Made by a program: the position numbers and the translations under genes. From positions 1-27,923 of the forward strand of contig JAHJOY010000186.1 of the NCBI GenBank assembly GCA_018819665.1: a stretch of DNA of 27,923 nucleotides. Reading direction: 5' to 3'. Positions 1 to 27,923 of this stretch are shown here, one piece after another; the first letter of the stretch is position 1, and each line of letters opens with the position of its first letter. Below the pieces are notes generated by a model. That model was not told the DNA's origin and searched no databases. It saw only the letters and a program-made list of their open reading frames with translations. Origin of the DNA: a bacterium (GTDB lineage: Bacteria; Atribacterota; Phoenicimicrobiia; Phoenicimicrobiales; Phoenicimicrobiaceae).

Positions 1-9
1 AATCCTAAA

Positions 10-86
10 CTAGATACGATTCACGAGATACGAGATACTATATACTCGATACTAGTTATTCTCTACGCTATACTATATACTCATTA
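10..86. repeat. Degenerate heptamer tandem array (11 in-phase units)
   Basis: ctagata cgattca cgagata cgagata ctatata ctcgata ctagtta ttctcta cgctata ctatata ctcatta; 7-33 is an exact reverse complement of 24893-24919. Confidence 0.85.
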
Positions 87-101
87 TTACGAAATATTTT
101 C

Positions 102-130
102 TTGACATCCCATATTTAGTGTATTATTAT
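102..130 (+). promoter_or_regulatory. sigma70-type promoter of nrdR-nrdD operon
   Basis: TTGACA 102-107, 17-nt spacer, TATTAT 125-130. Confidence 0.75.
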
Positions 131-153
131 AAATATAATCCTACATTTAGGGG
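107..153. promoter_or_regulatory. Tandem NrdR boxes
   Basis: atcCcAtATtTaGtgt (107-122) and atcCtAcATtTaGggg (138-153) match acaCwAtATaTwGtgt; 31-bp offset; overlap the promoter spacer and the RBS. Confidence 0.8.
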
Positions 154-159
154 TGCAAG

Positions 160-609
160 ATGAAATGTCCTTATTGTGGTTATTACGATACCGGGGTAAT
201 TGAATCCAGGCACATAGAAAATGGATTAGTAGTTAGAAGAAGAAGAATTTGTAAAAAATGCAATAAAAGATTCACTACTTACGAAAGAATTGGTTTAATT
301 CCTCTGATGGTAATAAAAAAAGATGGTCGGAGGGAGCCTTTTTCTCGGGAAAAGATTACCAACGGTATTATCAAAGCCTGTGAAAAAAGACCAATTAGTA
401 TAGAGACTATAAATAATTTAGTAAACAACATAGAAGAGATCATAAAAAGTGAAGGAGTGGATGAAATTAAGAGTAATCTAATTGGAGAATTGGTTATCTC
501 CAGATTACGAGATTTAGATGAAGTAGCTTACGTAAGATTTGCCTCAGTATACAGGCAGTTTAAAGATCTAAGCAGCTTCGTAAAAGAGATAAGGAAGATT
601 ACCAAATAG
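160..609 (+). CDS. nrdR: Transcriptional repressor NrdR
   Basis: MKCPYC...RRRICKKCNKRFTTYE Zn ribbon, KKDGRRE ATP-cone, DEVAYVRFASVYRQF. Confidence 0.98.
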   Translation: MKCPYCGYYDTGVIESRHIENGLVVRRRRICKKCNKRFTTYERIGLIPLMVIKKDGRREPFSREKITNGIIKACEKRPISIETINNLVNNIEEIIKSEGVDEIKSNLIGELVISRLRDLDEVAYVRFASVYRQFKDLSSFVKEIRKITK

Positions 610-656
610 AAAAAATAATTTAATTTAACAACTATATTTTATAATGAGGTTTCAAA

Positions 657-3083
657 ATGATACAGACCATCAAAAAGAGAGAAGGCCAATTAGTAGAATT
701 TGATAAAAAGAAGATAACCGAAGCTATTTTTGCTGCTATGTTAGCAGCAGGAGAAAAAAATAAAACTATATCAGAAAAAGTAACCGATCAGGTAATTATA
801 AAATTAGAAAAAAGATTTAAGGATAAGGTTCCGCAAGTAGAAGAAGTTCAGGATGTAGTAGAAGAGGTCTTAATTAGAGAAGGCATGGTAAAGGTTGCAA
901 AGGCCTATATTTTATATCGGAATAAAAGGAGTAGAATTAGAGAGAGCTTAAAAGTTAGAAAAAAGGTAGAAAACCATGAAAGCACAACTGATCTTTCTCT
1001 GTTGGTTTCCACTCCAACCTCTGAGAATATTTCCCCCTGGGATAGGCAAAAAATTATTCGAGCTTTAGTTAAAGAAGCGGAGCTGCCTTTAAATGTTTCT
1101 ACAAAGATAGCCAAGGCAGTAGAAAAAAAGATAGTCGATTTATGCTTGAGCGAGATTTCCACCTCCTTGATTAGAGAATTGGTTGACAATGAACTGTTTA
1201 ACAGAGGATATGAACATAAGTGGAGAAAGCAAAAGATCATCGGGATGCCTACCTTTGATTTAAAACAATTATTCTTGTCCAAGAGCAAAGAAAATAGTAA
1301 TATTGGAACCAATAATCCGGAAGCTATAAATTTGACCATTGCTGAAAATACTATCAAACAATATATGCTACAGGAAGTTTTTTCCAAAGAAGTATCTAAT
1401 GCCCATTTAAAAGGCTGGATTCATATTCATGATTTGGGCTACCCAAGAATTTATTGTTCCGGTCATTCTCTCGAATTTTTAAAAAAATATGGTCTTGAAT
1501 TAGAAAATTTAGATACTTCTTCCGCCCCGGCCAGGCATACCAGAACCTTAACCGGACATTTAAACACTTTTCTGGCTTCTATGCAGGCCTATTACGCGGG
1601 CGCTTTAGGTATTGGTTATTTAAATATTATGTATGCCCCCTTTTTGGTAAATCTGCCTTTTAAAGAAATAAAACAAGAAGCTCAATATTTAATATTTAGC
1701 GGTTCACAAAATGCCTTTTCAAGAGGAGGGCAGAGTCTTTTCCTGGATTTCAATGTTCACCTCGATATTCCCCACTATCTTAGAAATATACCGGCAATCG
1801 GACCGGGAGGGAAATATACCGGAAAAACTTATGGAGAATACGAGAAAGAATCCCAACTATTTTTAAGGGCTTTGATGGAGGTTTGGAGAGAAGGGGATTA
1901 CCACGGAAAAGTTTTTGCTTTTCCTAAAATGGATCTGCACATCGATAGCAAATCTTTCGAGGACCCAGAACAGAAAAAATTATTAAAATATGCCTGTGAA
2001 ATAGCTTCTGAGAACGGTTCACCTTATTTTATTTTTGATAGGGAAGATATAAGTTTGGCCGCTTGCTGCCGATTAAAAACAGAGATAACCGATCAAGAAA
2101 TGATACAGTATCCGGAAAAGTTAAGATTTGCCGGAATACAGAATGTTACCATCAACCTGCCTCAATGCGCCTATAGGACCTTTCCTAATAATAAAATTTC
2201 CGGATCTTCTCTTAATTTGAACGATGAAGATAATTTAAAATTATTTTTCGAAAAAACCGATCAGGCTTTATGTTTGGCGGTTCGAGCTCATTTACAGAAG
2301 AAAAAGTTTTTAGAGATGATGATGGAAAATCCCAGCGGACCTTTATGGCAGATAGGCAAGATAGCCCAGGATGGCAGACCTTACGTAAATTTAGATGAAG
2401 GAACTTACTTAATAGGATTAATCGGATTGAACGAAGCAGTCCAGCATATTACCGGTAAACAACTGCATGAAAGCGAGGATGTTTTTAAGTTAGGGTTAAA
2501 AATTGTATCTTTTATGAGTTTAAAATGCAGAGAGTATAGTGAGAAGTTTAATTTAAAATTATCCTTAGAGGAATCTCCCGCTGAAAGCGCGGCGGGAAGG
2601 TTAGCTAAAATCGATTTACAGGAATTTCCAGATAGTAAAAAAGTTATAAAAGGAAATTCCAATGGAGACGAAAGTTATTATACCAATAGTATCCATTTTG
2701 CTGCTTCAGCGCCGGTAGATTTGATCACTCGAATTATTAAACAGAGTAAGTTCCATCCTTTAATCAAGAGCGGGGCGATAATTCATGCCTTTGTAGGAGA
2801 AAGTCGACCTTCACCAGAGAGTATCTATAATTTAGTTAAAAAAGTTTGGGAACATACTCAGTGTTCTCAACTTACTATTTCGCCTGAGTTTACCATATGC
2901 AATACCTGTAGTGAAGTTAGCAGAGGATTACAGGAGGATTGTAATGGATGTGGGAGTGAAGATGTATATGGAGTAACCAGGATAGTGGGATATTATAGCA
3001 AAATAACTAACTGGAATAAAAATAAGATCGGTGAACTAAAAGACCGACATTCCGGAAATTATAAAGTTAAAAGTAAAATTTAG
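657..3083 (+). CDS. nrdD: Anaerobic (class III) ribonucleoside-triphosphate reductase
   Basis: N-terminal ATP-cone (IKKREG), IHIHDL, IYCSGH, AACCRL, EESPAES, CxxC-x10-CxxC Zn site, glycyl radical loop TRIVGYY. Confidence 0.96.
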   Translation: MIQTIKKREGQLVEFDKKKITEAIFAAMLAAGEKNKTISEKVTDQVIIKLEKRFKDKVPQVEEVQDVVEEVLIREGMVKVAKAYILYRNKRSRIRESLKVRKKVENHESTTDLSLLVSTPTSENISPWDRQKIIRALVKEAELPLNVSTKIAKAVEKKIVDLCLSEISTSLIRELVDNELFNRGYEHKWRKQKIIGMPTFDLKQLFLSKSKENSNIGTNNPEAINLTIAENTIKQYMLQEVFSKEVSNAHLKGWIHIHDLGYPRIYCSGHSLEFLKKYGLELENLDTSSAPARHTRTLTGHLNTFLASMQAYYAGALGIGYLNIMYAPFLVNLPFKEIKQEAQYLIFSGSQNAFSRGGQSLFLDFNVHLDIPHYLRNIPAIGPGGKYTGKTYGEYEKESQLFLRALMEVWREGDYHGKVFAFPKMDLHIDSKSFEDPEQKKLLKYACEIASENGSPYFIFDREDISLAACCRLKTEITDQEMIQYPEKLRFAGIQNVTINLPQCAYRTFPNNKISGSSLNLNDEDNLKLFFEKTDQALCLAVRAHLQKKKFLEMMMENPSGPLWQIGKIAQDGRPYVNLDEGTYLIGLIGLNEAVQHITGKQLHESEDVFKLGLKIVSFMSLKCREYSEKFNLKLSLEESPAESAAGRLAKIDLQEFPDSKKVIKGNSNGDESYYTNSIHFAASAPVDLITRIIKQSKFHPLIKSGAIIHAFVGESRPSPESIYNLVKKVWEHTQCSQLTISPEFTICNTCSEVSRGLQEDCNGCGSEDVYGVTRIVGYYSKITNWNKNKIGELKDRHSGNYKVKSKI

Positions 3084-3100
3084 GAAAGAGTGAAAATACC

Positions 3101-3355
3101 ATGAAAATAAAAATATTCTGGCAAAAAAACTGTCCTCATTGTCCGGAAGCCAAAAATCTGGGAAAACAATTGGAAAAAGAGAGGGAGGTTCAATATTTTG
3201 ATGTAGATACGGTTGATGGTCTGGCGGAAGCAAGTTATTATGATATTGCATCCACTCCTTCTATAGTAGTCTTAGACAATAATGATAATGAGATCAAAAT
3301 ATGGAGAGGAAAGACCCCTCGCTTGGAGGAAATTAGAGAGGAAGCAGCAATTTGA
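3101..3355 (+). CDS. Small thioredoxin/glutaredoxin-like (NrdH-type) redoxin
   Basis: 84 aa, CPHC active site, cis-Pro motif STPSIVV, lies between nrdD and nrdG. Confidence 0.85.
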   Translation: MKIKIFWQKNCPHCPEAKNLGKQLEKEREVQYFDVDTVDGLAEASYYDIASTPSIVVLDNNDNEIKIWRGKTPRLEEIREEAAI

Positions 3356-4062
3356 ATATTACCATAAAACAAATGATTGAGACCTCTCTGATTGATTGGG
3401 AGGGGAAAATTGTTTCTACTTTGTATCTCCCTTTATGTAATTTTAGATGTCCCTTCTGCTATAATTGTGATTTAATATTACATCCGGATAATTTTAAAAA
3501 TATTCCTCAAAAAGAAATAGACAGTTATCTTTTAGAGAGAAAAGATTTTATCGATGGCATATGTATGAGTGGAGGAGAGCCCACCCTATACCCCGATTTA
3601 CCTGTATATTTTAAAGGAATAAAGGATAAAGGTTTTTTAATAAAGCTGGATACTAATGGTACTAATCCGAAATTATTAGAAAATCTCATAGATTTTGGTT
3701 TGGTGGATTATATTGCCCTGGATATTAAGTCATCATTAGATTTTGGTAATTATTCTAAAGCCGCGGGTATTATAGATAAGATGATGATGGAGAAGGTAAA
3801 AAATAGTATTGAATTAATAATGAACTCAAAAATTGATTATGAATTTCGTACTACTGTCGTGCCTTTATTGCACTCCGATGAGACTATTATGGAAATTGCT
3901 AGGTATATTGCTGGGGCAAAAAAATATGTCTTACAAAATTTCTCTCCTTTAGAGAAGACCCTCGATCCTTCTTTTCAAAAAATAAAACCCTATTCTGATG
4001 AAAAGATTCAGGAATTATCGGAAAAAGCCAAAAAATATGTTCCCAATTGTTGTTGGAGATGA
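3352..4062 (+). CDS. nrdG: Anaerobic RNR activating radical-SAM protein
   Basis: CNFRCPFC radical SAM motif, SGGEPT, KLDTNG, YEFRTT; TTG start overlaps upstream TGA. Confidence 0.93.
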   Translation: MNITIKQMIETSLIDWEGKIVSTLYLPLCNFRCPFCYNCDLILHPDNFKNIPQKEIDSYLLERKDFIDGICMSGGEPTLYPDLPVYFKGIKDKGFLIKLDTNGTNPKLLENLIDFGLVDYIALDIKSSLDFGNYSKAAGIIDKMMMEKVKNSIELIMNSKIDYEFRTTVVPLLHSDETIMEIARYIAGAKKYVLQNFSPLEKTLDPSFQKIKPYSDEKIQELSEKAKKYVPNCCWR

Positions 4063-4109
4063 AAATTAGTCTTTAGTGAAAAGAATAGCGTTTTATTTTT
4101 ACCTAAATA

Positions 4110-4118
4110 TGTTATACT
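4110..4118 (+). promoter_or_regulatory. Extended -10 promoter upstream of glycine riboswitch
   Basis: TG-T-TATACT at 4110-4118; no clear -35. Confidence 0.5.
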
Positions 4119-4167
4119 ATATAAAACTATTTTGAATCGAGATTAGTACAATTAAATAAATTTTTAT

Positions 4168-4356
4168 TCTGGATGAAAGTAATGGGAGAGGTCTTTTCTG
4201 TTACGGAGAAGAAGCCGAAGGGGCAAGATGTATGATACATTTAAACTCTCAGGCAAAAGGACCATTGCCGGACAGAACTCTGGAAGGTTTTTTAATAAAC
4301 ACCGAAGGGGTAATTTCCAATATTCTGGAAAAATCTCTCAGGTAAAAAGACAGGGT
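4168..4356 (+). ncRNA. Tandem glycine riboswitch (two aptamers plus leader)
   Basis: Aptamer 1: GGAGAG...GCCGAAGGGGCAA...AAACTCTCAGGCAAAAGGAC with P1 gtaatgg/ccattgc. Aptamer 2: CTCTGGAAGG...CACCGAAGGGGTAA...AATCTCTCAGGTAAAAAGACAGGG. GGATGAA leader at 4171. Confidence 0.93.
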
Positions 4357-4389
4357 AAGAAATTCCGTTGGAGTATCTTACCCTTTTTT
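4352..4389 (+). terminator. Intrinsic terminator, riboswitch expression platform
   Basis: agggtaaga (4352-4360) / tcttaccct (4376-4384) 9-bp stem followed by T-tract; 5' arm overlaps the 3' P1 strand of aptamer 2. Confidence 0.85.
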
Positions 4390-4440
4390 ATTTTGATACA
4401 GTATAAGTAGTAAAAAATATTTGCAAAAAGTAGAGATAAT

Positions 4441-5268
4441 TTGAACCAGGATTTTGAATTAAAAGAACTTGGACAAATAAAATATTTCAACTGTAGAGAA
4501 TTGGACAACACCAACTTAGTAGTAAATGCTTTTACTACTCGAACAGGTGGGGTAAGCAGAACCCCCTTTGATAACCTTAATTTATCCTATAATGTAGGTG
4601 ATGAAGAAAGCCGCGTAGCAGAAAACAGAAAAATAATTTTAGATTCTTTAAACATTGATTATCGAACCACGATAACTGCCCAGCAAGTCCATAAAGATAA
4701 AATAAGCTTAGTAAGAAAAGAAGATAAAGGTAAGGGAGCCTTTAAATATTCTAAGGGAATCGCACAAACCGATGCCTTAATTACAGATATCCCCGGTATA
4801 CCGCTTCTAATGTGTTATGCTGATTGTGTACCTATTTTTATTTTAGACCCTGTCAAAAAAGCTATTGCCCTAATTCATAGTGGAAGAAAGGGAACAGAAT
4901 TGGAATTAACCTTAAAAACTTTGTTCAAGATGAAAAAAATCTTTGAGAGCCATCCCCGCTCCTGCTTAGCTGCCATTTTTCCCTCCATTGGTCCCTGCTG
5001 TTATTGCATTAAAGAGGAAAATAAAATTGATGATTATTGGTTAAATGAAATTAAATATAATGGTGAACCAATTTCCCTGCAAAACAAGAGCGGGAGGAGC
5101 CTTGATTTAAGAAAAGCAAACTATGGGCAATTAATTAAAGGAGGAGTGGAGGAAAAGAATATTTTTGTTAATGAGATTTGTACGGCAGATTACCCTGAAC
5201 TTTTCTTTTCCTACCGAAGGGATAAGGGAAATACCGGCCGTATGGCCGCTATCTTTATGTTAAAGTAA
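4441..5268 (+). CDS. pgeF: Peptidoglycan editing factor / purine nucleoside phosphorylase (YfiH/YlmD family)
   Basis: FTTRTGGVS, NLNLS, QQVH, DALIT, ADC, HSG, FFSYRR, GRM; His-Cys-His triad present; TTG start. Confidence 0.93.
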   Translation: MNQDFELKELGQIKYFNCRELDNTNLVVNAFTTRTGGVSRTPFDNLNLSYNVGDEESRVAENRKIILDSLNIDYRTTITAQQVHKDKISLVRKEDKGKGAFKYSKGIAQTDALITDIPGIPLLMCYADCVPIFILDPVKKAIALIHSGRKGTELELTLKTLFKMKKIFESHPRSCLAAIFPSIGPCCYCIKEENKIDDYWLNEIKYNGEPISLQNKSGRSLDLRKANYGQLIKGGVEEKNIFVNEICTADYPELFFSYRRDKGNTGRMAAIFMLK

Positions 5269-5340
5269 TAATAAAATGATTGCAATCCAAAAAGTAAACA
5301 AAATAGTAATGTAATCATATTAAAATATAGGGAGGAAGGT

Positions 5341-5646
5341 ATGCGGATAAAAGAGCATCCCATTTTGGAATTTAATCAGAAAGAAAAGATAAAATTCACC
5401 TTAGATGGGGAAGAATTAGAGGGCTATAAGGGTGAACCCATTGCTTCTGCCCTGGTGGCTGCCGGAGTAAAGGTGTTAAGCAGAAGCATTAAATATCACC
5501 GCCCCAGAGGATTTTTTTGTGCCATAGGAAAATGTTCAGCTTGTCAAATGAAAGTAAACGGTATTCCCAACATCAGAACCTGTGTAACTAAATTAGAAGA
5601 AGGGATGAAAGTAGAAACTCAAAAAGGGAAAGGTGATTTTAAGTGA
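5341..5646 (+). CDS. 2Fe-2S protein (HcnA-like / N-terminal domain of sarcosine oxidase or proline dehydrogenase alpha)
   Basis: GEPIASAL, HRPRGFFCAIGKCSAC...NIRTC; strong RBS ggaggaagg. Confidence 0.88.
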   Translation: MRIKEHPILEFNQKEKIKFTLDGEELEGYKGEPIASALVAAGVKVLSRSIKYHRPRGFFCAIGKCSACQMKVNGIPNIRTCVTKLEEGMKVETQKGKGDFK

Positions 5647-6743
5647 AAATGACCGATATAGCAATTATTGGAGGAGGTCCCGCAGGATTATCAGCAGCAA
5701 TTTATGCTGCTTCCTTAGGGGCAAAAGTAATTCTTATTGACGACGGTTTAGAACTCGGTGGACAGTTAATTAAACAGACCCATAAATTTTTTGGTTCCGA
5801 AAAACAGTTTGCCGGGATCAGAGGCATAGAGATTGCCAAAAAGATGATCCAGGATATCAAGGAATATGACAATATTGAAGTCATCGCCAATGCTACAGTC
5901 ACCGGCCATTATGAAGATGAGGTCATTACCATTGTCCAGGGAGTTAATGGTGATATATTAAAAAAAATAAAGGCCAACAGAATTATTGTAGCTACCGGTG
6001 CATCAGAGAATATGCTGCCTTTTGTAAATAACGACTTGCCTGGAGTCTATGGTGCCGGGGCGGTGCAGACCTTAATGAATCTTTACGGCGTAGTCCCGGG
6101 TAATAATATTTTAATGGTCGGGGCAGGCAATATCGGTCTGATTGTAAGCTACCAGCTCCTGCAAGCCGGGATTAAGGTAGAGGCAATAGTGGAAGCCCTT
6201 CCCAAGATAGGCGGATATCTGGTGCATGCCTCTAAGATTAGACGTTTGGGAGTACCTATCTATACTTCTCATTCTCTTAAAGAAGTTTATGGTACAGACT
6301 GTGTAGAAAAAGCCGTAATTTCTAAAATTAATAAAAATTTTGAATTTATTCCGGGGACAGAAAAAGAACTTCAAGTTGACACTATCTGCTTAGCTATAGG
6401 CTTATCTCCACTTTCTGATCTGCTCTGGCAGGCCGGTTGTCAGATGAAGTATATTTCTGAACTTGGAGGCTATGTTGCTTTAAGAGATGATAATATGAAA
6501 TCAAGTTTAAAAAATATTTATATTGCTGGAGATGTAGCCGGCATCGAAGAAGCCAGTAGTGCGATGTTAGAAGGACAAATTGCTGGTTTAAATGCTGCCA
6601 CGAGCTTAGGATATAAATGTGATAATTTTACAAAGTTAAATAAAAGCTTAAAAGCAGAATTAAAAGAATTGCGAGCTAACCCTTTAAGTGAAGAGATAAA
6701 GATAGGTATGGAAAAAGCCCTGATAAAGGAGGGGAAGGATTAA
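5643..6743 (+). CDS. NAD(P)/FAD-dependent oxidoreductase (proline dehydrogenase alpha / HcnB-like)
   Basis: GGGPAGLSAA, LGGQL, ATGA, NDLPGV, GAGNIG, IYIAGD. Confidence 0.9.
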   Translation: MKMTDIAIIGGGPAGLSAAIYAASLGAKVILIDDGLELGGQLIKQTHKFFGSEKQFAGIRGIEIAKKMIQDIKEYDNIEVIANATVTGHYEDEVITIVQGVNGDILKKIKANRIIVATGASENMLPFVNNDLPGVYGAGAVQTLMNLYGVVPGNNILMVGAGNIGLIVSYQLLQAGIKVEAIVEALPKIGGYLVHASKIRRLGVPIYTSHSLKEVYGTDCVEKAVISKINKNFEFIPGTEKELQVDTICLAIGLSPLSDLLWQAGCQMKYISELGGYVALRDDNMKSSLKNIYIAGDVAGIEEASSAMLEGQIAGLNAATSLGYKCDNFTKLNKSLKAELKELRANPLSEEIKIGMEKALIKEGKD

Positions 6744-6745
6744 CC

Positions 6746-7240
6746 ATGTTAGAAAGAACTGGCATACCAACCGATGATGATTTAGAAAAAGTAATTCCGA
6801 ATAAAGAAAGATTAGCAAAAGGACCAGTAGTCATAATAGAATGCTTTCAGAAGATACCCTGTGACCCTTGTGCCATATCCTGTAAACTTGGGGCAATAAA
6901 ACCCTTTAAAGATATAAACGATTTACCTCAGGTCGATTTTGATAAGTGTACCGGATGCGGGATTTGTATCAGTTCCTGCCCCGGTCTGGCCATATTCGTA
7001 ATAGACGAGAATTATTCAGATGAAAAATCTTTAATCAAACTACCTCATGAAATGTTACCTCTACCCCAGAAAGGAGAAGAGATTTATGCCTTAGATAGGG
7101 CAGGAGAAACAGTTGGTAAAGCAAAAGTAGTAAAAGTCCTAAAGATTAAAAGTAAGACCAATATAATTTCCATATCAGTTCCAAAAAATATGGCCATGAA
7201 GATTAGAAGTATAAGAGCGGAGGATAAACGCAATGGATGA
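6746..7240 (+). CDS. 2x[4Fe-4S] ferredoxin-type subunit (proline dehydrogenase gamma-like)
   Basis: CFQKIPCDPCAISC and CTGCGICISSCP. Confidence 0.88.
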   Translation: MLERTGIPTDDDLEKVIPNKERLAKGPVVIIECFQKIPCDPCAISCKLGAIKPFKDINDLPQVDFDKCTGCGICISSCPGLAIFVIDENYSDEKSLIKLPHEMLPLPQKGEEIYALDRAGETVGKAKVVKVLKIKSKTNIISISVPKNMAMKIRSIRAEDKRNG

Positions 7241-7505
7241 CAATGTAATAATTTGTCAGTGTGAAGATGTAACCTGGGGAGAAATTAGACAGGCCTTAGA
7301 AAAAGGTTATACTACCCTTGATGAAATTAAAAGGGTTACCCGAGCGGGAATGGGAAGATGTCAGGGCACGACTTGCCGTAGGATTATCTTAAGGGAAATC
7401 GCTAAGTTTTGCCATAAGAGCATAGAAGAGGTAGCTATACCTACCTTTAGGCCCCCCACCAAGCCGGTAAAATTAGGGACTCTGGCAGGTGATGACGATG
7501 ATTAA
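7233..7505 (+). CDS. BFD-like [2Fe-2S] subunit (proline dehydrogenase delta-like)
   Basis: ICQCEDVT...TRAGMGRCQGTTC...RPP. Confidence 0.88.
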   Translation: MDDNVIICQCEDVTWGEIRQALEKGYTTLDEIKRVTRAGMGRCQGTTCRRIILREIAKFCHKSIEEVAIPTFRPPTKPVKLGTLAGDDDD

Positions 7506-8640
7506 AAGAGCAAGTGTGGTAATAATTGGTGGAGGAGTTATCGGTTGCAGCATTGCTTATAATTTGGCTAAATTGGGATGTAAAGATGTAGTGTTGTTCG
7601 AGAAAAATAGTCTATCCAGCGGAGCTACCGGAAGATGTGGAGCAGGGATCAGACAACAATTTGGTACCAAGATGAACTGTATCCTTGCTCGAGAAAGTAT
7701 TAAAATATTTGAAAATCTAAGTCAGGAGCTGGACTATGATATTGAGCTCAACCAAGGTGGTTATCTTATACTGGCTTACACCGAAAAAGAAGTAAATCAG
7801 TTTAAAAAGAATGTTGCCTTAGAGCGATCTTTAGATATTGATGCCCGATTTATCTCAGTTGATGAAGCAAAAGAAATTGTCCCTCCTCTAAATGCCGAAG
7901 GAATATTAGCTGCCACTTTTTGTCCCACCGATGGACATGCCAATCCCTTTAAAACCAATTTTGCTTATGCGGAAGCTGCCCAAAGATTAGGTGTAAAGAT
8001 ATACACCTTTACTGAAGTAAAAGAGATTGGAACAGAAAACAATAAGATAGTGGCAGTTAAAACAGATAAAGAAAAGATATTAACTCCTATTGTAGTAAAT
8101 GCTGCCGGAGGATACTCAGGAACAATTGGAAAGATGGCTGGAGTAGATTTGCCAGTATATTCTCAAAGACACCAGATATTAGTTACTGAGCCTTTGGACC
8201 CTTTATTCAGACCGATGTTGATGTCTTTTTCCAGAAATTTCTATTGTCAACAGACTCCCCACGGTAGTATATTAATGGGCTGTGGAGATCCCAATGAGCC
8301 GAAAGGTTACGATATTGGCACAAGTTGGCAATTTGCTCGAGAAATTGCTCAAAAAATGACTACTATTGTGCCTCTATTAAAAGAGGTAAGTATGATTAGA
8401 CAATGGGCAGGATTGTATAATATGAGCCCAGATGCTCAACCAATCTTGGGTGAACACCCTCAAGTTGAAGGTTTTTACATGGCGATAGGATTTAGCGGAC
8501 ACGGATTTATGTTAGCTCCTGTAACCAGTAAACTTATTGCGGAGTTGATATTAGAAGGAAAGACTTCTCTTCCTATAGATAAATTAGATATAGGAAGATT
8601 CGAACGGGGTGAACTGATTATCGAACCCTCAGTAGTATAA
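7498..8640 (+). CDS. FAD-dependent amine/amino-acid dehydrogenase (DAO family; sarcosine oxidase beta / proline dehydrogenase beta)
   Basis: GGGVIG, GATGRCGAGIRQQF, WAGLY, PDAQP, GFSGHGFMLAP; start moved from 7489 to ATG 7498 on SD aggtg. Confidence 0.9.
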   Translation: MIKRASVVIIGGGVIGCSIAYNLAKLGCKDVVLFEKNSLSSGATGRCGAGIRQQFGTKMNCILARESIKIFENLSQELDYDIELNQGGYLILAYTEKEVNQFKKNVALERSLDIDARFISVDEAKEIVPPLNAEGILAATFCPTDGHANPFKTNFAYAEAAQRLGVKIYTFTEVKEIGTENNKIVAVKTDKEKILTPIVVNAAGGYSGTIGKMAGVDLPVYSQRHQILVTEPLDPLFRPMLMSFSRNFYCQQTPHGSILMGCGDPNEPKGYDIGTSWQFAREIAQKMTTIVPLLKEVSMIRQWAGLYNMSPDAQPILGEHPQVEGFYMAIGFSGHGFMLAPVTSKLIAELILEGKTSLPIDKLDIGRFERGELIIEPSVV

Positions 8641-8940
8641 GAAATAAAATAATAAAACTTATTTCATTCAATAAAAGAAGGGTTTTTTAATTTTTTGTAG
8701 AATATATATATGATAAATAGGTTAGGCAAAAAATAATCTACAGATGGTTTTTCTCAAAATTTAAAAAAGGTACCTAGTAACTGTAATTTTGTGAGTGACT
8801 ATTCTTACAGAAAAAAAAGGAGGTGAAAGGATTTCTTAAATAACTATATAATAGAAGTTACCTCTAATGTTATGGCTAATTAATTTGCTAAAATGATCTG
8901 TTTTTTTATGTATTTTAAAATAATTAAAGGAGAATTAAAA

Positions 8941-10107
8941 ATGAAAAGAATAAAATTTTTGTTAGTTATTAGTATGTTAGTATTGGCTCTTGGCGTAGCT
9001 TCTTTGGGAGTGATGGCTGCTGATAAACCACCGGTAGTAATCGGTCTTCAAGCTCCAATTACTGGTGCAGCCGCAATTGAAGGTGAAATGGCTAAACAGT
9101 CTGTAGAAATTGCAGCTCAAATGATCAATGAAAAGGGTGGAATTTTGGGTGGCAGAATGATTGAAATTAGAGTAGTTGATGATGCTTGTGAACCCAAACA
9201 AAGTGCTTTAGCAGCAACGAAGTTAACATCTCAGAAAGATGTAGTTGCTGCTATTCAAACCTACGGCTCTTCTATTACCCAGCCTGCTTCTGATATATAT
9301 GAAAAATATAAAAAAGTAAATATTGCTTATGGTGCAACTGTTACCGGTCTTACCGAAAGAGGGTTAAAGTATTTCTTCCGTACTTGTGGAAGAACCGATA
9401 CTCAAGGTGCATTTTTTGCAGATGAAGTCGTTCCCCTCTTTAATGCTAAAAAAATAGCCATTATGCATGATAACCTAACCTTCTCTTTGGGGCTTGCTGA
9501 AGATACCAAAAAATCCTTACAACCTAAGATAGATGCTGGAGAGGTAGAATTAGTCTACTTTGATGCAATTACACCCGGAGAATCTGATTATACTGTTCCT
9601 CTGACTAAATTAAGAGAAACTAATCCGGATATATTCTATTTCACCGGTTATTTCCCGGAAGCAGGATTAATAATCAGACAAGCCCGCGATATCGGAATTA
9701 CGGCAGTATTTGTAGGCGGAGATGCAGCCATTAATGAAGATTTCATTAATATTGCCGGTTTAGAGTATGCTGCAGGTTGTTATCAAACCCAGGAAGCCTT
9801 AATCGAATATTTTACCAACCCTGAAGCAATGGAATTTAAAGAAGCCTATAAGGCGAAATATAATACTCTTCCATCCAGCCCCTGGTCAGTTTATGCTGCC
9901 GATGCTCTCTGCGTACTTGCAGAAGCTATTGACAAATCTGGTTCCACCGATTCAGATGTCATCGCTGATTATCTGAGAAATAAGATGGATAAATTCCCCA
10001 GTATTACCGGTCCAATAAGTTTTGATGAAATTGGTGACCGTGTAGGAACCGGAATTAATCTTTATGTAGTAAACGCAGATGGAAGTTTCGGAATTTACGG
10101 AAAATAA
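8941..10107 (+). CDS. livK: Branched-chain amino acid-type ABC transporter substrate-binding protein
   Basis: Signal peptide MKRIKFLL...GVMA-AD, APITG, DDACEP, FFRT, DYTVPL, YAADA; RBS aaggag favours 8941 over 8893; substrate unknown. Confidence 0.88.
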   Translation: MKRIKFLLVISMLVLALGVASLGVMAADKPPVVIGLQAPITGAAAIEGEMAKQSVEIAAQMINEKGGILGGRMIEIRVVDDACEPKQSALAATKLTSQKDVVAAIQTYGSSITQPASDIYEKYKKVNIAYGATVTGLTERGLKYFFRTCGRTDTQGAFFADEVVPLFNAKKIAIMHDNLTFSLGLAEDTKKSLQPKIDAGEVELVYFDAITPGESDYTVPLTKLRETNPDIFYFTGYFPEAGLIIRQARDIGITAVFVGGDAAINEDFINIAGLEYAAGCYQTQEALIEYFTNPEAMEFKEAYKAKYNTLPSSPWSVYAADALCVLAEAIDKSGSTDSDVIADYLRNKMDKFPSITGPISFDEIGDRVGTGINLYVVNADGSFGIYGK

Positions 10108-10132
10108 AATAAAAATGAGGTAAGATACGAAG

Positions 10133-11044
10133 ATGAAAATCATATTAGAGCAGTTACTTAACGGATTGACCATAGGTTCATTTTATGCTCTTATTGCTCT
10201 CGGGTATTCCATGGTATACGGGGTAATGAAGCTGATTAATTTTGCGCACGGAGACTTATTTGCCCTGGGTTCTTATCTTGGATATACCCTTCTCGTATTT
10301 GGCTCTACCTATGTTACCGTCACCTTTGGTATATGGGGCGGTATGATTGCGGCTATGTTAATAGCCGCAATCGGCATAGGAATTGCCGGTACTTTAATAG
10401 AGCGAATTGCCTATCGTCCAATATATTCAGTAGGCCGGCTTCCCGCAGTAGTGTCTGCATTAGGTGCTTCAATTGTTATACAAAATGGGATAATGGTTGC
10501 TTGGGGCCCGCGCCCGCAAGCTTATCCCTCACAGGTTGTTCCTTCGATTATGTTAAATATTGGAGAGTTTAAAATTACTTTATTACAAGTTATAATTTTA
10601 TTGATTTCTTTTATGCTTATGGGACTTTTATATTATATTGTTCAAAAAACTACCTTTGGCGCAGCTATCCGTGCTTGTGCTTTGGATAGAGATACTGCCG
10701 CCTTAATGGGGATAAACATTGAAACAATTATATTTTTTATTTTTGCTTTAGGCCCGGCTTTAGGCGGAATGTCAGGAGTAATGGTAGGTATGTACTATAG
10801 GAAGATTAGTTTTATAATGGGATGGAATTATGGATTAAAAGCCTTTACTGCTACTATCCTGGGAGGTATCGGTAATATCCCGGGTGCAATGCTGGGAGGA
10901 CTTCTCCTGGGAGTATTGGAAATGTTAGGATCTGCCTACATTTCTACCGCTTATAAGGATGTGTTTGTATTTTTAGTTTTAATATTAGTATTAATTTTTC
11001 GCCCCAGAGGTCTTTTGGGTGAAAAAGTTGCAGAAAAAGTGTAA
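10133..11044 (+). CDS. livH: ABC transporter permease LivH
   Basis: NGLTIGSFYALIALGYSMVYG, NFAHG, GAAIRA, LGGIGNIPGA, RPRGLLG. Confidence 0.93.
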   Translation: MKIILEQLLNGLTIGSFYALIALGYSMVYGVMKLINFAHGDLFALGSYLGYTLLVFGSTYVTVTFGIWGGMIAAMLIAAIGIGIAGTLIERIAYRPIYSVGRLPAVVSALGASIVIQNGIMVAWGPRPQAYPSQVVPSIMLNIGEFKITLLQVIILLISFMLMGLLYYIVQKTTFGAAIRACALDRDTAALMGINIETIIFFIFALGPALGGMSGVMVGMYYRKISFIMGWNYGLKAFTATILGGIGNIPGAMLGGLLLGVLEMLGSAYISTAYKDVFVFLVLILVLIFRPRGLLGEKVAEKV

Positions 11045-11056
11045 AGGGGCGAAAAT

Positions 11057-12055
11057 ATGAAATTAAACAAAAATATAACAGAAAAAAATAGTATATTTAA
11101 AAATTGGATGGTTATCTTAGCAGCGATTTTATTTATAATATTACCTTTTATAATAAATGCTTATTGGGTAGATGTTTTATTTTTCTTCGGCATCTATGCT
11201 CTTTTGGGACTTAGTTTAAATATTGTTTTAGGAGAAGTGGGGCTTTTTGATTTAGGACATATTGGATTTATGGCTATCGGTGCTTACACTACCGCAATAC
11301 TTAATGCCACCTTTGGAATTCCTATAATTATTTTACTGCCAGTAAGTGCAATTGCAGCAGGTGCTTTTGCCTGGTTAGTCTGTTCTCCAATCATCCATTT
11401 AAGAGGAGATTACCTGTGTATCGTAACTATCGGGATGGGTGAAATTGTCCGGCTTACTTTAAACAATAATCCATTTGGAATTACCGGTGGTCCAAATGGG
11501 GTTTTCGGAATTGATTTTCCTTCATTGGGGAGTATCTTTGTAGTCGATAATTCTACTAAATTTTATTATTTCATATGGTTAATAGTCGGCCTAACCATCA
11601 TCGGTTTGGTTAATTTGCAGCGTTCGCGAATAGGAAGAGCCTGGAACTGCATCCGAGAAGATGAAATTGCTGCAGAAGCTACCGGGATTGATGTTAGGTA
11701 TTATAAGTTATTGGCTTTTGTTTTAGGAGCAGGTTTAGCCGGGGTTGCCGGTAATGTTTACGCTACTAAATTAATGATGGTTTCTCCGGAGAGTTTTAAC
11801 TTTATGGAATCCTGCATGCTCTTCTGTATTGTATTAATCGGAGGAATGGGTTCTATACCCGGAGTGTTAATCGGGGCTGCTGCCATCAGCCTTTTCCCGG
11901 AATTTTTCCGAACTTTCGCCCAATACCGAATGCTAATTTTTGGAGCAGCCATGGTGGCTATGATGGTCTTTAAACCCGGTGGTATTTGGCCCAGGAAAAG
12001 AGGAGCCGTTAAATTCAAATCACTTTTAATGAAAGCAGGAGATGAAAATGGCTAA
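11057..12055 (+). CDS. livM: ABC transporter permease LivM
   Basis: LRGDYLCIVTIGMGEI, TGGPNG, GRAW, REDEIAAEATG, GGMGSIPG. Confidence 0.93.
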   Translation: MKLNKNITEKNSIFKNWMVILAAILFIILPFIINAYWVDVLFFFGIYALLGLSLNIVLGEVGLFDLGHIGFMAIGAYTTAILNATFGIPIIILLPVSAIAAGAFAWLVCSPIIHLRGDYLCIVTIGMGEIVRLTLNNNPFGITGGPNGVFGIDFPSLGSIFVVDNSTKFYYFIWLIVGLTIIGLVNLQRSRIGRAWNCIREDEIAAEATGIDVRYYKLLAFVLGAGLAGVAGNVYATKLMMVSPESFNFMESCMLFCIVLIGGMGSIPGVLIGAAAISLFPEFFRTFAQYRMLIFGAAMVAMMVFKPGGIWPRKRGAVKFKSLLMKAGDENG

Positions 12056-12896
12056 AGACAATAATAGTATGGAAACAATGATAAGAACCAAACAAGCAAA
12101 TGAAGAAATAAATAAAATTAATAAAGTTGTTTTGCAAACCGATAAACTTACTAAAAAATTCGGCGGTTTAACTGCAGTAAACAATTTTGACCTTAAAGTG
12201 AGTCAAGGGCAAATAAGCAGCCTGATAGGCCCTAACGGAGCAGGAAAAACTACTGTTTTTAATGTAGTTACCGGCATATATAAAGCTGATGGTGGAAAAG
12301 TTGTCTTTAAGGGAGAAGACCTTGTCGGTAAAAAACCTCATCAGATTATAAAAAAGGGAATTGCGCGGACTTTTCAAAATATTCGACTTTTTTCCAATAT
12401 GACCTGTCTGGAGAATGTTATGGCAGGGCAGCACTGCCGTAGTAATGAGGGAACCTGGACTTCTATTTTACAAACTCCCGGACAAAAAAAAGAAGAATTG
12501 GAAATTAAGAAAAATGCTGAAGACCGCCTTAAACAGGTCGGATTATGGAAATATCGAGATGAATTAGCAAAAAACATTGCCTATGGTAATCAGAGAATGT
12601 TAGAAATAGGCCGAGCTTTAGCCTCTAATCCTGATTTATTAATTTTAGACGAACCAAGCAGCGGCCTAAATGATAAAGAATCTGAAGACCTGATAATATT
12701 TTTAAAATTCTTATTAAAGGAAGATTTAACTATTTTACTTATCGAACACGATATGAATGTAGTAATGGGAATTTCTCATTGGGTTACAGTAATGGACGAA
12801 GGTAAAAAAATTGCTGAAGGTTTGCCCGAAGATGTATATAGTAATCCTCAAGTAATTGAAGCTTACTTAGGCAAAGACGAAGAGGAGGAGGAATAG
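12048..12896 (+). CDS. livG: ABC transporter ATP-binding protein LivG
   Basis: FGGLTAV, GPNGAGKTT, RTFQN, LDEP, LIEHDM, EAYLG; SD aggag fits ATG 12048. Confidence 0.93.
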   Translation: MAKDNNSMETMIRTKQANEEINKINKVVLQTDKLTKKFGGLTAVNNFDLKVSQGQISSLIGPNGAGKTTVFNVVTGIYKADGGKVVFKGEDLVGKKPHQIIKKGIARTFQNIRLFSNMTCLENVMAGQHCRSNEGTWTSILQTPGQKKEELEIKKNAEDRLKQVGLWKYRDELAKNIAYGNQRMLEIGRALASNPDLLILDEPSSGLNDKESEDLIIFLKFLLKEDLTILLIEHDMNVVMGISHWVTVMDEGKKIAEGLPEDVYSNPQVIEAYLGKDEEEEE

Positions 12897-12900
12897 TAAT

Positions 12901-13638
12901 ATGACTACATTGTTGAAAGTAGAAGATTTAAAAATATTTTATGGTTCTATCGAAGCTCTTAAAGGAATTTCACTTACAGTTGATGAGGGTGAAATAGTTA
13001 CCGTATTAGGGGCAAATGGGGCCGGGAAAAGCACTCTTTTAAGGGCTATCTCCGGGTTATTGCCCATCCGCAGCGGAAAGATTAAGTTAGGTGACCAAGA
13101 ACTTAACAATGTTAAGGCATTCAAAATAGTTATGGGGGGCATTTCGCACGTACCCGAGGGTCGAAAAGTATTTGCAACTCTTACAGTCGATGAAAATCTT
13201 AATTTGGGTGCATATACTCGAAGAAAAGACAAAAAGAATATTAAAGAATCTAAAGAAAGGGTTTATGATTTATTTCCTATTCTTAAAGCGCGACGTAATC
13301 AATTATCCGGAACATTATCAGGTGGTGAACAGCAGATGTTAGCAATGGGAAGAGGTTTAATGAGCACCCCCCGCATCTTACTTCTGGATGAACCTTCTCT
13401 GGGTTTGGCTCCCTTATTAGTAAAACAAATTATCCAAATTATCCGTGAAATTAATAATCAGGGTATATCAATATTATTAGTAGAACAAAATGCCCGTAAA
13501 GCATTAAGTATCGCTGATAGGGGATATGTGCTGGAAACCGGGAATATTACTATTAGTGGATTAGCTTCCGAATTAAAGAGTAATAAAAAAGTCCAGGAGG
13601 CCTACCTGGGAGGCGCTGCCCTTAAGAAGAGAAAATAA
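12901..13638 (+). CDS. livF: ABC transporter ATP-binding protein LivF
   Basis: GANGAGKS, VPEGR, LSGGEQQMLAMGR, LDEPSLGLAP, VEQN. Confidence 0.95.
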   Translation: MTTLLKVEDLKIFYGSIEALKGISLTVDEGEIVTVLGANGAGKSTLLRAISGLLPIRSGKIKLGDQELNNVKAFKIVMGGISHVPEGRKVFATLTVDENLNLGAYTRRKDKKNIKESKERVYDLFPILKARRNQLSGTLSGGEQQMLAMGRGLMSTPRILLLDEPSLGLAPLLVKQIIQIIREINNQGISILLVEQNARKALSIADRGYVLETGNITISGLASELKSNKKVQEAYLGGAALKKRK

Positions 13639-13645
13639 AGTAATT

Positions 13646-13675
13646 AGCGTGGAGCGTATAGCGTATAGTGTATAG
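13646..13675. repeat. Heptamer array (AGCGTGG/AGCGTAT x4)
   Basis: agcgtgg agcgtat agcgtat agtgtat ag, just after the livF stop. Confidence 0.85.
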
Positions 13676-13760
13676 AAAAATATTCATAAGTATAAAAATA
13701 AGTTTTCGGTTATCAGTTTTTGGTGGAGCAGACGTTTTGCCTATAAAATAGTTCGTTAAT

Positions 13761-13790
13761 GTGGAGGGGTGTATAGCAATACACCCCTTA
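13761..13790. repeat. REP-like palindrome (family B)
   Basis: aggggtgtat-agca-atacacccct perfect 10-bp stem; relatives GTAGGGGCGTATT at 13979 and GTAGGGGTGTATTGTATACGCCCT at 24967. Confidence 0.75.
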
Positions 13791-13853
13791 ACTATTTACT
13801 AATAATCTTTTCTCTACTCGGTAATTTTTTCTGTCTCCCGTTTTCTCTTTCTT

Positions 13854-13954
13854 TACGCAATACGCGATACGAATATAAAATTATTGAAAAATGTTGCTAT
13901 TTTTGATATATTAAGCTTAAAATAGTATATAGTATGTAGTATTTAGTATATAGT
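13854..13954. repeat. Heptamer arrays flanking a promoter
   Basis: tacgcaa tacgcga tacgaat (13854-13874); agtatat agtatgt agtattt agtatat (13924-13951). Confidence 0.8.
13884..13912 (+). promoter_or_regulatory. Candidate promoter for phoU
   Basis: TTGAAA 13884-13889, 17 nt, TG-A-TATATT 13904-13912. Confidence 0.5.
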
Positions 13955-14140
13955 AAAGAAAATAAAAGAGAGAAAAAAGTAGGGGCGTATTACATAAAGT
14001 GTAAAGCTAAAAGCGCAAAACTGAATTCGTATCTAGTATCTCGTGAAGATGGTCAGCCGGTTGACCGGTTAGGAAAATAAGAGAAAGAAACCTAATTATA
14101 TATTATGTAGTAAAAAGAACAAAGTAAAAAAATCATACTT

Positions 14141-14216
14141 CCCTGGATTCCCGCGGAAGCGGGAATCCAGGGGTGAGAGATAAAAAAAGATGGATTCCCG
14201 TTTTCACGGGAATGAC
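14141..14216. repeat. Pair of ATTCCC-N8-GGGAAT (dRS3-like) palindromes
   Basis: 14-bp perfect stem ccctggattcccgc-GGAA-gcgggaatccaggg (14141-14172); ggattcccgttttcacgggaatgac (14192-14216); partial copy 25044-25062. Confidence 0.85.
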
Positions 14217-14274
14217 AAATGCCTATACGCTATACTGTTTACGATATACGAATAAATATAAAGGATTAAAGGTC

Positions 14275-14973
14275 ATGATTAGAAAAGAGAATATGAAAGA
14301 GAAAAAATTATATTTTGATAACGAACTTACCGGTTTAAAGGAAAGTCTGACAAAGATGGCAAATTTAGTCGAAGAAGCAATTGATATGTCTATAAAGTCT
14401 TTAGTTGAACAGGATTTGGATTTAGCGGCAAAGGTAATTGAAAATGATGATATAATTGATAAAATGGAATTAGATATCGAAGAACAGTGTTTGCAGATGA
14501 TTGCTCTACGTCATCCCATTGCCAAAAATTTAAGGATAATCGGCTGTGGTTATAAGACCGTATCTGACTTAGAAAGAGTAGCAGATCATGCCGTGAGTAT
14601 AGCCAAAGCCAGCCAATATCTATCTACCAAATCTATGGTAAAGCCCTTAATAGATATTCCCCGTATGGCTGAAATTGCTCAAAATATGTTGAAAGATGGA
14701 TTAAATGCCTATTTCAGCGGAGATGTAGAGTTGGCCAAGGAAGTATGGGTAAGAGATAAGATGGTTGACGATTTGGATAATCAGATATTTCGTGAACTCT
14801 TAACTTTCATGATGGAAGACCCCCATACTATCAGCAGAGCGATTCATTTGATTTTTGTTTCTAATAATATTGAACGGATTGCCGACCATGCTACGAATTT
14901 AGCAGAGAGGGTAGTATATATCGTTAACGGAGAAAGAATAAAAAATTATTCCAAAAACGATAAAGAAACATAG
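14275..14973 (+). CDS. phoU: Phosphate signalling/transport regulator PhoU
   Basis: Two PhoU repeats: DDIIDKME, P.AKNLR, DLERVADHA, DKMVDDL, NIERIADHATNLAERV; start 14275 or 14293 (track start 14173 runs through repeats). Confidence 0.92.
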   Translation: MIRKENMKEKKLYFDNELTGLKESLTKMANLVEEAIDMSIKSLVEQDLDLAAKVIENDDIIDKMELDIEEQCLQMIALRHPIAKNLRIIGCGYKTVSDLERVADHAVSIAKASQYLSTKSMVKPLIDIPRMAEIAQNMLKDGLNAYFSGDVELAKEVWVRDKMVDDLDNQIFRELLTFMMEDPHTISRAIHLIFVSNNIERIADHATNLAERVVYIVNGERIKNYSKNDKET

Positions 14974-15065
14974 AACATAAAACTTTAAGGTTAATTGAAT
15001 GAATGTTTTTGTTTTTTCTTTGACCGATCAGAAAGCAAAAAATAAATCAGAAAAGGTTATGAATT

Positions 15066-15752
15066 GTGGAAACAATTAAAAATAATTTGGAAGTAATAAA
15101 TGAAAAAATAAAAAAAGCAGCCTTAAAGGCGAACAGAAATCCTCAGGAAATAAAATTAGTAGCCGTAACCAAAACCGCTACCATAGAGCAAATAAAAGAA
15201 GCTATAAGTGCTGGGGTAAAAATAATTGGCGAAAATAAGGTTCAGGAAGCCAAAGAAAAATATCAAATTTTGAGTGCCGATATAGAGTGGCATTTAGTTG
15301 GACACCTGCAGACTAATAAGGTAAAATACGCTATAGAAATATTTGATCTCATTCACTCTGTAGATAGTATAAAATTAGCCAAAGAGATAGATAGACGTTC
15401 CCTGCAATTCGGGATGATTACCAATGTTTTGGTTGAGGTGAATGTTTCCGGGGAAGAAACCAAATACGGAATTAAATCGGAAGAAGTAGAACCTTTTCTA
15501 AAAGAAATATCTGAATTTTCCAGAATAAAGGTCAGAGGCTTAATGACTATTGCGCCAATAGCAGAAGACAAAGAAGAAGTTCGTCCATATTTTAGGAAGC
15601 TCAGGGAATTATCTAAAGAAATAAAGAGTAAAAATATAAAGAATGTTAAAATGGACTATCTTTCCATGGGGATGACTGATGATTTTGAGGTAGCTATTGA
15701 AGAAGGCGCTAATATGGTTAGAATCGGCAGAGGAATATTCGGGTTTCATTAA
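15066..15752 (+). CDS. yggS: PLP homeostasis protein (YggS/YlmE)
   Basis: LVAVTK, GENKVQE, WHLVGHLQTNK, GLMTI, LSMGMTDD, VRIGRGIFG. Confidence 0.96.
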   Translation: METIKNNLEVINEKIKKAALKANRNPQEIKLVAVTKTATIEQIKEAISAGVKIIGENKVQEAKEKYQILSADIEWHLVGHLQTNKVKYAIEIFDLIHSVDSIKLAKEIDRRSLQFGMITNVLVEVNVSGEETKYGIKSEEVEPFLKEISEFSRIKVRGLMTIAPIAEDKEEVRPYFRKLRELSKEIKSKNIKNVKMDYLSMGMTDDFEVAIEEGANMVRIGRGIFGFH

Positions 15753-15802
15753 TAAAATTATTACAACTATAAATTGATAAAAGCGGAGGGAAAATATTAT
15801 CT

Positions 15803-16072
15803 ATGCTTTTACTGATCCAAATAATTAACACAGTTTTCAGACTTTACAGTTATTTAATCTTAGCGAGGATATTTTTAACCTGGATACCCATAGATCCCTA
15901 TAACCCGGTGGTGCAGTTTATCTATAGAGTTACCGAACCGGTTTTAGCGCCCTTTAGGATTATATTGCCATTAGGGGGTGTAGGGTTAGATCTTTCTCCG
16001 ATAATTGTCTTTTTTTTACTAAACTTGCTCCAAAGAGCACTAATCAATATACTTGTTAGTATAGCTCTTTAA
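15803..16072 (+). CDS. yggT: YggT/YlmG membrane protein
   Basis: TWIP.DP.NP, VTEPVLAPFR, LDLSPII. Confidence 0.93.
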   Translation: MLLLIQIINTVFRLYSYLILARIFLTWIPIDPYNPVVQFIYRVTEPVLAPFRIILPLGGVGLDLSPIIVFFLLNLLQRALINILVSIAL

Positions 16073-16125
16073 AGTATATAAAATAAATTTAAATGATGAA
16101 ATATTAAATGAGGGAGGATAATTGA

Positions 16126-16698
16126 ATGAGAATTACACCAATGGATATCGAACAACAAGAATTTTCCAGGTCATTCAGAGGTTACAACGAAGAAGAAGTA
16201 GATGATTTCTTAGATAAGATAGTAAAAGATTACGAAGAATTAATCAATGAAAACGTAAGACTTAATGAAGAAATTGAGAGGATGCAAGAAAAATTAAAAG
16301 AGTTTAGTCAGATTGAAGAAACTCTAAGAAGCGCTTTGTTAAATGCCCAAAAATCAGCTGAAGAGATGAAGGGCAGGGTAGAAAGTGAAGCAAAGATAAT
16401 CATAGAAAAAGCAGAGATGGAAGCTAAGGCATTAAAACAACAGGTCTTTCAGAGAGAAGACCAAGTAAAAAATGAAATTGATAACCTGCGAAGATATAAA
16501 TTTATATTTAAAGAAAAATTTAAATCAATGTTGAATTTATACCTAAAAATGATAGAAAATGAGGAATTTGAGGAAGAAGGAAATTACGAGATTAAAGAGG
16601 ATAAGGTTTCTAAAGAAAAAACGGGTAAATTAGAAGGATTCACCGTAGAAAAAGATTCTAAAATCGAAGAAACAGAAGATGAGCAACGATATCAATGA
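16126..16698 (+). CDS. divIVA: Cell division protein DivIVA
   Basis: ITPMDIEQQEFSRSFRGYNEEEVDDFLD, then coiled coil and acidic tail. Confidence 0.93.
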   Translation: MRITPMDIEQQEFSRSFRGYNEEEVDDFLDKIVKDYEELINENVRLNEEIERMQEKLKEFSQIEETLRSALLNAQKSAEEMKGRVESEAKIIIEKAEMEAKALKQQVFQREDQVKNEIDNLRRYKFIFKEKFKSMLNLYLKMIENEEFEEEGNYEIKEDKVSKEKTGKLEGFTVEKDSKIEETEDEQRYQ

Positions 16699-16987
16699 TT
16701 ATTTTAAAATTACGGGTAATGATATTGTAATCAAAGTTAAAATTGTTCCCGGTTCATCCAAGAATAAAATTCTCGGAGTACATAATGACGCTATAAAGAT
16801 TACCATTACCGCCCCGCCGATCGAAGGCAAAGCCAATAAAAAATGTATTGCCTATTTAGCTAAATATTTCGATGTAGCGAAATCAAAAATTGAAATAATT
16901 TCGGGGCAAACCAGTAAAAATAAACTTATTAAGATTTACGATATCAGCCAAAAAGAATTTTTAGATAAAATAGAAAAAATTAGTTGA
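16679..16987 (+). CDS. yggU: DUF167 (YggU) protein
   Basis: VKIVPGSSK, ITAPPIEGKANK, ISGQTSKNK. Confidence 0.9.
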   Translation: MSNDINDYFKITGNDIVIKVKIVPGSSKNKILGVHNDAIKITITAPPIEGKANKKCIAYLAKYFDVAKSKIEIISGQTSKNKLIKIYDISQKEFLDKIEKIS

Positions 16988-17004
16988 GAACTCAGAATTC
17001 CAGG

Positions 17005-17032
17005 GTAGGGGCACGATGCATCGCGCCCCTAC
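17005..17032. repeat. GTAG-type REP palindrome (family A), single copy
   Basis: GTAGGGGCACGATGCATCGCGCCCCTAC. Confidence 0.85.
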
Positions 17033-17186
17033 CCCTCCTGATTTCTGATTTTCTTCACGCGATACGAAATGATCTGGCCCTGATTTTATTTTCTTTGCTA
17101 TAACTACATACTATATACTATCTTACTCTGGCTCCTGGATTATGTCTTCTATTTTATTCACTATATACTCGATACTGATTAAAAGA

Positions 17187-17216
17187 TTGACATAAACCGA
17201 TTTAATATGCTATTAT
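17187..17216 (+). promoter_or_regulatory. Promoter of ileS leader
   Basis: TTGACA 17187-17192, 18 nt, TG-C-TATTAT 17208-17216. Confidence 0.75.
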
Positions 17217-17249
17217 TACGTAAATTAAAAATAAAATAGTTATTTATTT

Positions 17250-17525
17250 AATTTGAGGAAGAGTAGGTAGATACAATTTAACAGCGAGCAGGGATAGTGG
17301 GAGCCTGTAAATTTTTTCTATCCAAAATCGTCTCAATATTTCTAATCGAAATTGGTTCAAAAGTAGATTAGGGCGGTGAACATCGTTAAAAACTGGAGTA
17401 TATTTATTTATCTATTTAAATATATTTACTCTTTGAGTTCATTATCGTGAGGTAATGATAAAAATTGGGTGGTACCACAAGAACTTTTAACCTCTTGTCC
17501 TTTTATGTGGCAAGAGGTTTTTGTT
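17250..17525 (+). ncRNA. T-box riboswitch, Ile specifier, transcriptional attenuator
   Basis: GAGGAAGAGTAG stem I start, AGCGAG/GTGGGAGC apical motifs, specifier ATC 17327-17329, T-box AATTGGGTGGTACCAC 17463-17478, terminator aacctcttgtcc/ggcaagaggtt plus T-tract 17489-17525. Confidence 0.92.
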
Positions 17526-17562
17526 ATATTATATAGATTATAAAGCACGAGGAGAGATTCAA

Positions 17563-20373
17563 ATGGAATACAAAGATACCTTAAATTTACCGAAAACAAA
17601 ATTTAAAATGAAAGCAAACTTGGCTCAGGAAGAGCCTAAATTGTTAGAATTTTGGGAAGAACAGAAAATATATAAGAAAGTATTGGAAAAAAAGAAAAAC
17701 CTGAAAAAATACATCTTGCACGATGGCCCTCCCTATGCTAATGGCAATATACATATAGGGACCGCTTATAATAAGATATTAAAAGATATAATCCCCAAGT
17801 ATAAATCGATGAAAGGATATGACGCCCGCTATGTTCCCGGATGGGATACCCATGGCTTACCTATAGAGTTTCAGGTTACCAAAGATATGAAAGTTGACTT
17901 AAGCGAGGTAAACCCGGTTGAACTAAGGAAGAAGTGTACAGAGTATGCCAAACATTATATCAACGTGCAAAGAGAAGAGTTTAAGCGGTTAGGGGTAATG
18001 GGAGAATGGAAAAACCCTTATCTAACCCTTAACCCTGCTTATGAAGCAGAACAGATAGAAATATTTAAGAAGATGTTTTCCAAAGGATATATCTACAAAG
18101 GATTAAAACCGGTATACTGGTGTGCTCATTGTGAAACAGCTTTGGCAGCAGCCGAGATAGAATATCACAACAAAGAATCTTCTTCAATATATGTTAAATT
18201 CTTGGTGAAAGATAGTTTGAAAAAAGTATTCCCGGAGAGCAAAGAAGAAAAAAACTATGTACTTATCTGGACTACTACCCCCTGGACTATTCCCGGCAAC
18301 ATGGCTGTTGCTCTTAATCCGGACATTGAATACAGTTTAGTTAAAACAGAAGAGGGGAATCTCTTATTGGCTTCCGCCCTGGTAGAAAAAGTAATGAAAG
18401 AAATTGAAATTGTTGATTATAAGATTATCGGAAAAGCAAAAGGTAAATTATTTGAAGGTTTAAAGTGCAAACATCCTATTTTTGATAGAGACTCGCTAAT
18501 GATATTAGGAGACCATGTTTTATTGGATGAAGGGACCGGTTGTGTACACACTGCACCGGGACACGGACAAGAGGATTATGAGATAGGAGTAAAATATAAA
18601 ATACCTATATTTACTACCCTTGATAACCAGGGAAAATTTAACCAGGAAGGTGGAAAGTTTAAAGGATTAACTTATAAAGAGGGAAATATTGCGGTAATAG
18701 AAGAGTTAAATAAGAATAGAGCTTTATTGAAGGTTGGCAAAATAATGCATTCTTATCCCCACTGCTGGCGCTGCAAAAAACCGGTAGTATTTCGGGCGAC
18801 CGAGCAATGGTTTGTTAACATCGAAGCCTTTCGTGATTTAGCCCTAAAAGAAATAGAAAAGGTTCAATTTGTTCCTGCCTGGGGTAAGGAAAAAATATAC
18901 GGTATGGTGGAGAACAGAACCGACTGGTGCATTTCCCGTCAAAGGGTATGGGGAGTACCCCTCCCGGTTTTCTACTGTAAAGGATGCGGAGAAATTATAG
19001 TAAATGAAGAAACCATAAATTCGGTTAAAAAATTGTTCCTGGAAAAAGGGTCAGATTCCTGGTTTGCCCTGTCCGCCCAAGAAATTTTACCTAAAGATTA
19101 TCAGTGCCCTCACTGCCAGGGTAAAGATTTTGAGAAAGAGAAAGATATAATGGATGTATGGTTTGACTCCGGATGCAGTCATGCGGCAGTGCTCAAGAAG
19201 AGAGAGGAACTCCACTGGCCGGCGGAAATGTATTTAGAAGGAACCGACCAGCATAGAGGTTGGTTCCAAACCTCACTACTGACTTCGGTGGCTGCTTTTG
19301 AAAAGGCACCGTATAAAACTGTTTTGACTCATGGTTTTATTGTTGACGCAGAAGGCAGGAAAATGTCCAAATCCATAGGTAATGTCATTGCTCCACAGGA
19401 GATTATCGAAAAATATGGAGCAGATATATTGAGATTATGGGTGGCCTCTTCTGATTACCGAACAGATATCAGGATCTCTTCTAAGATATTAGATCAATTA
19501 GTGGAAATATACCGAAGGGTTAGAAATACCGCCCGGTTTATCCTGGGAAATTTATCAGACTTTAATCCTGATACAGATGTAGTTTCTTATGATAAACTTA
19601 ACGAATTAGACAGATTAGTCTTGAGTAATTTTCAAAGTTTGGTGAAAAGAGTAAATGAAAACTATGATAAGTTTGAATTTCATTCCCTTTATCATGAAAT
19701 TCATAACTTTTGTGCTGTCGATCTGAGTTCATTTTATCTGGATATAATTAAGGATAGGCTGTATACCGCATTTGCCGATTCCGAAGAGCGCCGGGCAGCT
19801 CAAACAGTATTGTATCAGCTAATAAATGATTTGGTTAAACTGATTGCACCGGTATTAAGTTTTACCGCAGAGGAAATATGGCAGTACTTAAGAGAAATTG
19901 AAAAAGGCGAAGAAAGCGTTTTTCTCGATTCCTGGCCGGAAGTAAATGAAAATTATATGGATAGAAATTTAGAAAAAAAATGGAACAACATCTTAAAAAT
20001 CAGAAAAGATGTTTTAAAAGCCCTGGAAATAAAAAGAGGGAAAGGCTTTATCGGTAATTCTTTAGAGGCGCAGGTAAATATTTATACCGAAGATAGAGAA
20101 GTTTATGATTATTTAATCTCTTTTAAGGAGCAGTTGGAAACCATATTTATCGTTTCTAAAACCGATATAGTTCGCGGAGAAGGAGAAAAAGGACTTTCTT
20201 CTGATGCCTATACGGGCGTTGAATTTCCAGATATTAAAGTACTGATAACCAGGGCGCCAGGCAAGAAGTGTGAAAGGTGCTGGTGTTACAGTGAGACAGT
20301 AGGAGGAGACCAGAAATATCCGACTATTTGTGAAAAATGTGCTAAAGTAATGCATGAACATTTTGAGGAGTAA
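17563..20373 (+). CDS. ileS: Isoleucyl-tRNA synthetase (type 1)
   Basis: LHDGPPYANG, HIGT, PGWDTHGLP, DWCISRQR.WG, KMSKS, C-terminal CERCW...CEKC Zn finger; RBS gaggag supports 17563. Confidence 0.98.
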   Translation: MEYKDTLNLPKTKFKMKANLAQEEPKLLEFWEEQKIYKKVLEKKKNLKKYILHDGPPYANGNIHIGTAYNKILKDIIPKYKSMKGYDARYVPGWDTHGLPIEFQVTKDMKVDLSEVNPVELRKKCTEYAKHYINVQREEFKRLGVMGEWKNPYLTLNPAYEAEQIEIFKKMFSKGYIYKGLKPVYWCAHCETALAAAEIEYHNKESSSIYVKFLVKDSLKKVFPESKEEKNYVLIWTTTPWTIPGNMAVALNPDIEYSLVKTEEGNLLLASALVEKVMKEIEIVDYKIIGKAKGKLFEGLKCKHPIFDRDSLMILGDHVLLDEGTGCVHTAPGHGQEDYEIGVKYKIPIFTTLDNQGKFNQEGGKFKGLTYKEGNIAVIEELNKNRALLKVGKIMHSYPHCWRCKKPVVFRATEQWFVNIEAFRDLALKEIEKVQFVPAWGKEKIYGMVENRTDWCISRQRVWGVPLPVFYCKGCGEIIVNEETINSVKKLFLEKGSDSWFALSAQEILPKDYQCPHCQGKDFEKEKDIMDVWFDSGCSHAAVLKKREELHWPAEMYLEGTDQHRGWFQTSLLTSVAAFEKAPYKTVLTHGFIVDAEGRKMSKSIGNVIAPQEIIEKYGADILRLWVASSDYRTDIRISSKILDQLVEIYRRVRNTARFILGNLSDFNPDTDVVSYDKLNELDRLVLSNFQSLVKRVNENYDKFEFHSLYHEIHNFCAVDLSSFYLDIIKDRLYTAFADSEERRAAQTVLYQLINDLVKLIAPVLSFTAEEIWQYLREIEKGEESVFLDSWPEVNENYMDRNLEKKWNNILKIRKDVLKALEIKRGKGFIGNSLEAQVNIYTEDREVYDYLISFKEQLETIFIVSKTDIVRGEGEKGLSSDAYTGVEFPDIKVLITRAPGKKCERCWCYSETVGGDQKYPTICEKCAKVMHEHFEE

Positions 20374-20383
20374 AAGAAATACC

Positions 20384-20887
20384 ATGGGATTTATAGTTTT
20401 TGCCCTATTTATTATATTGTTTGATCAGGCAAGTAAATTGTACATTCAGCACAACATGCATATAGGAGAGTCTATACCGGTAATTGAAGGGATATTTCAT
20501 ATTACTTATATAGAGAATCCATATACCGCCTTTGGGCTTTTTAAATATCAAACAATATTCTTTGTAATAGCGGCATCAATTTCCGTAATTTTGATTATTT
20601 TAATTTACAAAAAAATAATTTTCAAGAAAGACCCTTTTATGTATATTCCTTTAACGCTTGTTCTAGGCGGTGCAGTAGGCAATCTTATTGATCGGGTGAG
20701 AATTGATGGAAGGGTAATAGATTTTATAGATTTTAGAATCTGGCCGATTTTTAATTTTGCCGATTCAGCGATAGTGTGCGGAATGTTAGTATTATTGATT
20801 CATGTTTTGTTCCGTGCCCCGGAAAGGGAAGAAGAGGAAGAGAATATAAAGAATATTAAAGAATACAGAGAAGAAGAAAAGGAGTAA
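20384..20887 (+). CDS. lspA: Lipoprotein signal peptidase II
   Basis: DQASK, EN..AFG, GGAVGNLIDR, VIDF, FNFAD; start may be 20354 or 20384. Confidence 0.95.
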   Translation: MGFIVFALFIILFDQASKLYIQHNMHIGESIPVIEGIFHITYIENPYTAFGLFKYQTIFFVIAASISVILIILIYKKIIFKKDPFMYIPLTLVLGGAVGNLIDRVRIDGRVIDFIDFRIWPIFNFADSAIVCGMLVLLIHVLFRAPEREEEEENIKNIKEYREEEKE

Positions 20888-20893
20888 ATTTTA

Positions 20894-21703
20894 ATGTATA
20901 GAATTTTATTTATTATTGGTTCATTTCCCATCTATTCTTACGGAGTGATGATTGCTTTAGCTTTTATTGCGGGCATTCTTTTTGCTATGAAAGAAGCAAA
21001 AAGGATTGGAGAAAACCCGGAGAGAATTTTAGATATAAGTTTATATGTTATTTTGGGTGCACTAATAGGAGGAAGATTAGGCTATATAATATTTCATCTT
21101 GACTATTATTTAGAAAATCCTATTAAAATATTATATTTCAGGCAAGGTGGACTGGCTTTTTTAGGGTCTTTTATTTTAGCTTTTATCCTTGGTGCCTGGT
21201 ATGTTTCACGAAATAAGCTTTCATTCTGGAAATATACTGATATTGCTGCTCCGTCGGTAGCTATCGGACTAGGGATTGGAAGGATAGGCTGTTTTTTAAA
21301 TGGCTGTTGCTTTGGCGTAGTATCTGAAAATTACGGCATTAAATTTCCTTCTTTACATATGCCACCGGTATATTTACAGCAATTAAATGATGGATTGATC
21401 GCCTCCGGAAGTTCCTGCACTCTCCCGGTAATTCCTACACAACTTTATTCTTCGCTATATGGTTTTTTGATATTTTTTATACTTCTTTGGATGAAAAAAT
21501 ATAAGAAATATGATGGATTTCTATTCTTAAATTTTTTAATATTATATTCAATTTCCCGCTTTACCATAGAGTTTTTCAGATTTTACGAAAATAATTTTAA
21601 AGTATTTAATTTATTAACCATTACTCAGACTATTTTGCTGGGGGTTGTGTTGGTTTCCCTGGTGTTTATGTATATTTTGATGAAGAAAAGTAAGAAAGCA
21701 TAA
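20894..21703 (+). CDS. lgt: Prolipoprotein diacylglyceryl transferase
   Basis: IYSYG, GGRLGY, GGLAFLG, GRIGCFLNGCCFG, PTQLY, SRF.IEFFR. Confidence 0.95.
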   Translation: MYRILFIIGSFPIYSYGVMIALAFIAGILFAMKEAKRIGENPERILDISLYVILGALIGGRLGYIIFHLDYYLENPIKILYFRQGGLAFLGSFILAFILGAWYVSRNKLSFWKYTDIAAPSVAIGLGIGRIGCFLNGCCFGVVSENYGIKFPSLHMPPVYLQQLNDGLIASGSSCTLPVIPTQLYSSLYGFLIFFILLWMKKYKKYDGFLFLNFLILYSISRFTIEFFRFYENNFKVFNLLTITQTILLGVVLVSLVFMYILMKKSKKA

Positions 21704-21705
21704 CT

Positions 21706-21742
21706 AGCGTGGAGCGTGGAGCGTGGAGCGGATAGCGAATAG
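21706..21742. repeat. Heptamer array (AGCGTGG x3 plus 2 variants)
   Basis: agcgtgg agcgtgg agcgtgg agcggat agcgaat ag, directly after the lgt stop. Confidence 0.88.
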
Positions 21743-21777
21743 AAAAACAGTAACAAGTAATGTGTGATTTGTTATGT

Positions 21778-21854
21778 GTAGGGGCACGATGTATCGTGCC
21801 CATGATAACCAAAAGACCATAAAAAAGGCAGGGCACAATTCATTGTGTCCCTAC
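21778..21854. repeat. REPIN-like doublet (GTAG...CTAC), copy 1
   Basis: GTAGGGGCACGATGTATCGTGCCC - spacer - GGGCACAATTCATTGTGTCCCTAC; near-identical to 25175-25252 including the spacer. Confidence 0.88.
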
Positions 21855-21892
21855 AAAACCATAAATCAAATTCAAACGTAAAGAAAAAAACT

Positions 21893-21915
21893 TGTCAAAG
21901 GACCGTCCCCTGACA
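21893..21915 (+). repeat. 23-bp element TGWCAAAGGACCGTCCCCTGWCA
   Basis: Inverted copy at 24765-24787. Confidence 0.8.
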
Positions 21916-21916
21916 G

Positions 21917-22843
21917 ATGACAGAGAAAGAAAAAAATATTTCATTCACAGGCGAAGAAAAAATCAGAATAGACCTCTATTTAACCCAGAAAGAAATATAC
22001 CCCTCCAGATCCCAGATTCGGAATTTAATCGCCCAGGGTAAAATAAGAGTAAATAACAACCCGGTTAAACCAAGTTATATTTTGAAAAATGGGGATGTGA
22101 TAGATTTAGCTCTGCCCGAAAATAAAGAATTGAAGATTAAGGCAGAAGCCATCCCCTTAGATATAATCTATGAAGATGAATATCTGGTGGTGGTTAATAA
22201 ACCAGCCGATATGATTGTTCACCCTGCAGGGAAAATTCGTTCCGGCACCCTGGTGAATGCCCTGCTTTACCATTGCCAGGATTCCTTATCCGGGATAGGC
22301 GGAGTAATCAGGCCGGGCATTGTACACCGCCTGGATAAAGATACTTCCGGTCTGATGGTAGCAGCAAAAAATGATTTCGCCCATCTTGACCTGTCAAGAC
22401 AGATAAAGGATCATCAGGTAACCAAAAAATATATTGCCTTAGTCCACGGTAACCTGAGAGATGATTCCGGAATTATAGATGCACCGATCGGCCGGAGTCT
22501 AAAGAACGGGAAAAAAATGGCAGTTACCGAAGGAAAAAGCAGGGAAGCAATAACTCAATTCAAGGTGTTAAAAAGATTTTCCGGCTATACCCTGGTCGAA
22601 GCAACTCTTCGTACGGGCAGGACTCATCAGATAAGAGTACATCTGGCTTTTATCGGCTACCCCATCGTTGGTGACCAGCTATACGGCCACAGAAAGCAGG
22701 GATTAAATATCAGCAGGCAGGCTTTGCATTCTCATATTTTAGGTTTTGTGCACCCTTCATCTAAAAAATATATGGAATTTTCTGCCCCTCTACCCAAAGA
22801 CATGCAGGAATTAATTGATTGCCTGGAGGGGGATGAAAAATAG
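21917..22843 (+). CDS. rluD: RluA/RluD-family 23S rRNA pseudouridine synthase with S4 domain
   Basis: S4 RIDLYL, NKPADM, HRLDKDTSG, GRTHQIRVH, GDQLYG. Confidence 0.95.
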   Translation: MTEKEKNISFTGEEKIRIDLYLTQKEIYPSRSQIRNLIAQGKIRVNNNPVKPSYILKNGDVIDLALPENKELKIKAEAIPLDIIYEDEYLVVVNKPADMIVHPAGKIRSGTLVNALLYHCQDSLSGIGGVIRPGIVHRLDKDTSGLMVAAKNDFAHLDLSRQIKDHQVTKKYIALVHGNLRDDSGIIDAPIGRSLKNGKKMAVTEGKSREAITQFKVLKRFSGYTLVEATLRTGRTHQIRVHLAFIGYPIVGDQLYGHRKQGLNISRQALHSHILGFVHPSSKKYMEFSAPLPKDMQELIDCLEGDEK

Positions 22844-22853
22844 AGTATTAGAA

Positions 22854-24686
22854 TTATTTTTGAGAAACCTTCTCCATTCTTCTGATCTCTTCCGAATCTA
22901 TTTTTATCCAAAGACTCTTTTCTTGAGAATAAATAACCATTCCCGGCTTAGCGTTTTTAGGTTTTTTCACGTGTTTTTTAAGAGTATAATCTACCAATAC
23001 TTTATTATCTTTTTTGGCTTTACTAAAATAAGCAGCTAAATTTGCGGCCTGAATCAAGGTGCCAAGCGGAAGAGATTGTTTGCTCCCTTTATTTTTAATG
23101 ATAATATGAGACCCCTGGATGTTTTTTGCATGAAGCCAGGTATCATTGCCGGAAGCCAATTTAAAGGTTAAAAAATCATTTTGTAGGTTATTTTTCCCCA
23201 CATAGATTTCCCAGCCATCTTTAGAGATATATTTAGTAGGCACCAGCCTATTCTTTTCTTTTTTGGGCTTTTTAAGGGGAGCAGTGGTCTTCTTTGCCCA
23301 TCCCAATTTCGTTAAGTTATTATAAGTCTTGAGCAGATTGGGAAGAGAATTGATTTGTTGTTCATATAATCTCTGAAGTTCGGTTAGCTGGTCAAGCTTT
23401 AGCTGATGGCTTTTTAATTGTTCGAAAATTATCTGGAAACTATCTTTTGTTTTCCGGTATTTTTTAAAATATAACCGGGCATTCTCTAAAGGGGTTAATT
23501 TTTCGTTTAGCGGGATGGTTATATTTTCCAGCAGGGGAGAATAATAGTTGATGGCGGTAATTTCCCTGTCTCCTCTTTTAATACTGGAAAGATTCGCTTT
23601 TATCAGTTCACCGCTTATCTTATATTTTTCACAATTTTTCACTTCTTCCAGTTTTTTTTGGCAATCGCTTATCTTATTATTTATTTTCAACATATTTTTT
23701 CTGATTATCTGGTCTAACTTATTTTGCATAGACAGAATTTCCCGTTCTTTTTCCAGCTCGGTAAAAAAGGATTCCAGGCACGAATTCGCTTCATTAAAAG
23801 TTCGCTTATGGTATTTGGGAAACTGTACTGAATCGATTATAGACCAGGCTTTTATCTTTTTAGATAGGGGATCTAAAAAGAGGGCCGGCTGAAAATTATG
23901 ATTTTTAATATTTGTAACAATTCTATTAAAAGAAGTCCATAGCATTTCCAAATCCGCCTTGGACGTCTCAGACACGTTCTTTTCCGGGGATAAATTTGCC
24001 TGAAGAACCACCTCTTTTGCACTTTGAGGGCTTATACCTATAAAACTGTCCTGTATCAGCTTCCGGAGGGTTAAATCTTTATTTTCTGCGGACAGGGAAT
24101 TAAAAATATTAAAGAAGCCTTCACGGTTAATGTTTAGAGGGTTTATTTTATTTTGCGAAGGAGGGGGGATATAGAGCTTTCCGGGCATAATCTCCCGGTA
24201 CCTGTTGATATTGAAATCTATTAGTTTTATGGCGGTTTCTATGGTTTTATCTTCTTTAAGAAGAATCATATTACCGTGTTTGCCCATAAATTCCACTACC
24301 AGTGTTTTATTTTGTAATTTACCGAACTTTTGGTATGGTCTGATAATAAAATGTAAAATACGGTCAAAATTGGGGTGTTCGATATCTAATATTTTCCCTC
24401 CCTTTAGCTGATTTTGCAGAAGAGTTAAAAAAGGAGAACTGATAGTCTTCTGTCTGTTTTCTAATTCGGTAAAGTAAATTTCAGGAAACGAGGGGTCAAG
24501 GGAAATATGGATATAAAAGGTTTCGCTTTTTTTATTTAGGTCATTTGAGGTTAAAGGCTTATCGGGTTTTATTTCAATTATGATTTTATATTTTTTAGTC
24601 TGAATCAGGCTTATTATCTTTCCCTCTTTAAATTTATCCAGAAGTTCTTCTCTCATTGCTGCTAAGGTGATGCTATCCAGGGACAT
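22854..24686 (-). CDS. rqcH: Ribosome quality control protein RqcH (NFACT/FbpA family)
   Basis: Translation matches the minus strand (CAT at 24684-24686, TTA at 22854); EFMGKHGNMIL, TPLENARLYFKKY, VGKNNLQND, WLHAK..QGSH; SD aaggag upstream; 610 aa. Confidence 0.93.
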   Translation of the reverse strand: MSLDSITLAAMREELLDKFKEGKIISLIQTKKYKIIIEIKPDKPLTSNDLNKKSETFYIHISLDPSFPEIYFTELENRQKTISSPFLTLLQNQLKGGKILDIEHPNFDRILHFIIRPYQKFGKLQNKTLVVEFMGKHGNMILLKEDKTIETAIKLIDFNINRYREIMPGKLYIPPPSQNKINPLNINREGFFNIFNSLSAENKDLTLRKLIQDSFIGISPQSAKEVVLQANLSPEKNVSETSKADLEMLWTSFNRIVTNIKNHNFQPALFLDPLSKKIKAWSIIDSVQFPKYHKRTFNEANSCLESFFTELEKEREILSMQNKLDQIIRKNMLKINNKISDCQKKLEEVKNCEKYKISGELIKANLSSIKRGDREITAINYYSPLLENITIPLNEKLTPLENARLYFKKYRKTKDSFQIIFEQLKSHQLKLDQLTELQRLYEQQINSLPNLLKTYNNLTKLGWAKKTTAPLKKPKKEKNRLVPTKYISKDGWEIYVGKNNLQNDFLTFKLASGNDTWLHAKNIQGSHIIIKNKGSKQSLPLGTLIQAANLAAYFSKAKKDNKVLVDYTLKKHVKKPKNAKPGMVIYSQEKSLWIKIDSEEIRRMEKVSQK

Positions 24687-24726
24687 ATTAATCTCCTTGT
24701 TGATATATTTAACTTTAATATAATCT

Positions 24727-24755
24727 ATTATAGAGGTATAATCAAGGGGTGACAG
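24727..24755 (-). promoter_or_regulatory. Candidate promoter of rqcH
   Basis: Minus strand CTGTCA (24755-24750), 17 nt, TATAAT (24732-24727). Confidence 0.55.
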
Positions 24756-24787
24756 GGGAAGGGGTGACAGGGGACGGTCCTTTGTCA
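24745..24787 (-). repeat. 23-bp element (inverted copy) with 15-bp tandem duplication
   Basis: aggggtgacagggga twice (24745-24759, 24760-24774); tgacaggggacggtcctttgtca 24765-24787. Confidence 0.8.
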
Positions 24788-24808
24788 TTTTTCTTGATTA
24801 GCTGAATA

Positions 24809-24919
24809 AGTATCGAGTATCGAGTATATAGTATGTAGAATATAGTGAAGAAAATAGAAGACAGAATTCAGAAGCCAGAAGTCAGAATGAATTCGTATCT
24901 CGTGAATCGTATCTAGTTT
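24809..24919. repeat. Composite heptamer arrays
   Basis: agtatcg agtatcg agtatat agtatgt agaatat; cagaatt cagaagc cagaagt cagaatg; tcgtatc tcgtgaa tcgtatc. Confidence 0.85.
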
Positions 24920-25086
24920 AAAATTAGTTAGTTGGTTAGCTGGCTGAGGAAATAAGAGAGAAAAAAGTAGGGGTGTATTGTATACGCCCTTAATGCTCAA
25001 TATAAAACCGTAGGATAAGAGTTACCCGTTTTTGCGAGTACAAGTTTTACGGGAATGACAAAAGAATAGAATGATTTATCCTATAC

Positions 25087-25119
25087 CTATACGCTAAACG
25101 CTGTACGCTCTACGCTATA
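25087..25119. repeat. Heptamer array (reverse complement of AGCGTAT family)
   Basis: ctatacg ctaaacg ctgtacg ctctacg ctata. Confidence 0.8.
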
Positions 25120-25174
25120 TAGATTTTGAATTATGGCTTTACGCTTTTAGCTTTACACTTTTAGTTCTAATAAT

Positions 25175-25252
25175 GTAGGGGCACGATGCATCGTACCCAC
25201 GATAATCAAAAGACAATAATCCAAGGAAGGGCACAATTCATTGTGCCCCTAC
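25175..25252. repeat. REPIN-like doublet, copy 2
   Basis: GTAGGGGCACGATGCATCGTACCC - spacer - GGGCACAATTCATTGTGCCCCTAC. Confidence 0.88.
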
Positions 25253-25273
25253 ACTTGAATCCTGGTTTCTTAA

Positions 25274-25303
25274 CTCGATACTCAATACTATATACTCGAT
25301 ACT
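25274..25303. repeat. Heptamer array
   Basis: ctcgata ctcaata ctatata ctcgata ct. Confidence 0.85.
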
Positions 25304-25318
25304 AAATTACGAAATTAT

Positions 25319-25347
25319 TTGACAAGCAGTAAGTATTACCATAAAAT
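25319..25347 (+). promoter_or_regulatory. Promoter of yicC-remA-gmk-rpoZ
   Basis: TTGACA 25319-25324, 17 nt, TAAAAT 25342-25347. Confidence 0.78.
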
Positions 25348-25399
25348 TAATGTGAAGTTTATAATTTTTAAAATATAACAAGCATAAGAGGAAATAAAG

Positions 25400-26275
25400 T
25401 TGATTAAAAGCATGACCGGTTACGGTGTGGGAAGGGCTAAAGAAGAAGACGGAGAATGCCTGGTAGAGATAAAAAGCTTAAACAATAAATACTGTGATGT
25501 AAATATAAAAAACAACTTTCAATCTTTGGAAATTGAACAAAAGATAGAAAAGTTAATAAAAGATAGGGTTTCAAGAGGAAAAGTTAATATTTTAGTAAAA
25601 GTTGAAAACTATGGCCTGACGGAAGAGAAGATAATATTAAATGAAGATATAGCTGATTCCTGTTATAAAAACCTAAAGACCTTAAAAGAGAAGTATAAAT
25701 TAAAAGATGAAATAGGCATAGATTCTATGCTTAAGTTCAAAGATATATTTACAACAGTAAAGGAAGAAGAGAGTGCTAAGATATGGCCCCTGGTAGAAAA
25801 AGCCACGAATCTTGCCTTAGATTCTTTGCTGAAAATGAGGGAAAGAGAAGGTAAGGTTCTTGTTGCCGATATCCGAAAAAGAGTAAAGAAAATACAAAAG
25901 TTAATAGATAAAATTGAGAAATATTCGAAATCGTCACCTCTCGATTATAAAGATAAATTTTTAAGCAAAATAAAAAATTTGACCGATGGCTTGAATGTTG
26001 ATGAGGGAAGAATCGAATTAGAAGCGGCAATATTTGCCGAAAAGACGGATATCACCGAAGAAATTACCAGATTAGAAAGCCACCTTATCCAATTCGATGA
26101 TTTGCTAAATTCTGAGGAATCCGTGGGAAGAAAGATGGATTTTTTAACCCAGGAGATAAATCGGGAGGTAAACACTATCGGGTCAAAGACTAATGATATA
26201 AAGGTAACTTCTTTGGTTGTTTTGGTAAAAAGTGAATTGGAAAAGGTAAGGGAACAGGCCAGAAATATAGAATAA
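25400..26275 (+). CDS. yicC: YicC/YloC family endoribonuclease
   Basis: [54 protein letters not shown]. Confidence 0.95.
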
Positions 26276-26288
26276 TAGAGGACAAAAT

Positions 26289-26570
26289 ATGCTGAATAAT
26301 TTAGTGAATATAGGTTTTGGAAATTTTGTGAATTCTTCCAGAGTTCTAACCATTTTAAGTCCGGATTCCGCACCGATGAAAAGGTTAAAAGAGGAAGCAA
26401 GGGCAGAGAAAAAGTTGGTTGATGCTACTTATGGGAGGAGAACGAGAGCAATAATAATTACGGATAGCAATCATGTAATTTTATCTTCTATCCAACCGGA
26501 AACCATTGCCCATAGATTCACCGAATATAGCGGACAAAATTTCAAATTAAAAGAAAACACTCCCAAGTAG
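26289..26570 (+). CDS. remA: RemA (DUF370) regulator
   Basis: [38 protein letters not shown]. Confidence 0.93.
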
Positions 26571-26582
26571 GTAATTTTAAAT

Positions 26583-27236
26583 ATGACTTACGATAAAGAA
26601 TTATCATCTTTTGTTCCTAAACGAAATACGGAATACGAGATACGAGATACGAGTGTAAGCATGGGCTTGCTATTTGTTATCTCCGGCCCATCGGGTGTAG
26701 GTAAAGGTACTCTAAGGGAAAAGGTGTTTAATATTTTCCCTGATTTAAAATATTCTGTGTCGGTGAATACCCGCCCTCCCCGAAAGGATGAAATAGAAGG
26801 CAAGGATTATTATTTTGTAACAGTAGATGAATTCAAAAAAAGGATAAAGGAAAATAAATTTGTAGAATGGGCTATTGTCCATGGAGATTACAAGGGTACG
26901 CCTATAAAATTTTTAATAGAAGAACTTCAAAAAGGGAGAGATGTCCTGCTGGAATTAGATGTTCAGGGTGCCATGCAGGTAAAGAAAAAATATCCTGATG
27001 GTATTTTTATTTTTATAGCTCCTCCAACCTGGAAGGATTTAGAGGATAGATTACGAAAAAGAAATACTGAGGGAGAAAAAGCCCTGGAAAAAAGATTAAA
27101 AGATGCCCGTATTGAAATAGAATATAAAAAAAACTATAATTATCTGGTAGTGAATGATAATATAAAAACCGCTCTAAAAAAATTAGAGTCTATAATAATT
27201 GCCGAAAGATGCAAAATAGCAAATTATAAAAAATGA
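26583..27236 (+). CDS. gmk: Guanylate kinase (start 26583 or 26661)
   Basis: SGPSGVGKGT, TR.PR..EIEGKDYYF, LDVQGA, FIAPP, VVND. Confidence 0.95.
   Translation: MTYDKELSSFVPKRNTEYEIRDTSVSMGLLFVISGPSGVGKGTLREKVFNIFPDLKYSVSVNTRPPRKDEIEGKDYYFVTVDEFKKRIKENKFVEWAIVHGDYKGTPIKFLIEELQKGRDVLLELDVQGAMQVKKKYPDGIFIFIAPPTWKDLEDRLRKRNTEGEKALEKRLKDARIEIEYKKNYNYLVVNDNIKTALKKLESIIIAERCKIANYKK
26621..26653. repeat. Heptamer array in the 5' region of gmk
   Basis: acgaaat acggaat acgagat acgagat acgag. Confidence 0.85.
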
Positions 27237-27297
27237 ATCTTAGTTGTAAAATTGTAAAAAAGTATATTTTTAGCAAGGGGAAGGGTGAGAAATAAAC

Positions 27298-27645
27298 ATG
27301 GAAAATAATAAATATTTATTAGTAATGATGGTAGCAAAAAGAGCAAAAGAGTTGAATGGGGGGGCTAAGCCTTTGGTGAAATCCAAATATAGACAGCATA
27401 TTAAAATTGCCTTAGAAGAGATAAAAGCAGGAAAAGTGTATCTTAAAGAGGAAGAAGAGCCTCTAAAGGCTGAACAGATATTTAATGAAGTTGAAGAACC
27501 TGCAAAACCTGAAGACATATCTGGTGAAGTTAAGGAACCTGAAAAATCTGAAGAATTATATGATGAAGATGAAGGACCTGCAGAAATTGAGGAGATATTT
27601 GATAGAGATGAAGAATTTGGAAACTCTGAAGGCTTATTAGATTAA
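27298..27645 (+). CDS. rpoZ: RNA polymerase omega subunit with acidic C-terminal extension
   Basis: NKYLLVMMVAKRAKEL...ALEEIKAGKV; follows gmk. Confidence 0.88.
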   Translation: MENNKYLLVMMVAKRAKELNGGAKPLVKSKYRQHIKIALEEIKAGKVYLKEEEEPLKAEQIFNEVEEPAKPEDISGEVKEPEKSEELYDEDEGPAEIEEIFDRDEEFGNSEGLLD

Positions 27646-27660
27646 GATATAACTTAACTA

Positions 27661-27685
27661 ATTGATAGGCGTCTTGCCTATCAAT
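27661..27685. terminator. Hairpin after rpoZ (possible terminator)
   Basis: attgataggc-gtctt-gcctatcaat perfect 10-bp stem; no strong T-tract. Confidence 0.5.
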
Positions 27686-27716
27686 TAGTCGTTAGTGAAT
27701 AGTGAATAGTTGACAA

Positions 27717-27793
27717 ATATCAACACATCGTGAACTTAAAAATATCAACACATCGTGAACCTTAATGGTATTTTATATCAACACATCGTGAAC
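27717..27793 (+). repeat. Three exact 19-bp direct repeats
   Basis: ATATCAACACATCGTGAAC at 27717, 27742, 27775. Confidence 0.95.
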
Positions 27794-27841
27794 TATACAA
27801 CTTAAAATGTTCTATACTGACCTTAAAAAAGGAGGTCAGTT

Positions 27842-27923
27842 ATGAACAGTAAAGAATTAAGAGAAAAAGCTATAAAAAGATACGAAAATGGTGAATCTCC
27901 TAAGGAGATCTACCAGAGTCTTG
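27842..27923 (+). CDS. N-terminus of probable HTH/DDE transposase (partial; not in ORF track)
   Basis: MNSKELREKAIKRYENGESPKEIYQSL; SD aaggagg at 27829-27835. Confidence 0.62.
   Translation, partial: MNSKELREKAIKRYENGESPKEIYQSL

Follow-up and report, generated by a model that had tools for sequence, protein, structure and literature searches.

The window analysed here is a 27,923-nt stretch of DNA from the MAG of an uncultured groundwater member of the Atribacterota. Within it, a tandem glycine riboswitch lies between nrdG and pgeF, and pgeF is followed by five genes encoding the subunits of a flavin/Fe–S dehydrogenase and, further downstream, by an amino-acid transporter. The features discussed below are as follows:

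4098–4125, forward strand: promoter-like elements of the cassette, read from the sequence
4169–4274, forward strand: leader (5' strand of P0) and glycine aptamer 1 (RF00504, RF03166 alignment, consensus fold)
4228–4410, forward strand: spurious 60-aa ORF over the riboswitch, taken from the ORF list
4270–4363, forward strand: glycine aptamer 2 (RF00504 and our own model R1)
4352–4394, forward strand: intrinsic terminator serving as expression platform, its 9-bp outer stem enclosing an inner stem, then a T-run
4441–5268, forward strand: pgeF (yfiH/ylmD), peptidoglycan editing factor (TIGR00726, Pfam Cu-oxidase_4)
5269–5340, forward strand: pgeF–fer2 spacer of 72 nt, with a strong Shine–Dalgarno sequence and no terminator
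5341–5646, forward strand: 2Fe–2S subunit, Fer2_4 (PF13510, 111 bits)
5643–6743, forward strand: FAD/NAD(P)-binding subunit, Pyr_redox_2 (Pfam)
6746–7240, forward strand: 2x[4Fe–4S] ferredoxin-like subunit (Pfam Fer4 families)
7233–7505, forward strand: small BFD-like [2Fe–2S]/SO_alpha_A3 subunit (PF17806, 61 bits; PF04324, 49 bits)
7489–8640, forward strand: catalytic FAD subunit of the DAO family (PF01266, 262 bits)
8712–13638, forward strand: Liv-type amino-acid ABC transporter livKHMGF, apparently a separate downstream unit

Tandem aptamers and expression platform

Comparison with the covariance model RF00504 (gathering score 32 bits) gives two adjacent matches above the cut-off: aptamer 1 at 4173–4274 (63.1 bits, E-value 4e-11) and aptamer 2 at 4270–4363 (52.7 bits; 55.6 bits against R1). 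Over its full length, 4169–4357, the tandem can be aligned with the two-aptamer model RF03166. The alignment takes in the P0 helix, in which the leader at 4169–4171 pairs with the inter-aptamer linker; in the consensus fold, the P0 pairs (columns 3–7 with 109–113) are kept in 9–10 of 10 sequences. As a candidate for the GGAnGA variant (RF03166) the element scores 85.8 bits, below the gathering score of 110, and it is classed as an ordinary tandem glycine riboswitch. The core of aptamer 2 is slightly off consensus (GGAAGG; GGUAAAAAGAC), which counts against the operon reading preferred below; the same deviations are seen in the riboswitch ahead of fhs in this genome.

Within aptamer 2, the P1 helix is formed by 4278–4282 paired with 4351–4355. 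The 5' arm of the terminator (4352–4360) has four nucleotides, 4352–4355, in common with the 3' strand of this helix, and the 3' arm (4376–4384) leads into T6-A-T4 at 4384–4394; such an overlap between terminator and last P1 strand is arranged as in an ON switch. Ten related loci retain the hairpin, with a compensatory replacement of A–U by G–C. Stop codons interrupt the 60-aa frame in 5 of 10 relatives. The original prediction, made from the letters alone, is thus upheld for this region: it had proposed a two-aptamer glycine riboswitch at 4168–4356 beneath a spurious ORF, and its coordinates for the terminator arm overlapping the last P1 strand prove to be exact.

Upstream of the leader lie a −35-like TTTACC (4098–4103) and a −10-like TATAAA (4120–4125), with an alternative extended −10, TGTTATACT, at 4110–4118. 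Our consensus promoter scan passed over this block owing to the A at the end of its −10 element. It is kept in two riboswitch-bearing relatives (L014 and L016) and has gone, along with the riboswitch, in G017; we suggest that it may serve as the promoter of the cassette.

Our preferred reading, to which we give a probability of about 0.6, is that the promoter-like site, the tandem riboswitch and the terminator form a self-contained cassette between nrdG and pgeF, and that this glycine ON switch governs a single six-gene transcript (4441–8640) encoding PgeF and the five-subunit flavin/Fe–S dehydrogenase. Its demonstrated part comprises the RNA family and architecture, the conserved platform, the genes present and the comparative support for co-transcription. 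When glycine is absent, the terminator at 4352–4394 would fold and transcription would stop; when glycine, the presumed inducer, is present, P1 of aptamer 2 would hold 4351–4355, leaving the base of the terminator unpaired and allowing RNA polymerase to read on. At high glycine, MurC would load Gly for L-Ala, and PgeF would remove Gly or Ser from UDP-MurNAc; the complex induced along with it would oxidize an amino acid or secondary amine, its electrons passing via the Fe–S clusters to NAD(P) or ferredoxin.

PgeF and the identity of the dehydrogenase

The pgeF product scores 163.8 bits against the TIGR00726 equivalog model (cut-off 141.15) and 234 bits against Pfam Cu-oxidase_4, and is the single match found in the genome. 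Its QVH, ADC and HSG motifs, which contain the catalytic His/Cys/His, align with the YfiH/YlmD structures 6DZD and 6T0Y. PgeF is known to cleave Gly or Ser off UDP-MurNAc precursors (PMC12280929). A link from glycine to PgeF would be logical, and we found no paper describing one. Our literature search likewise returned no description of riboswitch control of pgeF, nor of pgeF together with an L-proline dehydrogenase-like complex as the cargo of a glycine riboswitch; a glycine riboswitch ahead of pgeF elsewhere was found neither in the literature nor among sampled pgeF loci (30 from Clostridia and eight from the sister family). This agrees with the original remark that the combination is not known as a described regulon.

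The closest solved relative of the DAO subunit is the β subunit of the L-proline dehydrogenase of Pyrococcus horikoshii (1Y56_B, PH1364; 316 bits over residues 6–376, ~47% identity); sarcosine oxidase β reaches 150 bits and the glycine oxidases 108–136 bits. Assignment of this subunit as the glycine oxidase ThiO was rejected (TIGR02352; 158.7 bits, cut-off 250.8), as was that of the complex as SoxABGD (SoxB, 212 against a cut-off of 529; SoxA fragments, 62–173 against 1164). The Fer2_4 subunit, which is HcnA-like, matches the N-terminus of SoxA (soxA model positions 13–100). The Pyr_redox_2 subunit matches the central part of SoxA or of the L-proline dehydrogenase α subunit (positions 168–492), with PDB matches to 2GAG_A (SoxA α, 79 bits) and 1Y56_A (PH1363, 76 bits, the latter over residues 3–161 only), and the BFD/SO_alpha_A3 subunit aligns to positions 522–599; together, these three ORFs tile about the first 600 positions of the SoxA model (13–600). 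The 2x[4Fe–4S] subunit may be γ-like, has PDB matches limited to ferredoxin domains and is without a counterpart in SoxABGD or HcnABC. A folate-binding GCV_T domain was not found in the operon by Pfam.

These comparisons suggest that the complex is a bacterial, split-α version of the archaeal αβγδ dye-linked L-proline dehydrogenase; judged by homology, its substrates are more likely to be of the proline type or N-substituted glycines, with glycine itself a possibility. The original prediction had seen here a glycine-response system that included a glycine-oxidizing complex. Its riboswitch, its ON layout and, in all likelihood, its single unit stand; the glycine-oxidizing identity has no homology backing, and is a minority hypothesis. 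Induction of a proline dehydrogenase by glycine would bring no evident benefit, which counts against a glycine-induced operon.

It is conceivable, if doubtful, that the five subunits form a glycine dehydrogenase, yielding iminoacetate/glyoxylate and delivering electrons to ferredoxin or NAD, which would make this a dedicated two-pronged glycine detoxification operon. The glycine riboswitch is the sole sensor ahead of the operon, and the enzyme family includes the glycine users ThiO and HcnABC. Moreover, the other glycine riboswitch of the genome controls canonical glycine-catabolism and C1 genes, so that such a switch would usually mark glycine removal here too, and the glycine reductase GrdB was not found, in a search that had no working positive control (other sinks may help). 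The scores of the DAO subunit argue against this explanation, as do the orthologous clusters. The order of the five genes is the same in 59 loci of Firmicutes and Thermotogae, none of which has a glycine aptamer at the cluster, whereas four of five checked Firmicutes genomes with such an aptamer-free cluster carry glycine riboswitches at other sites; in the sister Atribacterota family (f2), the redox cluster has neither pgeF nor a glycine riboswitch. In Firmicutes, the cluster neighbours are a symporter of the Na+:neurotransmitter family (SNF), a sigma-54 activator and a tungsten-type aldehyde:ferredoxin oxidoreductase (AOR). The AOR ortholog of the present genome lies in a cluster of saccharopine dehydrogenase-family and class-III aminotransferase genes, a context that suggests semialdehydes of amino acids, of the kind formed when proline is oxidized, rather than glyoxylate.

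We regard as unlikely the wider proposal that glycine is sensed as a cell-envelope threat, with the L-proline dehydrogenase/Hcn-like complex being a new anaerobic glycine dehydrogenase that disposes of the same glycine and passes electrons to ferredoxin or NAD. Riboswitches ahead of envelope genes in sister genomes would fit it loosely. If true, the fusion of riboswitch and pgeF would be a natural record that the physiological job of PgeF is to edit out glycine during excess.

Probable transcription unit and distribution of the switch

As originally described, pgeF is followed by five tightly coupled redox genes, which overlap or lie 2 nt apart, and the 72-nt gap has no recognizable terminator: our scan of 5269–5340 found neither a terminator-like nor a promoter-like site that could uncouple the redox genes from the leader, and the best fold reaches only −6.6 kcal/mol. 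Homologous pgeF–fer2 spacers are 10–43 nt long in many relatives, including riboswitch-bearing ones (25, 31, 31 and 43 nt). The RNA evidence comes from contigs assembled out of metatranscriptome libraries; these libraries may include DNA, and coverage is patchy. One contig (X25, 5048–5406) matches perfectly across the gap; another (X27, 4006–4739) runs from the end of nrdG through the riboswitch into pgeF at ~96% identity, and therefore comes from a related organism. Taken together, the gene arrangement and the bridging metatranscriptome contig make it most likely that the riboswitch is followed by a single transcription unit comprising pgeF and the five redox genes. A further RNA-library contig begins at 8712 with sequencing adapter plus GGG, at greater depth; livKHMGF thus appears to have its own 5' end, which probably marks the 3' limit of the riboswitch operon.

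Rather improbably, the riboswitch might effectively govern pgeF only, with the redox genes transcribed from a promoter located within the 3' half of pgeF or beyond it and the adjacency reflecting inherited order. The gene occupies the ylmD slot of an old gene string, and this ylmD...ylmE-divIVA-ileS-lspA-rluD synteny also explains its place beside the cluster, making adjacency alone weak evidence of shared function; here, yggS(ylmE)-divIVA-yggU-ileS-lspA-lgt-rluD come after the redox–liv–phoU block. Family f2 has the cluster without pgeF (nrdG, 520–1074 nt of non-coding DNA, then fer2), directly behind ftsZ in one genome. In X25, the depth is zero over 4506–4907 and 6–27 from 4908 on, a profile also compatible with transcription starting inside the 3' half of pgeF, and some relatives have spacers of 95–295 nt with inserted palindromic repeats. 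However, the 10–43-nt spacers fit just a ribosome-binding site, the 72-nt gap is free of promoter-like matches, and no 5' end is reported near 5000, the metatranscriptome coverage being too sparse to call a start.

The riboswitch ahead of fhs (C36:5009–5209), which heads fhs-gcvH-gcvP in relatives, is 85% identical to that of pgeF over 204 nt, variable loops included. We consider the pgeF riboswitch to be probably a duplicate of the fhs/gcv element and a lineage-specific regulatory overlay that has been repeatedly lost in relatives. In the host's own family (f1), 10 of the 19 scorable genomes carry it; the other nine retain the genes and their order, so the operon does not depend on glycine control. 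At least five state changes are placed on the tree, with deletion scars and several independent deletions: G017 has a clean indel of ~330 bp, G013 retains the terminator 3' arm and T-run, and G002 retains the upstream part only, whereas in G022 aptamer 1 has decayed (26.9 bits versus ~100). Spacers between nrdG and pgeF shrink to 49–76 nt in riboswitch-free relatives. Carriers span at least two genera and, where present, the element is 92–97% identical within the genus, with both aptamer cores intact. At this site, the riboswitch co-occurs with pgeF in f1 only. Sister genomes of the genus carry extra tandem glycine riboswitches ahead of surface and envelope genes, one of them stacked with a c-di-GMP-I-type riboswitch.

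That the cassette is today mainly a conditional insulator ending the nrdR-nrdD-nrdG operon, or a decaying relic whose glycine response has little adaptive weight, is very improbable: the repeated losses, the decay in G022, the short spacers of riboswitch-free relatives, the span of X27 and the lack, in our scan, of another terminator between the end of nrdG (4062) and the riboswitch would suit it, but the high identity, intact cores and covarying terminator argue for purifying selection, and the element is kept across genera.

Comparison with known systems

The complex resembles the archaeal dye-linked L-proline dehydrogenases (αβγδ in Thermococcus profundus; α4β4 in P. horikoshii, PDB code: 1Y56) in its β subunit, which has the same GFSGHGFM motif, and its FAD/NAD subunit may be α-like. 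The γ and δ subunits of Kawakami et al. 2004 are reportedly of roughly the same sizes as the small Fe–S subunits here, whose γ/δ likeness consists of domain-level matches in Pfam and the PDB. It differs in that α is split into Fer2_4 and Pyr_redox_2 proteins, with BFD/SO_alpha_A3 separate, in its bacterial, mesophilic host, and in its neighbours (a Liv-type ABC transporter here, AOR and a sigma-54 activator in Firmicutes).

HcnABC is the hydrogen cyanide synthase of Pseudomonas, a glycine-oxidizing flavoenzyme. Its domain set, Fer2_4/Pyr_redox_2+BFD/DAO (PMC4575208), is matched here in content and order by HcnA-, HcnB- and HcnC-like proteins, as judged by Pfam domains alone; however, HcnB is split, the 2x[4Fe–4S] subunit is extra, and the aerobic Pseudomonas host contrasts with an anaerobic lineage. 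Similarly, the likeness to SoxABGD, with three ORFs tiling SoxA and a SoxB-like DAO subunit, is offset by scores below the SoxA and SoxB cut-offs, the lack of SoxG and SoxD, and the additional ferredoxin subunit.

With respect to characterized PgeF/YfiH/YlmD proteins (PMC12280929; PMC8844914), the product is alike in its equivalog score and aligned catalytic residues, and the gene is placed like ylmD with respect to yggS, divIVA and ileS; the difference is that pgeF here comes first after a glycine sensor, in a probable operon with redox genes.

Finally, the glycine riboswitch of Bacillus subtilis gcvT-gcvPA-gcvPB (RF00504, a terminator ON switch) has the same two homologous aptamers and P0 helix, a single platform in which a terminator competes with P1 of aptamer 2, and the same proposed role in responding to excess glycine. 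The two differ in that the present element is patchy within one Atribacterota family and duplicate-like, and in cargo: instead of glycine cleavage genes or a transporter, it precedes pgeF and an L-proline dehydrogenase-like complex.

The riboswitch cassette before pgeF

The DNA between nrdG (which ends at 4062) and pgeF carries a promoter-like site, a tandem glycine riboswitch and a terminator, here called the cassette. The features on which the argument depends are:

4173–4274, glycine aptamer 1 (Rfam RF00504; 63.1 bits, E 4e-11)
4270–4363, glycine aptamer 2 (52.7 bits in a whole-genome RF00504 search)
4352–4360 paired to 4376–4384, terminator hairpin, then T6-A-T4 (read from the sequence)
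4441–5268, pgeF, scoring above the TIGR00726 cut-off
5341–8640, five genes that overlap or lie 2 nt apart: Fer2_4, Pyr_redox_2, 2x[4Fe-4S], BFD/SO_alpha_A3 and DAO
8641–8892, the 250-nt leader 5' of livK

Both aptamers exceed the RF00504 gathering score of 32, and the Rfam matches, the hairpin and the gene calls bear out the riboswitch and operon coordinates of the original prediction. The tandem (4169–4357) aligns end to end to the two-aptamer model RF03166, the leader-linker helix included, with a full-length score of 85.8 bits; this lies under the cut-off of 110, and so assignment to the GGAnGA variant was rejected in favour of an ordinary tandem glycine riboswitch. The first four bases of the terminator hairpin also form the 3' strand of the aptamer-2 P1 helix: a ligand-stabilised P1 and the terminator are, therefore, mutually exclusive, which is the ON layout that had been read from this same overlap. 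The aptamers and the hairpin are kept in 10 related loci, with compensatory change at some pairs, and the 60-aa open reading frame that lies over the RNA contains stop codons in half of these relatives (5/10). The high RNA depth over 4104–4304 (601 and 262) was not used as a sign of terminated leaders, as loose ends at 4239/4243 reveal that paralogs of the riboswitch, from other loci or other organisms, pile up there.

We propose that the cassette would act as a glycine-opened gate before pgeF and the five dehydrogenase genes. For pgeF, the rationale is clear: when glycine is in excess, Gly takes the place of L-Ala at the first position of the peptidoglycan stem peptide, and it is exactly these mis-ligated UDP-MurNAc precursors that PgeF cleaves (PMC12280929). 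The dehydrogenase would be co-induced. That PgeF takes a misplaced Gly or Ser off UDP-MurNAc was demonstrated biochemically only of late, and references given in PMC6944388 name glycine toxicity via peptidoglycan as the accepted explanation for glycine ON switches. Moreover, the cassette would double as the end of the nrdDG unit, there being no other terminator before it.

Gene order and transcription

All contigs related to the window belong to Atribacterota metagenome-assembled genomes, and its DNA is present in groundwater metagenomes; the genome itself comprises 1.73 Mb at 35% G+C and is 91% complete. The gene order is nrdR-nrdD-nrdG, riboswitch, pgeF, the five redox genes, livKHMGF, phoU, yggS, divIVA, yggU, ileS, lspA, lgt, rluD. 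In the ylm/divIVA region of Bacillus subtilis, pgeF (ylmD) and yggS (ylmE) are normally adjacent, 3' of ftsZ and 5' of divIVA-ileS-lspA-rluD; in the window, they are split by the redox-liv-phoU block, and in one genome of the sister family, the redox cluster lies directly 3' of ftsZ. Gene-order history can thus account for the side-by-side position of pgeF and the redox cluster, which, alone, is weak evidence for a common function. The order nrdDG-pgeF-fer2-pyrredox is kept throughout the window's own family.

Co-transcription of pgeF with the redox genes has, in our estimate, a probability of about 0.7. A scan of the 72-nt gap between pgeF and fer2 gave no terminator-like or promoter-like match, and the gap folds weakly, in agreement with the earlier remark that it holds no recognisable terminator. 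The orthologous spacers are often just 10–43 nt in length (among them those of riboswitch-bearing genomes with 25, 31, 31 and 43 nt), leaving space for a ribosome-binding site only, whilst the longer ones in relatives are due to inserted palindromic repeats. A groundwater metatranscriptome contig covers 5048–5406 without mismatch, and a soil metatranscriptome contig runs from the end of nrdG through the riboswitch into pgeF (4006–4739) at ~96% identity, which points to a related organism as its source; these are assembled contigs of patchy coverage, from libraries that may contain DNA, and are taken as supportive only. A hairpin in the 3' end of pgeF (5235–5248) was not counted as an attenuator, as it falls within the pgeF reading frame and its T-run is poor.

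Further downstream, the start of an RNA-library contig at 8712 carries sequencing adapter and GGG, and depth at this point is ~3 times that of the redox genes. This looks like a distinct 5' end for the Liv transporter, and suggests a separate promoter near 8690–8705; in the 250-nt livK leader, no riboswitch was found and no Rfam family matched.

The miniature palindromic repeats in the spacers of relatives include a near-perfect inverted repeat of ~100 nt, and short GC-rich hairpins of types GGGCACGATGCATCGTGCCC and GGGCAGACCTTGTGTCTGCCC. They occur between pgeF and fer2 in L006 (2057–2208), L019 and L013, and between nrdG and pgeF in L008 and L019 (all loci of relatives). They look MITE- or REP-like, and may have had a part in the rearrangements by which the riboswitch was lost.

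Identity of the five-gene complex

Among solved structures, the DAO protein, the putative catalytic subunit, is closest to Pyrococcus horikoshii L-proline dehydrogenase beta (1Y56_B; 316 bits and ~47% identity in an end-to-end alignment). Lower matches are to dimethylglycine dehydrogenase (152 bits), SoxB (150 bits) and glycine oxidases (108–136 bits), and the protein falls under the NCBIfam cut-offs for SoxB and ThiO. The Fer2_4, Pyr_redox_2 and BFD/A3 proteins tile positions 13–100, 168–492 and 522–599 of the SoxA model, respectively: judged by these alignments, they would together make up a split alpha subunit, with the 2x[4Fe-4S] protein as a probable extra, gamma-like subunit. The predicted complex would, in this respect, match the archaeal alpha-beta-gamma-delta dye-linked L-proline dehydrogenase, a family with kin in HcnABC, D-hydroxyproline dehydrogenase and the opine dehydrogenases (PMC4575208; PMC8704557). 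In the large protein database, the only names are 'FAD-dependent oxidoreductase' and, assigned automatically, 'sarcosine oxidase subunit beta'.

The original prediction had assigned these genes to a glycine-oxidising complex. Homology argues against this, L-proline dehydrogenase beta being far ahead; glycine is a possible substrate, but an unlikely one, and another reading is better supported. Glycine reductase subunit GrdB, sought as a possible Stickland partner, gave no match here, a result that is uninformative given that control genomes were equally empty.

Clusters with all five genes in this order, at 55–63% identity, are found in Alkaliphilus, Geosporobacter, Tissierella, Anaerosolibacter, Acidaminobacter and Thermotogaceae; indeed, the proline dehydrogenase-like cluster is widespread in anaerobic amino-acid fermenters. 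In these Firmicutes and Thermotogae loci (L053–L114), a CBS-PAS sigma-54 activator and an SNF-family symporter usually lie upstream, and a 133-aa polyferredoxin and a 721-aa tungsten-type aldehyde:ferredoxin oxidoreductase (AOR) downstream; within Atribacterota, the cluster neighbours are Liv-type transporters. An ortholog of this AOR (62% identical) is encoded on another contig of the window's genome (C141; L155:338–2503), where its neighbours are two saccharopine dehydrogenase-family genes, a class-III aminotransferase and a PrpD-like gene. This context suggests the oxidation of amino-acid semialdehydes, and a route from proline via P5C/glutamate semialdehyde to glutamate would fit both AOR settings. 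The complex, akin to the archaeal multi-subunit L-proline dehydrogenase and widespread among bacteria, is a candidate route of anaerobic amino-acid oxidation. A glycine-riboswitch-controlled AOR in the relative G024 was rejected as its partner: it is not orthologous to the cluster-linked AOR, and the window's genome encodes no homolog of it. Glycine riboswitches are found elsewhere in four of the five non-Atribacterota genomes checked, and none is at the cluster.

Origin, loss and novelty of the switch

A second tandem glycine riboswitch in the window's genome (C36:5009–5209; L002) lies 5' of fhs, encoding formate-tetrahydrofolate ligase, which in relatives heads a unit fhs-gcvH-gcvPA-gcvPB; gcvT is located elsewhere (C314). 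Over 204 nt, variable loops included, this riboswitch shares 85% identity with the one before pgeF, and it is therefore most likely, on this sequence identity, that the pgeF riboswitch was duplicated from the canonical fhs copy.

The pgeF riboswitch is present in 10 of the 19 scorable genomes of the family (G001, whose spacer is a run of N, was unscored), a pattern for which a tree built from the flanking proteins demands five changes or more. Real deletions, each with its own end points, account for the losses, and with search filters off, the riboswitch-free loci of the family gave nothing above 14.8 bits.

Fate of the cassette in four genomes of relatives
G017: clean indel of ~330 bp; promoter, aptamers and terminator all removed
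G013: terminator 3' arm and T-run retained
G002: upstream part alone retained
G022: aptamer 1 decayed (26.9 bits vs ~100)

In G022 (L020/L043), aptamer 2 and the terminator are intact in front of pgeF despite the decay of aptamer 1. It is a singlet in the making, with aptamer 2 retained in an ON context, opposite to the trend published for ON (gcv) contexts (PMC6944388). Additionally, the 561-nt nrdG-pgeF spacer of G029 (L025) has no aptamer left; just 5' of pgeF, it carries a hairpin and T-run like the riboswitch terminator and a leader-like motif, GGATGAAA, which may be what is left of the switch in the family's deepest branch.

In the sister family, 520–1074 nt of non-coding, unconserved DNA lie between nrdG and the same cluster, and this site has no pgeF and no riboswitch; pgeF is located elsewhere, also without a riboswitch. 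Riboswitch and pgeF thus occur together at the nrdG-cluster site in the window's family only. The long leader 5' of fer2 in the sister family has no sequence common to three genomes and no Rfam match. In scans of the orthologous cluster (regex, 80 loci; Rfam, 8 loci; our own covariance model, R1, 78 sources, ~1.1 Mb), no glycine aptamer was found outside the window's family; a search near pgeF in 30 sampled Clostridia and eight sister-family genomes, which recovered its positive controls, gave none either.

Elsewhere, same-genus relatives (L119–L128, L135, L142, L144; e.g. G009, G014, G015) have up to 20 RF00504 aptamer matches, ~10 tandems each, many of them 200–350 nt upstream of atypical genes. 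These encode surface or envelope proteins (He_PIG/PKD/CARDB/PEGA and large Ig proteins, a CsgG/LpoB-like lipoprotein), transport proteins (FocA-type formate transporter, TRAP and sugar-type binding proteins), and DUF4412-ankyrin, caspase-PEGA, patatin and CMAS cyclopropane-fatty-acid synthase proteins. The window's own genome has two glycine riboswitches only, and this unusual regulon is absent. In L128, a c-di-GMP-I-GGC riboswitch (3751–3848, minus strand; RF03167, 61 bits, cut-off 59) is placed between a tandem glycine riboswitch (3915–4150) and a 1108-aa He_PIG protein; the stack would be a two-signal leader before a giant surface protein. A group II intron domain (L126:1969–2138, minus strand; RF02001, 128 bits) lies 3' of the glycine-riboswitch-led caspase-PEGA gene in G009.

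The glycine riboswitch class is itself textbook material. A literature search found no paper linking it to pgeF/yfiH/ylmD or to the five-gene cluster, and the largest survey lists no riboswitch-pgeF or riboswitch-cluster entry in its supplementary gene-context tables, in keeping with the original statement that no such regulon was known. Only a single family within an uncultured phylum shows the riboswitch-pgeF link, and losses there are frequent. The repeated clean losses of the cassette in one genus amount to a small natural experiment on the gain of riboswitch control through duplication and its later shedding. Overall, with a glycine riboswitch directly before pgeF, glycine sensing and cell-wall proofreading would for the first time be seen joined by natural regulation.

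Follow-up and report, generated by a model that had tools for sequence, protein, structure and literature searches.

The usual target of the glycine riboswitch is gcvT. In the gcvT-type tandem switch of Bacillus subtilis (RF00504), a short linker connects two aptamers, leader and linker pair as a P0 helix, the binding core is conserved, and P1 of aptamer 2 competes with the 5' arm of the terminator. A singlet form of the glycine riboswitch, with a 'ghost' aptamer, is known as well. As for glycine itself, its toxicity through misincorporation is established. The peptidoglycan editing factor PgeF, whose role as a conserved editing amidase was demonstrated only recently, takes Gly and Ser out of peptidoglycan precursors in Escherichia coli and B. 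subtilis, and pgeF mutants of both species accumulate Gly and Ser precursors (PMC12280929). In Staphylococcus aureus, pgeF is conditionally essential in excess glycine, with a Tn-seq log2FC of -6.76 and a lower MIC (bioRxiv 10.64898/2026.06.08.730841). In the literature that was searched, we found no link of a glycine riboswitch to pgeF, yfiH or ylmD, no glycine riboswitch mentioned together with Atribacter, and no report of metabolite-sensing control of pgeF or of how its expression is controlled. One paper containing both 'glycine riboswitch' and 'yfiH' was set aside, since the two terms occur there only in unrelated table and reference entries.

The stretch of DNA analysed here (27,923 nucleotides, hereafter the window) belongs to the metagenome-assembled genome (1.73 Mb in 348 contigs) of an uncultured member of the Atribacterota, and carries a tandem glycine riboswitch in front of pgeF and five redox genes, R1 to R5 (Table 1). 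We consider it probable, at roughly 0.6, that this arrangement is an operon-level glycine ON switch over pgeF and R1-R5, in which PgeF is a real co-induced member.

Table 1. Positions of the riboswitch, pgeF, the redox genes and the associated signals in the window.
Feature	Position	Strand	Basis or remark
Promoter-like extended -10 (TGTTATACT)	4110..4118	+	Putative; ~50 nt upstream of aptamer 1
Tandem glycine riboswitch	4169-4363	+	RF00504, two aptamers (63 and 53 bits)
P0 helix leader strand and glycine aptamer 1	4169..4274	+	RF00504 63.1 bits; P0 and P1 in consensus fold
Glycine aptamer 2	4270..4363	+	RF00504 52.7 bits; RF03166 tandem alignment
Intrinsic terminator (expression platform)	4353..4389	+	Fold energy, z-score, compensatory stem changes
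pgeF (ylmD/yfiH family)	4441..5268	+	TTG start, 275 aa, weak Shine-Dalgarno; PF02578, TIGR00726
pgeF-R1 spacer	5269..5340	+	No convincing terminator, fold z = -1.4; strong Shine-Dalgarno before R1
R1, 2Fe-2S subunit (Fer2_4, like SoxA N-terminus or HcnA)	5341..5646	+	Profile matches
R2, FAD/NAD(P) oxidoreductase, alpha-like (Pyr_redox_2)	5643..6743	+	Profile matches
R3, 4Fe-4S ferredoxin-like subunit, gamma-like	6746..7240	+	Profile match
R4, small SO_alpha_A3/BFD-like subunit, delta-like	7233..7505	+	Profile matches
R5, DAO-family catalytic subunit	7489..8640	+	Closest: archaeal L-proline dehydrogenase beta subunit
Promoter-like module before Liv-type ABC transporter genes (8893-13638)	8677..8712	+	RNA-contig 5' end at 8712

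Both aptamers score above the RF00504 gathering score of 32, aptamer 1 at 4173-4274 with an E-value of 4.3e-11 and aptamer 2 in a whole-genome search. The tandem model RF03166 was aligned over its full length at 4169-4357, with a score of 85.8 bits that lies under its own cut-off of 110. The terminator, which consists of a stem (4353-4383) followed by a run of six T (4384-4389), has a fold energy of -19.4 kcal/mol and a z-score of -4.6 versus shuffled sequences. One GGG serves both the 5' arm of this terminator and the 3' strand of aptamer-2 P1, so the ligand-stabilised P1 and the terminator exclude each other; this coupling of platform and aptamer is the classical ON-switch layout. Among the switches of relatives, 12 of the 73 consensus pairs stay paired despite changes on both sides, the P1 pair 15/105 is seen as UA, UG and CG, and the terminator stem shows compensatory AU-to-GC and CG-to-UA changes; these sequences come from close relatives, and the support that they lend to the structure of P0, P1, P3a and P3b is modest. 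Judged by its sequence and predicted fold, the RNA is a genuine tandem glycine riboswitch with a real terminator, and it is expected to bind glycine and to act by anti-termination. All of the features of the B. subtilis gcvT-type switch listed above are found here as well. What differs is the cargo, because the switch in the window precedes pgeF and a proline-dehydrogenase-like complex, not a glycine cleavage system or transporter, and the contig with the gcvT gene of this genome carries no switch. As an RNA, the switch is unremarkable within its known class; what is new is its wiring. A 60-aa open reading frame at 4228-4410, which sits within the riboswitch, was rejected as a mechanical artefact. 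The putative extended -10 module upstream of the switch is conserved in the related genomes G010, G009, G008, G011, G004 and G007, and is similar to the module whose 3' side is the RNA-contig 5' end at 8712.

The order of riboswitch, terminator and pgeF as the first gene, which the original prediction had read from the DNA, was borne out by the RF00504 match, the terminator fold and the TIGR00726 match; its spacing of 52 nt has to be corrected, since the end of the T-run and the start codon are 51 nt apart. The encoded protein matches PF02578 (Cu-oxidase_4) with 234 bits, and TIGR00726, 'peptidoglycan editing factor PgeF', with 163.8 bits, which is above the NCBIfam equivalog cut-off of 141.15. 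Homologues aligning from residue 1 support the TTG start, as does G029, which has ATG at this position. In an alignment with YfiH of E. coli MG1655 (residue roles from PMC8844914), the catalytic residues Asp89, Cys107 and His124 correspond to D111, C129 and H146 of the window protein, and His71, Gln69, Tyr227 and Arg235 to H84, Q82, Y259 and R267. YfiH Trp127 and Arg128 contact the UDP diphosphate (PMC8844914), whereas GTDB family f1, to which the window belongs, has Arg and Lys in their place (motif H-S-G-R-K-G); the Arg at the position of Trp127 is shared by the whole of family f1, while the sister family and E. coli have Trp there. Charge is retained in these replacements. The PgeF family gene was found as a single copy in the window genome, which also contains murC (538 bits). 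On this basis the 275-aa protein is assigned as PgeF and would act as an editing amidase. Similar to E. coli YfiH and B. subtilis YlmD (PMC12280929, PMC8844914), it keeps the catalytic set and exceeds the equivalog cut-off, while its gene, unlike theirs, lies under a riboswitch. A weak sigma-70-like match (9/12) at 4393-4421, between the terminator and pgeF, makes some switch-independent transcription of pgeF possible. As well, a terminator-like hairpin at 5235-5248 in the 3' end of pgeF was considered and rejected; it falls within a conserved C-terminal motif, in a region whose fold is not better than that of shuffled sequences.

The products of R1-R5 are best read as a putative L-proline-dehydrogenase-type flavin/Fe-S complex. 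R5 matches 1Y56_B, the beta subunit of Pyrococcus horikoshii L-proline dehydrogenase, with 316 bits, compared with 150 bits for sarcosine oxidase beta and 136 bits for glycine oxidase. Being nearest to the archaeal beta subunit, R5 fits the alpha-beta-gamma-delta type of L-proline dehydrogenase, whose subunit set and order are also matched. With the dye-linked L-proline dehydrogenase of Thermococcales (1Y56 PDH1, cited in PMC4575208), the complex has in common the order of oxidoreductase, ferredoxin, small subunit and DAO subunit; it differs in being bacterial, in its extra, separate 2Fe-2S subunit R1, and in genes that read as co-transcribed with pgeF. The substrates known in the wider family include L-proline, D-hydroxyproline, opines, glycine (HCN synthase) and sarcosine (PMC4575208).

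Upstream of the switch lie nrdR, nrdD, a thioredoxin-like gene and nrdG, while R5 is followed by a Liv-type ABC transporter, phoU, ylmE, ylmG, divIVA, yggU and ileS. In the 20 pgeF loci retrieved from family f1, R1-R5 come after pgeF as far as the contig reaches, nrdG stands upstream in most, and the gap between pgeF and R1 ranges from 13 nt (G019 and G021) to 72 nt (the window). A contig from a groundwater metatranscriptome library (X15) bridges pgeF and R1 at 5048-5406 with 0 mismatches, and another RNA library (X16) has a contig of a related strain, with 28 mismatches over 733 positions, that spans 4006-4739 and so takes in the end of nrdG, the switch and part of pgeF. Since RNA-library contigs may contain DNA, they are supporting evidence and not proof of a single mRNA; conversely, stretches of pgeF that they leave uncovered are no evidence of silence. 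A further exact X15 contig starts at 8712, where its end carries adapter plus GGG, just behind the promoter-like module at 8677-8711, which is of a type also present upstream of other riboswitch copies. This start and the module together suggest that the ABC transporter has its own transcription start, and it probably lies outside the switch-gated unit under its own promoter. The switch-gated unit would then consist of six genes, pgeF and R1-R5, presumably on a single mRNA. RNA depth over the riboswitch bin at 4205-4445, very high in three runs, was discarded as uninformative on termination versus read-through, because loose ends reveal a contribution of paralogous switch copies.

According to the reading preferred here, the terminator would form without glycine and RNA polymerase would stop, while with glycine bound, P1 of aptamer 2 would hold the terminator 5' arm and transcription would read on into a six-gene operon of pgeF and a five-subunit amine dehydrogenase of the archaeal L-proline-dehydrogenase type. 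PgeF would be co-induced by glycine, which makes physiological sense because glycine in excess is misincorporated in the peptidoglycan precursors from which PgeF could remove it, and glycine-dependent expression of PgeF is likely. The switch would be a facultative add-on, a copy of the fhs switch that came to stand at the 5' end of a pgeF-redox operon already in place. Selection would have maintained it in some species while others deleted it, and it would not be a dedicated PgeF sensor. A glycine ON switch before pgeF would be the first case of a misincorporated metabolite inducing its proofreader, a claim limited by the gating of the dehydrogenase operon by the same switch and by sister species that dispense with it.

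The pgeF-redox operon is older than the switch, and is conserved with or without it in all family loci examined. In the sister family f2, the corresponding locus has the order nrdG-R1..R5-transporter-phoU-ylmG-divIVA-ileS and contains no pgeF and no riboswitch; the sister-family pgeF (about 35-41% identical) is found elsewhere, unlinked to the redox cluster and flanked by a DUF2461 gene and a B12-radical-SAM gene, and it too has no switch. In two genomes of genus g7 within family f1, ftsA-ftsZ or ftsZ is directly upstream of pgeF, and ylmE adjoins pgeF in 56 of the 63 loci outside the phylum. These neighbours mark the place of pgeF as the classical ylmD position, where the division cluster ends; the block of redox, transporter and phoU genes separates the ylmD and ylmE positions. 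Relative to ylmE, ylmG and divIVA, the window pgeF occupies the same position as B. subtilis ylmD, with the difference that ~9.7 kb of redox, transporter and phoU genes separate it from ylmE. The opposite picture, a switch always abutting the redox genes with pgeF as a lineage-specific passenger, is not what was found: pgeF stands in its canonical position, and the switch never abuts the redox genes. Three sister-family loci (L058-L060) gave no Rfam match of any kind, and the sister-family riboswitch matches listed are on contigs other than the redox-cluster contig. In genus g7, the leader before pgeF is a different sequence, which matched no Rfam family at E <= 5.

Of about 20 family f1 loci, 10 have the switch in the interval from nrdG to pgeF; G000, G003, G004, G005, G007, G008, G009, G010 and G011 belong to the same genus and G022 to another. 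It is absent from G002, G012, G013, G017, G019, G021, G023, G026 and G027, and G001, whose spacer letters are N, is in neither group. G017, whose PgeF is 94% identical to that of the window, has a nrdG-pgeF spacer of only 52 nt, which matches the window on both flanks of the missing 326 nt. Direct traces of loss are seen in three genomes. In G002, a deletion extends from the promoter module as far as codon 4 of pgeF, and G013 has kept the T-tail and the following sequence while the aptamers are gone. In G022, aptamer 1 is decayed, with its P1 strand and core bases lost, whereas aptamer 2 and the terminator are almost unchanged. This resembles the singlet switches with a 'ghost' aptamer, from which the full tandem of the window differs, and may represent decay rather than a stable singlet. 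In a tree of the concatenated R1-R5 proteins, switch carriers are scattered and include the deepest family branch, which favours an old insertion followed by several losses; the tree departs partly from the genus assignments, and the number of losses is accordingly uncertain. Where the switch is present, its orthologues are 92-98% identical to that of the window, compared with 72-86% at the third-codon positions of pgeF in the same genomes, indicating purifying selection on the RNA.

The original prediction went further than the gene order and proposed a direct link from sensor to proofreader. The part that stands is that pgeF is the first gene behind a glycine ON switch and keeps its catalytic set; a dedicated PgeF sensor, selected to raise PgeF at high glycine with the redox genes carried along, appears unlikely to us. 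Such a sensor would agree with the need for PgeF under excess glycine in S. aureus, with the Gly and Ser precursors that accumulate in the E. coli and B. subtilis mutants, and with the position of pgeF directly behind the switch in all 10 of the 10 switch-bearing loci. However, these loci may all go back to one insertion event, in which case the position of the switch carries no statistical weight either way. The argument that a switch linked to the redox genes should stand after pgeF also fails, since pgeF and the redox genes form one operon with the short gaps given above, and a terminator switch that also controls the redox genes should likewise stand before pgeF. As for the redox genes, their nearest characterised relative uses L-proline and not glycine, and the sister family retains the cluster without any switch, as would be expected if PgeF were the target, but the switch was never found before pgeF unless redox genes follow. 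No relative was found in which pgeF keeps the switch without the redox cluster, neither by Rfam in six sister-family loci and six loci of other phyla, nor by a core-motif regex, a weak test, in 63 loci outside the phylum. The lack of a switch on the contig of gcvT, the usual target, would speak for PgeF as well, yet about half of the relatives keep pgeF and have lost or lack the switch, and pgeF has a TTG start with a weak Shine-Dalgarno sequence where R1 has a strong one. Moreover, the catalytic core of pgeF is deleted in frame in G023, a genome without the switch, while its R1-R5 are intact.

This last case, together with the weak translation start of pgeF, bears also on the converse explanation, that the redox complex was the selected target and PgeF a hitch-hiker, with glycine inducing the dehydrogenase either as its substrate or as a proxy of amino-acid supply. 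The assignment of R5 to the DAO family, which contains glycine oxidase, sarcosine oxidase and HCN synthase (PMC4575208), would fit such a role, as would the catabolic and transport genes controlled by other switches (fhs, formate channel and solute-binding protein). We regard it as quite improbable, because R5 is about twice as close to the L-proline dehydrogenase beta subunit as to the glycine and sarcosine enzymes, the sister-family redox cluster has no glycine switch, and the ABC transporter seems to be served by a promoter of its own. Two further genomes were dropped as evidence on this point. In G005, which has a broken pgeF behind an intact switch, several genes of the operon look disrupted, so that poor assembly is equally likely, and the 'truncated' pgeF of G024 is explained by a run of N in its assembly. 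Which of the two cargoes selection acted on can only be inferred, since synteny does not reveal it, and the operon-level switch over both is the reading retained here.

The likely source of the switch is found in the same genome, where a second glycine riboswitch precedes fhs. The aptamers of the two switches are nearly identical, including the variable stems, and their overall identity is 77%; this likeness, variable stems included, points to paralogy, and suggests that the pgeF switch is a duplicate of the fhs riboswitch of the lineage. At least one glycine-riboswitch match was found in every family f1 genome searched, and one switch precedes fhs in all four of the four family f1 genomes in which the downstream gene was identified. 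The other switch of the window genome and copies in relatives precede fhs and genes for a formate channel and a solute-binding protein, and the 2-Mb genomes of relatives contain as many as 20 aptamer matches, corresponding to about 10 tandem switches, before unrelated genes. The copy at pgeF could thus be imagined as an opportunistic cassette, i.e., a unit of riboswitch plus promoter that duplicates before assorted genes, and as a near-neutral copy in the course of being lost. The abundance of aptamers ahead of unrelated genes, the nrdG-pgeF spacers, which are repeat-rich mosaics, the repeated loss of the switch and the decayed aptamer in G022 are all in line with this idea. It is nevertheless very improbable, since the switch, where present, is far more conserved than the neighbouring synonymous sites, and compensatory changes are found in the switch, terminator included.

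A broader role of glycine was also considered. In JS1-type Atribacterota, glycine might serve as a signal for the care of the cell envelope, with about ten tandem switches per 2-Mb genome activating pgeF together with envelope and surface genes; this is a tentative proposal that we think is probably not correct. If it were true, the pgeF copy would be the first known case of cell-wall editing controlled by metabolite sensing. The envelope genes in question encode cyclopropane-fatty-acid synthase, patatin-like lipase, CsgG/LpoB-like lipoproteins and many surface-repeat proteins. The lineage shows an unusual expansion of glycine riboswitches ahead of envelope and surface genes.

The lineage of the window shows a great expansion of glycine riboswitches, with up to 20 aptamer matches per genome of ~2 Mb, corresponding to ~10 tandem switches, in the relatives G009, G015, G011, G010, and G021 (loci L156-L185). 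At these loci, a second switch type is present, which is highly uniform and is characterized by an aptamer 1 of 109 nt, an aptamer 2 of ~145 nt, and a terminator of its own. The genes behind it include those of envelope type, such as CsgG/LpoB-like lipoproteins, a patatin-like lipase, and cyclopropane-fatty-acid synthase, those for surface proteins (Flg_new, PKD, He_PIG, Big_2, and Lcl_C), and those for DUF4412, a solute-binding protein, and a formate channel. Only two tandem switches are present in the genome of the window, one at pgeF and one upstream of fhs, which encodes formate-tetrahydrofolate ligase. The gene gcvT is the classical target of the glycine riboswitch; it is not the gene behind the second switch here, and the contig carrying gcvT has no riboswitch match.

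Coordinates of the features described (L, loci from relatives or the window's genome; G000, the window's genome)
Feature	Location	Strand	Remark
Different pgeF leader	L056:10902-11465	-	genus g7 relative
Different pgeF leader	L055:1351-1800	-	genus g7 relative
Second switch of the window's genome	L006:5009-5209		upstream of fhs
gcvT	G000:C314:3529-4614	-
Internally deleted pgeF	L068:9700-10165	-	relative G023
PgeF residues 149-150	window 4885-4890
Promoter-like module	window 8677-8712		GAAGG-T-run, ~10 nt, then TGT.GTATA-like
Split nrdD	L052:2410-6408		relative G021

The same type of promoter-like module also precedes the riboswitch copies of L006 and L156-L185, and it occurs in the nrdG-pgeF spacers of G010, G003, G009, and others. 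An RNA-library contig with an exact match begins at window position 8712, immediately behind the module.

In six relatives (G010, G003, G004, G005, G008, and G007), the nrdG-pgeF spacers are 440-830 nt long and are mosaics of short repeats, including CCAATT/CACCAATT runs, CGAGATA units in tandem, and GC-rich hairpins such as GGGGCACGATGCATCGTGCCC. As well, the switch in relatives is preceded by an imperfect palindrome, TGTGAAAA...TTTTCACA, which is absent from the window. In the two genus g7 relatives, a different leader takes the place of the glycine switch before pgeF; it is ~250 nt long, carries a TATAAT-like box as well as a strong terminator, and has no Rfam family match in either locus. 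This leader may represent a cis-regulator, so far undescribed, that acts on the same pgeF-redox operon.

The gene pgeF of G023 carries an in-frame internal deletion of ~120 codons, by which the active-site His, Asp, Cys, and His are lost, while the five redox genes R1-R5 are intact. No second pgeF was found in this genome, which is 65% complete. In E. coli YfiH, a Trp-Arg pair contacts the UDP diphosphate, whereas this site (residues 149-150) is Arg-Lys in the aligned PgeF proteins of the window's family, or Arg-Asn in G029; the Trp is kept in PgeF of the sister family.

Finally, nrdD of G021 is split by ~1.5 kb between residues ~336-361, and therefore an intein or intron in this anaerobic ribonucleotide reductase gene is suggested.

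Follow-up and report, generated by a model that had tools for sequence, protein, structure and literature searches.

A probable bacterial five-polypeptide form of the archaeal dye-linked L-proline dehydrogenase in an Atribacterota genome

The window analysed here, the whole 27,923-nt stretch of a contig from a bacterium of the Atribacterota, contains five tightly packed genes for a predicted flavin- and Fe–S-containing dehydrogenase downstream of a tandem glycine riboswitch, raising the question of which amino acid this enzyme oxidises. An earlier note had likened the cluster to the archaeal dye-linked L-proline dehydrogenase and, on account of the riboswitch, had taken glycine or sarcosine as its substrate. 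The five genes are as follows.

5341..5646, + strand: A1, [2Fe-2S] subunit of 101 aa (Pfam Fer2_4, E 2.5e-32)
5643..6743, + strand: A2, FAD- and NAD(H)-binding flavoprotein of 366 aa (Pyr_redox_2, E 5.5e-36)
6746..7240, + strand: G, gamma (PdhF-like), 8-Cys ferredoxin-like protein of 164 aa (Fer4 families)
7233..7505, + strand: D, delta (PdhX-like), BFD-like [2Fe-2S] protein of 90 aa (SO_alpha_A3 PF17806, E 1e-16; Fer2_BFD PF04324, E 1e-12)
7489..8640, + strand: B, beta (PdhB-like), predicted catalytic DAO-family FAD dehydrogenase (DAO, E 1.4e-77)

Adjacent genes overlap or are separated by 2 nt, all lie on the + strand, and a purine-rich ribosome-binding site precedes every one of them; B could start at a GTG, giving 383 aa, or at the ATG at 7498, giving 380 aa. 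The open reading frame coordinates and Pfam matches confirm the order described earlier, namely a 2Fe-2S protein, an FAD/NAD oxidoreductase, a 2x[4Fe-4S] protein, a BFD protein and a DAO-family protein. The cysteines of A1 form a C-x4-C-x2-C-x12-C motif (Cys 60, 65, 68 and 81), those of D form C-x-C-x32-C-x4-C (Cys 8, 10, 43 and 48), and G contains two four-cysteine motifs, C-x5-C-x2-C-x3-C and C-x2-C-x2-C-x3-C-P. Nucleotide-binding GxGxxG motifs were found at residues 10 and 160 of A2 and at residue 14 of B.

Identical subunit types in identical order are found in the Thermococcales alpha-beta-gamma-delta type of L-proline dehydrogenase (T. profundus pdhA-pdhF-pdhX-pdhB; P. horikoshii PDH2), for which the gene order alpha-gamma-delta-beta has been given in T. 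litoralis and T. profundus (PMC4364671), so that the proposed mirroring of the archaeal cluster holds. The same order with a fused alpha was recovered in seven Thermococci loci, six of them of the Thermococcales type, and in locus L134. A1 shares 53–59% identity with the N-terminus of the fused Thermococcales alpha, and A2 shares 52–55% with the alpha of the alpha-beta-gamma-delta type versus 23–26% with that of the alpha4beta4 type; G, D and B are 41–46%, 38–47% and 41–49% identical to their Thermococcales counterparts. Judged by these alignments, A1 is the N-terminal domain of archaeal PdhA encoded as a separate protein and A2 is the body of PdhA. The archaeal enzyme has one alpha polypeptide of about 54 kDa, whereas here there are two, of 101 and 366 aa; every one of the 87 resolved bacterial loci has the split form, and all eight archaeal ones have a fused alpha (475–521 aa). 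The suggestion of an HcnA-style split was also borne out: the stand-alone 2Fe-2S protein matches roughly the first 100 residues of archaeal alpha, an arrangement shared with HcnA, OdhC and LhpE (PMC4575208).

Among solved structures, the best match of B was 1y56_B, the beta subunit of P. horikoshii L-proline dehydrogenase, over its full length (316 bits, E 2.8e-93), versus about 150 bits or less (E near 1e-40) for SoxB, DMGDH and ThiO structures. This closest solved relative belongs to the alpha4beta4 enzyme PDH1 (PH1363/PH1364, PDB 1Y56), the alpha of which binds ATP and has a delta-like domain fused to it, and which has no gamma subunit. A 1y56_B-like paralogue beta (767 bits) adjoins the Thermococcales clusters. 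The anchoring to Thermococcales comes from class-level genome searches and the PDB match; with the L134 beta as query, a protein search gave only proteins like those of Theionarchaea, Methanofastidiosa and Bipolaricaulota. The beta profile for the genome scan was built from an 8-sequence alignment; 29 diverse betas, once aligned, shared no conserved stretch. The archaeal type is marked by L-proline-specific dye-linked activity with FAD, FMN, ATP and Fe, whereas for the present proteins it is binding motifs that suggest the cofactors. The host also differs from Thermococcales in being a mesophilic or sediment anaerobe, and its cluster differs in its association with Liv import and, in part of the genomes, with pgeF and the glycine riboswitch.

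In a beta tree of 115 rows, B falls into one clade with the Thermococcales enzymes (SH-aLRT 98). The Atribacterota betas form a single clade with short branches (97), nested in a bacterial clade (99) that holds clusters linked to P5C dehydrogenase (P5CDH), aldehyde:ferredoxin oxidoreductase (AOR) or prolidase, and the next group out is archaeal and includes both Thermococcales proline dehydrogenase types. Within the bacterial clade, the Atribacterota branch separately from the large P5CDH-linked clade. Of 79 beta columns conserved at 90% or more in the proline-linked set, 70 are retained in at least 90% of Atribacterota, and the remaining nine show conservative or variable changes. The tree, as far as sequence relationships go, points to L-proline as the substrate. 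The phylogenetic check proposed in the earlier note upheld the kinship with Thermococcales proline dehydrogenases and not the glycine substrate, in a tree built from rows other than the HcnABC, LhpBEF and OdhABC reference betas, HcnC among them.

Gene neighbourhoods in other phyla point the same way. The split A1-A2-G-D-B order was found in 64 of 75 loci from other phyla, and an L-glutamate gamma-semialdehyde (P5C) dehydrogenase adjoins 26 of the 75, usually 26–106 nt downstream (a representative scored 800 bits with TIGR01236, cut-off 614). Other neighbours are a PrdR-like sigma-54 activator (12/75), ferredoxin together with AOR (8/75) and an Xaa-Pro dipeptidase (7/75), and one locus, L085, contains livKHMGF, the five genes and P5CDH all together. 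Since P5C dehydrogenase, prolidase and a PrdR-like activator accompany the five-gene enzyme elsewhere, its substrate is most readily taken to be L-proline. We therefore consider it probable, at roughly two chances in three, that the five genes encode a bacterial five-polypeptide form of the alpha-beta-gamma-delta dye-linked L-proline dehydrogenase. The cluster is an ordinary member of a bacterial family that is so far uncharacterised: the literature searched yielded no biochemical assay of any bacterial member, and nothing relevant on Atribacteria with glycine riboswitches or proline dehydrogenase, or on such enzymes from anaerobic bacteria.

Other multi-subunit flavoenzymes share part of this design. 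HcnABC, LhpBEF and OdhABC likewise have a stand-alone Fer2_4 subunit of about 100 aa with a C-x4-C-x2-C-x11-12-C motif, together with a pyridine-nucleotide-type flavoprotein and a DAO-family catalytic subunit (PMC4575208), but they consist of three subunits, have the BFD-like domain fused to the flavoprotein (within HcnB in HCN synthase) and have no 2x[4Fe-4S] subunit, whereas the present cluster has five genes with separate 8-Cys ferredoxin and BFD-like proteins. Their betas form subfamilies separate from archaeal L-proline dehydrogenase, to which the opine dehydrogenase subfamily of BjOpnDH2 is close (PMC4575208), and no HcnC model was among the best 25 NCBIfam matches of B. With the heterotetrameric sarcosine oxidase SoxABDG, A1, A2 and D align to SoxA (TIGR01372) at positions 13–100, 168–492 and 522–599, and B aligns to SoxB (TIGR01373, 212 bits, cut-off 529); A2 itself reached 173 bits against a TIGR01372 cut-off of 1164, covering only positions 168–492 of 996, and every one of these SoxA and SoxB scores is far under its cut-off. 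The cluster differs from SoxABDG in having a ferredoxin subunit and in lacking SoxD, SoxG and the folate-binding C-terminal half of SoxA, and an assignment as heterotetrameric sarcosine oxidase was rejected, as was one of B as glycine oxidase ThiO (TIGR02352, 158.7 bits, cut-off 250.8).

The case for glycine begins upstream of the five genes, with three further features.

4169..4363, + strand: tandem glycine riboswitch (aptamer 1, 4173–4274; aptamer 2, 4270–4363)
4352..4392, + strand: intrinsic terminator of the riboswitch expression platform, hairpin GGGTAAGA...TCTTACCC, then TTTTTTATTTT
4441..5268, + strand: pgeF (ylmD/YfiH family), first gene behind the riboswitch (Cu-oxidase_4, E 2.2e-69; TIGR00726, 163.8 bits, cut-off 141)

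The two aptamers scored 63.1 and 52.7 bits with RF00504 (gathering score 32), the whole tandem riboswitch reached 85.8 bits with RF03166, under that family's cut-off, and the aptamers share about 90% identity with the second copy in the genome, upstream of fhs on contig C36. The terminator folds at -22.2 kcal/mol (z -4.25; none of 200 shuffles as stable) and shares sequence with the 3′ end of aptamer 2, which makes an ON switch likely. No strong terminator was found between pgeF and A1, where a hairpin at 5235–5248, within the end of pgeF, has only five pairs and a poor T run; between beta and livK there was no convincing candidate either (z 0.16). Given the lack of a strong terminator between pgeF and A1 and an upstream riboswitch in nine related genomes, glycine-dependent expression is plausible, and transcription of the five genes may be partly glycine-dependent.

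Nevertheless, the riboswitch belongs first to pgeF, and for that reason it argues only weakly for glycine as the substrate. In a gcvT-type glycine operon the riboswitch is conserved before the enzyme genes across relatives, whereas here it stands directly upstream of pgeF, a neighbouring cell-wall gene unrelated to the dehydrogenase and part of a ylmD-ylmE-divIVA-ileS housekeeping block interrupted by insertion of the dehydrogenase and Liv module. The riboswitch occurs in nine of 14 resolved relatives with pgeF at the locus, the other five having pgeF without it, and in none of seven without pgeF. At the 75 five-gene loci of other phyla none was found, eight having been covered by a full Rfam scan and the rest by a regular expression and a purpose-built covariance model, a narrow one with an effective 1.95 sequences, which outside Atribacterota gave two weak, misplaced matches only (L107 and L061). 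In the same lineage the riboswitch is also found ahead of genes for lipoproteins, patatin, CFA synthase, Hcp and surface proteins. For the riboswitch field this is a negative lesson, since here the glycine riboswitch has come to precede many unrelated genes across the lineage and cannot serve to infer a substrate; the link to glycine is a side effect of gene order specific to this lineage and not a sign of the substrate.

It is thus improbable that the Atribacterota complex oxidises glycine or sarcosine as an O2-independent dehydrogenase that glycine induces by way of the riboswitch and that passes electrons to NAD or ferredoxin. The codirectional riboswitch in at least nine related genomes would fit such a role, as would an order in which no P5C dehydrogenase was detected, and the DAO family does include glycine-oxidising relatives, ThiO (136 bits with B) and HcnC (PMC4575208). 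Against it, besides the dependence of the riboswitch on pgeF and its apparent absence at the other-phyla loci, the conserved columns of B are not remodelled and its branches within the proline-linked family are short, the genome already has GcvT and a glycine-riboswitch-controlled fhs for glycine catabolism, and a folate-binding domain like that of sarcosine oxidase alpha is lacking. The substrate claim drawn earlier from the riboswitch is therefore unsupported, and neighbours and beta tree favour L-proline.

If L-proline is the substrate, its supply could come from the genes immediately downstream.

8893..13638, + strand: livKHMGF-type amino-acid ABC importer (Peripla_BP_6, two BPD_transp_2 and two ABC_tran proteins)

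In each of the 20 Atribacterota loci fetched, livKHMGF stands next to the five genes, and it is complete wherever the stretch or contig extends far enough; its binding protein is about as similar to LivK/LivJ as to the broad-specificity Atu2422 (3ip5), with E ~1e-48 to 1e-50. Proline would probably be imported by this adjacent transporter and, as homology suggests, oxidised by the beta FAD to delta-1-pyrroline-5-carboxylate (P5C), and the electrons could pass through the Fe–S centres of delta, gamma and A1 to the A2 FAD and on to NAD+ and/or ferredoxin. The P5C/proline couple lies near -0.12 V, too positive for unaided NAD+ reduction, so that a simple NAD-linked scheme is incomplete. P5C dehydrogenase was found neither in the own genome (91% complete) nor in 52 genomes of the order, the sole Aldedh-family gene of the own genome being a microcompartment-type acylating aldehyde dehydrogenase, and ProA is patchy (over cut-off in 5 of 30 genomes), leaving the fate of P5C unexplained by the L-proline reading. 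ProC is present in 40 of the 52 genomes. The own-genome AORs were considered as a stand-in for P5C dehydrogenase and rejected, with 26–35% identity to the cluster-linked AOR and orthology unsupported.

These gaps lend some weight to two further alternatives, both unlikely. A different imino or secondary-amine acid (hydroxyproline, D-proline, pipecolate or an N-alkyl amino acid, for example) might enter through Liv and yield a product that needs no P5C dehydrogenase, in keeping with the order's apparent lack of that enzyme, with the position of the Atribacterota apart from the large P5CDH-linked clade, and with relatives of the same subunit logic that reached D-hydroxyproline and opines by beta exchange (PMC4575208). 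We regard this as having a small chance, given the 70 of 79 columns shared with proline-linked betas, a conserved neighbourhood in which hydroxyproline or pipecolate pathway genes are lacking, and an own genome in which no proline racemase/epimerase family gene was found. It is also doubtful that the enzyme runs in reverse, or that flavin-based bifurcation or confurcation couples P5C/proline to both NAD(H) and ferredoxin, even though a pair of flavoproteins, of which one has an NAD(H) motif, stand beside an 8-Cys ferredoxin-like subunit and two [2Fe-2S] proteins in strictly anaerobic hosts, the distribution of ProC makes P5C a metabolite there, and the proline–NAD+ redox gap would fit such coupling. 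P5CDH and prolidase neighbours elsewhere indicate a catabolic direction, and the archaeal enzyme is described, in work cited by PMC4575208 and PMC4364671, as a dye-linked dehydrogenase whose alpha has NADH dehydrogenase activity. The bolder proposal that the bacterial enzyme is an electron-confurcating or -bifurcating proline:NAD+/ferredoxin oxidoreductase, with its expression in JS1-type Atribacterota wired to glycine as a peptide or necromass signal, is likewise a long shot; if true, such an enzyme would explain how strict anaerobes use proline with neither quinones nor P5C dehydrogenase.

With L-proline as the preferred substrate, placing the enzyme in proline catabolism gives better metabolic models for subsurface Atribacterota, organisms that seem to subsist on amino acids they import, and raises the energetic question of which acceptor receives proline electrons in a strict anaerobe. 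Many anaerobic phyla have the five-gene form, including Bacillota, Thermotogota, Synergistota, Izemoplasmatales, Atribacterota and others, and its annotation goes no further than sarcosine oxidase beta or FAD-dependent oxidoreductase.

Five open reading frames, read in one direction and overlapping or abutting one another, were called at 5341-8640 in the window, each preceded by a purine-rich ribosome-binding site. They lie 3′ of a tandem glycine riboswitch and pgeF.

Features of the window around the dehydrogenase genes
4173-4274 and 4270-4363, + strand: tandem glycine riboswitch (Rfam)
4441-5268, + strand: pgeF (TIGR00726, above cut-off)
5341-8640, + strand: five subunit genes with the Pfam domains, in gene order, Fer2_4 (A1), Pyr_redox_2 (A2), Fer4 (G), SO_alpha_A3/Fer2_BFD (D) and DAO (B, beta)

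The A1 cysteine motif fits one [2Fe-2S] centre, G contains two 4-Cys motifs and D a BFD-type 4-Cys motif, while GxGxxG occurs twice in A2, for FAD and NAD(H), and once in B. Reading frames, domains and motifs thus bear out the five-gene set that the earlier note had proposed here.

The best PDB match of beta was 1y56_B, the beta subunit of Pyrococcus horikoshii PDH1 (E 2.8e-93), with the next families near 1e-40. Thermococcales genomes contain two adjacent proline dehydrogenase clusters, alpha4beta4 and alpha(fused)-gamma-delta-beta, standing side by side in many of them (loci L169-L173). The latter shares 41-59% identity per subunit with the window proteins, whereas the alpha of the alpha4beta4 type is only 23-26% identical to A2; the beta of that type scored 767 bits against 1y56_B. 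The pdhA-pdhF-pdhX-pdhB enzyme of T. profundus has been described, and the N-terminal ~120 residues of the archaeal alpha are the counterpart of the small [2Fe-2S] subunit in bacterial three-subunit relatives (PMC4364671, PMC4575208). Alpha was split in 87/87 resolved bacterial loci and fused in 8/8 archaeal loci, indicating that the split alpha is the normal bacterial form and not a peculiarity of the window.

In a beta tree of 115 rows (IQ-TREE quick, LG+G4, SH-aLRT; built without HcnC, LhpB, OdhB, SoxB and ThiO references), 16 Atribacterota betas formed one clade with short branches (SH-aLRT 97), nested in a 91-row bacterial clade (SH-aLRT 99) alongside clusters linked to Δ1-pyrroline-5-carboxylate (P5C) dehydrogenase, aldehyde:ferredoxin oxidoreductase (AOR) or prolidase; the archaeal group holding both Thermococcales types was its neighbour. 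Across 51 proline-linked betas, 79 columns are conserved at 90% or more; of these, 70 were kept in at least 90% of the Atribacterota betas, the exceptions being conservative (T/S, V/L, F/L, A/S, Q/E) or variable. Nothing in this comparison points to an altered active site in the Atribacterota beta.

A genome scan recovered 75 loci from other groups, including Bacillota, Thermotogota, Synergistota, Izemoplasmatales, Zixibacteria, Sumerlaeota and one Theionarchaea-like archaeon, with betas 50-62% identical; 64 of the 75 had the split A1-A2-G-D-B order, and the remainder were cut by contig ends or different. In many of these loci an aldehyde dehydrogenase of ~540 aa lies 26-106 nt downstream, and 26/75 have it no more than a few kb away; a representative was identified as L-glutamate γ-semialdehyde (P5C) dehydrogenase (TIGR01236, 800 bits vs a cut-off of 614). 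Its place is taken by a ferredoxin and AOR in 8/75 loci, and a Xaa-Pro dipeptidase-like M24 peptidase was found in 7/75. Upstream, 12/75 loci contain a sigma-54 activator, whose best match, below cut-off, is PrdR. At a single locus (L085), the five genes are accompanied by both livKHMGF and P5C dehydrogenase. In one Synergistota locus (L096:4960-7218), two tandem beta genes follow A1-A2-G-D, a pattern that recalls the swapping of beta subunits described in opine dehydrogenases.

The window cluster is therefore probably (about 0.68) an ordinary member of a widespread bacterial family of predicted five-subunit L-proline dehydrogenases, linked here to amino-acid import and incidentally to the pgeF riboswitch. 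Subunit identity, the beta tree and the 1y56_B match uphold the earlier note's homology to archaeal proline dehydrogenase. Its proposal of glycine or sarcosine as substrate, drawn from the riboswitch, is not upheld, given the P5C dehydrogenase neighbours elsewhere and the fact that pgeF, not the dehydrogenase, is the first gene 3′ of the riboswitch. A strong terminator hairpin and T run come after the riboswitch. No glycine riboswitch was found at the 75 foreign loci by regex and our own covariance model, nor by a full Rfam scan of 8 of them, which contained FMN, cobalamin and purine riboswitches elsewhere.

The riboswitch is also a weak guide to the dehydrogenase substrate because the genes behind this lineage's glycine riboswitches (L177-L206; G037, G045, G048, G056, G060) lie mostly outside glycine metabolism. 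Related genomes of the family contain up to ten tandem copies each, ahead of genes for a CsgG/LpoB-like lipoprotein, a patatin-like lipase, secreted PKD and Listeria-Bacteroides-repeat surface proteins, cyclopropane-fatty-acid synthase, hybrid-cluster protein Hcp, a sugar-type binding protein (SBP_bac_1) and a SMODS-like NTase, and of fhs. The glycine riboswitch is a general regulatory cassette in this Atribacterota lineage and may serve a glycine-responsive envelope or stress regulon in this family. The window's own genome (1.73 Mb, 91% complete) contains one other copy, ahead of fhs (contig C36:5009-5209), whose ~90% identity to the window copy suggests recent spread within the genome.

Beta was present in 41/86 Atribacterota genomes, all from two families of one order (26/29 in f1, 14/22 in f2). 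The order nrdD-nrdG-(pgeF)-A1-A2-G-D-B-livKHMGF was kept in the 20 Atribacterota loci retrieved, with Liv adjacent in every one; pgeF was missing in f2 and one f1 genus. Where present, the riboswitch was always directly ahead of pgeF; the genomes concerned are kin, so that the counts are descriptive only.

Riboswitch and pgeF at Atribacterota loci
Riboswitch directly ahead of pgeF: n=9 (G000, G044, G045, G049, G051, G052, G060, G061, L055 MAG)
pgeF without riboswitch, resolved: n=5 (G035, G037, G042, G043, G057)
Neither pgeF nor riboswitch: n=7 genomes
100-N scaffold gap at or beside the riboswitch position, not countable: n=2 (L036:8400-8499, L044:8007-8106)

Both gaps are consistent with the assembly having broken at a repeated sequence. 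A further DAO-family paralogue sharing 37-40% identity with beta occurs in f2 (G064, G065, G073, G074, G078, G079, G082, G084), in some cases with an in-frame TAA.

The window reads nrdR, nrdD, nrdG, riboswitch, pgeF, the five genes, livKHMGF, a PhoU-domain gene, yggS, divIVA, yggU, ileS, lspA, lgt and rluD. The order pgeF(ylmD)-yggS(ylmE)-divIVA-ileS-lspA-rluD forms a housekeeping block, conserved for example in Bacillus, that here spans 4441-22843 with yggU and lgt. Given this conservation, the dehydrogenase, livKHMGF and PhoU module (5341-14973) looks inserted between pgeF and yggS, which counts against a functional tie of pgeF with the five genes. Immediately upstream (160-4062) are nrdR, nrdD (anaerobic ribonucleotide reductase) and nrdG (radical-SAM activase), a synteny kept across the order.

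P5C dehydrogenase was not found in the window's own genome or in any of the 52 genomes of the order; ProA is patchy and ProC occurs in 40/52, though a search of the window's own genome, which is incomplete, did not recover it. P5C may be consumed by AOR or by reversal of ProA/ProB. The oxidation of proline is not expected to reduce NAD+ without help, and it may be coupled to ferredoxin. Both glutamate dehydrogenase and GcvT were found. In the own genome the sole Aldedh-family gene encodes a PduP/EutE-like acylating aldehyde dehydrogenase (L207, C43:1830-6032); its neighbours are a gene for a PduT-like microcompartment shell protein and an RnfC/PrdC-like gene.
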